A stretch of DNA of 63,625 nt, filler included, from Acidimicrobiia bacterium (GTDB lineage: Bacteria > Actinomycetota > Acidimicrobiia > Spongiisociales > JAHEDJ01): assembly GCA_029210695.1 (NCBI GenBank). It is 3 parts of 3 records of this genome, joined end to end, with 100 filler letters (N's around TTAATTAATTAA, not from the genome) between each part and the next. Parts side by side here need not be neighbours in the genome. Positions count along the whole stretch, not along the records: positions 42,948 to 63,625 come from JARGFH010000061.1; 2 more parts are not named here. The stretch is one strand, 5' to 3'. The position numbers and the translations under genes were made by a program. Below the pieces are notes generated by a model that did no database searches, was not told the DNA's origin, and worked only from the letters and a program-made list of their open reading frames with translations. Below are positions 1 through 63,625 of the stretch, piece by piece (position 1 is the stretch's first letter; every line of letters starts with the position of its first letter).

Positions 1-111
1 TGTGAGCCGGCAGGCGACCTGCCACGGGAGCGGTTTGGTAATTGGGCCCGAGTTCCGGAGGAACTCGAACCTGCCGGCGTGAGCCGGCAGGCGACTAGCC
101 TCTCTCCGGTT

Positions 112-609
112 ATGGCCATCTTTCCCATCCGCACGTTCGGTGATCCGGTGCTCCGGACGGTGGCGGCGACGGTGGACGAGATCGACGAAGGCGTTAGGCG
201 ACTTGTCGAGGACATGACCGAGACTATGTATGCCGCTCCAGGTGTCGGTCTGGCAGCCCCCCAAATCGGAATTGCCAGGCGGGTGTTCGTTTTCGATTGG
301 GCAGACGGCACCGGCGCCCATGTGATGATCAATCCTGTGATGGTTGAAACATCCGGAGAATGGGAGTTCGAAGAGGGCTGCCTCTCCGTACCGGGCCGAT
401 ATTGGCCGATCCGGCGGGCCGGGTTCGCCAGACTGACCGGTCTCGATCTCGATGGCAACGAGGTCGAATACGCAGGCGATGAGCTTCTAGGGAGGGTATT
501 GCAGCACGAGTTCGATCACCTTCAGGGAACGCTGCTCATCGAGCGGCTCGAACGGAGCGTCCGCAAGGAAGCGCTCCGGGAACTCCGCGACGAGGCACTC
601 GGGCTTTGA
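112..609 (+). CDS. def: Peptide deformylase
   Basis: Motifs GVGLAAPQIG, EGCLSVP, QHEFDHLQG; ATG at 112 gives the typical MAIFPIRTFGDPVLR N-terminus. Confidence 0.97.
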   Translation: MAIFPIRTFGDPVLRTVAATVDEIDEGVRRLVEDMTETMYAAPGVGLAAPQIGIARRVFVFDWADGTGAHVMINPVMVETSGEWEFEEGCLSVPGRYWPIRRAGFARLTGLDLDGNEVEYAGDELLGRVLQHEFDHLQGTLLIERLERSVRKEALRELRDEALGL

Positions 610-1523
610 TCTCATCGATCTTTCTCGGCACCCCGGTCTCGTCGGTGGCTGCGCTCGAGGCAACACTGCGAGTCTCAGACGTTCGCCTGGTCATCACGCG
701 CCCCGACCGCCCGCGCGGGCGTTCGAAGACCCCCCGGCCTTCGCCGGTCAAGGAAGCGGCGACGGCGTTAGACCTATCTGTTGCTCAGCCTGCCAACCGT
801 GCCGAGCTTCTCGAAATCATCGCCCGCCTATCGCCCTTCGATGTCGGCGTGGTGGTGGCGTTCGGCATGATTCTCAATTCGGACGTGCTCAGCATTCCCC
901 GCCGAGGCTATGTCAATGTGCACTTCTCCTTGCTTCCGCGCTGGCGGGGCGCGGCTCCCGTTGAACGTGCAGTCCTGGCGGGTGACGAGGAGAGCGGGGT
1001 CACCCTCATGGCACTGGATCGGGGCCTCGACACGGGTTCCATCATCAGCACTCGTCGTACGGTGGTCTCACCGGTGGAGTCCGCCGGGCAGTTGCTCGAC
1101 CGATTGGCAGGTTTGGGTGCGGGCTTGCTGGAGCGTGATCTGGGACGATACGTGGACGGTTCCCTGCTGGCCACCCCGCAAGGCGAGGAGGGCGTCACCT
1201 ACGCTGAGAAGATCAAGGCGGAGGAGGCAAGGCTGCCACTGATTGCACCGGTTGAAGGAGTCCTACGGCGTATCCGGGCTTTCAATCCGCGGCCCGGTGC
1301 GTTTGGGATGCTCAACGGCAGCCGGTTCAAGGTCTGGGAGGCGGTTCCCTCGGGGACCCAAGGCGTCGAGGTCGGTGAGCTTCGGGTAGTGGACGGGGAG
1401 CTCTGCCTCGGCCTGATGGACGGGGCTGTGACGCTCCACGAAGTGCAAGCCGAAGGCGGCCGCCGGATGACAGGCACCGAGTGGGCGAGAGGTCGTCAAG
1501 GGCCGTTGGGCGTTCTGACGTGA
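606..1523 (+). CDS. fmt: Methionyl-tRNA formyltransferase
   Basis: FLGTP, NVHFSLLPRWRGAAPV, LDTG motifs; follows def. Confidence 0.96.
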   Translation: MISSIFLGTPVSSVAALEATLRVSDVRLVITRPDRPRGRSKTPRPSPVKEAATALDLSVAQPANRAELLEIIARLSPFDVGVVVAFGMILNSDVLSIPRRGYVNVHFSLLPRWRGAAPVERAVLAGDEESGVTLMALDRGLDTGSIISTRRTVVSPVESAGQLLDRLAGLGAGLLERDLGRYVDGSLLATPQGEEGVTYAEKIKAEEARLPLIAPVEGVLRRIRAFNPRPGAFGMLNGSRFKVWEAVPSGTQGVEVGELRVVDGELCLGLMDGAVTLHEVQAEGGRRMTGTEWARGRQGPLGVLT

Positions 1524-2707
1524 AGCCTGGAGTCGCCGCACGACGTGCCGCGGCGACGGCGGTGGGACGAATCCTTCGGAGCGGCGCCTACAGCAATCGG
1601 CTCATTGATGCATCCTCCCTGCAGGGGCCGGATGCAGACCTGTTCCGGTTTCTGACATATACAACTCTCAGGCACCTGGCGCGAATCGATGCGGTCTTGG
1701 AGAGCAATAGCAACAAGTCGGTAGCCTCCCTCGACGCCGATGTGGTCGATGTCCTGCGGGTGGCCGTCGCCGAACTTCTCTACGGACGCGCTCCCGAGCA
1801 CGCCATCGTCGATTCTGCTGTCGAGTCGATCAAGTCGGGGGCTCGTCGCAGAGCGTCGGGATTCGTCAATGGCGTGCTGCGCACGGTGATCCGGACAGGC
1901 CGCGGAGAGGTCGCAGTGCATGATCCGAGAGACGAATACCCCGATTGGCTGGTCGGCCAACTCGACGCCGAGTGGCCGACTCAGGAAGTAACCGCCTTTC
2001 TGACCGCCTCGCTCGGTGACGCTCCACGTCAGGTGCGCGCCAGGCCGGGGAGTGACACCGATGGACTCACTCCGGTGGTCGGGATCGCCGGGGCGTTCGA
2101 GTGGACCGATCATGGAGCGGTGGCCGGCGGATTCGTCGTTCAAGACGCCGCCAGTGTGGCGGTCGGCAACGCAGTTCCCCTCGCGCCGGGCGATCTCGTG
2201 CTAGACATGGCCGCCGCACCTGGAGGGAAAGCAATCCATCTCCTGGACCGCGGGGCCAGAGTGGTGGCCGCCGACAGACACCTACGCCGGGTCCGGGACG
2301 GGAATCGCCGCGCGCCGGGACTGGCGTGGTTGGTCGCCGACGGCCTAGCCGCTCCTTTCAAACCGGACTCCTTCGACCATGTTCTGCTCGACGCCCCTTG
2401 TTCTGGGCTCGGAACCATGAGGCGCCGCCCGGAAGTCCGGTACCGGCTCGACCCTGGCTCTGCTTCGGTGATGGGGGTCCGGCAGCGGCTGCTCCTCGAG
2501 GCGGCGCTGTCACTCGTCAAACCTGGCGGCACCGTCACCTATTCGGTCTGCACCGTTACACCAGAAGAGACCGTTGGAGTCGTCGCCGGTCTCGATGCGG
2601 AAGCGCCTTCCGGAACACCCGGCCGGGCGTGGGGAAACGGCGTGCTATTCGGTCCGCACCTCACGGGGACGGACGGGATGTTCATCAGTGTCGTGAGGCG
2701 GTCATAA
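1520..2707 (+). CDS. rsmB: 16S rRNA m5C methyltransferase RsmB/Sun (NusB-like N-terminus)
   Basis: QDAAS, DMAAAPGGK, LLDAPCSGLG, YSVCT motifs; GTG at 1520 overlaps the fmt stop. Confidence 0.9.
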   Translation: MKPGVAARRAAATAVGRILRSGAYSNRLIDASSLQGPDADLFRFLTYTTLRHLARIDAVLESNSNKSVASLDADVVDVLRVAVAELLYGRAPEHAIVDSAVESIKSGARRRASGFVNGVLRTVIRTGRGEVAVHDPRDEYPDWLVGQLDAEWPTQEVTAFLTASLGDAPRQVRARPGSDTDGLTPVVGIAGAFEWTDHGAVAGGFVVQDAASVAVGNAVPLAPGDLVLDMAAAPGGKAIHLLDRGARVVAADRHLRRVRDGNRRAPGLAWLVADGLAAPFKPDSFDHVLLDAPCSGLGTMRRRPEVRYRLDPGSASVMGVRQRLLLEAALSLVKPGGTVTYSVCTVTPEETVGVVAGLDAEAPSGTPGRAWGNGVLFGPHLTGTDGMFISVVRRS

Positions 2708-2727
2708 CGTCGATACACTCGCCCCAC

Positions 2728-3396
2728 ATGGATCAGGTCAAGATTGCTCCGTCCCTGCTTGCCGCCGACTTCGCCAACCTGGCCGAGGAGGTGGGAAGAA
2801 TCGCGCCGTATGTGGACATGCTGCACCTGGACATCATGGACGGGCACTTCGTTCCGAACATCTCGTTCGGCATGCCGGTCATCGAGTCCCTGCGAACGCA
2901 TACCGATTTGCTCTTCGATTGTCATCTGATGACGACGAATCCCGATGTCTACTTCGACGAGCTGAAACAGGCAGGAGGCGACCTCGCCATGATCCATATC
3001 GAGGCGATCACCGACCCGACCGCAGCCGCGGCCAAGGCACGTCGGATCGGCCTCGGGTTCGGGCTCGTCGTCAACCCCCCTACTCCCTTCGCCGCAATCG
3101 AGCCGTTTGTCGAACTCAGCGACATGGTGTTGATCATGTCGGTGCACCCGGGATTCGGTGGCCAGTCGTTCATCATGGAAGTCCTGCCGAAAATCGAAGC
3201 TGCGCGGAAATGGGTTGATAGGGAGGGCCTGACGGTCGATATACAGATCGACGGGGGTATCAACCCGGAGACCGCTCGCCTGGCCAGGGAGGCCGGGGCG
3301 AATGTGTTCGTTGCCGGCACAGCGATCTTCCGGGCTGATGATCCCGTTGCGGCAGTCACACGACTGCGCCATGCAATCGGCGGGATGGAAATATGA
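2728..3396 (+). CDS. rpe: Ribulose-phosphate 3-epimerase
   Basis: IAPSLLAADF, HLDIMDGHFVPN, MSVHPGFGGQ, IDGGI. Confidence 0.97.
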   Translation: MDQVKIAPSLLAADFANLAEEVGRIAPYVDMLHLDIMDGHFVPNISFGMPVIESLRTHTDLLFDCHLMTTNPDVYFDELKQAGGDLAMIHIEAITDPTAAAAKARRIGLGFGLVVNPPTPFAAIEPFVELSDMVLIMSVHPGFGGQSFIMEVLPKIEAARKWVDREGLTVDIQIDGGINPETARLAREAGANVFVAGTAIFRADDPVAAVTRLRHAIGGMEI

Positions 3397-4322
3397 GTGC
3401 ACGGATTCTGGTCGTCGACGACGACCCGGACATCGTCCAGTTTGTGCGGGTCAACCTCGAGCTTGAGGGCTTCGACGTTGACACAGCCGGCGACGGACAT
3501 CAAGCGATGAGCGCGGCGTTAACGGGTGCGCCCGATGTGGTTGTGCTCGACGTGATGATGCCGGGCATGGATGGGCTGAATGTACTCAAACAGCTCAGGA
3601 GTCATCCTGCCGCCGCCAATACCTCGATCATTCTCCTGACTGCCAAGGCGCTTCCAGAGGACCGGGTGACAGGACTCGACCTCGGAGCCGACGATTACAT
3701 AACCAAGCCGTTCGATATCAACGAGCTCGTTGCCCGGGTGAAGGCGGTTCTTCGTCGCACCAAGGCATTGCGCGATGTGTCGCCTCTGACCGGGCTGCCC
3801 GGCAACTTCCGGATCGCCAGTGAGCTAGAGGCGCGCATCGAGTCCGGCGACGACTTCGCCCTCGTGTACGCGGACCTGGACAACTTCAAGGCGTACAACG
3901 ACCATTACGGGTTCATGCGCGGCGATCAGGTGATCAAGTTCACGGCACACGCCCTCCTCGAAGCGGCCGCAGCCCTTCAAGACCAGACGGCCTTTGTGGG
4001 ACACATCGGTGGTGATGACTTCGTGGCGGTCATTCAGCCCGACCAATCTGAGGACTTCTGCCGGCAGGCGATTTCAGTGTTCGACGATGGCGTTCTCGAC
4101 TACTACGAAACGGCCGACGCGTTGCGCGGCTACATCGAGGTCACAGACCGGCGCGGCGAACGGCATGCCTTTCCGGTCGTCTCGGTGTCTCTCGGCGTCG
4201 CAACCAATACGACCAGGGAAATCACTTCGCAATGGCAAGCTTCTGCCATTGCCGTAGAGATGAAGGAACACGCCAAGCGCGTGTCCGGCTCGAGTTACGA
4301 GATAGATCGCCGGATGGGCTGA
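3393..4322 (+). CDS. Response regulator with receiver and GGDEF (diguanylate cyclase-like) domains
   Basis: N-terminal REC (VVDDD, LDVMMP, GADDYITKPF); C-terminal PLTGLP, DLDNFKAYNDHYG, HIGGDDF. Confidence 0.92.
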   Translation: MSARILVVDDDPDIVQFVRVNLELEGFDVDTAGDGHQAMSAALTGAPDVVVLDVMMPGMDGLNVLKQLRSHPAAANTSIILLTAKALPEDRVTGLDLGADDYITKPFDINELVARVKAVLRRTKALRDVSPLTGLPGNFRIASELEARIESGDDFALVYADLDNFKAYNDHYGFMRGDQVIKFTAHALLEAAAALQDQTAFVGHIGGDDFVAVIQPDQSEDFCRQAISVFDDGVLDYYETADALRGYIEVTDRRGERHAFPVVSVSLGVATNTTREITSQWQASAIAVEMKEHAKRVSGSSYEIDRRMG

Positions 4323-4338
4323 GCTCAGAATCTTTCAA

Positions 4339-4373
4339 GTTCTAGGTTTTAGGTTCTACGTTCCAGGTTCTTT
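4339..4373. repeat. Imperfect heptamer tandem repeat (GTTCTAG-like, 5 units)
   Basis: gttctag gttttag gttctac gttccag gttcttt, just after the GGDEF gene stop. Confidence 0.75.
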
Positions 4374-4490
4374 CGCCCTTTGCAGCGTCGTCGCCGACGG
4401 ACCTGGTTCCCGGCCGCGATTTGCACAACCGTCTGTGCTGTTTGCGCCAGGCGAATGCGCTCTGCGGCGACCGCGGTACAATCGGCTCAA

Positions 4491-4608
4491 GCCCCCTTCA
4501 GGGCAGGGTGCAATTCCCGACCGGCGGTTATAGCCCGCGAACCCTTCGGGGTTGATTCCGGTGGAAGTCCGGAGCCGACGGTGAGAGTCCGGATGGGAGA
4601 AGGAGGGC
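4491..4608 (+). ncRNA. FMN riboswitch (RFN element)
   Basis: Conserved CTTCAGGGCAGGGTGCAATTCCCGACCGGCGGT...AGCCCGCGA...GAGCCGACGGT..AGTCCGGATGGGAGAAG directly upstream of ribD; candidate -10 TACAAT at 4477-4482. Confidence 0.97.
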
Positions 4609-4650
4609 GGGCTTTGCCGCGCGCGCTCCCATTCTCAAAGGAGTAGTTGC

Positions 4651-5700
4651 GTGAGTGAACAGCCGATGGAGCGTGCGATCCGCCTGGCCCGGGGATTTCG
4701 CCCCCACCCCAACCCCCGCGTCGGAGCGGTCGTAGTTGATCCAGCCGGTCGGGTCGTCGGTGAGGGCGCTCATGAGCTTCCGGGACTCCCGCACGCTGAG
4801 GTTATCGCTCTGGCAGGCGCCGGGTCTTTGGCTGCCGGTTCGACGATGTACGTCACCCTCGAGCCCTGCAACCACACCGGGAGGACCGGTCCCTGCGTTT
4901 CGGTCATCGTGAATGCCAATGTCGAGAAGGTCGTGGTCGGCACTCTCGACCCGGACCAACAGGTCTCCGGCGAGGGAATCGCGGCGTTGCGGGCAGCCGG
5001 TATCGAGGTCGAAGTGGATGGTTCCAGCCCGGGTTTGAAAGACCTGGATCCCGGCTACTTCCATCACCGGACCACCGGTCGACCCCGCTTCACTCTCAAG
5101 AGCGCACTCACGCTCGACGGCCAGGTCGCTGCCCACGATGGGACCGCGCAGTGGATAACCGGAGAGGAGGCTCGCCTCGACGGCCATCGACTGCGAGCAG
5201 AATCTGATGCCGTACTGGTCGGTGCGGGAACAGTATTCGCGGACGATCCTCGTCTCGACGTTCGTCTGCCCGGCTACTCCGGCCCGCAGCCGCGGCCGGT
5301 CGTTCTCACCGGACGGCGCACGCTGCCGGAAGCAGCGCAGGTGCTCTCTCGAAACGCACTTGTCGTTGGCACCGGCGAAACGGAGCAACCGGGTGATCTG
5401 CTCATCGTGCCCTCAGACGCGAATGGTCGCCCGGATATCGTGCGCGTGGCCGCCGCCCTCGGGGAGGCAGGTTTGGTCGACGTGATGATCGAAGGCGGGC
5501 CGGCCGTCGCCGGCAGTTTGTGGCGGGCCGGCCTGGTCGATCGCGGGGTCTGGTACATCGCCTCGAGAATCGCCGGGGGCTCCGGTCGCACGGTGTTGGC
5601 CGGTCGGTTCGAAACGCTGGCCGACGCCCGGACGGTCGAGATCATCGAAGTTCGAAAGGTAGGAGCCGACCTCCGGGTCGAGTTCGTGATGGAGGGATGA
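4651..5700 (+). CDS. ribD: Bifunctional pyrimidine deaminase/reductase RibD
   Basis: PNPRVGAV, HAE, TLEPCNHTGRTGPC, QWITG, EGG. Confidence 0.95.
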   Translation: MSEQPMERAIRLARGFRPHPNPRVGAVVVDPAGRVVGEGAHELPGLPHAEVIALAGAGSLAAGSTMYVTLEPCNHTGRTGPCVSVIVNANVEKVVVGTLDPDQQVSGEGIAALRAAGIEVEVDGSSPGLKDLDPGYFHHRTTGRPRFTLKSALTLDGQVAAHDGTAQWITGEEARLDGHRLRAESDAVLVGAGTVFADDPRLDVRLPGYSGPQPRPVVLTGRRTLPEAAQVLSRNALVVGTGETEQPGDLLIVPSDANGRPDIVRVAAALGEAGLVDVMIEGGPAVAGSLWRAGLVDRGVWYIASRIAGGSGRTVLAGRFETLADARTVEIIEVRKVGADLRVEFVMEG

Positions 5701-6290
5701 TGTTCACCGGAATCATTGAGATCATGGGCCGCGTTGTAGCGGCGGACAGGTCCGAGGGAGGTATGCGGCTATCTGTGGGCGCTCCCGGCCTCGCGTTGGA
5801 GGTGGGAGATTCGGTCGCGGTGAACGGCGTATGCCTGACGGCGGTCGAGGCGCGAGAGAGCGAGTTTGATGCCGACCTGGTACTCGAGACACTCGCCAGG
5901 ACGATTCTCGGGGAACTCGACATCGGATCAGGAGTGAACCTCGAACGCCCGATGGCGGCCGACGGCCGTTTCGATGGGCACATCGTCCAGGGTCATGTTG
6001 ACGGCGTAGGGCAGATCGTGTCGGTGGAGGAGGAGGGGAACGGGAGACGGATCAGAGTTCGATCACCTCGGGAACTGTCGAAATACATTGCAAGCAAGGG
6101 ATCGATCGCCCTCGACGGAATCAGCCTGACGGTGGCGGAGGTTGACGGGGACGAGTTCGAAGTCGCCGTCATTCCGCACACGCTCGATATCACCACGCTT
6201 GGTCTGTGCGCCCCCGGTTCCCGCGTAAACCTGGAGGTCGATGTGATTGCCAAATACGTCGAGCGCATGATGTCGGGAGGACGGGAATGA
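5700..6290 (+). CDS. ribE: Riboflavin synthase (alpha chain)
   Basis: MFTGII N-terminus, SVAVNGVCLT, GHIVQGHVD, GSIALDGISLT. Confidence 0.96.
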   Translation: MFTGIIEIMGRVVAADRSEGGMRLSVGAPGLALEVGDSVAVNGVCLTAVEARESEFDADLVLETLARTILGELDIGSGVNLERPMAADGRFDGHIVQGHVDGVGQIVSVEEEGNGRRIRVRSPRELSKYIASKGSIALDGISLTVAEVDGDEFEVAVIPHTLDITTLGLCAPGSRVNLEVDVIAKYVERMMSGGRE

Positions 6291-7513
6291 GCTTCGCCCC
6301 CATCGAAAGTGCCATCGAGGCGATAGCCAACGGCGAGCTGGTAGTCGTGGTCGATGACGCCGATCGGGAGAACGAGGGTGATCTCATCATGGCGGCCGAG
6401 TCGGCTACCCCGGAGCGAGTTGGATTCATGATTCGCCATACGAGCGGGATCATCTGCCTTCCAGCCACCGGTGAACGGTTAGACGAGATGCGGATTCCGA
6501 TGATGGTCTCAGAGAACACCGATCGTCGCAACACCGCCTTCACCGTGTCGATCGACTACACCCATGGCACTACCACAGGTATCTCTCCGGCAGACAGAAC
6601 TGCCACGATCCGGGCATTTGTCGATACCTCGACTCGGGCGGAGGACTTCGGACGACCTGGTCACGTGTTTCCGCTGCGGTACCGACCGGGCGGCGTCCTG
6701 GTGCGGGCAGGACACACCGAGGCCGCAGTCGATCTGGCCCGGCTCGCCGGTTTGTACCCGGCCGCGGCCCTGGCAGAGGTCGTTACCGACGATGGTGAGC
6801 CGGCCCGGCTTCCCTTTCTGACCGAGTTCTCGGCCAAACACGGCATGGTGATGATCTCGATCGCCGATCTCATCGAGTATCGGCGGAGGCATGAGCAGCT
6901 GGTACTCCGATCTTCCGAGGCCCGATTGCCGACCGCCTACGGTGAGTTCCGGGCGGTTGGTTACGAATCGCTGGTCGATGGCCGCGAAAACATAGCCCTG
7001 GTCATGGGCGAGGTCGACGGCAAGCAGAACGTGCTTGTGAGGGTCCATTCGGAATGTCTGACCGGTGACACCTTTGCCAGCCTCCGGTGTGACTGCGGGA
7101 TTCAGCTGAGCGAGGCACTTCGGAGAATCGGAGAGGAAGGGCAGGGGGTTCTGCTCTACATTCGTGGGCACGAAGGGCGTGGGATCGGCCTCGTGCACAA
7201 GCTGGCAGCCTATGCACTGCAGGATCAGGGCCGGGACACCGTCGACGCAAATCTGGAACTTGGATTCCCGGCCGATGCGCGCGATTACGGTGTCGGTGCT
7301 CAGATCTTGAGCGATCTTGGACTCACCACGTTGCGCCTGCTGACCAATAATCCTACCAAACGGGCCGGCATCGAAGGATACGGACTGACCATCACCGAAC
7401 GCGTGCCGCTCGAAACGCTTCCTAACCCGGAGAATCTGGAGTATCTCCGGGCGAAGGTTGCGAAGATGGGCCACCTTCTGAACCTTCCGGAGGTCGACGA
7501 TGCGTCTGCGTGA
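6287..7513 (+). CDS. ribBA: Bifunctional DHBP synthase / GTP cyclohydrolase II
   Basis: DRENEGD, GHTEA, RVHSECLTGD, CDCG, EGRGIGL, LLTNNP. Confidence 0.97.
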   Translation: MSFAPIESAIEAIANGELVVVVDDADRENEGDLIMAAESATPERVGFMIRHTSGIICLPATGERLDEMRIPMMVSENTDRRNTAFTVSIDYTHGTTTGISPADRTATIRAFVDTSTRAEDFGRPGHVFPLRYRPGGVLVRAGHTEAAVDLARLAGLYPAAALAEVVTDDGEPARLPFLTEFSAKHGMVMISIADLIEYRRRHEQLVLRSSEARLPTAYGEFRAVGYESLVDGRENIALVMGEVDGKQNVLVRVHSECLTGDTFASLRCDCGIQLSEALRRIGEEGQGVLLYIRGHEGRGIGLVHKLAAYALQDQGRDTVDANLELGFPADARDYGVGAQILSDLGLTTLRLLTNNPTKRAGIEGYGLTITERVPLETLPNPENLEYLRAKVAKMGHLLNLPEVDDASA

Positions 7514-7958
7514 AATCGAGAGCAGCACCGACGGGGCCGGGCTCAACATCGGGATTGCGGTTTCGACGTTCAACGAGACGATTACCGATGGGCTCCTGGC
7601 CGGAGCATTGAGCACACTTGAGGCAGCCGGAGTCGAGGAGTGCACCGTTGTCCGGGTGCCGGGAGCCCTCGAGCTCGGGCCGGCACTTCTGAGGCTGGCC
7701 CGGAGCGGTCTCGACGCACTTGTTGCAATCGGTGCGGTGATCGAGGGAGAGACCGACCACTACGAGCATGTGGCGACCCAGGCATCGGCCGCCTTCACCC
7801 ACGTGGCGCTGGCAACGGGCATTCCGGTAACGAGTGCGGTCCTGACGGTGCGCGAGTTCAGTCACGCCAGGGATCGGAGCTTGCCGGGTCCCGGCAACAA
7901 AGGGGCAGAAGCCGCCAAGGCCGCGGTGACGATGGTGAACGCATTGCGGCAGATCTGA
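7500..7958 (+). CDS. ribH: 6,7-dimethyl-8-ribityllumazine synthase
   Basis: VPGALE, IEGETDHYE, NKGAEAA. Confidence 0.95.
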   Translation: MRLREIESSTDGAGLNIGIAVSTFNETITDGLLAGALSTLEAAGVEECTVVRVPGALELGPALLRLARSGLDALVAIGAVIEGETDHYEHVATQASAAFTHVALATGIPVTSAVLTVREFSHARDRSLPGPGNKGAEAAKAAVTMVNALRQI

Positions 7959-7974
7959 GCGAGAGAGGTCCAGC

Positions 7975-8027
7975 TCTCGAGTTCCAGGTTGGCTCAGAAC
8001 CTAGAACTCAGAACCTAGAACTCGGGA
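7975..8027. repeat. Heptamer repeat hairpin (TCAGAAC/CTAGAAC units) after ribH
   Basis: tcagaac ctagaac tcagaac ctagaac; upstream cgagttccaggtt is near-complementary to aacctagaactcg. Confidence 0.7.
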
Positions 8028-8044
8028 GCAGCCGGCTCCCCACG

Positions 8045-8072
8045 TTGCCCTTTGCTCCAGGCACCGTATACT
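8045..8072 (+). promoter_or_regulatory. Putative housekeeping sigma promoter of infC-rpmI-rplT
   Basis: TTGCCC-16 nt-TATACT. Confidence 0.55.
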
Positions 8073-8090
8073 GCGCCGGACAATTGAGGA

Positions 8091-8187
8091 GCAAGAGGAG
8101 GCGTGCTGCTTCCCACCCGGCCACGCATGCGTGAGCCGCGGTCGATCACCACGACGAATGCAGCATTCCTTCTGTGCTGCATTTTTC
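8091..8187 (+). promoter_or_regulatory. Putative L20 ribosomal leader with terminator-like hairpin
   Basis: AAGAGGAGGC..TGCTTCCCACC...GGTC resembles the L20 leader; followed by hairpin aatgcagca/tgctgcatt plus T-run; lies upstream of infC-rpmI-rplT. Confidence 0.6.
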
Positions 8188-8206
8188 TCGTAGAGGAGGT
8201 CACGAG

Positions 8207-8947
8207 ATCGCCGAACCACGCGTGAACAACGCAATCAGGGCAAGAGAGGTGCGGGTCGTCGCACCCGACGGCTCGCAGGTCGGAGTGAAGAAGATCGAAG
8301 AAGCGCTCTGGCTGGCCGACCAACTGGGTCTCGACCTGGTGGAGGTCGCTCCGGATGCCAAGCCGCCCGTATGCCGCATGATGGACTACGGCAAGTACAA
8401 ATACGAGCAGTCCGTCAAGCAACGTGAGGCACGCAAGAAGCAGACCAGAACGGTGATCAAAGAGGTCAGGCTTCGTCCACGAATCGGAGAGCACGACTTC
8501 CAGATCGTTCGGAGAAGGGCTCAGGAGTTCTTGTCCGAAGGAGACAAGGTCAAGGTGACGGTGCGGTTCCGGGGTCGTGAGAACGAACGACCGGAGTTAG
8601 GGCACCGACTCGCCGAGCGCCTCTTCGAGGAGCTTCAAGACCTGGCGATCGTCGAGCAATCTGCTCGCAAGGACGGCAGGACCATGACGATGGTCATGGC
8701 TCCAACGAGAAAAGCGCTGGATCTCGCCGCTGCGGCAAAGGAGGGAAAGCCCTCCCATAAGCCCACCGGCAGGGGCCACAAAGAGGTTGTTCCGGTGGTT
8801 GACGAGGTTGTTGACGACGAGGTTGATCTGGTGGTTGACGAGGTTGTTGACGACGAGGTTGATCTGGTGGTTGACGAGGTTGTTGACGACGAACTTGATG
8901 ATGCAATCGATGAGAGTGACACCGACGCGGCAGGCGATGGCGACTGA
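8207..8947 (+). CDS. infC: Translation initiation factor IF-3 (probable ATC start; acidic repetitive C-terminal tail)
   Basis: LDLVEVAP, PPVCRMMDYGKYKYE, KVKVTVRFRGRE; SD AGGAGGT at 8194-8200, 6 nt before an in-frame ATC. Confidence 0.95.
   Translation: MAEPRVNNAIRAREVRVVAPDGSQVGVKKIEEALWLADQLGLDLVEVAPDAKPPVCRMMDYGKYKYEQSVKQREARKKQTRTVIKEVRLRPRIGEHDFQIVRRRAQEFLSEGDKVKVTVRFRGRENERPELGHRLAERLFEELQDLAIVEQSARKDGRTMTMVMAPTRKALDLAAAAKEGKPSHKPTGRGHKEVVPVVDEVVDDEVDLVVDEVVDDEVDLVVDEVVDDELDDAIDESDTDAAGDGD
8795..8892 (+). repeat. 36-bp coding tandem repeat (about 2.7 copies; VVDEVVDDEVDL) in the infC tail
   Basis: gtggttgacgaggttgttgacgacgaggttgatctg at 8795 and 8831, partial copy at 8867. Confidence 0.95.
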
Positions 8948-8959
8948 CGGAGGAATCCC

Positions 8960-9154
8960 ATGCCGAAAATGAAGACACACAAAGGAACCCAGAAGCGGTT
9001 CAAAGTCACAGGATCCGGCAAAGTCCGACGCCGCCAGGCCGGTCGCGGGCATTTGAAGACGGCCAAAGGCGTGAAACGCTACCGTCGTTTGTCCGGTGAA
9101 ACAGACCTGAGTCCGGGCGACGAGAAACGCGTCAACCGACTGCTGGGACGCTAG
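8960..9154 (+). CDS. rpmI: 50S ribosomal protein L35
   Basis: [19 protein letters not shown]. Confidence 0.97.
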
Positions 9155-9165
9155 GAGCACGAGTC

Positions 9166-9522
9166 ATGGCACGAGTAAAACGCGCGGTAGGCGGCCACAA
9201 GAAGCGCCGGAAGGTAATGGAGCGGGCCAAGGGGTATACCGGCGCGAGAAGTCGCCGCTATCGCGCCGCCCGTGAGCAGACGATGCACGCGATGCAGGAT
9301 TCCTATCGGGATCGTCGCGCACGCAAGGGGGAGTTCCGCCGTCTCTGGATCAGCCGGATCAACGCAGCTGCCAGACAGAATGGTACGACCTACAGCCAGC
9401 TCATCGCCGGGCTCAAGGCGGCCGAGATCGAGATCGACCGAAAGATGCTGGCCGACATGGCCGTCAACGATCCGGAAGCATTCGGACAACTCGTCGAGGC
9501 AGCAACCGCAGGCACCGACTGA
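9166..9522 (+). CDS. rplT: 50S ribosomal protein L20
   Basis: [31 protein letters not shown]. Confidence 0.98.
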
Positions 9523-9529
9523 GGTCACT

Positions 9530-10303
9530 ATGGAGCCGGTCCGCTCGCCGCGCAATCAACGCGTGGCTTCCGCGGTCCGGCTTCGTCGCGCACGGGGTCG
9601 GGCGGACGCACAATCGACCCTCCTCGAGGGACCACACCTTCTCGAGGCGGCCGCTGCGGTCGGCGCGCTGGTCGGCCCTGTGTTCGCGCTGCAGGAAGAT
9701 CATACGACGGCTTCACTGGCCGCCGGTGCCGGATACGAGTTGGTGGTCGTTACACAGCAAGTCCTCGATCGGCTGGCTCCTACCAGGCACCCACGAGGAC
9801 CTGTCGGGGTGGTTCGCATTCCGTCATCAGTTCCGGTTCGGGACCGCAATGTGGTGGTGTTGTGGGGTGTCGGCGACCCGGGCAACGCCGGGACTCTCAT
9901 TAGAACTGCTGCCGCCTTCGGATTCGGGGTGACCTTCGGACCCGGGACGGTTGACCCGTGGAGTCCCAAAGTGCTCCGGGCGGGGGCCGGCGCCCACTTC
10001 TCGATTCCCATCGAATCGGGACTATCTGACCTGGCGGATCTCAGGAGGCGTGGTTTCGACACGATCGCCACGGTGGTTGCCGGCGGCACATCGCCGTCTG
10101 AACTGGGCGGCACGGGGCCCTGGGCCGTCATTGTCGGGGACGAGGCAGGCGGGTTGCCGGACGATCTCGTGGCAGTTTGTGATCAGCGCGCGACCATTCG
10201 GATGAGTGCGGGTCAGGAGAGTCTGAACGCTTCGGTGGCTGGTTCGATCATGATGTACGAACTGGCCGGCCGGTCTGGATTGCACGGACCGCTCCACGAC
10301 TAA
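9530..10303 (+). CDS. SpoU/TrmH-family RNA 2'-O-methyltransferase
   Basis: DPGNAGTLIRTA, GDEAGGL, ESLNASVA. Confidence 0.9.
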   Translation: MEPVRSPRNQRVASAVRLRRARGRADAQSTLLEGPHLLEAAAAVGALVGPVFALQEDHTTASLAAGAGYELVVVTQQVLDRLAPTRHPRGPVGVVRIPSSVPVRDRNVVVLWGVGDPGNAGTLIRTAAAFGFGVTFGPGTVDPWSPKVLRAGAGAHFSIPIESGLSDLADLRRRGFDTIATVVAGGTSPSELGGTGPWAVIVGDEAGGLPDDLVAVCDQRATIRMSAGQESLNASVAGSIMMYELAGRSGLHGPLHD

Positions 10304-10316
10304 CCTGTTCGATCCG

Positions 10317-11351
10317 ATGGACTTGTTACATGAACTCCTCGCCGGGGCTCCTGCGCGGATCGACGCGATCGTCGATCTTGAATCCCTGAGCGCTCTCGAA
10401 TCCGATTTGCTCGGGAAGAGATCACTCATCGCATCGACGCGGCGCGGTCTGGGCCAGCTTCCTCCCGACGAACGTCCGAAGGTTGGAGCCGGGGTCCATA
10501 AAGCTCAACGGCGACTCGAAGACCTGCTGGCAGCCCGAAGAGGCGTGCTCGAACGGATAGCCGAGGACCGCCTGCTGGCGGGGGACCGGGTCGATGTCAC
10601 CCTGGAAGGCTACAAACCGTCCGTCGGCATGCACCATCTCCTCATACAGACGGTTGATGAGGTGGTCGATATCTTCGCCGGACTCGGATATCGGGTGGCG
10701 TCGGGGCCAGAGGTCGAGTTGGCCTGGTACAACTTCGATGCGTTGAATACCCCGCCGACCCATCCCGCCCGTCTCGAGTCCGACACTCTCTACGTGGAGT
10801 ACGGCGACGACCCGGATGAGATGCTGCTGCGCACGCATACCTCACCGATGCAGGCTCGCTATATGGAGCAGCATGAGCCACCCGTCTATGTCGTCGTCCC
10901 CGGGCGTACGTTCCGGGCAGACGCACTCGACGCAACACATTCTCCCGTCTTCTACCAGATCGAAGGGTTGGCCGTCGACGAGCACATCACGTTCGGCGAC
11001 CTCAAGGGAACGTTGGCGCACTTCGCTCGCGAGTTCTTCGGTCCCGACCGAACCATCCGGTTGCTCCCCAACTTCTTCCCGTTCACAGAGCCGTCGGCCG
11101 AGATGCACGTCTCCTGCTTCGCCTGCGATGGTTCCGGTTGTCGTGTGTGCAGCGGTTCCGGTTGGATCGAGCTGATGGGCTGCGGAATGGTCGACCCGAA
11201 CGTTCTTGAAGCCGTCGGATACGACCGGCAGCACGTCTCGGGTTTCGCGTTCGGCATGGGTGCCGAACGGATCGCCATGGTGCGCCACGGCATCAACCAC
11301 ATAAAGCACTTCTATGAGAACGATGTTCGTGTGTTGAGGCAGTTCACATGA
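10317..11351 (+). CDS. pheS: Phenylalanine-tRNA ligase alpha subunit
   Basis: LLRTHTSP, HSPVFYQIEG, FPFTEPS, GFAFGMG. Confidence 0.98.
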   Translation: MDLLHELLAGAPARIDAIVDLESLSALESDLLGKRSLIASTRRGLGQLPPDERPKVGAGVHKAQRRLEDLLAARRGVLERIAEDRLLAGDRVDVTLEGYKPSVGMHHLLIQTVDEVVDIFAGLGYRVASGPEVELAWYNFDALNTPPTHPARLESDTLYVEYGDDPDEMLLRTHTSPMQARYMEQHEPPVYVVVPGRTFRADALDATHSPVFYQIEGLAVDEHITFGDLKGTLAHFAREFFGPDRTIRLLPNFFPFTEPSAEMHVSCFACDGSGCRVCSGSGWIELMGCGMVDPNVLEAVGYDRQHVSGFAFGMGAERIAMVRHGINHIKHFYENDVRVLRQFT

Positions 11352-13741
11352 AGGTTTCTCTGCGCTGGTTGGAGGAATACGTCGATATCCCCATCGATGA
11401 CCCGCTCGAGATCGAATCGGTGTTTGCATCACTCGGACACGAGGTGGAAGGTTACGAGGTCCTGCAGGCGCCGTTCACCAAGGTCATCGTCGGAAAGGTG
11501 CTCGAGATCGACAAGCATCCGAACGCCGATCGCCTTCGGTTCTGTCGCGTCGATCTCGGAAGGGGCGATCCACAAGACATAGTGTGTGGTGCGTGGAACT
11601 TCGAGGTCGGCGATGTGGTGCCGGTCTCGGTTCCGGGTGCCGTTCTAGCCGGTGGGCTCGAGGTTGGTGTTCGGACCATCCGCGGTGTGACGTCTCATGG
11701 GATGATCTGCTCGGCCGCCGAACTCGGTCTCGGGGACGATCACGACGGCATCATGGTGCTCGACCCCACGGTTCCGATCGGGGCTGATTTCATCGACCTA
11801 GTACCACTCCCGGATGTCGTGTTCGACGTCTCGATCACACCAAATCGACCGGATGCGATGTCGGTCATCGGCCTGGCCCGGGAGTTTGCCGCCTACTACG
11901 GCACCGAGGTGCGCATGCCGGATGCCGTTCCGGCAACGGTCGACCGTCCTTCTGCCGTCCAGGTGATGATCGAGGATACGAAGGGTTGCCCCCGGTACGT
12001 CGGCCGGGAGGTCGACAACGTGAAGATCGGCCCATCGCCGCTCTGGATGCAACTCCGTCTGCGGGCGTCGGACGTCCGGCCCATCAACAACGTAGTCGAT
12101 ATCACCAACTACGTTCTTCTCGAGTTGGGCCAGCCTCTGCATGCGTTTGATCTCGACGAGGTGGCCGACGAGAAGATCGTGGTTCGCAGAGCTCACTCGG
12201 GTGAAACCATCCGGACCCTCGATGGCGTCGAGCGGGACCTAGATGTGCTCGACCTGATGATCTGCGACGGCCGCGGCATCTTGGCGTTTGCAGGAATAAT
12301 GGGCGGGGAGGATTCTGAGGTCACCGATTCCACGACCCGGGTGCTGATCGAGGCAGCTCACTTCCACGCCCCCTCAGTGATGTTCTCTTCGAAGCGCCAC
12401 AGTCTTCGCACCGAGGCTTCCGCTCGCTTCGAACGAGGCGTTGATCCGAATCTGCCCGGGCTGGCGGCCGCCCGGGCCGCTCGCCTCATGGTCGACCTGG
12501 CCGGCGGAGAAGCCCTCGCAGATGTCAAGGACAACTACCCGTCGGTCATTACGCCGTGGCAGATCGACCTCGAGCCGGGGGAAGTCGAACGCATCCTCGG
12601 CATTCCGTTCAGCCCGGCGCTGATTGCCGAACTCTTGACCCGGCTGCACATGGAGGTCGAGGGAGAATCGCCGATCACGGTCACCGTGCCGACCAACCGA
12701 CCCGATCTGACCCGACCGATCGACCTCATCGAGGAGATCGCCCGCTTGTACGGCTACGACCGGTTTCCGGAAACCTTGCCGTCCGGGCCGGCCGGGGGGC
12801 TGTCCGCCGACCAACAGCGGGATCGTCGCCTTCGCGACATCATGGTCGGGCTCGGCGTTCACGAGGCCCAAACGATGTCGTTTCTCGGGCAGACCGAACT
12901 CGACGGTTTGAACCTTCCCATTGATGATCCCCGTCGAGCGGCAATCCGGGTGCGGAACCCGCTCAGGGAGGAAGAGGCCTATCTTCGGACGACGCTTCTG
13001 CCGAATCTCCTCAAAGCCGTGCAGTACAACGTCTCACACGGTCTGCCCGACGTGGCGCTCTTCGAGGTCGGACGGGTCTTTCTCGCCGAACCGGATCCCG
13101 ACGATGCGAGGATTCCACACCAGCCGGTACGCCTCGGATTCGTCGCAGTGGGACGAACCGGCCCGTTTGGACTGCACTCCTCGCCGCGCCGGACGGATGT
13201 CTACACGGCCACCGGGTTGGCACGGGCGTTGCTGACCGGTCTCGGGATTCCGTGTGACCTTCGGCAGTCGACACCGGCAGGATTCCACCCCGGCCGGGCC
13301 GCAGAAGTGCTGGTGGGTGGTGAGCGGGTCGGAGTCGTCGGGGAGCTGCATCCGGCCGTGGGGCGGGCATTCGGACTCGAAGGGCGGGTGGCAGCCGGTG
13401 AACTGGATCTGGCTCAGCTGAGTGCCGGCAGGTGGCAACTCGATGCACCCAGCACATATCCGCGAGTCGAGTTCGACCTCGCTTTCGTGGTCGATGAGTC
13501 CACCGCCGCCTCGGCGCTCGTGCAGGCGGCAACGGATGCAGCCGGTGATTGGCTGGAGGAGGTCGCAGTCTTCGACGAGTTCAGGGGACCATCATTGGGT
13601 GATGGCAAGAAGAGCATCGCAATACGACTCGTATTCAGGGCTCCCGACCACACTTTGACCAACGAGGAACTTGCTCCTCATCGTGAACAGATAATTGCCG
13701 CGGTGATAGATGCCACCGGTGGCCGGTTGAGAGGTGCGTGA
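11348..13741 (+). CDS. pheT: Phenylalanine-tRNA ligase beta subunit
   Basis: HPNADRL, ITPNRPD, INNVVDITNY, ASARFERGVD, C-terminal FDX-ACB-like region. Confidence 0.97.
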   Translation: MKVSLRWLEEYVDIPIDDPLEIESVFASLGHEVEGYEVLQAPFTKVIVGKVLEIDKHPNADRLRFCRVDLGRGDPQDIVCGAWNFEVGDVVPVSVPGAVLAGGLEVGVRTIRGVTSHGMICSAAELGLGDDHDGIMVLDPTVPIGADFIDLVPLPDVVFDVSITPNRPDAMSVIGLAREFAAYYGTEVRMPDAVPATVDRPSAVQVMIEDTKGCPRYVGREVDNVKIGPSPLWMQLRLRASDVRPINNVVDITNYVLLELGQPLHAFDLDEVADEKIVVRRAHSGETIRTLDGVERDLDVLDLMICDGRGILAFAGIMGGEDSEVTDSTTRVLIEAAHFHAPSVMFSSKRHSLRTEASARFERGVDPNLPGLAAARAARLMVDLAGGEALADVKDNYPSVITPWQIDLEPGEVERILGIPFSPALIAELLTRLHMEVEGESPITVTVPTNRPDLTRPIDLIEEIARLYGYDRFPETLPSGPAGGLSADQQRDRRLRDIMVGLGVHEAQTMSFLGQTELDGLNLPIDDPRRAAIRVRNPLREEEAYLRTTLLPNLLKAVQYNVSHGLPDVALFEVGRVFLAEPDPDDARIPHQPVRLGFVAVGRTGPFGLHSSPRRTDVYTATGLARALLTGLGIPCDLRQSTPAGFHPGRAAEVLVGGERVGVVGELHPAVGRAFGLEGRVAAGELDLAQLSAGRWQLDAPSTYPRVEFDLAFVVDESTAASALVQAATDAAGDWLEEVAVFDEFRGPSLGDGKKSIAIRLVFRAPDHTLTNEELAPHREQIIAAVIDATGGRLRGA

Positions 13742-14633
13742 CATGGACTACTTGCGAGTTGCCGATCTTGGTCTTGATGGATTGCGGAATGCCCTCGACC
13801 TCTCAACCAGGGCCAAGGAGCACCCGTCGGAATTCGCCGGAGCACTCGCCGGGCGCGAAGTCGGTTTGTTCTATATGAAGCCTTCGACGAGGACCCGCGT
13901 TTCGACTGAGGTGGCGGTTTCGCAACTCGGGGGCCGGCCGATGACGCTCCGCAACGAAGAAGTAGGTCTCGGCAAGCGAGAAGCTCCGGCCGACGTCGCT
14001 CGCACCCTCGACCGGTACCTGGATGTCCTGGCCTTGCGGGTTTTCGAACACGAGCACCTCGACATCATCGCCGCCAACGCTGAATCTCCGGTCATCAACC
14101 TTCTTTCAGACCTCGAGCACCCCTGCCAGGCGCTGGCCGATGTGCAAACCATGGCTGAGGCGCGCCCCCTGCCCGGGTCCGTACTCACCTTCATCGGTGA
14201 CGGCAACAACGTTTGCCACTCCTTGATGGTCGCCGCCGCCATGCTCGAGGTTGAAGTCCGTGTGGCCGCTCCCGAAGGGTATGCGCCGCTTTCCGAATAT
14301 GTCGATCTTGCCTCTCAATACAGCCCGGTGACCATCACTTCGGACGTCGCGGCAGCCGTGGACGGGGCTGATTTCGTTTACACAGACGTGTGGGCCTCGA
14401 TGGGCCAGGAAGAAGAGGCGGCGGAGCGGCGGCGTCTGTTCGAGGGCTACCAGGTCAACGAGGAACTCTTCAATCGAGCCGGAGACGAGGCCATCTTCCT
14501 CCATTGCCTCCCGGCGCATCGCGGTGAAGAAGTGACAGACGGAGTCGCCGACCATCCCCGGTCACGTATTTTCGATCAGGCCGAGAACCGGATGCACTCG
14601 TTCAAGGGAATCCTGCTTCACCTCACGCAGTGA
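13734..14633 (+). CDS. argF: Ornithine carbamoyltransferase
   Basis: STRTR, HPCQALAD, GDGNNV, YTDVWASMGQE, HCLPA. Confidence 0.95.
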   Translation: MRDMDYLRVADLGLDGLRNALDLSTRAKEHPSEFAGALAGREVGLFYMKPSTRTRVSTEVAVSQLGGRPMTLRNEEVGLGKREAPADVARTLDRYLDVLALRVFEHEHLDIIAANAESPVINLLSDLEHPCQALADVQTMAEARPLPGSVLTFIGDGNNVCHSLMVAAAMLEVEVRVAAPEGYAPLSEYVDLASQYSPVTITSDVAAAVDGADFVYTDVWASMGQEEEAAERRRLFEGYQVNEELFNRAGDEAIFLHCLPAHRGEEVTDGVADHPRSRIFDQAENRMHSFKGILLHLTQ

Positions 14634-15190
14634 CCCGAGAACTCGTGGAGTTGCTCCACAACCCGGTCACCGAAGCGGCGATCGGCCTACTCGGTTGGCG
14701 CCTCAGGAGCGGAGAAGGCGGTGCGGCGACCGAGGTGATCCTGACTGAGGTGGAGGCGTATGGCGGGGCTTCGGATCCGGCGAGCCATGCCTATCGCGGG
14801 CCAACGAAGCGCAACGTCTCCATGTTTCTGGGGGCGGGTGCGTTGTACGTCTACCGCTCCTATGGCATTCACTGGTGCGCGAACGCCGTAGTCGGACCGG
14901 CCGGCGAAGGTGGGGCCGTGTTGCTCCGAGCCGGACGACCAACGATGAATCGCCCGGCCATGGAGGCCAGACGGGGACGGACCGACCATCTGACCGACGG
15001 CCCCGGCAAGCTCTGTGAAGCCATGGGCATCGATGGCAGTCACGACGGCACGTCGTTGGTCGATGGACCCATTCGCCTCCTGCCCCCAGTCGGCCGAACC
15101 GCAGTGAAGGTGCAGGCGAGCCCGCGCATCGGCATCAGCCAAGCAGTCGACCTCTGCTGGCGGTTCACCATCGCGGGATCGGATACCTAA
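14630..15190 (+). CDS. DNA-3-methyladenine glycosylase (MPG/AAG family)
   Basis: EVEAY, YVYRSYGIHWCAN, GPGKLC, RIGIS. Confidence 0.93.
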   Translation: MTRELVELLHNPVTEAAIGLLGWRLRSGEGGAATEVILTEVEAYGGASDPASHAYRGPTKRNVSMFLGAGALYVYRSYGIHWCANAVVGPAGEGGAVLLRAGRPTMNRPAMEARRGRTDHLTDGPGKLCEAMGIDGSHDGTSLVDGPIRLLPPVGRTAVKVQASPRIGISQAVDLCWRFTIAGSDT

Positions 15191-15246
15191 GTTGCTGGTT
15201 GCTGGTTGCTGGTTGCTGGTTGCTGGTTGCTGATTGCTGATTGCTG
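15191..15246. repeat. Heptamer tandem repeat (GTTGCTG)6(ATTGCTG)2 between convergent genes
   Basis: Read directly; fills most of the gap between the mpg and PBP stops. Confidence 0.97.
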
Positions 15247-15255
15247 GTACCGGTC

Positions 15256-17640
15256 TTAGGGATTGACCCAGAGCACGATCGTTCCGTCGTTCGGAGCCCC
15301 ACCGGCCGGGTCCTGCTTCCAGACAACGCCAGTCCGGCGGCGGGCATCGTCCGGGTCCGACTCGGCTTCGAACCGGAGATCGAACTTCGCCCCGATCTCT
15401 TCGAGCCTCGCCAGCGCCTGCTGGAACGGGTAGCCGACCACGGTAGGGAACTCGGTTCCGGGCTCTGGGCCAGACACCAGAATGTTTATCGTGCTACCCG
15501 ATTGGGCCGGCTCGCCGGGTGACGGCACCTGATTGAACACAGTGCCGTCTGGAAGTCGTCCGGCCTCCGCGTATTCCACCGAGACCCGGTAGCCGGCCTC
15601 CTCGGCGAGATGGACCGCGCCTGCAATGCCCTGGCCGATTAGCTGTGGCACCTCACCCGACCCGATAGCCACGAACCCCTGCGGGTTGTGGATGTGACAG
15701 ACGACCGAGGGAACCTCATTGGCAGGGAGAAAGACCCGCTGCACGTTCTCACGCGGACACAGGGGTCCGGCCAGCAAGCCCGTCGAGACATCGATGTCGA
15801 TGGCGATGAGGTCGCCGAGGTCGGCGGTGGCCAACCGGCCGAATCCGGTGCCGACCAGGGCGGAGGCGGTGAATTGTCCCCATATCTGGGCCGGCCAACT
15901 GCCCCCGGTAACTGTGATCGAGGTGGTGGGAGGGGCCATAGAAATCTGCGCCTCTGGGAATCCGACCCACACGGCCGTTGCCAGTTCAGGCGTGTATCCG
16001 ACGAACCAGGCGTCCCGGTGCTCCTGCGAAGTGCCGGTCTTGCCGGCCACCGGACGACCGATGCCGGCCCGGGCGCCCGTCCCGCGCGCAACAACTTCGC
16101 TCAGCGCGGCCGTCACTTGCTGTGCAATGCCCCGGTCGATTGCCTCGGTGACAACCGGAACGGCGTCGTAGATGTTGACCCCGTCGGCCGTTTCGATGGA
16201 AGTGACGAAGATCGGCGATATGTGGATGCCTTCGGCGGCGAATGTGGCGTATGCCGATGCCATGTCGATCACCGTCGCCTCCTGAGCTCCGAGCGCCACG
16301 GCATGGAACGGCTGGAGCTCAGAAGTGATGCCGGCTGCTCTGGCGACGTCCACCACCGCCGCCGGCCCAACTGCATCTACCACTTGCGCATACACAACGT
16401 TCACCGACCACACCGTGCCGTCGAGCAGGGTGAGATTGCCGAAGTTAGCCCCTCCGTAGTTCTCGACCTGCCATGGTCCTGAACTCGTCGAGATGACGAT
16501 CGATGATCCACCGGAGAAGGTCGATGTGAGAGTCAGTCCGTTTTCGAGCGCGGCGGCAAGCACGAACGGTTTGAAGGCAGAACCGGTTTGCCGCAGACCC
16601 TGGGTGGCGAGATTGAACTGGGCAACCGGATCTGTCGGGTCGTAGAAATCCGCTCCGCCTACTACAGCACGCACGTAACCGGAGCGCGGTTCGATCGAAA
16701 CCAGCGCCGCCGATGGGCCGTCTTCCGGGACACCGGCAATCACCGCTTGCTCGGCTGCATCCTGGGTGAGGGGATCGAGAGTCGTGAAGATACGCAGACC
16801 ACCCCGGAAGAGCGCGTTGTAGCGATCGGTGGGCGTCGCTCCGAGTGCAGGTTCGTCCAGGAGCATCCGCTTGACCTCTTCCGTGAAATACGGATATCGC
16901 ATCTGTTCGGGGGGTCTGGGCGGGGCCAGTCTAAGGTCGGTGGAATCCGCAGTCGTGGCTGCTTCGGCAGAGACCCATCCGAGTTCGACCATCTTGTTGA
17001 GGACGACTCTGCGGCGCTCGAGTGCTGCATCGGGATGTCGATAGGGGTCCGTCCGGGACGGCGACTGGATCAACCCGGCCAGCATTGCCGACTCAGGCAG
17101 CGAGAGCTCGCCCACCTGTTTGCCGAAGTAGTGAGCCGCGGCGGCGCCTACCCCGTAGGCGCCACCGCCGAGGTAGACGGTGTTGGCGTATCGCTCGAGG
17201 ATCTCTTCTTTCGTGAGGTTTTCTTCGAGTCTCAACGCCAGGGTCGCCTCTTCGATCTTTCGATCCGCAGTCACTTCCGGGGTCAGAAGGACGTTTTTCA
17301 GGTACTGCTGAGTGATCGTCGATCCGCCCTGCACGATGGTGCCGGCTTCGATGTTCTGCACAAGGGCTCTGGCGATCGACTTGAGGTCAACGCCGGCGTG
17401 CACCCAGAATCGTTCGTCTTCGATGGCAACAATGGCGTCGATCAGATGTCTGGGAAGATCGTCGTATCCGACGAGCACGCGATCCTCCTCGGCGTGCCAT
17501 TGGGCGAGAATTGAACCATCGGCCGCGTAGACGGTCGTCGTCAGGCCAAGTTCGCCTAACCCGGGATCGTCGAGCGGTTGATAACTGCACGCCGCAGCAA
17601 GCATTGCTGCAGCGACCACCAGCGCCGGTAGTCGTTTCAT
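15256..17640 (-). CDS. Class A penicillin-binding protein (transglycosylase/transpeptidase) with C-terminal PASTA-like domains
   Basis: TG motifs AIEDERF, GGSTITQQ, RKIEE; TP motifs SAFK, SVN, KTGT; PASTA-like VPQLIG..G.V..Q.P repeats. Confidence 0.93.
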   Translation of the reverse strand: MKRLPALVVAAAMLAAACSYQPLDDPGLGELGLTTTVYAADGSILAQWHAEEDRVLVGYDDLPRHLIDAIVAIEDERFWVHAGVDLKSIARALVQNIEAGTIVQGGSTITQQYLKNVLLTPEVTADRKIEEATLALRLEENLTKEEILERYANTVYLGGGAYGVGAAAAHYFGKQVGELSLPESAMLAGLIQSPSRTDPYRHPDAALERRRVVLNKMVELGWVSAEAATTADSTDLRLAPPRPPEQMRYPYFTEEVKRMLLDEPALGATPTDRYNALFRGGLRIFTTLDPLTQDAAEQAVIAGVPEDGPSAALVSIEPRSGYVRAVVGGADFYDPTDPVAQFNLATQGLRQTGSAFKPFVLAAALENGLTLTSTFSGGSSIVISTSSGPWQVENYGGANFGNLTLLDGTVWSVNVVYAQVVDAVGPAAVVDVARAAGITSELQPFHAVALGAQEATVIDMASAYATFAAEGIHISPIFVTSIETADGVNIYDAVPVVTEAIDRGIAQQVTAALSEVVARGTGARAGIGRPVAGKTGTSQEHRDAWFVGYTPELATAVWVGFPEAQISMAPPTTSITVTGGSWPAQIWGQFTASALVGTGFGRLATADLGDLIAIDIDVSTGLLAGPLCPRENVQRVFLPANEVPSVVCHIHNPQGFVAIGSGEVPQLIGQGIAGAVHLAEEAGYRVSVEYAEAGRLPDGTVFNQVPSPGEPAQSGSTINILVSGPEPGTEFPTVVGYPFQQALARLEEIGAKFDLRFEAESDPDDARRRTGVVWKQDPAGGAPNDGTIVLWVNP

Positions 17641-17738
17641 GAGGGCCCTATCTCTTGCTCCGCAGGGTACCGGTCCCCGGACCCCGTTATGTGCATTTGA
17701 TCGTGGCTGTTCGAGCGCCCCGCTAGGCTGCCCGCTCG

Positions 17739-18923
17739 ATGACGGAAAACCTCAACTCACTGTTCAGGGGAGCGGATACCGTGCTTCCCGAGGGCGACCT
17801 CGAAGGCCGCCTGGCAGAGGGCCGGCCCTTGCGGGTCAAGCTGGGGATGGACCCAACAGCTCCTGCCGTGACACTTGGCTGGGCCGTCGTGCTTCGGAAG
17901 CTCAGACAATTCCAGGAAGCAGGGCACACCGCCGTTCTGATCGTCGGGGATTTCACGGCGCAGGTGGGTGATCCCTCCGGCAAGAGCGAGACGAGACGCC
18001 GGCTCAGCGCCGATGAGGTGCGCAGCCACGCTGATTCGGTACTGGCGGGCTTCCGCAAGGTGCTCCTGCCGGACCCTCTCGAGATCCGGTACAACTCCGA
18101 GTGGTTGGCGGGAATGGATATGGCGGATGTGTTGAACATGACCGCACAGGTAACCGTCGCTCAGATGTTGGAACGAAGTGACTTTGCCAATCGGTTTGAC
18201 GCTCATCAACCGATCTCGGTGATGGAGTTCATGTATCCGCTTCTACAGGGCATGGATTCGGTGGCCGTTGAGGCTGATATTGAACTCGGGGGCGCCGATC
18301 AGTTGTGGAACCTGATGATGGGGCGCGTCCTCCAGGAACGTCACGGCCAGCGCCCTCAGATCGCGATGACGATGCCGCTGCTGATCGGGACCGACGGCGA
18401 GCACAAGATGTCTCAGTCCCTAGGCAACTACATCGGAATTGACGATGCCGCGGACGATATGTTCGGCAAGCTGATGAGCATCCCCGACAAGTTGACGGTG
18501 CAGTATTTCGAGCTCGCGACCGGAGTGCCCCTCGCGGAGATTGCCGAAATCCGTGAAGGTCTGGCGTCCGGTGAGCTCCATCCAGGCTTCGTGAAGCGGA
18601 GATTGGCCCGTGAGATTGTGGATCTGTATCACGGTGCCGGGGCGGGGACCACCTCCGAAGCAGCCTTCGATCAGGTGTTCAAACGCCACGAAGCGCCAGA
18701 CGACATCCCTGAGTACTCACTCACCGACGATGACCCGGTCTTCCTACCGGTGCTGCTCAAGGAAGCCGGCTTGGTCGCTACGAGTTCCGATGGCAGGCGG
18801 ATGCTCGGCCAGGGAGCCGTCAAGCTCGATGGCGAGGTATTGATGGATATGGAGTTAGCGCGGGCCGCCTTGTCGGGCTCTGTGCTACAAGTTGGCAAAC
18901 GCCGGTTCGTTCGCCTGATCTGA
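17739..18923 (+). CDS. tyrS: Tyrosine-tRNA ligase
   Basis: KLGMDPTAP, YPLLQGMD, ELGGADQ, KMSQS, C-terminal S4-like domain. Confidence 0.96.
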   Translation: MTENLNSLFRGADTVLPEGDLEGRLAEGRPLRVKLGMDPTAPAVTLGWAVVLRKLRQFQEAGHTAVLIVGDFTAQVGDPSGKSETRRRLSADEVRSHADSVLAGFRKVLLPDPLEIRYNSEWLAGMDMADVLNMTAQVTVAQMLERSDFANRFDAHQPISVMEFMYPLLQGMDSVAVEADIELGGADQLWNLMMGRVLQERHGQRPQIAMTMPLLIGTDGEHKMSQSLGNYIGIDDAADDMFGKLMSIPDKLTVQYFELATGVPLAEIAEIREGLASGELHPGFVKRRLAREIVDLYHGAGAGTTSEAAFDQVFKRHEAPDDIPEYSLTDDDPVFLPVLLKEAGLVATSSDGRRMLGQGAVKLDGEVLMDMELARAALSGSVLQVGKRRFVRLI

Positions 18924-18930
18924 AATATTG

Positions 18931-19000
18931 GTTCTACGTCATGGGTTCTGAGTTCTGGCGCGCAGCCGGCAATAGACCACAACTCAGAACCTACAACTCG
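18931..19000. repeat. Inverted heptamer repeat hairpin between convergent tyrS and hydrolase genes
   Basis: ggttctgagttctgg ... ccacaactcagaacc near-complementary arms built from GTTCTGA-like units. Confidence 0.7.
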
Positions 19001-30024: not shown

Positions 30025-31434
30025 ATGAGGCCCGTTCTCACCGCCGCTCAATCGGCTGCCCTCGATGAGGCGTCGATCGAACCCGTCGAGATCCTCATGG
30101 AGCGGGCCGGGCTCGGCGTGGCTCTGGCTGCGGTCCGGATGGGCATCGGATACGGGTCCAAGGTCATCGTGCTGGCAGGTCCGGGAAACAACGGCGGAGA
30201 CGGCTACGTTGCTGCAAGGTATCTGCACAGGCGCGGTGTGGCGGTGACCGTGCATGCCCTCGCCGAGCCTCGATCGAAGGCGGCCAAATGGGCCGCCCGG
30301 TCTGCCCGGGAGTCGGGTGTCCCGGTTCGAGCATGGACCGGCCCGGTCGGGTCGGACCTCATCATCGACGCCCTTTTCGGGGCGGGCTTTCGGGGCAACC
30401 TGCCGGACACGGTGATTCCATGGGCTAGATCCTCCAGTCGGGTGCTTTCCGTCGACGTCGCGAGTGGTCTCAGCGCCACCGACGGTTCGTCCGGTGGCTC
30501 GACGTTCCGAGCCGAACGTACCGTGACATTTCACGCCGAGAAAGTCGGCCACTTCGTGGGAATCGGGCCGGACGTCAGTGGCGTTGTCGAAGTGGTCGAC
30601 ATCGGGCTATCTGCAACGGATGGGGAGTTCTTTCACTGCGAACAGTCGGATGCCCCGCTACCCGAGCGGGCGAGAACTGCCCACAAGTGGTCGGCCGGCT
30701 CCGTTGCAGTGGTCGGTGGTGCGCCGGGAATGACGGGCGCGGCACTGCTGGCGGCCTGGTCGGCGCTCGGTGCCGGTGCCGGGTCTGTTTCGATCGTCAG
30801 CCCTGCCGATGCCCAGGCGACCTATGCGGGTTCTGCCCCTGGCGTGCTCACGCACGGAGTCGGCCAGGGAGACCGGTTCGCGACCGAGGATGCCATCGAG
30901 GTCCTCGGCCATGTGGCACGGTTCGACGTGCTGGCCGTCGGCCCCGGCCTTGGCCCTGGTGTCGAGGGATTCGTCCGGCTCCTTCTCGAACGTTGGAACC
31001 GTCCGGTGGTGCTCGACGCAGATGGGATCAATGCCCTGCACGACCCCGACCTCCTTCGCAACCGTGTAGCTCCAACGATCATCACGCCCCATGCTGGGGA
31101 GTTCCAGAGATTGACCGGTGGCCCGACCGGCTATGCCGAGGCAGCAGCCTTCGCCAGGGAGACTGGAGCAACCGTGCTCCTGAAGGGAAACCCGACCTTT
31201 GTTGCTGGAGACGAACTGTGGGTTGTGGACACTGGTGGCCCGGAACTGGCCACCATCGGCACGGGCGACGTTCTCACCGGGGTCTCGGCTGCGTTTCTGG
31301 CGTCGGGCATGGTGCAGGAGGCGGCGGCCCGCAGCGCCGCCTTCTGGCACGGCATGACGGGTATCTCGCTTGCCGGCCGCGAGAACGTCACGGCGCCTGC
31401 CCTGGCCCGTGAAGTGAGAAGGGTGATCAGGTGA
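30025..31434 (+). CDS. nnr: Bifunctional NAD(P)H-hydrate epimerase/dehydratase (NnrE/NnrD)
   Basis: LMERAG, GPGNNGGDG, DALFGAG, DADG, TPHAGEF, GTGDVL. Confidence 0.93.
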   Translation: MRPVLTAAQSAALDEASIEPVEILMERAGLGVALAAVRMGIGYGSKVIVLAGPGNNGGDGYVAARYLHRRGVAVTVHALAEPRSKAAKWAARSARESGVPVRAWTGPVGSDLIIDALFGAGFRGNLPDTVIPWARSSSRVLSVDVASGLSATDGSSGGSTFRAERTVTFHAEKVGHFVGIGPDVSGVVEVVDIGLSATDGEFFHCEQSDAPLPERARTAHKWSAGSVAVVGGAPGMTGAALLAAWSALGAGAGSVSIVSPADAQATYAGSAPGVLTHGVGQGDRFATEDAIEVLGHVARFDVLAVGPGLGPGVEGFVRLLLERWNRPVVLDADGINALHDPDLLRNRVAPTIITPHAGEFQRLTGGPTGYAEAAAFARETGATVLLKGNPTFVAGDELWVVDTGGPELATIGTGDVLTGVSAAFLASGMVQEAAARSAAFWHGMTGISLAGRENVTAPALAREVRRVIR

Positions 31435-32525
31435 GGCCAACCTGGGTCGACATCGATCTCGACGCGATCGCGCACAACATCGGCATCTTCAGGGATCTCG
31501 TATCCCCGGCCGGCGTTTGTGCCGTCGTCAAGGCCGATGCATACGGCCATGGGGATGTTCCGGTCGCTGAGGCCGCGCTGTCAGCCGGAGCAACGTGTCT
31601 GGCGGTTGCCCTGGTTGCTGAAGGCGCCCGGCTTCGGGAGGCCGGAATCGATGCACCCATCCTGCTGTTGTCGGAGCCGCCGCTGAACTCGGCACCCGCC
31701 GTCCTGCAGTGGGATCTCATACCAACCGTGTACACGCGCCCGATGATCGAGGCACTGGCCGGTCTGGCGAGTACGCCCATTCCGGTGCATTTGAAAGTCG
31801 ATACCGGGATGCACCGGGTCGGCGCCTCCGCCGACGACGCGATCGAATTCGCCCGGCTCATCACCGAGTCCTCCGGCCTCGACCTGGCCGCACTATGGAC
31901 GCATTTCGCGGTTGCCGAGGAAGATGCAGAGTTCACCCGTCTTCAGATCGAACGGTTTGAGACGACGATGAAGGAGTTGCGATCGGCCGGAATCCACGTG
32001 CCGGTCGTGCACGCGGCCAATACGGCCGGTGCGATTGCCTTCCCGGAAGCCAGGTACGACCTCGTCAGAGTTGGCATCGGCATGTATGGGCTGCAGCCGG
32101 CTCCCACCGTCGGTGCAGAGCTGCAGCTTCATCCGGCGATGCGGGTCGTTTCTGCCGTCGCGCATTTGCGGAGGCATCCGGCGGGGACTCGTCCGTCGTA
32201 CGGTCGTCGGCGGCCGCTACCTGCCGACGGTCGGGTTGCCTCTGTTCCGATCGGGTATGCAGACGGCATGCCGCGCCTCCTTTCCTCCTGGGGCGAAGTG
32301 CTGATCCGCGGCAAGCGGTACCCGCTGGCGGGGACGGTGACGATGGACTACCTGGTGGTCGACGTCGGCCTGGATGACGTCGAGGTTGGAGACGAGGTCG
32401 TGCTCATCGGGCGCCAGGGCAATGAAGCGATCACGGTGGAGGAGTGGGCCGAGCGAGTCGGCACCATCAACTACGAGATCGTCTGCCAGATCGGGCCGCG
32501 TATGCCCAGGAGGTATAACCCTTGA
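31431..32525 (+). CDS. alr: Alanine racemase
   Basis: AVVKADAYGHG, KVDTGMHR, GYADG, INYEI. Confidence 0.97.
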   Translation: MRPTWVDIDLDAIAHNIGIFRDLVSPAGVCAVVKADAYGHGDVPVAEAALSAGATCLAVALVAEGARLREAGIDAPILLLSEPPLNSAPAVLQWDLIPTVYTRPMIEALAGLASTPIPVHLKVDTGMHRVGASADDAIEFARLITESSGLDLAALWTHFAVAEEDAEFTRLQIERFETTMKELRSAGIHVPVVHAANTAGAIAFPEARYDLVRVGIGMYGLQPAPTVGAELQLHPAMRVVSAVAHLRRHPAGTRPSYGRRRPLPADGRVASVPIGYADGMPRLLSSWGEVLIRGKRYPLAGTVTMDYLVVDVGLDDVEVGDEVVLIGRQGNEAITVEEWAERVGTINYEIVCQIGPRMPRRYNP

Positions 32526-33400
32526 CACTCACCGCAATCGAGGGGGTAACCGTCGGTCATTGGACGCATGCTCGAGGTGTGACCGGGTGCACCGTGGTGG
32601 TCTTTCCCGAACCGAACGTAGCAGCCGTGGAGATTCGAGGCGCAGCACCCGGAACTCGCGAAATCGCCCTTCTCGAACCCGGCATGCGGGTGGAGACGAT
32701 TCAGGCCGTTCTACTCACGGGCGGGAGCGCTTTCGGTCTCGCCGCCGCCGACGGGATCATGCGCGAACTGGCGGCCGATGGGCGCGGACACCCGACACCA
32801 CTTGGTCCGGTCCCTATCGTGCCGGGGGCCGTCATCTTCGACATGTCTGCGGGTGATCCCGAAACCCGACCGGGGCCGCAGGAAGGTGCTCTTGCCTTCC
32901 GGGCGGCTACCGGGGCACCGGTCGAAAACGGCGCCATCGGCGCAGGCGCCGGTGCCACCGTCGCCAAGTGGCGGGGATTCGAACACATGCGACCGGGTGG
33001 ATTGGGATCTGCGTCCGTCGATCTCGACGGCGCGACGGTGGCGGCCCTCGTGGTGGTCAACGCCTTGGGCGACGTATTCACCCTCGAGGGAGAGGCACTG
33101 ACCGGAGGGGTGCACGCACCCGACTTCGATCCTGAGGTGATGATGGGCGGCAGCACCACACTCGTTGTGGTCGCCACCGATGCGGCGCTCGACCGCACTT
33201 CAACCCGCCGGCTCGCAATTCGAGCTCAGGATGCGCTGGCGGCCTGCTTGCGTCCCTCCCACACCAGATATGATGGCGATGCGGCCTTCGCCGTTTCGTG
33301 CGGTGCACGGGCAGGCGATCTCGACCGACTGTCGGAGGCCGCCTTTGTTGTGACGGCGAGAGCGATCGAGGCGGCGATCCGGGCGAGGGACATCGGGTGA
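32522..33400 (+). CDS. P1/DmpA (S58) family peptidase
   Basis: GVTVGH, TGCTV, RGAAPGTRE, LTGGSAFGL, HTRYDGD. Confidence 0.88.
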   Translation: MTLTAIEGVTVGHWTHARGVTGCTVVVFPEPNVAAVEIRGAAPGTREIALLEPGMRVETIQAVLLTGGSAFGLAAADGIMRELAADGRGHPTPLGPVPIVPGAVIFDMSAGDPETRPGPQEGALAFRAATGAPVENGAIGAGAGATVAKWRGFEHMRPGGLGSASVDLDGATVAALVVVNALGDVFTLEGEALTGGVHAPDFDPEVMMGGSTTLVVVATDAALDRTSTRRLAIRAQDALAACLRPSHTRYDGDAAFAVSCGARAGDLDRLSEAAFVVTARAIEAAIRARDIG

Positions 33401-34041
33401 CAGACGACCAGCTACGCATATTGGCCGGGGAAGCCGGTGTTTGCACTGCCTGCGGGTTGGCGGAAACGAGGACCAACGTCGTGTTCGGCGCCGGCAGCCC
33501 GACTGCGGATTTGATGTTCATCGGCGAAGCACCGGGGAGAAACGAGGACATTCAAGGCGTACCCTTCGTCGGAGCAGCGGGACGGCTGTTGGATAGCCTG
33601 GCGAGCGCGGCCGGCATCACGCGCGACGACGTGTACATCGCCAACGTGCTCAAATGCCGTCCGCCGGGGAACCGTGACCCGCGTGATGAAGAAATCACAG
33701 CCTGCAAGGGCTACCTCGCCAGACAGATCGAGCTGATAGATCCGGCTGTGGTCATGACACTCGGCAACTTCGCCACGAAACTACTGCTCAAGACGACCAC
33801 CGGGATCACGCGTTTGCGCGGAACGGCGTACCCGTGGTGGGGGCGGTTTGTCGTCCCCACGTTTCATCCGGCCGCCGCGCTGCGGGGTGGCGAACGTGTT
33901 CTCGACCATATGCGCGCCGACTTCGCGCTCGCTCGGCGAGTTCTCGATGATGGAGTCGAAGAGGATCTCGCCGAACACACTGAACCGGCGGATTCTGCAA
34001 CTAGCCTCCAGGACGCAACCCAGTTGGAGTTCTTCGCTTGA
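33397..34041 (+). CDS. Uracil-DNA glycosylase, family 4 (Fe-S)
   Basis: CTAC, IGEAPG..ED..G.PFVG, NVLKCRPP.NRDP, TFHPAA. Confidence 0.93.
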   Translation: MTDDQLRILAGEAGVCTACGLAETRTNVVFGAGSPTADLMFIGEAPGRNEDIQGVPFVGAAGRLLDSLASAAGITRDDVYIANVLKCRPPGNRDPRDEEITACKGYLARQIELIDPAVVMTLGNFATKLLLKTTTGITRLRGTAYPWWGRFVVPTFHPAAALRGGERVLDHMRADFALARRVLDDGVEEDLAEHTEPADSATSLQDATQLEFFA

Positions 34042-34499
34042 TCATCGATCTGATTAGTCGTTCTGATCCCGAAACTCGCGCAATTGGCAGACGCCTCTCC
34101 GGCCTCTTGCAGCCCGGGGACGTTGTCGTCTTGTGTGGTTCGCTCGGAGCAGGAAAGACGGCCCTCGTGGGGGGAGTCGCCGATGGACTCGGGATCGACG
34201 TGCCCGTCACGAGCCCGAGCTTCGTCCTGATGAAGAAGTACTCGTCCGGGTTCATCCCGCTCGTCCACGTCGACGCGTATCGGGTCGGGTCGCTCGGTGA
34301 GTTCGACAACCTCGACGTGTTCGAAGAGGCGCGAGATGCGGTACTCGTCGTTGAATGGGGAGACGCAGTGGCGGCCAGCCTTCCCGACGACCATCTGAAG
34401 ATCATCATGGAGATCACGGGTGAGACCGACCGCGCTTTGCGATTTGAGCCCTACGGAACCTCCTGGGTAGGTCGTCCCGTCGAGGAGCTTGAAGGATGA
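34038..34499 (+). CDS. tsaE: tRNA t6A biosynthesis ATPase TsaE
   Basis: GSLGAGKT, VTSPSF, HVDAYR, VEWG. Confidence 0.94.
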   Translation: MIIDLISRSDPETRAIGRRLSGLLQPGDVVVLCGSLGAGKTALVGGVADGLGIDVPVTSPSFVLMKKYSSGFIPLVHVDAYRVGSLGEFDNLDVFEEARDAVLVVEWGDAVAASLPDDHLKIIMEITGETDRALRFEPYGTSWVGRPVEELEG

Positions 34500-35215
34500 A
34501 GGTTCTGGCGATCGAAACAGCCACTCCCGCCTCTTCGGTGGCACTCGGCGAAGACCGGGTAGTCGTGGCGTCGGCCGCCCGGGTCGATCGGCGCGGACAT
34601 GGTTCGTTCATCGTTTCAGCCGTCGATTTCTGTTTCGATCAGGCCGGCTGGAATCCGGGCGATCTCGATGCGATCGCCATCGATGTGGGGCCTGGTCTCT
34701 ACACAGGTATCCGGGTAGGGCTTGCTACGGCACAAGGGATGGCGGCCGCCCTCGGTATCCCGATCGTGCCGGTCACCTCCCTGGACGCCGTCGCCTTGCG
34801 GGCGGCCACCGGCCACCGGCACGTCTATGCCGTTGTCGACGTGCGGCGGGGCGAGCTGGCGGTTGCCTCGTACCGGCCGGTCCCGGGCGGGGTGGTGAAA
34901 GACGGCCCGCCCGAGGTCATGTCGCCCGATCACTTCCGGGCGATGCTCGAGTCTGATCCCGATGAGGTGCTGATTGTCGGCGACGTCGCTGATCTTCCGG
35001 GATCGACGGTGCGGGGGCTTCACCGTGTGAAATCCGGTCGGCCCCGATATCCCGAAGCCGCGGCCCTCTTGGACCTGGCGGCCGGTCCCCTCGAAAAGGA
35101 CGATTTCCCGCTACCTGAGGACGTACGCCCGCTGTACCTGCGGGAACCGGACGTCACCATCTCATGGAAGCAGTTCCGTCAGGAGGGTCCGTGGGACGAC
35201 ACGGCGTCTACGTGA
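34496..35215 (+). CDS. tsaB: tRNA t6A biosynthesis protein TsaB
   Basis: LAIETAT, GPGLYTGIRVG, PLYLREPD. Confidence 0.93.
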   Translation: MKVLAIETATPASSVALGEDRVVVASAARVDRRGHGSFIVSAVDFCFDQAGWNPGDLDAIAIDVGPGLYTGIRVGLATAQGMAAALGIPIVPVTSLDAVALRAATGHRHVYAVVDVRRGELAVASYRPVPGGVVKDGPPEVMSPDHFRAMLESDPDEVLIVGDVADLPGSTVRGLHRVKSGRPRYPEAAALLDLAAGPLEKDDFPLPEDVRPLYLREPDVTISWKQFRQEGPWDDTAST

Positions 35216-35694
35216 TGGACATCCGGGCGATGACGCTCGACGATGTTCGGGCGGTGTCTGCATTGGAGCGACTCGTATACCCGGAGCCCTGGTCGGAGGG
35301 TGTGTTCGACGACGAGCTGGCACAGCCGAATCGCGAGTATCTGGTTGCGGTCGAAGGGGGTGAGATCGTCGGCTACGCAGGTATGATGGTCATCCTGGAG
35401 GACGCCCACATAACGACGATGTCGGTGGCGCCGGCAGCTCGGGGTAGCGGCATTGCCAAACGGATGATGGTTCAACTCATCGACCTGGCGCTGGCGACCG
35501 GAGCCAAACACCTCACACTCGAGGTGCGCCGTTCCAACGAGTCCGCTCAGGCTCTCTACCGCAAATTCGGGCTGGCTCCGGTCGGGGTACGAAAGGACTA
35601 CTACCTCAATGAGGACGCCCTCATCATGTGGGCCAGCGATATCGACCAGGCCGACTTTGAGGAGCGGCTGCGCCGGATTCGGGAGGAACTGTGA
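35212..35694 (+). CDS. rimI: Ribosomal protein alanine N-acetyltransferase RimI
   Basis: PWS, RGSGIA, LEVRRSN..AQALY, RKDYY, EDALIM; lies between tsaB and tsaD. Confidence 0.92.
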
Positions 35695-36701
35695 CGATTG
35701 AGCCGACGGTTCTGGCGTTCGAGACGAGCTGCGATGAGACCGCAGTGGCGGTGGTTCGTGGTTCCCGCGTGCTTTCCAACGTTCTCTCCTCACAGGTGGA
35801 GATCCACGCCCGCTTCGGTGGTGTTGTGCCGGAGATCGCCGCCAGGGCTCACGTTGAATCGATCCGGTCGCTCACCCATCGGGCACTCGTCGAAGCAGGT
35901 ATCCACCCCGACGATCTAGACGGAGTCGCTGCTACGCAGGGTCCAGGGCTGGTCGGGGCGTTGCTGGTCGGGTATTCGTTCGCCAAAGCGACCGCGTGGG
36001 CCAGGCAGCTGCCGTTCGTAGGGATCGACCACATGGAGGGCCATTTGATGGCGCCTCGGCTCGAGTTCGACGCGTTCACCCCACCGGCGATCGTTTTGCT
36101 TGCCTCTGGAGGGCACAGTCAGATCGTGCATGTGAAGGACTGGGGCGAATACGAGACCCTCGGCCAGACAATCGACGACGCGGCCGGAGAGGCGTTCGAC
36201 AAGATCGCCCGCTTCATGGGCCTCGGCTATCCGGGCGGCCCCAACCTGGATCGGATTTCCGAGGGAGGTGACCCATCCGCGATCGCCCTGCCCCGTCCAC
36301 TTCGTGATCGACGGTACGACGTGTCGTTCTCCGGCCTGAAGACTTCGGCCGTGACTTACCTCGAGAAAGCCAAGGCGGCCGGTTCGCTCCCGCCGATCGA
36401 AGATGTGGCCGCCTCAGTCCAGGAAGCCATTGTGGACGTCCTGGTCGAGAAGACGTTCAACGCCGTCGAAGACACCGGTGTTCATATCGTCGGCGCCGGC
36501 GGGGGAGTCATCGCCAACCGTCGCTTACGGCAGCGCCTGGCCGAGGAGGCTGCGAGCCGCGGGGTTGAGTTGTTCTTGCCCGGCCGGCTGCTGTGCACCG
36601 ATAATGCCGCCATGATCGGCGTGGCCGGTTCGCACTGGCTGTCACAGGGCGTGTACTCGGCCTGGGACAGCCAGGTTGACACGAACCTGCGCATCGGATG
36701 A
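35691..36701 (+). CDS. tsaD: tRNA N6-adenosine threonylcarbamoyltransferase TsaD
   Basis: [36 protein letters not shown]. Confidence 0.96.
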
Positions 36702-36787
36702 TCTAGGGCCGGAGACCAGCAGGTCGGATATCCATCCGGCGGCGCGGCCGGCAACGTGGGACGTAGAACTCGAACATAGGACTCCTC

Positions 36788-37573
36788 ATCTTTGATCTCT
36801 CCGCCTATCTCCTCGGACTCGCCGCTCTGGTAGTCCTGACGCTGCTCGTCTGGGTGGTGAGCCTGGTCCGCAAGGATGCGTCGATAATCGATCTCTTCTG
36901 GAGCTTGACGTTCATTGTCGCGGCGGTCGTGTACGCGATATCGACCACGGCGGAGGAGGGTGGACGGACGACGTTGATGCTGGCGCTGGTAACCGTGTGG
37001 GGTCTCCGATTGTCTGGTTACCTGACCTGGCGGAACTGGGGTGAACCGGAGGACTACCGCTATCAACGGATGCGGGAGCGCGGTGGACCCAGTTGGCCCT
37101 ACAAGAGCCTTCTAACGGTGTTTTGGGGGCAAGCCGTACTTGCCTGGATCGTGTCGGCTCCGCTGCTGGCCGGCGCAGATGGGAGGACTGACGTCGGAGT
37201 GCTCGCCTATCTTGGGATCGCAACCTGGGCCATCGGGATCTTTTTTGAAGCCGTCGGCGACTGGCAGTTGTCGGTGTTCAAGCAGGATCCGGTGAATGCA
37301 GGCAAGGTTCTCGATGAGGGGTTGTGGCGCTACACGCGTCATCCGAACTACTTCGGCGACTTCATGGTGTGGTGGGGGCTGTTCCTGATTGCAGCAGACG
37401 CGGGCGGTTGGTGGAGTTTCTACGGCCCGGTCGCGATGTCGGTTCTATTGATTCGGGTGTCCGGGGTGACCCTCCTCGAGCGGAAACTGTCGAAGACCCG
37501 GGCGGGCTACGAGCAGTACGTCCAGACGACAAACACCTTCTTCCCCGGCCCCAAACGAGCAACTCGCGACTAG
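36788..37573 (+). CDS. DUF1295 family membrane protein (start uncertain: ATC 36788 or GTG 36854)
   Basis: WGLRLS, EDYRY, GDWQL, GLWRYTRHPNYFGD. Confidence 0.85.
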   Translation: MFDLSAYLLGLAALVVLTLLVWVVSLVRKDASIIDLFWSLTFIVAAVVYAISTTAEEGGRTTLMLALVTVWGLRLSGYLTWRNWGEPEDYRYQRMRERGGPSWPYKSLLTVFWGQAVLAWIVSAPLLAGADGRTDVGVLAYLGIATWAIGIFFEAVGDWQLSVFKQDPVNAGKVLDEGLWRYTRHPNYFGDFMVWWGLFLIAADAGGWWSFYGPVAMSVLLIRVSGVTLLERKLSKTRAGYEQYVQTTNTFFPGPKRATRD

Positions 37574-38784
37574 TAACTCGCAACGAGGAACGCGTTGGCG
37601 ATTCCTTCGAGTCCCTTCGCCAGGTCCTCTTCGCTGATCGTGAGTGGCGGTGAAAACCGAATCGTATGACCGTGGGTCTCTTTGGCGAGTACCCCGTGTG
37701 AGAGGAGTTGCTTGGTGACGGCTTTGGCGCTTGGTCCCTCCGTCGCGATGTCGACGCCGGCCCACAGGCCTTTTGTGCGGACTGCTTCGATGGCATCCGA
37801 CCCTGCCTCGATTTCGGCCAGCCCTTTCGCAAACAGTCTTCCCAGTTCGGCCGCCCGCCTCTGAATATGCCCCTCACTCAGCATGGTGACGACCTCGAGT
37901 CCGATGGCTGCCGCCAGCGGGTTGCCGCCGAAGGTGCTCCCGTGTTCGCCTGGAGACAGAACGCCCAGCACATCCCAATCGCCGACGACCGCGGAGACCG
38001 GGAGAATCCCACCGCCCAGCGCCTTGCCGAGCAAGTAGACGTCGGGGGTTACGTCTTCGAGGTCGCAGGCGAAGGTGGTGCCGGTCCGTCCGAGTCCCGA
38101 CTGGATCTCGTCGGCGATCATGAGGACGTTGCGCTTTGTGCAGATGCGCCTCACCTCGCGGAGCCAGCCATCCGGCGGGATAATGACCCCTGCCTCGCCC
38201 TGGATCGGCTCGAGGAGGAACGCGACGGTGTCGCCGTCGATGGCGGCATCCAGTGCACCGGCATCACCGAACGGAATCGACTGAAACCCCGGCGTGAACG
38301 GGCCGAATCCTGAACGAGCAGTGGGATCTGAGGAGAAACTCACGATGGTGGTCGTTCGCCCGTGGAAGTTGCCGTCGCTTACGATGATTTTGGCGCGTCC
38401 CGGCGCAACTCCTTTCGTGTTGTATCCCCACTTCCTGGCGATCTTGATGGCCGTTTCGACTGCCTCAGCGCCGGTATTCATCGGCAACATGGCCTCCCGG
38501 TTGCACAGAGAGGTCAGTGCCTCGGCGTACGGGCCGAGTTGGTCGCTCCGAAAGGCACGGCTGGTCAGCGTCAGTGAGTCGAGCTGGCGCTTGGCGGCGG
38601 CAATGAGTCGCGGGTGCCGATGTCCGAAGTTGAGGGCCGAGTACCCGGCCAGGAAGTCGAGGTAGGCGTTGCCGTCAACGTCGTAGACCCACGAACCATC
38701 GCCCCTGGTCAGCACGACTTCCAAGGGGGCATAGTTGCGTGCAACGTGCGCGGCCTCCGCATCTAGGAAACGGCGACTCGTCAC
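37570..38784 (-). CDS. rocD: Ornithine-oxo-acid transaminase
   Basis: YSALNFGH, PMNTGAEAVETA, EPIQGEAG, DEIQSGLGRTG, GKALGGG, HGSTFGGNP. Confidence 0.93.
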   Translation of the reverse strand: MTSRRFLDAEAAHVARNYAPLEVVLTRGDGSWVYDVDGNAYLDFLAGYSALNFGHRHPRLIAAAKRQLDSLTLTSRAFRSDQLGPYAEALTSLCNREAMLPMNTGAEAVETAIKIARKWGYNTKGVAPGRAKIIVSDGNFHGRTTTIVSFSSDPTARSGFGPFTPGFQSIPFGDAGALDAAIDGDTVAFLLEPIQGEAGVIIPPDGWLREVRRICTKRNVLMIADEIQSGLGRTGTTFACDLEDVTPDVYLLGKALGGGILPVSAVVGDWDVLGVLSPGEHGSTFGGNPLAAAIGLEVVTMLSEGHIQRRAAELGRLFAKGLAEIEAGSDAIEAVRTKGLWAGVDIATEGPSAKAVTKQLLSHGVLAKETHGHTIRFSPPLTISEEDLAKGLEGIANAFLVASY

Positions 38785-38882
38785 TCAGCACCTCACTCTC
38801 TACCCGTATGATCGCGGCAATTGCCCTGGCCCGTGAGCCTAACTGAACGGTGCGGAGGCGAATCCTGGCTGCAGATGGCCGG

Positions 38883-38909
38883 CTAGCACTCCTGCATAGA
38901 GAGTGCTAA
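38883..38909. promoter_or_regulatory. CIRCE element 1 (HrcA operator)
   Basis: CTAGCACTC-N9-GAGTGCTAA. Confidence 0.95.
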
Positions 38910-38914
38910 CGTTA

Positions 38915-38941
38915 CTGGCACTCTCACTCGGAGAGTGCTAA
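38915..38941. promoter_or_regulatory. CIRCE element 2 (HrcA operator)
   Basis: CTGGCACTC-N9-GAGTGCTAA. Confidence 0.93.
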
Positions 38942-38966
38942 TCCGCAATCAGTAGGAGGATTCGGC

Positions 38967-39257
38967 ATGAAGCTTCAGCCTCTCGGTGACCGGGTGGTCG
39001 TCAAGGCGAAGGAGGAAGACCAGACGCGGACTCCTTCCGGCCTGGTGATTCCCGACACTGCAAAGGAAAAGCCTCAATTTGGAGAGGTCCTGGCCGTTGG
39101 GCCGGGTGCGCTTAATGAAGACGGCGATCGCATGCCCATGGATGTGAGCGTTGGCGACGTCGTCGTGTATTCAAAGTTTGGTGGCACGGAGATCAAGATG
39201 GACGGCACAGAGTATTTGATCCTCTCGTCGCGTGATCTTCTCGCCATCGTCGGCTGA
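38967..39257 (+). CDS. groES: Co-chaperonin GroES
   Basis: [31 protein letters not shown]. Confidence 0.98.
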
Positions 39258-39274
39258 GACAACGGAGGATTTGA

Positions 39275-40909
<1,635 letters not shown>

Positions 40910-40940
40910 GTCCGAATCTCTGAGTATCTGTATCGAGAAT

Positions 40941-40966
40941 CAGCAGGGGCCTCCGGGCCCCTGCTG
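40941..40966. terminator. GC-rich hairpin between convergent groEL and GNAT genes
   Basis: cagcaggggcc-tccg-ggcccctgctg. Confidence 0.75.
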
Positions 40967-40980
40967 CGCGTCCGGCGCGC

Positions 40981-41601
40981 TCAGGCGTCTTCGACGGGCA
41001 GCCGTGCTCCGGCCACGATATCGGCGATCTCCTGGTGATGTTTGTCGTACTCGTGGTCCAGCATGCTGTAGACGGTGTGATCGAGCCAGTTGCCTCGTAC
41101 TTTCAGCTCTTCGCGGAGGATCCCTTCCCGGACGAAGTGGAGTTTCTCGGCAACCCGTTCGCTACCTCGATTGCCGACGGCGATGCGCAGCACGATGCGA
41201 TGCATATTCAGTTGTTCGAATCCGACCTGCGCCATACGGGCCGTGACCTCGGTAGCGATGCCCTGAGCGGCGCGGTCGGACCGAACCCAATACCCGATCT
41301 CTCCGGTGCGGAAACCTCGCGAGACGAACCAGATCGAGACGTTGCCGAGGTGTTGGTTCTGTTCGTCGTTGGCGTCGCGAATGCTGTAGTCGTATGCACG
41401 CGTTTCGCGCCAGGCTTTCATGGATTCACGCACGAATTGGCTGGCTTCGAGCCGGCCGTAGGCTAGGTGAGCCCAGGGAAGCCACATGTGGATTTCATTG
41501 ATGGAGACCCGGACGGCGCTGTATAGGGCATCTGCGTCTCGGCGGCGGAAGGGCCGGAGAACGAAACGATTCGTTGAAATAGGATCCAGACTCAACTCCA
41601 T
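40981..41601 (-). CDS. RimJ/RimL-family GNAT N-acetyltransferase
   Basis: LRPF, EIGYW, QGIATE, N.GS.RVAEKL.F..EG.LRE. Confidence 0.9.
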   Translation of the reverse strand: MELSLDPISTNRFVLRPFRRRDADALYSAVRVSINEIHMWLPWAHLAYGRLEASQFVRESMKAWRETRAYDYSIRDANDEQNQHLGNVSIWFVSRGFRTGEIGYWVRSDRAAQGIATEVTARMAQVGFEQLNMHRIVLRIAVGNRGSERVAEKLHFVREGILREELKVRGNWLDHTVYSMLDHEYDKHHQEIADIVAGARLPVEDA

Positions 41602-41640
41602 TCCGCTAGAGACTATCGCGGGCGTACCATGGTGTGCCGC

Positions 41641-42171
41641 ATGTGGGATCGACTTCCAGGTATTCACCCAGACGAACCGCCGGATACCGGCGCAGACCGC
41701 GCTGCGGTGCTGGTTCCCTTATACGAGGACGGATTGGGCGATGTTCGGGTGGTCATGACGAAGCGCCCGATGACCATGCCCACCCACGCCGGCCACATTG
41801 CGTTCCCCGGTGGGCGACCCGACCCCGACGACGGGGGGCCGGTGGCCACCGCCCTGCGGGAGGCAGAAGAAGAAGTCGGCATCGATCCTGAAGCGGTCGA
41901 GCTGATGGGGTTCTTGCCGACGATTCACACGGTGGAGTTCTCGTTGTTCGTGGTGCCGGTCGTCGGCCGGCTCACAGGAGTCCCGGATCTGCGGCCGTCG
42001 CCACGCGAGGTGGCGAAGGTCCTTGAACCGCGGGTCGAGGAACTCGCCGACGCCTCCGCCTGGCGCTTCGAACTGTGGCACGGTCGAAAGGTGTGGTTCT
42101 ACGACCTCGAAGGCGAGGTCTTGTGGGGTGCCACGGCGAGAATGACACGTGACCTGGTCGGCCTCGACTGA
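41641..42171 (+). CDS. Nudix hydrolase, CoA pyrophosphatase family
   Basis: AAVLV, HAGHIAFPGG, ALREAEEEVG, LWGATA. Confidence 0.9.
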   Translation: MWDRLPGIHPDEPPDTGADRAAVLVPLYEDGLGDVRVVMTKRPMTMPTHAGHIAFPGGRPDPDDGGPVATALREAEEEVGIDPEAVELMGFLPTIHTVEFSLFVVPVVGRLTGVPDLRPSPREVAKVLEPRVEELADASAWRFELWHGRKVWFYDLEGEVLWGATARMTRDLVGLD

Positions 42172-42285
42172 GTTTTCTCGGCAATGCTGTGTATCACTAC
42201 GCGCCATTGCATTGCGGAGAAACCAGGCTGAGTTTTCTCGGCAATGCTGTGTATTGCCACGCGCCATAGCATTGCGGAGAAACCA
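42168..42285. repeat. Two tandem 60-bp REP-like palindromic units
   Basis: ctgagttttctcggcaatgctgtgta..gcattgcggagaaacca at 42168 and 42228. Confidence 0.93.
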
Positions 42286-42326
42286 TGGGTCTTCCACAGC
42301 CGGCGCGTTCGTGATATCTCCATCCC

Positions 42327-42803
42327 ATGGATCGTGGACTTGGAACGGCAGTTGATGACCTGATCGCCGCCCAGCATGGAGTCGTCAGTCGCGGGCAACT
42401 CATCGATGCAGGCGTCAACCCAGGTGTGATTGCGAACCGGTTGCGCAGCGGTGCGTTGGTCCGGGTGGATCGAGGTGTCTATCGCGCCAGGTCGGCTCCG
42501 CCATCCGCCGAGCAGGTACTGATGACGGCGGTGCTCGGCGTCGCCGGCGAGACGGTGGTGTCCCACCAATCGGCCGCTTATCTGTGGGGTTTGCTGAATC
42601 GGCTTCCGGCGGTCCCGCACGTCACAACTCAACCCGGACGATGGCGGTCGAAGCCTTATCGCGTTCATCGTTCGTCCGATCTTGCTCCTCATCATGTCAC
42701 CGAGGTCCGCGGTGTTCCAACCACCATCCCGGCGAGGACCGTCGTAGACCTCGGCGCGAACGCTCCTCGGCTAGGTGGCTGCCGAAAAAGTGGCTTTCGG
42801 TGA
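42327..42803 (+). pseudogene. AbiEi-like (type IV TA antitoxin-domain) protein, probably truncated after about 148 codons
   Basis: AAQHGVVSRGQL...G.L.RV.RGVY, SHQSAAYLWG, G.PTT.PARTVVDL; the frame ends shortly after CTAG (42771) in sequence resembling an IS end. Confidence 0.7.
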
Positions 42804-42847
42804 GGTTGGTTGGCGGCGGGCCAGTCGTGGGTGATGCCGGAGACCAT
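42775..42847. mobile_element. Possible IS end (IS5/IS1182-like) at the contig edge
   Basis: GGCTGCCGAAAAAGT follows CTAG; coding character is lost and the contig ends. Confidence 0.35.
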
Positions 42848-42947
42848 NNNNNNNNNNNNNNNNNNNNNNNNNNNNNNNNNNNNNNNNNNNNTTAATTAAT
42901 TAANNNNNNNNNNNNNNNNNNNNNNNNNNNNNNNNNNNNNNNNNNNN
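42848..42947. other. Artificial contig-joining linker
   Basis: N44-TTAATTAATTAA-N44. Confidence 0.98.
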
Positions 42948-43520
<573 letters not shown>

Positions 43521-43521
43521 C

Positions 43522-44145
43522 TACGTCACCATGAGCCGAGGCCGGGAAGCAAACACGATCTACCTCACCGATCCAGACCTCAACGAGAGCGAATGCACGC
43601 ACCTAACCCACCAACACCCCGACCGGCTGCCCGCCCTTGTCACGGCCCTCGGTCGCACGGCCACGGAGCCGGCGGCTTCTGACACTGGACGGGGACCTAG
43701 GACCATCACAGACGGACAACTGAACGAGCGCCTGGCCGCCCTGGAGGCACAACTTGAATTGAGAGCCACCGAGCCCCGCGACGGCCGGGACGACCTTCTT
43801 GCCGACTACATCGCTCTCCACGGGGAGGCTCGCGCCCGACATCGAGACCGGCTCGACGCCATCGCATACGAGCCACCTGACTGGATCGTCGATGTCATCG
43901 GCGAGCGGCCCGCCGAAACAGATCGTCGAGCCGCCTGGGACGCGATAGCCGATCGGGCAGTTCGCTACCGGACCGAGAACCGGGTTCCGGATGATGCTCC
44001 CGGTCTCTTGGGACCAGGGCCGAGCAGTGGCGAAATCGAGCGACGCGTGGATTGGCTGGCGGCCCGCCGAGAGTTGAAGCGGAGTCTGCCTGCGCTGCAG
44101 GATCCTGGTTACGGAGAAAGAGGCCACGAGGTGGCGGTCTTCTAG
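43522..44145 (+). pseudogene. C-terminal remnant of a MobF/TrwC-TraA relaxase-helicase, interrupted by IS3
   Basis: Begins in helicase motif VI (YVTMSRGREANTIY) right at the IS end; C-terminal PP.W....IG.RP...R.AWD...YR pattern typical of actinobacterial relaxases. Confidence 0.7.
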
Positions 44146-44151
44146 TATCGG

Positions 44152-44703
44152 TTGGGACCAGCGGCGAGTGGAGACGTGACAATAACTACGAATGAAGATC
44201 AGATCGCGTCGATCCTGTCGGTTGTCCGTCTCGGAGACCTGGACCATCGGGGTTGGTGGCGCTCGCATGGTCTCGATGAAACCGGTTCGTTCCTGCTATC
44301 CCGTTCTTTCAAACGAACTTGGGCGGCGACGGCAATGGAGCTCTCGATGGTGTCCGCTCGAGCCCGTCACGAAGAAGCTCTCGGGCGCAAGGACGCTATT
44401 CATCTCTTCTCCGACGAGATTCCCTTCTACCGGTTGGTCCATTCTTGGCTTCTGGAACAGAAGCTCGAGGACGACCTCACGCCATTCGAACCGTTCCAGA
44501 CCGCCACCACAGACCAGCTCCTCGACCGACTTCCGGACGGGCCACAGGTCGAGCGCCGCGGGTCCGGGTTGTTCCTCGGCACCATCTCCCGATCCGACGT
44601 CGAGGACGCCGACCGTCTCGACGAGGTGCTGGCCGGCCTTATCGGGGCCTACCGCACCATCAACGCCGAGTTCCTTGCCCCCTACTTCGACCTCACCGCA
44701 TGA
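44152..44703 (+). CDS. brxE: BrxE-like BREX protein (alternative GTG start at 44176)
   Basis: RLG.....GWW.S...F.RT......A..RHE..LG...HLF pattern recalled for BrxE; first gene of the operon, ATGA overlap with brxA. Confidence 0.7.
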   Translation: MGPAASGDVTITTNEDQIASILSVVRLGDLDHRGWWRSHGLDETGSFLLSRSFKRTWAATAMELSMVSARARHEEALGRKDAIHLFSDEIPFYRLVHSWLLEQKLEDDLTPFEPFQTATTDQLLDRLPDGPQVERRGSGLFLGTISRSDVEDADRLDEVLAGLIGAYRTINAEFLAPYFDLTA

Positions 44704-45449
44704 CTGAGTTCACCACTCGCATCATCAAAGGTGGGGCGCTTCTCGCCGAGACTCGGCGCCTACTCGAGGTATGGGACGAGTCGGAGCCAACCGATGCCAA
44801 CCTCGACCGCATACGCACCCTGAACCTCCTCGGACTGCCGTCCCGTAAGCGGACCGAGGACACCCTCCAGATACTCCGCCAGCGCTTCGTTGACCCAGCG
44901 CAGCCGCTCCTTTCGACCCTTCGCATGATCAGTCGGGACAGCTCGGCCTTCCGCGATACGTGCTACTTCGAGGCGACCCGAAACGACGACCTTCTCGCTT
45001 TTGTAGCTGAGAATGTCCTGTTCGACTGGTGGGAACAGGGTCGCAGCAGCGTCACCACCGACCAACTTGAGCGCACGCTTCTCGACATCACTCCCGACCC
45101 GGATCTCAAGGCATGGGGTGATGCCACTCGCCGGCGTGTCGTCCATGGCCTCCTGTCGGCTCTTCGTGACTTCGGCGTCTTGAAAGGAAGGGCAAACAAG
45201 CATCTGGCCCCACCACACCTGACCATTGCCGGATTCGCCTACGTCACCGCCCGATTGCGGCACGAGGACGTCGCAGACATACCCACGACCCACGTGTGGC
45301 GGCGATGGCTTCTGGACGAGCATCGCGTCCGCGCACTGTTCCTTGAGGCCGACCGAATAGGACTCCTCCGATACTCCGAAGCGGGCTCGGTCACGCGGCT
45401 CGACTGGATCCACAATGAACTGGAGGAGATCGTCCGTGTCGCTGTCTAG
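44700..45449 (+). CDS. brxA: BrxA (DUF1819-like)
   Basis: FTTRIIKGGALL, N.LG..S..R, W...T..RV...LLS.LRDFG.L.G; position in the operon. Confidence 0.8.
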   Translation: MTEFTTRIIKGGALLAETRRLLEVWDESEPTDANLDRIRTLNLLGLPSRKRTEDTLQILRQRFVDPAQPLLSTLRMISRDSSAFRDTCYFEATRNDDLLAFVAENVLFDWWEQGRSSVTTDQLERTLLDITPDPDLKAWGDATRRRVVHGLLSALRDFGVLKGRANKHLAPPHLTIAGFAYVTARLRHEDVADIPTTHVWRRWLLDEHRVRALFLEADRIGLLRYSEAGSVTRLDWIHNELEEIVRVAV

Positions 45450-46023
45450 GCCGCTTCAGGAGATCCGCGACGACGTCATCCGCTTCGTTGAGCGATCCAA
45501 CACAACCGAAGTTCCACCGTACTTCGTCTATGTGTACGACCCAAAGGACGAGTATCCCGTCCGACGGGATATGGCCGATCTGAAGCTGGCCTTCGAAGCG
45601 AACGACATTCGGTGCGCCTCTATCTCGCTAGCCGACCTCTTCTGGGAGGCCATCGACGCCTCGGGTGATTATGACGCCATCGTGGGTGAGGAGCTTGCCC
45701 GGCCAGATGACCCGAAGGCCCTCGACGACATCCACCAAACCATTAACGAGATCCTCCGAGACGAACCCAGCCTGTCGCAGAGGGTCAGGCAGAGAATGGA
45801 ATCCTTTCCGGCTCGCTCGGTGGCGTTCCTGTATCGCGCAGGAGCTCTGTATCCCGCATACCGAACGTCTTCGCTATTGGAGGATCTTCGGGAACGCCTG
45901 TTGGTCCCGGTGGTGCTCATGTACCCGGGACATGTGGTCGGAGGCGTTGGCCTGAGTTTCATGGGAAAGTGCGAGCCAGCCCACGGCTACCGAGCCAAGA
46001 TCGTGCAGAGGAGTGGCGTGTGA
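45436..46023 (+). CDS. brxB: BrxB (DUF1788-like)
   Basis: YVYDP.DE, GALYP.YRTS.LL, PVVLMYPG, L.FMG, YRA; SD GGAGGAG before GTG 45436. Confidence 0.85.
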   Translation: MSLSRPLQEIRDDVIRFVERSNTTEVPPYFVYVYDPKDEYPVRRDMADLKLAFEANDIRCASISLADLFWEAIDASGDYDAIVGEELARPDDPKALDDIHQTINEILRDEPSLSQRVRQRMESFPARSVAFLYRAGALYPAYRTSSLLEDLRERLLVPVVLMYPGHVVGGVGLSFMGKCEPAHGYRAKIVQRSGV

Positions 46024-49000
46024 TCATCAAGGAGATCTTCAAGAACGACCTGTCCCGGAGGATCAAGGAGGTCATCAAAGTCGACGACCCCGATCTCGGG
46101 ACCGTCGCCGAGGAAATCGAGGACTACTGGGTCACAAACCACATCGAAGGTGAGTTCATCAAGGTCCTCGACGTGTACCAGGACACCATCCTGAACCCGT
46201 CCGAGGAAGTCAACGTCTGGGTCTCGGGGTTCTTCGGGTCAGGCAAGTCATCGTTCGCCAAAGTCCTCGGGTACATCCTCGCCAACCCCACCCTGGGGAC
46301 CAGCACAGCCGCCGAGCTCTTCACTCAACAGCTCAAGGGCGACAGCGTCACAGCGTTGCTGAACACCATCCACGATCGAGCTCCAGCCCTATCGGTTTTC
46401 GTCGACCTTTCAGCGGGAACCCAGGTTCTGAAAGAGGGCGAGAGCATCATCCTCCCGCTCTATCGCGAATTGTTGTCCCTACTCGGCTACTCCCGTGAAC
46501 CACGGCTCGCCGAACTCGAGTTCACGCTGGAGGAGGATGACGATCTCGCGGAGTTCGAACGGCTCTTTGAAGAGGCCAATGATGGGAAGGTATGGAAAGA
46601 CCGCCGTCACCGCGCCCTGGCCGCCAACGAGGCCTCTGCTGCAATGCATCTGCTGCGCCCCACGGTCTACAACCAGCCCGACAGTTGGGCCCGTGGGAGT
46701 CAGCAATACCCGGAACTAACCGCCAATGCGTTCGCTCAACGGGCCCTCGAACTGCTCGAACGCCGTCGTCCCGGATGGAAGCGGGTCGTCTTCATCGTCG
46801 ACGAGGTGGGGCAGTACGTGGCCACCGATGTACATCGCATGCTCGACCTGCAAGGCATCGCCCAGGCGTTCCAGAAGCAAGACGGACGGTTGTGGCTCGT
46901 AGCCACTTCGCAAGAAGCGCTCGAAGAGGTGGTGTCGGCGCTGGGTGGAAAGCGAGTCGAACTCGCCCGGGTCCAGGACAGGTTCCCAATTCGGGTCGAC
47001 CTCGCCACGAGCGATATCGAAGAAGTGGTGAGCCATCGGGTTCTTTCAAAGACCGCCGATGGCAAGGCCGTCGTGAGGAAGATCTACGACGACTACGCCA
47101 ATCAGCTCCTCGCCAACGTGACCCTGGACTCATCGGCACTCGGCCGGGAATTCACCGGTGACGAGTTCGTGCAGTTCTACCCGCTTCTCCCATACCAGAT
47201 CGAGCTGTTCATCCGAGCGGTGTCCGCTCACCGCGCCAGAGGGGGCGCAGGCCCCATGTTCGGAGGTACCAACCGAACCCTCATCCGGCTGGCTCAACAG
47301 CTCATCATCAACCAGCAAACAAACCTGGGCTCTCGTGACGTCGGTGACCTGGCGACAGCGGCCATGGCATACGACCTGCTCGAAGGGATTATCCCGGACG
47401 CCTGGCGATTTGAGATCGACCAGACGACGGAACGCCACGGGACAAAGTCGCTGGCACCAGCAGTAGCCAAAGCGGTGGCCCTCCTGTCGGATGTTCCCCA
47501 AGTCCACCTCCGCCGACCGAATCTCGCGGTCCTCCTCCACCCTGCGGTGGCCGCGGAGTCCCTCGATCCAGAGGTCGGCGACGCCCTTCAGCACCTCACA
47601 GACGACGAGACTCTCCGGGAGACCGACGAGGGATTCCGGCTCCAATCCCCGGAAGAAAAGGACTGGGAAAAGCGGCGGCGATCGCTTGGGCTCAAGACCG
47701 GACAGTTCCGTCGGATCGTGCGGGAGCGACTCGCAGATCTGCTCTCGGGGGTCACTGCCTCGGCGTCCCGCGAATTCAAGCTGGGCCTCCTCTTCGACGA
47801 GGAGCGAATCACCGACGGCGATATTCACGTGCGAATCCTGGAGGGTGGCGCCGACCAGACGGACCGAGCGGTACGACTGTCCCGCGAAACCGCCCACGAA
47901 TCGGACCTGTTCGTGGTGTTCGAGCGGTCAGACAAGACGTGGCGTACCGCCGAAGAGCTGTATCGATCTCGAGAAATGATCAGAGAGACGGAAACCCGCG
48001 CCCGAACGGGCGAAGAAACCGGCTTACTCCACGAAGAACGAAAGCGCGCCGACCGACTCCAACACGATCTCGACCGTGCCCTAGGTGCCGACCTTCTCGA
48101 CGGCCACGTTGTCTTCCAAGGCGTCGAGGAGTCCTTCTCCGGATCTGACATCAGGTCGGCGTTGTCGACTGCTGTTGCCGAGCGGGTGGCGAAGATCTAT
48201 CCGCACCTCAGCGATTGGGCCGCCCCGATCAAACGAACATACGCCCTGTCAATCCTGAAAGATGACGACCTCAGCGGGCTTCCAGCCTCTCTCGGCGAAG
48301 ACGGGCTAGGCATCGTTAGAGCTACGCCGAGCGGGCACGAGATCGCTAAAGACGCTCCGGCAATTGCCGCATTCCTCCAGGAAGTCGATAAGCGGCGCAG
48401 CTACGGCCAAGAGGCATCGGGCCGCTACTTGGAGTCCCATTTCGGTAACCCCCCCTACGGCGGCGACGTAGACATGGTGATGATCGTGGCGGCTGCCGCG
48501 ATGCGGTCTGGGGAGGTCGAGATTACATCTGACGGTGCAAGACTGCGGTCGCACACAGACGCCAGGCTAGAGAAGGTGTTCTCGTCGCTGCCGAAGTTCA
48601 GGTCGGCGGCGTTCCTTCCGCGCGAGGAACGGGTTGATGCCGCCGCCAAGACCAGGGTCGCTCGCCTCTTGGACGAACTGACGGGGGACCGGACCCCAAT
48701 CGCTACCGACCAGCTAGCCCGCGCAATTGTTGAGGGGCTTGCCGCGGATCGTGAGCGGGTTGGCCGGCTTGCGGCCATGCTTCAAGGTGCCGGGCTCCTG
48801 GTACCGGAGAGCATTCAGTCCGCGCATCGGGTTTTGGCACGGTCGACCACCGAAGGCGATGAAGATCGGATCGGCTCGATCGATGGCGCAAGAGCTGATA
48901 TCAAGGACGGGATTCTCGCCGCTCGCAGGCTCGACGATCTCTTCGGGGAGGATGATCGCTTTTCGCTCCTCAGATCTGCCAGGCAAATCGTCTCCTCGCC

Positions 49001-49520
49001 GCCGCTGGAGCTCTCGGAATCCGGTCGAGAGCGTCTCGAAGCGGTGCGGGCGGTACTTAACGCGGCCGACTACGCCGACAGCTTCGCCGACCTGCGAAGC
49101 GCAGTCGAAGGGATCGATGAGGAACAGCGCGAAGCCTGGCAGAGCTCACAGCGGGCGCTTGGAGAGCGTTACGAACAAGCTCGAATCGAGGCAGTTGTTG
49201 TTGTGAGACAGCTCCCCGAGCCAGATCAGGAGGAGCTCCTTCGCCGGCTCGATGATTTCAAGCCACATCCAGACTGGCGTTTCGAGACTGGACCCAGCAT
49301 CGACCGCTTGCGTGCCCTCGCGGCGAGCCTGCCGAACGAGGTTGACAAGATTAGGTGGGAGGCCGGCAGATCGACCGGCGTCGAGGTCATCCAGGCAAGA
49401 GCCCGCCAGCTTTATCCGAACACGGTCACGTCCGAGGAGGAGCTCGACGCTCTGCTCAGCTCCATTCGCGGGGCAGGCGAGTCGGCCCTCGGTGATGGCA
49501 AATACTTCCAACTCTCATGA
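46020..49520 (+). CDS. brxC: BREX P-loop ATPase BrxC
   Basis: R.I.EVIKVD, WVSGFFGSGKS (Walker A), FIVDEVGQY (Walker B), ATSQE, QDRF, YPLLPYQ, PPYG. Confidence 0.92.
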   Translation: MIIKEIFKNDLSRRIKEVIKVDDPDLGTVAEEIEDYWVTNHIEGEFIKVLDVYQDTILNPSEEVNVWVSGFFGSGKSSFAKVLGYILANPTLGTSTAAELFTQQLKGDSVTALLNTIHDRAPALSVFVDLSAGTQVLKEGESIILPLYRELLSLLGYSREPRLAELEFTLEEDDDLAEFERLFEEANDGKVWKDRRHRALAANEASAAMHLLRPTVYNQPDSWARGSQQYPELTANAFAQRALELLERRRPGWKRVVFIVDEVGQYVATDVHRMLDLQGIAQAFQKQDGRLWLVATSQEALEEVVSALGGKRVELARVQDRFPIRVDLATSDIEEVVSHRVLSKTADGKAVVRKIYDDYANQLLANVTLDSSALGREFTGDEFVQFYPLLPYQIELFIRAVSAHRARGGAGPMFGGTNRTLIRLAQQLIINQQTNLGSRDVGDLATAAMAYDLLEGIIPDAWRFEIDQTTERHGTKSLAPAVAKAVALLSDVPQVHLRRPNLAVLLHPAVAAESLDPEVGDALQHLTDDETLRETDEGFRLQSPEEKDWEKRRRSLGLKTGQFRRIVRERLADLLSGVTASASREFKLGLLFDEERITDGDIHVRILEGGADQTDRAVRLSRETAHESDLFVVFERSDKTWRTAEELYRSREMIRETETRARTGEETGLLHEERKRADRLQHDLDRALGADLLDGHVVFQGVEESFSGSDIRSALSTAVAERVAKIYPHLSDWAAPIKRTYALSILKDDDLSGLPASLGEDGLGIVRATPSGHEIAKDAPAIAAFLQEVDKRRSYGQEASGRYLESHFGNPPYGGDVDMVMIVAAAAMRSGEVEITSDGARLRSHTDARLEKVFSSLPKFRSAAFLPREERVDAAAKTRVARLLDELTGDRTPIATDQLARAIVEGLAADRERVGRLAAMLQGAGLLVPESIQSAHRVLARSTTEGDEDRIGSIDGARADIKDGILAARRLDDLFGEDDRFSLLRSARQIVSSPPLELSESGRERLEAVRAVLNAADYADSFADLRSAVEGIDEEQREAWQSSQRALGERYEQARIEAVVVVRQLPEPDQEELLRRLDDFKPHPDWRFETGPSIDRLRALAASLPNEVDKIRWEAGRSTGVEVIQARARQLYPNTVTSEEELDALLSSIRGAGESALGDGKYFQLS

Positions 49521-52500
49521 CGGTCTCAGCTGAACAGCGCTCAGGGTTGGCGCGGGCAGTCTCCCGCCTGAGGAACGTCTTCGAGGAGGACTTCGCCAAC
49601 CTGGCCGAGGGGAAGTTCGGCATCTACCTGTCAGGGCGCCGGGCGGGGGAGGTCGACGCCATCGATGCATTGAGCCTCTCTGCTCACGACGTTGCGGCCC
49701 GAAGCGAGTTAGTCGGCGTGATCGGCTATTTGCTTGGCGAAGGATTGGGTGCGGCCGCGGCAGTGGAGCGAATGCTGCGCGAGGCGGTCTTCACAACGGT
49801 GAACCGCCTATTGGCGATCCGGGTGGCAGAGGCGATCGGGGTGCTTCCCCCGTCGCTGGCCTCCGGTACCACATCGCAGGGGTTCGTGGAGGCCTTGGAG
49901 GGGTTCCCACTGCTTCGTGAGGCTGATGACTCGGGAGGCTATTGGACCTACCTTCAGATCTGCGGCGATGAGCTGTCGCATGCGGTACCAAGGCTCTTCG
50001 ATCGCCGCAATCCCTTATCGTCGCTAGTGCCATCGGCCGATGTACTAGAGAGGGCAGTGACGACTCTATCGGACCCGGACTTGGCCGACATGTGGGTCGA
50101 GCCGGACGCGCTGGGATGGGCGTATCAGTTCTTCAACACCCAAGAGGAGCGAGTCGAGGCCAAAAGCCAAGATCATCCGCATGCTCTGGCTGTTCGAACC
50201 CAGTTCTTCACTCCTGGCTACGTGGTCGACTTCCTAGTTCAGAACACGCTGGGTCGGAGACTCCGCGAGTCCGGATTCGGTATGGAGTTGCCGCTGCTCA
50301 TTGGCGACATACAGACTGGCAACCCCGTCTTGGAGCTAGCGGACGTTGCTGTCTTGGACCCGGCCGTGGGGTCGGCGCATTTCCTTCTTGGCGCGTACGA
50401 GATCTTGGAACGCGCCTGGCGCGAGATGGGTGTTTCTTCCACGGATGCCGCGCCGAAGATCCTTGGGTCTCTATATGGAATCGAGATTGACAATCGGGCG
50501 GCACAGGTCGCCCAGGCCGTGTTGTACTTGAGAGCCCGGCAGTCCGCCCCCGATGGCCGTCTAGATGCTCCAGCCATCGTCACTGCGCGACCACTACCGA
50601 AAGATCCGGCTGTCCGATCATTGGTGATGGCGGACGTATCCTCGGCAGTTCGCGACATCGTTATGGGTCTCGATGCCCTGCTCGAACAAGCCCCTGTGCT
50701 CGGCTCACTCCTCAAGCCAGAGGAGTACCTTCGGAGCGCGATCGGAGAACGTGTGAAGCGGCCTCAGTTGGGAGACGCTGTACCCAAGAGCTATGAAGAG
50801 GCTGAGGCGTCCGTCCTTGAAGCCGTGTCGAGGATCGCTAGCGATTCGGCCTCAACCACGGCTGAGCGGCTGTTCGCCGCAGACGCCCACGATGCTTTGC
50901 GCTTTGCAGAGCTGTGCGCACGCCGATACGACGCGATAGTGATGAATCCGCCATTCGGAGAGTGCCTGTCGGCCGCGACTCGTTGGCTCAAGCAGACATA
51001 TGGCAGTCATGCAACAGAGCTGTATTCCGCCTTTGCGCAGCGAGGTATCGAGCTGGCCAACTCTCATGGTTACGTTGGAACGATCGCGGCTCGTCCGGGG
51101 TTCTTCTTGAAGTCATTCGAGAAGTGGCGATCGGATGTTGTGATACCTCGGCTGGTTGCAGCAGCCGACTTCGGATACGGAGCGGTGGAGGCGGCTGTCG
51201 TCGAGATTACTGCTTTCGTATCAGCTGGCATGGCCGCCGAGCGCACCGCAGCATTCTGGAGACTTCTAAATGAACGCGACAAAGAAGCTGCGATGGGGCA
51301 CCCTGAGAGTGCGGATCTTTTTCGCGTTCACTCGTCCGACTTCTTGAAGATACCCGGCATTCCGCTCGCTTACTGGGTGAGTCCCACGTTGCGAGAACTA
51401 TTTGAACGTCCGCGACTCGGAGACGGCGCCGACGTTCAGCACGGGGCTTCCAGCAAGGACGATTTCCGATTCCTCCGACTTTGGTGGGAAGTCCCGGCGC
51501 GAGCTGTCGGCAAAGAGAATCGATGGGTTCCGTTTGCCAAAGGTGGCGAATACGCTCCCTACTTTGCTGATCTTCATTTGCTTATCGACTGGGAGGATGA
51601 CGCGCGCAGGATCGCGGCTTCGGTCACCTCAAAGTATCCATATCTCAAGGGTGATCCGGAGTGGGTTCTTCACAGGGCCAGTCGCCATTTCGAACCGGGA
51701 CTCACATACACTCGATTCACCACATCGGATTTTGGTCCAAGGGTGCTGCCGGCTGGAGCCGTGTTCTCGGATCAGGGATTCGGGGTGTTCGCGTCAGGCG
51801 GTGGTGAAGCCAACTACGGATTGCTCGGATACCTGAATACAAGGCTCGTTCGGTATCTACTGGATCTGCAGCTCGCGGCGGGTGAGGGTACGCAGGCCGG
51901 AACCCCGGGTCGCAAATACGAGATCAGCAAAGTGCAAGTGCTGCCATACTTCTCTTGTGAGGGGTTGACGAGCAGTGTGCAGTCTTTGGTGCGGTATCAC
52001 CAGAGCGAGTTCCTCGCCGATGAGACCTCTCACCTCTTCCTCTCGCCGCGCGCGCTGGTCAACCTAGGCAAAGATCTGTCAGCGGTGGAGGCCATACAGT
52101 TGGCCTACGGTATCGAGATTGCAACTATGAATGGCCTCGGTCTCGATGAGGCTGCTGTGTCAGATCTCGTGATTGAGCGCGGACTGCATCCGGCGGAGTA
52201 TCCGGCCCGTTCGCCGGGTGAGATGCAGGACCTCCGAACCTTGTGGAAGATGCCCATCGCTCACTTAGCGAGTGAGGCGGTCAAGCGAGCGGGCGGCGCT
52301 CGGCATCTGGCAGTTCAGTCCTATTGGGTCGACCGTAGGCTTGAGCTGCTGTCGCACGTGCTTGAAGCACATCCCGAATCGATAGTCGCTGCGGCCGAAG
52401 AAATGAACCTTCCGGTACGGCCGACAGAGCCGCGGTTGGACATTTCCTACTGTCTTGGGCTGAGCCTCGGTCGGTGGGATCTCCGGCATTGGGATGATGG

Positions 52501-53263
52501 CAGACCCTCAAACGCGCTACCGGATCCGTTCGATCCGTTACCCGTGTGCTCTCCTGGAATGCTGACGGATGATGACGGGTTGCCTTCGCGCACGCAACCA
52601 GAAGGCTATCCGTTGGCGTTACCGCCGGATCGGATACTGGTTGACGACCCTGATCAGGCTTGGGACGTGGTGCACGCCGTCGAGACTGTCGCCGAGATCC
52701 TGTTCCGCGATGCGGATCGCGAACTGAGAAGGGCGATGGAGCCTCTGAAAGCCAGGGATCTGCGGTCCCTGTTCCGGTCGAGGTTCTTCATGGAGCACGT
52801 GACGTTGTATTCGAAGTCGAGGCGAAAGGCACCGATCTATTGGTACCTGTCCGTGCCGTCGAGAGAGTGGGGTCTTTGGGTATATGCGCCTTGGCTGTCG
52901 CGCGAACAGTTGTTCGCCATCGCCCGCCACGCTCAGGACAAGCTTCGCCGGCTCTCGGACGAGGCCGCGCAACTTCGTCGTGACGTCGAGGCCCGGGGCC
53001 GAGATGTCCGGGAGCGCCTTGAGCTAGTGGACGATCTCCATCGGGAGGTGAAGGTGTTCCAGGAGCGAGCGGAAGCCGTGGCACAGTCAGGGTGGGAACC
53101 GGATCTGAACGATGGGATCATTCTCAACGCAGCACCATTGGAGGATCTCTTCGCAGACCCCAAGTGGCGCAAGGACGTTGCCGAACACAGGAAGAAGATG
53201 GAGAAGGGTGAATACCCCTGGGCGACGGTTCAGCGGGACTACTTCGATCGGCTGAAGGCATGA
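49517..53263 (+). CDS. pglX: BREX adenine-specific DNA methyltransferase PglX (BrxX)
   Basis: LGWAYQFF, TQFFTP.YVV, VLDPAVGSAHF (motif I), MNPPF (motif IV), RKAPIYW, PDLNDGIILN. Confidence 0.92.
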   Translation: MTVSAEQRSGLARAVSRLRNVFEEDFANLAEGKFGIYLSGRRAGEVDAIDALSLSAHDVAARSELVGVIGYLLGEGLGAAAAVERMLREAVFTTVNRLLAIRVAEAIGVLPPSLASGTTSQGFVEALEGFPLLREADDSGGYWTYLQICGDELSHAVPRLFDRRNPLSSLVPSADVLERAVTTLSDPDLADMWVEPDALGWAYQFFNTQEERVEAKSQDHPHALAVRTQFFTPGYVVDFLVQNTLGRRLRESGFGMELPLLIGDIQTGNPVLELADVAVLDPAVGSAHFLLGAYEILERAWREMGVSSTDAAPKILGSLYGIEIDNRAAQVAQAVLYLRARQSAPDGRLDAPAIVTARPLPKDPAVRSLVMADVSSAVRDIVMGLDALLEQAPVLGSLLKPEEYLRSAIGERVKRPQLGDAVPKSYEEAEASVLEAVSRIASDSASTTAERLFAADAHDALRFAELCARRYDAIVMNPPFGECLSAATRWLKQTYGSHATELYSAFAQRGIELANSHGYVGTIAARPGFFLKSFEKWRSDVVIPRLVAAADFGYGAVEAAVVEITAFVSAGMAAERTAAFWRLLNERDKEAAMGHPESADLFRVHSSDFLKIPGIPLAYWVSPTLRELFERPRLGDGADVQHGASSKDDFRFLRLWWEVPARAVGKENRWVPFAKGGEYAPYFADLHLLIDWEDDARRIAASVTSKYPYLKGDPEWVLHRASRHFEPGLTYTRFTTSDFGPRVLPAGAVFSDQGFGVFASGGGEANYGLLGYLNTRLVRYLLDLQLAAGEGTQAGTPGRKYEISKVQVLPYFSCEGLTSSVQSLVRYHQSEFLADETSHLFLSPRALVNLGKDLSAVEAIQLAYGIEIATMNGLGLDEAAVSDLVIERGLHPAEYPARSPGEMQDLRTLWKMPIAHLASEAVKRAGGARHLAVQSYWVDRRLELLSHVLEAHPESIVAAAEEMNLPVRPTEPRLDISYCLGLSLGRWDLRHWDDGRPSNALPDPFDPLPVCSPGMLTDDDGLPSRTQPEGYPLALPPDRILVDDPDQAWDVVHAVETVAEILFRDADRELRRAMEPLKARDLRSLFRSRFFMEHVTLYSKSRRKAPIYWYLSVPSREWGLWVYAPWLSREQLFAIARHAQDKLRRLSDEAAQLRRDVEARGRDVRERLELVDDLHREVKVFQERAEAVAQSGWEPDLNDGIILNAAPLEDLFADPKWRKDVAEHRKKMEKGEYPWATVQRDYFDRLKA

Positions 53264-55746
53264 GTGTTCTCCGCAACAACGTGGCCGACAGCCTTGCGAA
53301 GAAAGTCTCGGCTTATGGCGTCGTGGTGTGGGATGACCCGGAGGGTTCCTATGTGGATGAGGCGCCGTCTCTCGTTCGAGAGGATGTCGGGTTCGCGGCG
53401 TACGCAGGCAGCTGGTATCGGCTTCGCCGTGAGATTGAAGACTCCATGGGAGGGTCCGAGCTCCCGCGACTCGTTGTCTACGTTCCTGTCGAACCGCCGG
53501 CCGAGGATCCGTTGGCAGAGGTCCGCGCTGCCACCGGCCTCGATCGGTCATTCAAACTGCTCCTCGGTACTGCCCTCCGACAGTCACTGGAAGGTCAGCT
53601 CACCATCGAGCGGATCGAGGAGGTTGCCCGCTCGGCTCGGACACTGACCGAGGCCGAAGAGATTCTCGAACAGGGCGGTGGGGGGCCAGTCTTGCTCACC
53701 AAGCGCTTTGGCACTGCCGAGCCCGTGGAGATCATGCTTCGTATTGCGTGCAGCGGCGCAGGCGACGTCTTCTCCGATGACGCATTCCGGACCGAGGTTG
53801 ACCGCTTCCTTGAGCAGCAGCTGGGTGGTCAGTTCGGCGGCACTGGGGACCTGGGTACAGCCATCGCTCAACGTCTCGTTGCTGCCGAACTCGTCCGGTC
53901 GGGAGTAGCGACGGGAGCGGCCGCGGCTACTCCGGGCCAGGTCGATCGGGCGATCGAGGTGCTGCGGCGATGGCAGGCAGATCGGCAGCGCTTGTCGGAT
54001 CTTCGGAGTCGCATGGAGGGTGCGCTTGAAGGCCTGGATCTCGATGCCCTCGGGTGGGTACCGGAGCTGGCTCAGCTTGACAGCAGCCCCGCTCTCGATG
54101 AACTCGCTTTAGCGCACTACCTGAATCTGTACACAGCGGGCGACTACGACCAGGCGGCAGCGCTTGCCGCAGTTCGGCGGTCTTCGTTCTGGGCGAAATG
54201 GGACGCGGACTTGCCGTGGCAGTCTCGATGGGAGATCGCCCATGCGGCTTCACAGCTTCAGGCGCTCTGTCTGGACTCAAACGCCACAGGCGCCAAGCCG
54301 GAATCGGTTCTCGCTGACTACGAAGCAACGACATGGCAGGTGGATGCCGAGCATCGTCGTCTTGAGCTTGGCATGACCCGTCTTGATGAGCTGGGTGATT
54401 TGGAGCAACCCATGCAGGCGGCCCGGATTGCCTATGAGGGATGGCTAGATCAGTACCTTCGCTCCTTCACGGCAGGCGTTGCTGCCCGCGGGCTGGCGAA
54501 CGGCTCCCTTCTACGACAAGGCGAGGTGCATGATCGACTCGTCGAGCCGTATGTCCGGAAGGGCAGCCAGGTCGCCTACTTCTTCGTGGATGCCTTGCGG
54601 TACGAGTTGGGTCGTGAGCTCGCCGCCAGTTTGCAGCGCGCCTTCGGGGAGGATGCGGTTCGGGTTGAGGGGGCTCTCGGGGCCGCTCCGTCGATCACGC
54701 TGGTGGGTATGGCCAACCTCTGTCCCAACGCCCACACTGCGCTCCGTCTGGAACTCGATGGTCGTGAGAAGCTCATGGTGTCTATTGACGGGTCTCCTGT
54801 GATGACGCCGCCGGAGCGTCTGTCGCTGCTCCAAGCGGCCCACGGCCACGTGGTCGACATCGTTCTCGACGACCTTGTCACCCAGGGTGAAAGTGACCTC
54901 AAGGAGAGGATCAATGGTGCCAAGGTCGTGATGGTGCGGTCGACCGAGTTCGATGAGGCGGGGGAAGCAGGCAAGCTCGCCGTTGCTCACACTTCGTTTC
55001 CCATCATCGTTGAGCACCTGCGGCGCGCCGTTGCCAAGCTGTCGCTCGCCGGCGTCACCCGCTTCGTCATCTCCTCCGACCATGGGTTTCTGATCCTCAG
55101 CCGGGATGTAGGGCAGCATCGGATCATCCCGAAACCTGGCGGGAAGGGTGAGGTGCACCGTCGGGTCTTCATCGGTACAGGTGGAGCTGCGGGCGACGAA
55201 CTAATCCGAGTGCCCCTTTCGGCGGTCGGCATTCCGGGAGACCTGGACCTACTTGTCCCGCGGGGCCTTGGGCTGATATCGGCAGGCGGCGCCCGTGGGT
55301 TCTTCCACGGGGGCATTTCACCCCAGGAGATGCTCGTGCCGGTGATTACCGTCGAGCTCGAAGCCGCGGCAGGCACCGAACCGCTCACGGTCGAGGTCGC
55401 TATCTCCGGGAAGGTCACCTCGCGTATCTTCACCGGCAAGCTGTTCCTGAAGTCGGGTCTCTTCTCCGTTGAGCCGATAGATGTCAGTGTGAATGCGGTG
55501 CGAATATCAGATGGGGCCGAGATCGCCAAGTTGGTGGCCGCCGGCGGTGCCGAGGTGGCTGAGGGTGTTGTGCGCCTCGCCCCAGACTCGGAGGCATTGG
55601 TGTCGTTCCAGGTCATTGCCGACCTCGACAAGGGGGATAAAGTCGAACTGCGGGTTATGGATGTGAAGACAGACCGGCGCATCGGCCGTTCCAAGCCCGC
55701 ACCTGTGGCTGCTCCGGTATTGGTGGAGGCCGATCTTGACGCTTGA
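53260..55746 (+). CDS. pglZ: BREX PglZ (BrxZ) alkaline-phosphatase-fold protein
   Basis: VVWDDP, VDALRYE, PSIT..GMA.L, SDHGF, HGGISPQEMLVP. Confidence 0.93.
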   Translation: MSVLRNNVADSLAKKVSAYGVVVWDDPEGSYVDEAPSLVREDVGFAAYAGSWYRLRREIEDSMGGSELPRLVVYVPVEPPAEDPLAEVRAATGLDRSFKLLLGTALRQSLEGQLTIERIEEVARSARTLTEAEEILEQGGGGPVLLTKRFGTAEPVEIMLRIACSGAGDVFSDDAFRTEVDRFLEQQLGGQFGGTGDLGTAIAQRLVAAELVRSGVATGAAAATPGQVDRAIEVLRRWQADRQRLSDLRSRMEGALEGLDLDALGWVPELAQLDSSPALDELALAHYLNLYTAGDYDQAAALAAVRRSSFWAKWDADLPWQSRWEIAHAASQLQALCLDSNATGAKPESVLADYEATTWQVDAEHRRLELGMTRLDELGDLEQPMQAARIAYEGWLDQYLRSFTAGVAARGLANGSLLRQGEVHDRLVEPYVRKGSQVAYFFVDALRYELGRELAASLQRAFGEDAVRVEGALGAAPSITLVGMANLCPNAHTALRLELDGREKLMVSIDGSPVMTPPERLSLLQAAHGHVVDIVLDDLVTQGESDLKERINGAKVVMVRSTEFDEAGEAGKLAVAHTSFPIIVEHLRRAVAKLSLAGVTRFVISSDHGFLILSRDVGQHRIIPKPGGKGEVHRRVFIGTGGAAGDELIRVPLSAVGIPGDLDLLVPRGLGLISAGGARGFFHGGISPQEMLVPVITVELEAAAGTEPLTVEVAISGKVTSRIFTGKLFLKSGLFSVEPIDVSVNAVRISDGAEIAKLVAAGGAEVAEGVVRLAPDSEALVSFQVIADLDKGDKVELRVMDVKTDRRIGRSKPAPVAAPVLVEADLDA

Positions 55747-57745
55747 CGCACTTGACTCCAAAGCCAACGAGGCCTTCCCGGGCCGTGTGGTCCGCAAGGA
55801 CCTGGTTCGACGGGTGAAGGTTGGCGCCAATGTGCCCGTCTATGTCCTGGAGTACCTGCTGGGCAAGTACTGCGCCACCGACGATCCGGCTGCTATCGAG
55901 GTGGGCCTCAGCGTCGTAAACCAGACCTTGACCGAGAACTTCGTCTGGCCCGATCAGTCCCAGACCGCACAGGCAGATCTGAAGCGCAAGGGCTCTCACA
56001 GGATCATCGACCGGATCTCGGTGCGATTCGTCGAGACGGAAGGCAAGTTCTGGGCCGAGTTCGCCAACTTTGGCAGCAAATATGTCCACGTACCAGAGGA
56101 CATCGTCTATAAGTACCGGCGTCTCCTGGAAGGTGGGATTTGGGCGCAGGCAGATCTGGTCTACAACGAGACGGAGGACGTCGGCCAGAAGTCCCATCCT
56201 TTCTTTATCGAGTCGCTGAAGCCGATTCAGGTCGCCGCGTTCTCGCAGGAGGAGTATCGCGAGGGTCGCAAGGCGTTTGGCCGTGATGAGTGGGTGGACC
56301 TTCTGGTGCGATCGGTCGGCCTGGAACCTGGGAAGTACGACTTCCGAAAGAAGCTCCTCATCCTCTTGCGGCTTGTCCCCATGGCCGAACGCAATTACAA
56401 CCTCGTGGAGCTTGGACCCCGCGGGACTGGGAAGTCGTTCGTCTACCGAGAGACATCTCCGAACGCCATCCTCATCTCAGGTGGCAAGACGTCGGTTCCA
56501 CAGCTCTTCGTCCATCTTGGAACGGGTCGGCTCGGCCTGGTTGGGCTGTGGGATGTGGTGGCATTCGACGAGGTTGCGGGGATGCAGTTTGGTGACTCCT
56601 CGGTGGTGCAAATGCTCAAGGACTACATGGAGTCTGGGTCGTTCGCACGCGGTAAGGAAGAGCTTCCTGCTGACGCGTCGATAGTGCTGCTTGGGAACAT
56701 TGATCTACCAGCAGAGACACTGGTCAAGACCAGTCACCTCTTCGCGGACCTCCCCAACGCTATGATTGATGCGGCGTTCATCGACCGATTGCACTACTAC
56801 CTCCCGGGCTGGGATGTGCCGAAAATGGAGCCGGATTCCTTCACAAGCCACTACGGGTTTGTGTCGGATTACCTGTCCGAAGCACTGCGAGATTCGAGGC
56901 GTTTCAGCTTCGCCGACGCTGTTGGGCATGAGTTCGCCTTCGGTCCTCATCTGAACGCACGTGATGACCGCGCTGTGCGTAAGACGTTGTCCGGCCTTCT
57001 CAAGATCCTGCATCCCGATGGTGAGTGGACAAGGTCCGAGCTACGCGAATATGTCGAATTCGCGATGGAAGGTCGGCGCCGGGTCAAGGAGCAGCTCAAG
57101 AAGCTGGCGCCTCATGAGTACGCCAAAACGTCGTTCTCCTATGTCGATCGCGATTCGATGATCGAATCGTGGGTCGGAGTCCCCGAGCAGCCAGAGGATG
57201 TTGAGGAGGAGATTGAGGAGCAGGCAGGTCCAGTCGAGCCAGAGGAGGCTCCAACGCCGGGCTCGATGCAGGACCTCATCGCAACCGGCGAGAGCAGGAC
57301 CCTCGAGTTCAAGCGGACGGCTCGCTGGAACGAGTTCATCAAGGACAAGGATCGCGAGCTCGAGCACGCGGTGGTGAAGAGTATCGCTGGGTTCATGAAC
57401 GGCCATGGCGGAACGCTGCTCATCGGAGTCGACGATCTGGGACATCCAACCGGTCTCGACGAGGACCTCAAGGTCACGCCCCGCAAGGACCTCGATGGCT
57501 TTGAGAATTGGCTCACGACTCTTGTCGAGAGCTCCATCGGCGGTGCCGCGACCGCCAACGCCTCCATCGACTTCCCATCGGTCAACGGCACCACGATCTG
57601 CCGCGTGGTTGCCCGCGCAAGTGGATCGCCTGTCTACGTCAAGATGAAAGACGACGACTGGTTCTACGTCCGCCTCGGCAATTCCACCAGAAGACTCAGC
57701 ACCCGCGAGGCGGTCGACTACATCGCCCAAAAGTGGGGAAGCTGA
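55736..57745 (+). CDS. brxL: BrxL-type AAA+ ATPase fused to a C-terminal Schlafen/AlbA_2 domain in place of the Lon-like domain
   Basis: FPGRVVRKDL, NVPVYVLEYLLGKYC, ELGPRGTGKS, VAFDEV, AFIDRLH.Y.PGW, GRRRVKEQL; after an acidic linker: GESRTLEFK, IAGFMN..GGTLLIGVDD, FYVR.GNST. Confidence 0.88.
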   Translation: MTLDALDSKANEAFPGRVVRKDLVRRVKVGANVPVYVLEYLLGKYCATDDPAAIEVGLSVVNQTLTENFVWPDQSQTAQADLKRKGSHRIIDRISVRFVETEGKFWAEFANFGSKYVHVPEDIVYKYRRLLEGGIWAQADLVYNETEDVGQKSHPFFIESLKPIQVAAFSQEEYREGRKAFGRDEWVDLLVRSVGLEPGKYDFRKKLLILLRLVPMAERNYNLVELGPRGTGKSFVYRETSPNAILISGGKTSVPQLFVHLGTGRLGLVGLWDVVAFDEVAGMQFGDSSVVQMLKDYMESGSFARGKEELPADASIVLLGNIDLPAETLVKTSHLFADLPNAMIDAAFIDRLHYYLPGWDVPKMEPDSFTSHYGFVSDYLSEALRDSRRFSFADAVGHEFAFGPHLNARDDRAVRKTLSGLLKILHPDGEWTRSELREYVEFAMEGRRRVKEQLKKLAPHEYAKTSFSYVDRDSMIESWVGVPEQPEDVEEEIEEQAGPVEPEEAPTPGSMQDLIATGESRTLEFKRTARWNEFIKDKDRELEHAVVKSIAGFMNGHGGTLLIGVDDLGHPTGLDEDLKVTPRKDLDGFENWLTTLVESSIGGAATANASIDFPSVNGTTICRVVARASGSPVYVKMKDDDWFYVRLGNSTRRLSTREAVDYIAQKWGS

Positions 57746-57759
57746 TTCTCGGCGGCGAG

Positions 57760-58287
57760 TCAGACGGGGAGTGACACCGAGGTTGGAAGAGGCTCCGAGA
57801 CTGGAATGTCGAGGAGATCGGCCAGCGACATTGCGGCATACACACTTCTCGGGTGTGGATTGCGCCGGCGATTCCATGGAGGCCGCGCTTGGTCGATGAG
57901 CGTTTCATGCGTGACGTCCTCGGGATCAGCATCCGGCATCGACAGGCAGATGAGCCGAACTCTGCCGCCACCTTGGACGTATCCAAGGATGTCGGAGTTG
58001 ATGCGGAGCGATGTCCATTGCGTCTTGCCGGGTGTTGCCCGCTTGTAGGCGGTGATCCGGCGATAGAGATGGCTGGTCTGGTTGCTGGTGGCCTTCCCGA
58101 CGTAGAGGACTTTGTGGTCGTCGCTCGTCCACAGGTAGATACCCCGAGTAAAGGGTGGACCGCCACCTCGGGCCCACGAGAGCCGGCAGTAGTCCGAGCT
58201 ATTGAGATGGTTGATCACGGGCGTCCCGTCATGCTCGACCTCGATCGAGATTCCGACTTCGACGACTTCTGCTTCCATCGCCTCCAT
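57760..58287 (-). CDS. GIY-YIG-like nuclease domain protein
   Basis: GIYLW...VLYVGKA...L.RRI..Y; E..LI....PPWN. Confidence 0.65.
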   Translation of the reverse strand: MEAMEAEVVEVGISIEVEHDGTPVINHLNSSDYCRLSWARGGGPPFTRGIYLWTSDDHKVLYVGKATSNQTSHLYRRITAYKRATPGKTQWTSLRINSDILGYVQGGGRVRLICLSMPDADPEDVTHETLIDQARPPWNRRRNPHPRSVYAAMSLADLLDIPVSEPLPTSVSLPV

Positions 58288-58344
58288 TCTCGCTGCGAGC
58301 CAACGGCTGGTCTTGATTGAAGCTCGCGAGTCGCCGCGACGTCA

Positions 58345-59106
58345 CTATTGGACTACGGCCCACCCCGACGCGTCAGCCCGCCAGAGGTGGACGCCTTCTC
58401 GATCCTCGGCCGCTACCCACACGACGTCGACGTCGTCCAGCGGAGGTGCTGAATCGGGTAGGGGCCCATCGGTTACTTGAATCCAAGTGGGTGTTGAGTG
58501 GAACTCGATCCAAAGAAACAGGTGGCGTTCGCCGGGTCCACTCGTGATCTTCGCTCGATTCTCACCGACATGATGCGTGACGGCCTCGTTCAGGTGATCG
58601 GCGCCCGTCCAAGTTTGGATGCCGGGCGTGCCGAAGTAGATGTACCCGCCGGGCTCGTCCCGCCTGTAGCCCGACGCGACGCCGTGGTCCCTGAGGGCAC
58701 TCACCTCGGGTCGCTCTTCATCCAAGGAGTCGGGGAAGAGCTCCAGACCGAGCGCATCGATAGCGGCGGTCAGTTCCGCGATGGCGTCAAGATCGAGCTT
58801 CATCGGCACGACACCCTCGATCAGATCCAACTGCCAGGAGAGATCAATGAGGGATGTGTAGAACACCCAGCCTTTGGTCTTCAGCTGCGCCTCTTGTGCT
58901 CTCCAGTCCTGGTTGGTCTCTCGGGTTACTTCGAGGATCCCGTGATGCGATCCTTCCCGCTCGATGCAGAAGTCCGGGCCGCCGCTCCGGTCGGTCTGGA
59001 CGAGCCGGGCGTTGGTGTGTCGGGCAACCAGGACCCGCGCGTCGTGCTCCTCTGGGCTGGGCAGCGAGAGATCAGTTGGAGGGCAGGCGTGTCCCGCGGA
59101 AGTCAT
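58345..59106 (-). CDS. Hypothetical protein, possible PD-(D/E)XK-like nuclease
   Basis: E..A..., GPDF...ILEVT; 7 nt downstream of the preceding gene; family call tentative. Confidence 0.5.
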   Translation of the reverse strand: MTSAGHACPPTDLSLPSPEEHDARVLVARHTNARLVQTDRSGGPDFCIEREGSHHGILEVTRETNQDWRAQEAQLKTKGWVFYTSLIDLSWQLDLIEGVVPMKLDLDAIAELTAAIDALGLELFPDSLDEERPEVSALRDHGVASGYRRDEPGGYIYFGTPGIQTWTGADHLNEAVTHHVGENRAKITSGPGERHLFLWIEFHSTPTWIQVTDGPLPDSAPPLDDVDVVWVAAEDREGVHLWRADASGWAVVQ

Positions 59107-59113
59107 CTTTCCC

Positions 59114-59377
59114 CTACCAGTCGCCGGCTCGAACGCGGGGATCCATGAGGATCCCGTAGATGTACGACGGGGCGGAGAGGTCTTGAACCACGACGGTGTT
59201 CTCGAGCGGTACTCGCTCAAGTGCCTTCTCGATTGCCGTCCGGCTGATCATGCGGTTTGTCGCCTCCAGGTAGATGGTTCGCCCTCGTGCTTCGTAAGTG
59301 AATGGCTTCCCTCGAAGCTGGTGAAACGTGTGCCCCGAATGATTGACGATTCGGCGCCAAACAGCATCAGTATTCAT
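59114..59377 (-). CDS. Small hypothetical protein (87 aa)
   Basis: Globular-looking ORF, GGAG SD, first gene of a three-gene minus-strand cassette. Confidence 0.65.
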   Translation of the reverse strand: MNTDAVWRRIVNHSGHTFHQLRGKPFTYEARGRTIYLEATNRMISRTAIEKALERVPLENTVVVQDLSAPSYIYGILMDPRVRAGDW

Positions 59378-59461
59378 CTCGTCACTCCGCGTCAGTTAGT
59401 GCGTGTGCTGACATTCTCCCACCTAACACGTCCGCGGCGCTCAGCTACACCGCTCGGATAT

Positions 59462-61144
59462 TCATGTTCTCAGACGGAGGCGGGTCGAGTCGGTGCGGTC
59501 GGGAGCTCGAAATGGCCGCAGCTTGAGCTGCGCCGGGTGGAAGTTGCCATAGACGAGCACGCCGCTTCCAGTGGCGGCACGTCGGAGGTCGGACGCGGGG
59601 GCAAGGGGCCGATGGCGAACAGATTCGGTGACGCTCTCTCGTCCGTCGGCGTTGCGGCTTCGGGACTCTTCGACTGCGGCCTCGTCGCCGATGAGGCGGC
59701 TGAAGTAGTCCAGGGTGGGGGTGTCGGACACGCCTGCGAGCACGACCTTGGCTCGGTGGTTGTTGATGACGGTTTGGGCGAAGGTGCCGTAGCGGGCCTG
59801 GATCTGTGCGAAGTCTTGCCAGACGGTGACGAGTTGGATGCCGACGCCTCGGGCGGTGGAGGCGATCTGGGCCAGGTCGGGAAGTGGCGCGATGTTGGCG
59901 GCCTCGTCGATTACGAGGAGTAGCGGCTTGGTGAGACGGTCGGATGTTCTGTTGGCTCGGTCGTAGATGCGGGCGACGGTTTGTTCGATAAGGGCGGTGA
60001 AGAGGGGTCGGAGTCGAGCCTGTTCGTGGAGTGGCCCGCAAATGTAGAGGGTGTGGTTGCCGCCGTCGAGGAGTCGGTCAGGGTCGATGGCGGGTTGGCG
60101 GGTGGTGGTGTTGAGGACGCCGGGGTCGGCGAAGGCGGCGAGGACGGTTTCGGCGGTGGTGTAGGCGGAGGAGCGGGTGCGTTCTTCTCGGTTGACCGAA
60201 GCAGCGAAGGCTTGGATGGCGTCGAGTTCTTGGGCGTGTTGGAGGGCGCGCAGTGGCTCTTCTTGGTCTTGGAGGTCGACCCAGCGCATGACGTCGGCCA
60301 TGGTGGCGCCGTTGCGGGAGGCGGCGAACAGCAGTGGGGCGAGGAGTTTCTGGGCGACGGCGTACCAGAAGTCGGAGTCTTGAAGTCCACCGCGTTCCCC
60401 AGCCCGGGCTGTGGAGGCGAGCCAGGCGGCCATCCGCAGGGCACCCTGCCAGTCGCCGGACGTGTTGAGGGGTGACCATCCGGCGGAGGGTTCGGCGGTG
60501 GAGCTGACCGGGTCGAAGACCCAGGTTTCGCCGACGGTGCGGCGGTGGGCAATTGTGTGTTCGAGGAGGTCGCCCTTGACGGAGGTGGCGATGACGGGTC
60601 CGTCCCATTCGAGGAGGGCGGGGATGGCGAACCCGGTGGTCTTGCCGGTGCCGGCGGGGCCGATGACGGCGACGGAGTGCTGGGCTTCGGTGGCGACGAG
60701 TCTCCGGTCGACGGTGCCGAGGGTGAGCCGTCCGGGTTGGGGGCGGCGGACGAGGAGCGGTTTCAGGTCTCGTGGTTTCGCCCATCGGGCCGTGTCGCCC
60801 TCGGCGGAGTGCCCGTGCTGGTGGTGCCATCGCCATCCGACCGCCACCGCGGCGAGGATGACGATGCCGAGGATGGTGAGGATCGCGTAGTAGGCGGTCG
60901 GGCCGGGAACGAGCGTCGCGGCCTGAGGCGGCCAGGCGTCACCGGGTCGTGCAGGGTCGGCTGCGAGTTGCCACAGGATCAGCGGGCTGTCCCAGAGGGG
61001 GACCGGTAGCCAGGCCCCGGCCCAGATGCGGGCGGCAATCTGGCCTGCGGTCCACACGGCGACGCAGCATGTGACGAACACCGCGGCGGCGACGGTGAGG
61101 ACCTGCTCACCCTCGGGGCTGTGCTGGGAGGCGGGTTCGGTCAT
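59462..61144 (-). CDS. Type IV coupling protein (TraG/TraD/VirD4 family)
   Basis: Two N-terminal TM segments, A.WA...DL, GPAGTGKT, TSVKGD, LLVIDEAAN, VWQD.AQ...RYG. Confidence 0.88.
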   Translation of the reverse strand: MTEPASQHSPEGEQVLTVAAAVFVTCCVAVWTAGQIAARIWAGAWLPVPLWDSPLILWQLAADPARPGDAWPPQAATLVPGPTAYYAILTILGIVILAAVAVGWRWHHQHGHSAEGDTARWAKPRDLKPLLVRRPQPGRLTLGTVDRRLVATEAQHSVAVIGPAGTGKTTGFAIPALLEWDGPVIATSVKGDLLEHTIAHRRTVGETWVFDPVSSTAEPSAGWSPLNTSGDWQGALRMAAWLASTARAGERGGLQDSDFWYAVAQKLLAPLLFAASRNGATMADVMRWVDLQDQEEPLRALQHAQELDAIQAFAASVNREERTRSSAYTTAETVLAAFADPGVLNTTTRQPAIDPDRLLDGGNHTLYICGPLHEQARLRPLFTALIEQTVARIYDRANRTSDRLTKPLLLVIDEAANIAPLPDLAQIASTARGVGIQLVTVWQDFAQIQARYGTFAQTVINNHRAKVVLAGVSDTPTLDYFSRLIGDEAAVEESRSRNADGRESVTESVRHRPLAPASDLRRAATGSGVLVYGNFHPAQLKLRPFRAPDRTDSTRLRLRT

Positions 61145-61617
61145 CGCTCGACACCCGCGCCGGGTGAGGGGCGGTCGAGCGACCGGCCGGATCTCTGTCG
61201 TTCGTGCAGTGAGGCTTCGAGCAGGGGGGTTTGGCAGGCTCCGCAGCGGCAGGCCCTCGGACTCGGCTGGGTCCAGCCATCGGGCCAGTAGGGGATGGTC
61301 GTGACACAGGACGGGCAGAGGGCGTAGCTGCCGAGGACCGGGATGAGCGTGTACTCGTCGTCGGCGGGGACCTGGGTGTTGCAGAAGTCGCAGATCCACA
61401 GGCCGTTGTCTTGCGGGATGCTGGTGATCACGACCACGCCGTGGCGTTCCATCTCGGCTCGGATGCCCGCTTCGGCGGCGACCCGTCGCCGGTAGGCCTC
61501 GGGGTGGGCGACGGGTCGGATAATGAACCGGAGGTCGTCCCGACAGCGTCCGCACAGACCCTCGGGCGTGAGCTGTGTCTCGTCGTCACAGCTCACGCAG
61601 ACGTCAGGACCGGTCAT
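61141..61617 (-). CDS. Cys-rich putative zinc-binding protein
   Basis: CVSC, CGRC, CDFC, CPSC, CRCGAC; ATGA overlaps with both neighbours. Confidence 0.6.
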   Translation of the reverse strand: MTGPDVCVSCDDETQLTPEGLCGRCRDDLRFIIRPVAHPEAYRRRVAAEAGIRAEMERHGVVVITSIPQDNGLWICDFCNTQVPADDEYTLIPVLGSYALCPSCVTTIPYWPDGWTQPSPRACRCGACQTPLLEASLHERQRSGRSLDRPSPGAGVER

Positions 61618-61931
61618 CGTCCCATCCCCCGTCCGGTTTCTCGCTGGCGCTCGGGGTCTCTGGTCAGTTGGGCGAACAGCAGCAGGCCTGCGGTCCGGTC
61701 GTCGTCGGCCAGCCGGTCCCACTGGTCAAGAAGGTCATGGGCGACGGCGACGAGGGGATCGGAGGACCGGTTGAGGGCCTCGCGTATGGCATGCCGCTGG
61801 CGTTCGTCGAGGTGGGCCACCGATCCGTTCGGGTTCCGGTCGGGGTCGGCGAGGGCGCTGATGGCGGTTCCGAGCCTTTGGTTGGTGAGGATCTCGCTTG
61901 GATCTGTGGGAGTGTGGTGGTCGGGTGTCAT
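61614..61931 (-). CDS. Hypothetical protein in the conjugation cluster
   Basis: SD AAAGGAG before ATG 61931; stop overlaps the next start. Confidence 0.55.
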   Translation of the reverse strand: MTPDHHTPTDPSEILTNQRLGTAISALADPDRNPNGSVAHLDERQRHAIREALNRSSDPLVAVAHDLLDQWDRLADDDRTAGLLLFAQLTRDPERQRETGRGMGR

Positions 61932-61944
61932 GTGGTGGCTCCTT

Positions 61945-63147
61945 TCAGTGGGTGCAACCGGATGTGGGTGCGGCGATGGGGCTGAGTGCGATGCCGTTCC
62001 ACCAGGCTTCGAGGAGGGGTTGTGGGCAGATGAGTGCACCGTCGGGGTTGCGGATCTGGAAGTGGAGATGAGGAGCCTTGGAGTTGCCGGTGTTCCCCGA
62101 GGCCATGATCAGCTCCCCGGCGGTCACGTCGTCTCCGGCTTGGGTGAAGGTTTGGGTGCCGTGGCAGTAGGTGTAGCGGTGGTTGTCGTGGCCGGTGATG
62201 GTGACACCGAAGCCGCATTTGCAGGTGGGACACGGTGTGTAGAGGTTGGTGACGGTGCCGGGGTGGGCGGCGTAGACGGGTGTTCCTTCTGGGACGGTGA
62301 GGTCGGTGGCGGGGTAGTCGTGGTGACTGCGGCGGATCTGGGCGAGGGTGACCGTATCGATGGGGAGGGGGAAGGCGTAGAGGCCATCGGCGGTGACGGC
62401 TCCCTGGGTGAATCGAAAGGACCGGTAGTAGTCGATCCACCCGGTGACGGCGGTGACGTATACGGCCGAATTGTTGTATCGGAGGAGCGCTCCGGCGAGG
62501 TCGTCGGGGTTGGTGTAGTCGCCGGGGGCGGTGAGACAGAGGTGGGCGACGGTGGCGAGCGCGGCGTCGAACACGTTCTGCGGATCCTTGGTGCCGTCGG
62601 CGTTGCCGTCCTGTCCGAGGGCACGCCAGGACCCGGGGAGGAACTGTGCGGGACCGACGGCCCGGTCCCAGGTCGGGTCGCCGTCGAGGACCCCACCATC
62701 GGTGTCGGGGATCTGTTCGGAGCCGGGGGTCGAGCCGTCGAGGGTGATCCCGTAGAGGGGAGGGGTGACGATGCCGTCGGGAGTGACGGTGCGGCCGCGG
62801 TAGGTGGCGTGGTTGGATTCGACCTTCCAGATGCCGGCGATGATCGGCCAATCAACTTTGCAGTCCGCTGCGATGCTGGAGACGTTTGCCTCGGCGGCGA
62901 CGTAGGCGGAGAACACCACTGGCGGGATGCCGAGCGCCCCGCCCGCAGCGGCTGCGGGACTTCCGGCGACTACGGCTGCTACACCGAGGGCGACCAGGAG
63001 GAGGATCAGCGCTACGGGCGCGGTGACGATCCCGACGGCGATGATCACGTGTTTGAGTCCGAGATTCGTGCGCCGCTCGGCGGCCTTCTCGGCGAGCTTG
63101 GCCTTGGCGAGCTGAGTCGCGGCCTTGGCGACGACGTGCCAGCTCAC
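61945..63147 (-). CDS. Conjugation-associated cell-wall hydrolase: lytic transglycosylase plus M23 peptidase
   Basis: N-terminal TM; W..IAGIWKVESNH, RAVGPAQF.PGSW, YNNS..YV; M23 H...DL, Y.YCH, GNTGNS.APHLHF. Confidence 0.85.
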   Translation of the reverse strand: MSWHVVAKAATQLAKAKLAEKAAERRTNLGLKHVIIAVGIVTAPVALILLLVALGVAAVVAGSPAAAAGGALGIPPVVFSAYVAAEANVSSIAADCKVDWPIIAGIWKVESNHATYRGRTVTPDGIVTPPLYGITLDGSTPGSEQIPDTDGGVLDGDPTWDRAVGPAQFLPGSWRALGQDGNADGTKDPQNVFDAALATVAHLCLTAPGDYTNPDDLAGALLRYNNSAVYVTAVTGWIDYYRSFRFTQGAVTADGLYAFPLPIDTVTLAQIRRSHHDYPATDLTVPEGTPVYAAHPGTVTNLYTPCPTCKCGFGVTITGHDNHRYTYCHGTQTFTQAGDDVTAGELIMASGNTGNSKAPHLHFQIRNPDGALICPQPLLEAWWNGIALSPIAAPTSGCTH

Positions 63148-63625
63148 GCTGAGGCCCTCCGCTGCGCCTGGCGCCACGCGGCGGCTGGCAACGCCGGGCC
63201 CTGACGTTGTTTGCTGAGGGGCCGGGCGGGGATGTCGGCTGTGGTTTGTCTGACGGTGTGTGTGACGCCGAGGCCGGTGAGTCCTCCCGCCTGGTAGGGG
63301 CGGATCCAGGTGGCACCGTGCGCTCCACCGATCTGGCCGCCTTCGAGACGTTGGAGGGTGGAGTCGGCGAAACGGGCTGAGATGTCGAGGAGCTGGCGGC
63401 GGCCCACCGCCATGACGGCCATGAAGAAGATCACCAGCAGGAACCGGGTCCACAGGCCACCGGCGACGTCAAGGAGCCCGTTGAGGCCGGTGACCAACAT
63501 GGCGAGGAAGACACCCATCACGACCACCAGTGCGACGACACGCACGAGGGCCGCTACCCAGTGCCACAGCAGGCTCCGCCCCGCTCCCGGGAACAGTCCG
63601 GCGTAGAGGGCGATGGGGAGCAGCG
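63144..63625 (-). CDS. Polytopic membrane protein, probably TrbL/VirB6-like (partial, 5' end outside the window)
   Basis: Hydrophobic LLPIALYAGLFPG...LWHW..LVRVVALVVVMG; stop overlaps the hydrolase start; T4SS context. Confidence 0.5.
   Translation of the reverse strand, partial: LLPIALYAGLFPGAGRSLLWHWVAALVRVVALVVVMGVFLAMLVTGLNGLLDVAGGLWTRFLLVIFFMAVMAVGRRQLLDISARFADSTLQRLEGGQIGGAHGATWIRPYQAGGLTGLGVTHTVRQTTADIPARPLSKQRQGPALPAAAWRQAQRRASA

What the first reader, a model, noticed from the sequence alone, without database searches (positions are those of the whole stretch)
55736..57745. BrxL with its Lon-like domain replaced by a Schlafen/AlbA_2 domain: a BREX with a candidate built-in RNase effector
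Seen: residues ~1-485 are clearly BrxL (NVPVYVLEYLLGKYC, Walker A GPRGTGKS, Walker B AFDE, FIDRLH, NARD, RRRVKEQL). An acidic Pro-rich linker follows (PEQPEDVEEEIEEQAGPVEPEEAPTPGS), then a ~160-aa domain (57266-57745) with GESRTLEFK...IAGFMNGHGGTLLIGVDD...FYVRLGNST. No Lon-protease-like sequence is present. Established: canonical type-1 BrxL ends in a LonP-like domain and forms ATP-dependent DNA-binding rings; E-x4-E-x-K plus IGVxD is the Schlafen/AlbA_2 (PF04326) signature, whose acidic residues form the active site of tRNA-cleaving Schlafen RNases. Inference: E519, E524 and D567 (numbered from the TTG at 55736) are intact, so the BrxL ring could be an oligomerisation-controlled switch for a tRNase. 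That would add an abortive or guard layer to methylation-based BREX exclusion. Total length (669 aa) is close to ordinary BrxL, so automatic annotation would probably hide the swap. I cannot tell whether this fusion has been reported.
Basis: partly seen in the sequence, partly recalled or inferred. Interest (0 to 1): 0.9.

Follow-up and report, generated by a model that had tools for sequence, protein, structure and literature searches.

The report
BrxL with a Schlafen nuclease tail
The last gene of this BREX phage-defence operon encodes a BrxL ATPase whose usual inactive Lon-like tail is replaced by a Schlafen-type nuclease domain with an intact active-site motif; this variant is common in environmental bacteria, I found no description of it in print, and it may let BREX cut RNA during infection.

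Summary
ORF 55736-57745 (+, 669 aa) is BrxL_N plus BrxL_ATPase (residues 1-485), then a low-confidence acidic linker, then a SLFN_AlbA_2 domain. No Lon_C signal appears even at E<=10. The C-domain folds with pLDDT 97 and matches only AlbA_2/Schlafen structures. A profile of it aligns E519/E524/K526 and D567 onto the SLFN14 catalytic motif. These residues are invariant in 72 of 72 fusions. It is not an assembly artefact: 118 of the 120 nearest BrxL cores carry the same domain, and 7 of 7 intact genome loci are fusions, six of them shown to lie in type-1 BREX operons. The swap happened at least twice. Databases name these proteins "Lon-related BrxL". I found no paper describing the fusion. The concepts it joins are known: BrxL tails vary (Lon-like, HKD/MIT_C, none), and prokaryotic Schlafens are sensor-fused tRNases. 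RNase activity and control by the BrxL ring remain inference. Verdict: a real, widespread, new variant of a known kind; interest 0.6.

The parts
44319..45449 (+). brxA (the true start is probably further downstream; the BrxA domain covers ORF residues 130-308)
   Evidence: Pfam BrxA 1e-19; PADLOC BrxA 7.7e-19
45415..46023 (+). brxB
   Evidence: Pfam BrxB 3.2e-18; PADLOC BrxB 1e-29
45969..49520 (+). brxC (P-loop ATPase)
   Evidence: NCBIfam BREX_BrxC 3.9e-195, above its cut-off; PADLOC BrxC 8.7e-188
49517..53263 (+). pglX (N6-adenine DNA methyltransferase)
   Evidence: Pfam Eco57I/MmeI_Mtase; NCBIfam BREX_1_MTaseX 3.1e-141, 472.5 bits, just under its 500-bit cut-off; PADLOC PglX 1.9e-192
53260..55746 (+). 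pglZ
   Evidence: Pfam PglZ 3.2e-12; PADLOC PglZ 3.7e-80; the stop codon overlaps the brxL start
55736..57745 (+). brxL-Slfn fusion gene (669 aa plus stop), TTG start with GGAGG 6 nt upstream
55769..56164 (+). BrxL_N domain (residues 12-143)
   Evidence: Pfam PF20442 1.9e-42
56201..57139 (+). BrxL AAA+ (MCM-like) ATPase domain (residues 156-468); Walker A K233 and Walker B D278/E279 are invariant
   Evidence: Pfam PF13337 8.2e-128. K233, D278 and E279 are invariant in 72 of 72 fusions. The full-length model matches 8emh_C with TM 0.69 and rmsd 2.3 A over 486 columns, then MCM proteins
57191..57286 (+). Acidic, variable linker (residues 486-517)
   Evidence: AF2 pLDDT is 65/54/54 for blocks 481-510 and below 50 at 501-504. 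Across 72 fusions the length is 27-60 aa (median 36), the net charge is negative in 71 of 72 (median -7), and mean column identity is 0.37 against 0.81 for the core. Lon-type BrxL lack this tether
57287..57742 (+). Schlafen/AlbA_2 domain (residues 518-669). E519 (57290-57292), E524 (57305-57307), K526 (57311-57313) and D567 (57434-57436) form the putative metal-dependent nuclease site
   Evidence: Pfam PF04326; AF2 pLDDT 97.1; Foldseek hits to AlbA_2/SLFN/SAMD9 structures; profile hits to SLFN14/11/13/5/12 and CbCash; residues invariant in 72 of 72

Best explanation
The gene encodes a type-1 BREX BrxL in which the catalytically dead Lon-like C-terminal domain has been exchanged for a catalytically competent Schlafen (AlbA_2) nuclease, held on a flexible acidic tether. 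Shown here: the architecture, the fold, the intact and invariant Ex4ExK/D motif, the operon position, and the recurrence of the fusion. Inferred: the BrxL AAA+ ring is the DNA-engaging part of BREX, needed for restriction but not for methylation. I propose it acts as the sensor and switch. When it assembles or loads on unmodified (phage) DNA with ATP, the tethered single-lobe Schlafen domains come together into the paired, two-lobed form that other prokaryotic Schlafens need for activity. They then cut RNA, most likely tRNA. This would add a translation shut-off (abortive or back-up) arm to methylation-based exclusion. The domain order is reversed, but the logic resembles human SLFN11, in which a DNA-binding NTPase controls a Schlafen tRNase.
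For: Architecture. Fold: the C-domain model has pLDDT 97.1. The Foldseek hits I read at E<=1e-3 are AlbA_2/Schlafen/SAMD9 structures: 3lmm at 1.9e-6, SLFN13, SLFN5, SLFN14, SLFN11, SLFN12 and the SAMD9 tRNase domain. Active site: a 28-sequence profile hits SLFN14 (6e-10), pig SLFN11 (5.1e-9), rat SLFN13 (3e-7) and CbCash (3.8e-5). The alignment puts E519/E524/K526 on SLFN14 E206/E211/K213; the deposited E211A mutant chain shows A at that column. It puts D567 on the second D of SLFN14's GVDD. These residues and the Walker A/B residues are invariant in 72 of 72 fusions, so both the ATPase and the nuclease site are under selection. Selection for the combination: 118 of the 120 nearest BrxL cores carry PF04326. 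Seven of 7 intact genome loci are fusions, and the six whose flanks were scanned lie behind PglX plus PglZ or BrxC in BREX operons. The fusion arose at least twice: the AU test rejects one clade at p=0.0027, and P0044's core relatives are 4 Slfn-type among otherwise almost all Lon-type, with a clean junction. Published mechanism of relatives, from the passages and sections I read: RorSlfn5, CbCash and SLFN-pAgo are phage- or signal-activated tRNases whose Ex4(E/D)xK mutants lose function, and a DUF262-Slfn fusion protects against T7. Single-lobe prokaryotic Slfn domains must pair to rebuild the bilobal nuclease, and they are controlled by oligomeric rearrangement. RorSlfn5 purifies as a hexamer. 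ssDNA binding activates the SLFN11 tRNase. In canonical BrxL the C-terminal domains sit where the two rings meet, so a domain in that position can report ring assembly.
Against: No activity, substrate or assembly was tested, and the complex predictor was unavailable. Model coordinates could not be inspected, so the clustering of E519, E524 and D567 in 3D rests on homology. This Slfn subfamily is otherwise fused mostly to DNA-directed restriction modules: GmrSD_N, Eco57I-type methylases, HsdR and T1RH-like_C. The parallel BrxL variant carries a predicted DNase, HKD/MIT_C. A DNA or DNA-RNA substrate is therefore not excluded. Some AlbA_2 structures are described as DNA binders (7ksp, 7q3z and 6rr9). 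The domain it replaces is structural and inactive, so a mainly structural role is possible. No conserved neighbouring inhibitor or immunity gene was seen, and how a tethered RNase is kept silent is unknown.
Confidence: 0.5

Rival explanations
1. The Schlafen domain is an active nuclease that acts on the invader's nucleic acid at the BrxL ring (ssDNA, nicked or unwound DNA, or R-loops). It would be a direct restriction effector like the HKD/MIT_C tail of other BrxL proteins, not an abortive tRNase.
For: The BrxL C-terminal slot elsewhere holds a predicted DNase, and one protein carries both MIT_C and Slfn (P0059). Among the 27 non-BrxL hits, the domain is fused to GmrSD_N (9), Eco57I-type methylases (4) and type I R-subunit domains (2); one search shows the same partners. 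BrxL binds DNA inside its ring.
Against: Every prokaryotic Schlafen characterised in the papers I read cuts tRNA, and RorSlfn5 was reported not to act on DNA. The long flexible tether places the domain outside rather than inside the DNA channel.
Confidence: 0.2
2. The domain is mainly a nucleic-acid-binding or oligomerisation module. It would take over the ring-to-ring contact role of the Lon-like domain or add DNA/RNA affinity, with catalysis dispensable.
For: The Lon-like domain it replaces is inactive and makes the inter-ring contacts. Short BrxL forms with no tail exist (L020 and L021; type 4), so the tail is accessory. Some AlbA_2 structures are annotated as DNA/RNA binders.
Against: E519, E524, K526 and D567 are invariant in 72 of 72 fusions, and E519, E524 and K526 are invariant in all 79 sequences of the wider alignment. 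That degree of conservation would not be needed for binding alone. The weakly conserved, floppy linker is a poor rigid spacer for ring stacking.
Confidence: 0.12
3. Artefact: two genes joined by misassembly or frameshift, or a decaying pseudogene.
For: The window may come from a metagenome bin; it holds a truncated 16S gene elsewhere. Two related loci (L001, L009) do carry broken copies.
Against: The frame is unbroken. The same architecture appears in 57 of 84 C-domain hits, in 118 of the 120 nearest cores from several sources and in 7 of 7 intact genome loci. Both modules fold confidently within one chain.
Confidence: 0.01

Closest known systems
Canonical type-1 BrxL (Acinetobacter, PDB 8EMC/8EMH; Shen et al. 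2023, PMC10164562, passages read)
   Same: The N-domain and MCM-like AAA+ core match: 52% identity, E 3.9e-163 over residues 6-485, and TM 0.64-0.69. It is the last gene of a brxA-brxB-brxC-pglX-pglZ operon.
   Different: There is no Lon-like C-terminal domain, which in the solved structure makes the ring-to-ring contacts. In its place are a 27-60 aa acidic tether and a Schlafen domain.
BrxL with a C-terminal HKD/MIT_C (PLD-like) domain (PMC12839542 section 19 read in full; PMC12065111 passages read)
   Same: The principle is the same: the inactive Lon-like tail is exchanged for a predicted nuclease, giving BREX an embedded second effector. That variant was reported in 1030 of 2913 BrxL-bearing taxa.
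   Different: The fold and probable substrate differ: PLD-type DNase against Schlafen RNase. The Schlafen variant is not mentioned in the text I read. P0059 carries both domains.
Prokaryotic Schlafen defence proteins (pSlfn: RorSlfn5, EcoSlfn7 DUF262-Slfn; PMC13056530, passages and supplements searched)
   Same: A single-lobe Slfn domain with Ex4(E/D)xK is fused to a putative sensor and located in defence islands. DUF262/GmrSD_N fusions are among the nearest relatives of this domain.
   Different: The partner is a core BREX subunit. 'BrxL' and 'PF13337' occur 0 times in their domain-architecture table (file 21).
CbCash (Csx15-Schlafen; PDB 9YLU/9YLV/9YLX; PMC13462974) and SLFN-pAgo (RzAgo; bioRxiv 10.64898/2026.05.29.728809)
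   Same: Each is a Schlafen tRNase kept inactive in one oligomeric state and switched on by a rearrangement that pairs or exposes the Slfn domains. In RzAgo an ATPase domain drives the assembly. The profile of this domain hits CbCash at 3.8e-5.
   Different: The sensors differ (cA4-binding Csx15; guide-loaded Argonaute plus GHKL ATPase). No ring-forming AAA+ partner has been described.
Stand-alone Schlafen-HisKinase-wHTH proteins next to BREX loci (PMC12839542, passage; Cash paper cluster 2)
   Same: This is the same idea of a Schlafen RNase as back-up effector of BREX, reported in at least 1017 taxa.
   Different: Those are separate genes with their own GHKL ATPase. Here the domain is covalently part of BrxL and no such accessory gene was seen among the window ORFs I scanned.
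Human SLFN11 (PDB 7ZEL and others)
   Same: A Schlafen nuclease shares one chain with a DNA-binding P-loop NTPase, and ssDNA binding activates the tRNase (stated in PMC13056530). The catalytic motif aligns.
   Different: The domain order is reversed, the Slfn core is two-lobed, and the NTPase is a helicase-like domain rather than an MCM-like ring. The resemblance is in logic, not descent.

Membership tests
BrxL (type-1 BREX) | BrxL_N plus BrxL AAA+ ATPase with intact Walker A/B | tested here: met
   Pfam 1.9e-42 and 8.2e-128. TIGR02653 scores 710 bits against a 628 cut-off, and TIGR02688 573 bits against 329. K233, D278 and E279 are invariant. The fold matches 8emc/8emh.
BrxL (type-1 BREX) | Encoded at the 3' end of a brxA-brxB-brxC-pglX-pglZ operon | tested here: met
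   The same context holds in L002, L003, L005, L006, L007 and L008.
BrxL (type-1 BREX) | C-terminal Lon-protease-like domain | tested here: not met
   No Lon_C at E<=10. The 8emc alignment and family profiles stop at about residue 486. Control: Lon_C was detected in 11 of the 16 other BrxL proteins tested.
BrxL (type-1 BREX) | ATP-dependent DNA-binding hexameric or heptameric ring | not testable with these tools
Only the monomer was modelled.
Schlafen / AlbA_2 (PF04326) | Sequence match above the curated cut-off | tested here: met
   48.7-52.5 bits against 25.3. The profile against PDB hits SLFN14 at 6e-10, SLFN11 at 5.1e-9 and SLFN13 at 3e-7.
Schlafen / AlbA_2 (PF04326) | AlbA_2 alpha+beta fold | tested here: met
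   pLDDT 97.1, pTM 0.92. Foldseek probability 1.00 to 3lmm, 5yd0, 7q3z, 7ksp, 9o0d, 7zep and 7lrd, with TM (query) 0.43-0.63.
Schlafen nucleases (catalytically active subset) | Ex4(E/D)xK motif plus the downstream acidic residue in GVxD; SAFAN-like box | tested here: met
   E519, E524, K526 and D567 align to the SLFN14 motif and are invariant in 72 of 72 fusions. 'AGFMN' with invariant N555 occupies the SAFAN position.
Schlafen nucleases (catalytically active subset) | Metal-dependent cleavage of tRNA or rRNA | not testable with these tools
   This needs biochemistry.
Schlafen nucleases (catalytically active subset) | Two-lobed clamp, in prokaryotes rebuilt by pairing of two domains | not tested
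   One lobe per chain. The homodimer test could not be run.
Lon protease C-terminal domain (PF05362) | Any detectable Lon_C or ChlI-like sequence in residues 486-669 | tested here: not met
BrxL-HKD/MIT_C variant | PLD-like MIT_C domain (PF16565) after the ATPase | tested here: not met
   Absent from P0001. Present in relative P0059 together with Slfn.

The most novel reading that the evidence does not exclude
BrxL is the trigger of BREX rather than its executioner. Its ATP-driven ring assembly on unmethylated DNA is a signal that evolution has wired repeatedly to exchangeable output domains in one C-terminal slot: an inactive Lon-like scaffold, a PLD-type DNase, a Schlafen RNase or a protein kinase. 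In this clade BREX would have a built-in abortive arm. Ring loading pairs the tethered Schlafen lobes and unleashes tRNA cleavage. The compositionally conserved acidic tether would act as a nucleic-acid mimic that keeps the nuclease, or the DNA pore, shut until then. If true, tRNA cleavage becomes a direct read-out of the still unknown moment at which BREX recognises foreign DNA.
Probability: 0.3. Interest if true: 0.8.

Novelty: new variant of a known kind. Interest (0 to 1): 0.6.

Why it matters
How BREX stops phage after recognising unmethylated DNA is still open, and BrxL is the least understood core subunit. It is required for restriction in several systems, yet its Lon-like tail has no activity. 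A large natural clade in which that tail is a nuclease domain with a conserved active site, acquired more than once, argues two things. The C-terminus of BrxL is an effector slot, and BrxL's ATPase cycle controls an output. That gives an experimentally tractable read-out (RNA cleavage) for BrxL activation. It links BREX to the Schlafen tRNase immunity shared by bacteria and mammals. It also shows that annotation pipelines, which name these proteins 'Lon-related BrxL', and defence-system catalogues based mainly on cultured genomes have overlooked a common BREX subtype of environmental Actinomycetota and other phyla.

Tried and rejected
(1) Complex prediction for a homodimer of the Schlafen domain was unavailable and nothing was folded, so pairing is untested.
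(2) The listing of cluster members, to obtain public accessions and names, was switched off.
(3) The supplement of the BREX-diversity paper could not be read, so a BrxL-Schlafen row there cannot be excluded.
(4) In the pSlfn paper, files 13-20 and 22-26 of the supplement were not searched.
(5) Megablast of 44000-58500 against plasmids found no match.
(6) tblastn of the whole protein against plasmids found 340 BrxL-bearing records, with only 1 place covering >=80% of the query, which I did not identify.
(7) tblastn of the tail alone found 14 plasmids, none annotated brxL. The best hit (Actinomyces oris) is a 322-aa 'ATP-binding protein' outside any defence context. So no cultured, plasmid-borne example was found.
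(8) The terminator and promoter scan after brxL found nothing, and no tRNA marks the island edge.
(9) An internal start at M511 was considered. GAGGAGG lies 17 nt upstream, but the Met is not conserved in relatives, so I rejected it.
(10) A search for a 9-residue motif of a 691-aa BREX-linked Schlafen protein from the Cash paper's table matched only an unrelated 211-aa fragment among stored proteins. That row could not be verified as a BrxL fusion.
(11) The tree of Schlafen domains is too poorly resolved to tell module exchange between brxL genes from independent capture.
(12) Closed collections (viral contigs, metagenome contigs) were not searched.
Full report
OBSERVATION. ORF 55736-57745 (+) is open for 669 codons. 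It starts at a TTG with GGAGG 6 nt upstream, and it overlaps the TGA of the preceding pglZ, the usual sign of coupled translation.

Pfam finds BrxL_N (12-143, 1.9e-42), BrxL_ATPase (156-468, 8.2e-128) and SLFN_AlbA_2 (519-654, 1.3e-12; 8.5e-14 for the tail alone), all above the curated cut-offs. With the limit raised to E=10, the tail still matches only PF04326 plus a chance hit at 0.25, and neither Lon_C nor ChlI. The solved Acinetobacter BrxL aligns at 3.9e-163, but only to residues 6-485. NCBIfam and PADLOC BrxL profiles of 675-698 positions are also matched only up to about position 483-490. As a control, Lon_C was detected in 11 of the 16 non-Schlafen BrxL proteins taken from other genomes.

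STRUCTURE. The tail alone (residues 510-669, 79-row alignment) folds with pLDDT 97.1 and pTM 0.92. Against the PDB, 23 matches reach E<=1e-3. Those I read are AlbA_2/Schlafen-type: Corynebacterium DIP2311 (3lmm, 1.9e-6, TM 0.63), SLFN13, SLFN5, SLFN14, SLFN11, SLFN12, and the SAMD9 DNA-binding and tRNase domains. Among viral models, the best hits are a giant-virus 'divergent AAA' protein and poxvirus Schlafen-like proteins.

The full-length model has pLDDT 87.4 and pTM 0.70. It has two confident modules joined by a low-confidence stretch: 65, 54 and 54 for blocks 481-510, and below 50 at 501-504. The core superposes on BrxL chains of 8emc/8emh over 478-494 columns (TM 0.64-0.69, rmsd 2.3-4.2 A), and next on MCM helicases.

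ACTIVE SITE. A profile of 28 tail sequences hits SLFN14 (6e-10), pig SLFN11 (5.1e-9), rat SLFN13 (3e-7), SLFN5, SLFN12, human SLFN11 (3.2e-5) and the bacterial tRNase CbCash (3.8e-5).
- The printed alignment puts E519, E524 and K526 on SLFN14 E206, E211 and K213. The deposited E211A mutant chain has A at that column.
- D567 falls on the second D of SLFN14's GVDD.
- 'AGFMN' (N555) occupies the place of the SAFAN box.
- In 72 full-length fusions, E519, E524, K526, N555, D567, D577, D587 and R646 are invariant, as are Walker A K233 and Walker B D278/E279.

The papers I read state that Ex4(E/D)xK is the catalytic motif and that mutating it abolishes tRNA cleavage and defence. The residue numbers usually quoted for SLFN13 and SLFN11 are from my memory. 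Only E209 (SLFN11) and E211 (SLFN14) are backed by PDB entry titles.

LINKER. Between the core and the Schlafen domain lie 27-60 residues (median 36). They are poorly conserved (mean column identity 0.37, against 0.81 for the core and 0.64 for the tail) but net negative in 71 of 72 fusions (median -7). Lon-type BrxL have instead a short conserved junction running straight into the Lon-like fold.

IS IT REAL AND HOW COMMON? Searching with the tail gave 84 hits. Of these, 57 also carry BrxL_ATPase, most of them 666-743 aa. Searching with the core gave 8000 hits at E<=1e-50. Of the 120 listed (68-97% identical), 118 carry PF04326 and 2 are short forms of 537-544 aa.

Sources name them 'protease Lon-related BREX system protein BrxL' (MAGs of Gemmatimonas, Fimbriimonadaceae, Actinomycetes, Actinomycetota) or 'ATP-dependent Lon protease', so annotation does hide the swap.

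In species-representative genomes, 9 of 36 related loci match over the full length. All nine are Actinomycetota MAGs.
- Seven have intact ORFs and all 7 show the three domains.
- Two (L001, L009) are interrupted.
- In L002, L003, L005, L006, L007 and L008 the gene follows PglX plus PglZ or BrxC genes.

This peptide-pattern search is biased towards close relatives and gives no prevalence.

In plasmids of cultured organisms I found no example. There were 340 records with a BrxL core match and one unidentified place covering >=80% of the query. There were 14 records with the tail domain, none in a brxL gene.

ONE SWAP OR SEVERAL? I built a quick maximum-likelihood tree of 63 BrxL cores: 44 Slfn-type, 17 Lon-type and 2 tail-less. 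I chose 37 of the stored fusions plus all usable loci.
- One clade of 38 Slfn-type rows includes the window (SH-aLRT 99).
- Six Slfn-type rows lie elsewhere, one of them inside a Lon-type clade.
- The AU test rejects a single Slfn clade (delta lnL 310, p=0.0027).

A direct check used that outlier, P0044. Of its 120 listed core relatives, 4 carry PF04326 and one carries a protein kinase domain. The rest are mostly 679-686-aa proteins, about half (58 by my count) annotated Lon_C. Two of the unannotated ones score just under the Lon_C cut-off. P0044 and the Lon_C-type P0332 are 83% identical without a gap over residues 1-494 and unrelated after that. So the Lon-like tail was replaced by a Schlafen domain at least twice.

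The domain can also be added rather than swapped. P0059 (873 aa) is BrxL + MIT_C + Slfn, and the fragment P0213 is Lon_C + Slfn. The tree of the Schlafen domains themselves is too weakly resolved to say whether brxL genes exchanged the module among themselves.

THE DOMAIN'S OTHER PARTNERS. The tail has 5767 relatives at E<=1e-3 among 50%-identity representatives, 89 of them at E<=1e-30. I scanned 57 of the top 150: all those of 350 aa or more, plus six shorter ones. All 57 have PF04326. The partners are:
- GmrSD_N (5)
- Eco57I-type methylase (4)
- type I HsdR (2)
- T1RH-like_C (1)
- STAND NTPases (2)
- caspase, trypsin-like protease, TIR, cNMP-binding and Lon_C domains
- BrxL (4, two of them fragments)

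This is a mobile defence-effector module.

CONTEXT IN THE WINDOW. Housekeeping genes run to groEL at 39275-40909. An island follows: NUDIX, an AbiEi-type HTH, an integrase-core fragment, the six-gene BREX operon (44.3-57.7 kb), then on the other strand a TraG/VirD4 coupling protein and an M23/SLT hydrolase. No gene downstream of brxL is conserved between loci.

MECHANISM. The following is shown: a BrxL core with intact ATPase motifs, a flexible acidic tether, a single-lobe Schlafen domain with an invariant catalytic motif, the operon position, and repeated independent origin.

The rest is inferred from the literature I read.
- Canonical BrxL is an ATP-dependent DNA-binding double ring whose C-terminal domains meet at the equator (passages of PMC10164562).
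- BrxL is required for restriction in several systems.
- RorSlfn5, CbCash and RzAgo are tRNases released by a sensor-driven change of oligomeric state.
- In RzAgo, ATP-driven assembly pairs two single-lobe domains into the mammalian-like bilobal nuclease.
- SLFN11's tRNase is activated when its NTPase domain binds ssDNA.

The best-supported reading is therefore that BrxL ring assembly or loading on foreign DNA brings the tethered Schlafen lobes together and switches on RNA (probably tRNA) cleavage. This would give BREX an embedded back-up or abortive arm (confidence 0.5).

The rivals are a nuclease acting on the invader's DNA at the ring (0.2), a mainly structural or binding role (0.12) and an artefact (0.01). 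The remainder is unassigned.

WHAT IS KNOWN. The 2026 BREX survey states that BrxL tails vary: inactive LonP, HKD in 1030 of 2913 taxa, and none in type 4. It also states that stand-alone Schlafen-HisKinase-wHTH RNases accompany BREX loci in at least 1017 taxa as back-up effectors. The BrxL section, which I read in full, and the passages I searched mention no BrxL-Schlafen fusion. Its supplement was unreadable.

The pSlfn paper lists 55 architectures. Its architecture table has 0 occurrences of 'BrxL' or 'PF13337', although brxL appears 63 times among neighbouring defence genes.

The Cash paper links an ATPase-bearing Schlafen cluster to BREX. Its table holds one 691-aa Schlafen protein whose nearest system is BREX_I. 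This is plausibly such a fusion, but it is not named as one and I could not verify it.

Full-text searches for BrxL with Schlafen, AlbA_2, or RNase plus fusion, and for BREX with Schlafen or AlbA_2, returned no paper describing the fusion, judged from listings and the passages read.

VERDICT. This is a real, widespread and apparently undescribed variant that joins two known themes. Novelty: new variant of a known kind. Interest: 0.6.

Noticed in passing
window 20457-21646 (+): A partial 16S rRNA gene in two Rfam pieces (model positions 9-873 and 946-1215 of 1533). The 3' part (about 320 nt) is missing, and no 23S, 5S or tRNA follows. GC drops to 0.547 here. It is either a truncated rRNA gene or an assembly join, far from the BREX locus.
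   Followed up: no
window 4490-4608 and 27423-27574 (+): An FMN riboswitch lies ahead of ribD (4651-5700), and a glmS ribozyme lies ahead of glmS (27568-29487). Both are ordinary.
   Followed up: no
window 41629-43473 and 59462-63453: The BREX operon sits in an island next to groEL. On the left are NUDIX, an AbiEi_4 HTH protein (42327-42803) and a 166-aa integrase-core fragment (42973-43473). On the right, on the minus strand, are a TraG/VirD4 coupling protein (59462-61555) and an M23 peptidase/SLT protein (61945-63453). These look like remnants of an integrative conjugative element. No tRNA or repeat boundary was sought beyond.
   Followed up: partly
window 57760-58287 (-), 58345-59220 (-), 43531-44268: These ORFs flanking the operon have no family match, or only a weak one (GIY-YIG 0.0026 for 57760-58287). 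They are not conserved next to brxL-Slfn in the other loci whose flanks I scanned.
   Followed up: partly
L002 8136-9302, L006 8173-9315, L007 3911-5071: In four related loci (L003 shows the same ORF layout as L002), an extra 380-390-aa ABC-type ATPase (AAA_21/AAA_15, OLD/PARIS-like) lies between pglZ and brxL-Slfn. It is absent from the window.
   Followed up: no
L005 12036-15161: A GmrSD_N (DUF262) protein and a tyrosine integrase lie directly after brxL-Slfn. This is the same DUF262 family that is elsewhere fused to this Schlafen subfamily.
   Followed up: no
P0059 (873 aa); P0213 (366 aa): P0059 is BrxL carrying both a MIT_C (PLD-like) domain (547-687) and a Schlafen domain (719-858). P0213 is a fragment with Lon_C followed by Schlafen. 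The Schlafen module can therefore be appended as well as swapped in.
   Followed up: partly
P0424 (812 aa): A BrxL core (72% identical to P0044) has a C-terminal Ser/Thr protein kinase domain at residues 532-751. This is a further occupant of the BrxL C-terminal slot that I did not see mentioned in the texts read.
   Followed up: partly
L035 10001-12001: An ORF joins a BrxL core truncated at ATPase profile position 238 to a PIG-L deacetylase domain. It is probably a disrupted brxL.
   Followed up: no
residues 577, 587, 646 of the window protein (57464-57466, 57494-57496, 57671-57673): D577, D587 and R646 are invariant across all 79 sequences of this Schlafen subfamily, including the non-BrxL fusions. 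In the alignment to SLFN14, the stretch holding D577 and D587 shows no matching conservation. Their role is unexplained.
   Followed up: no
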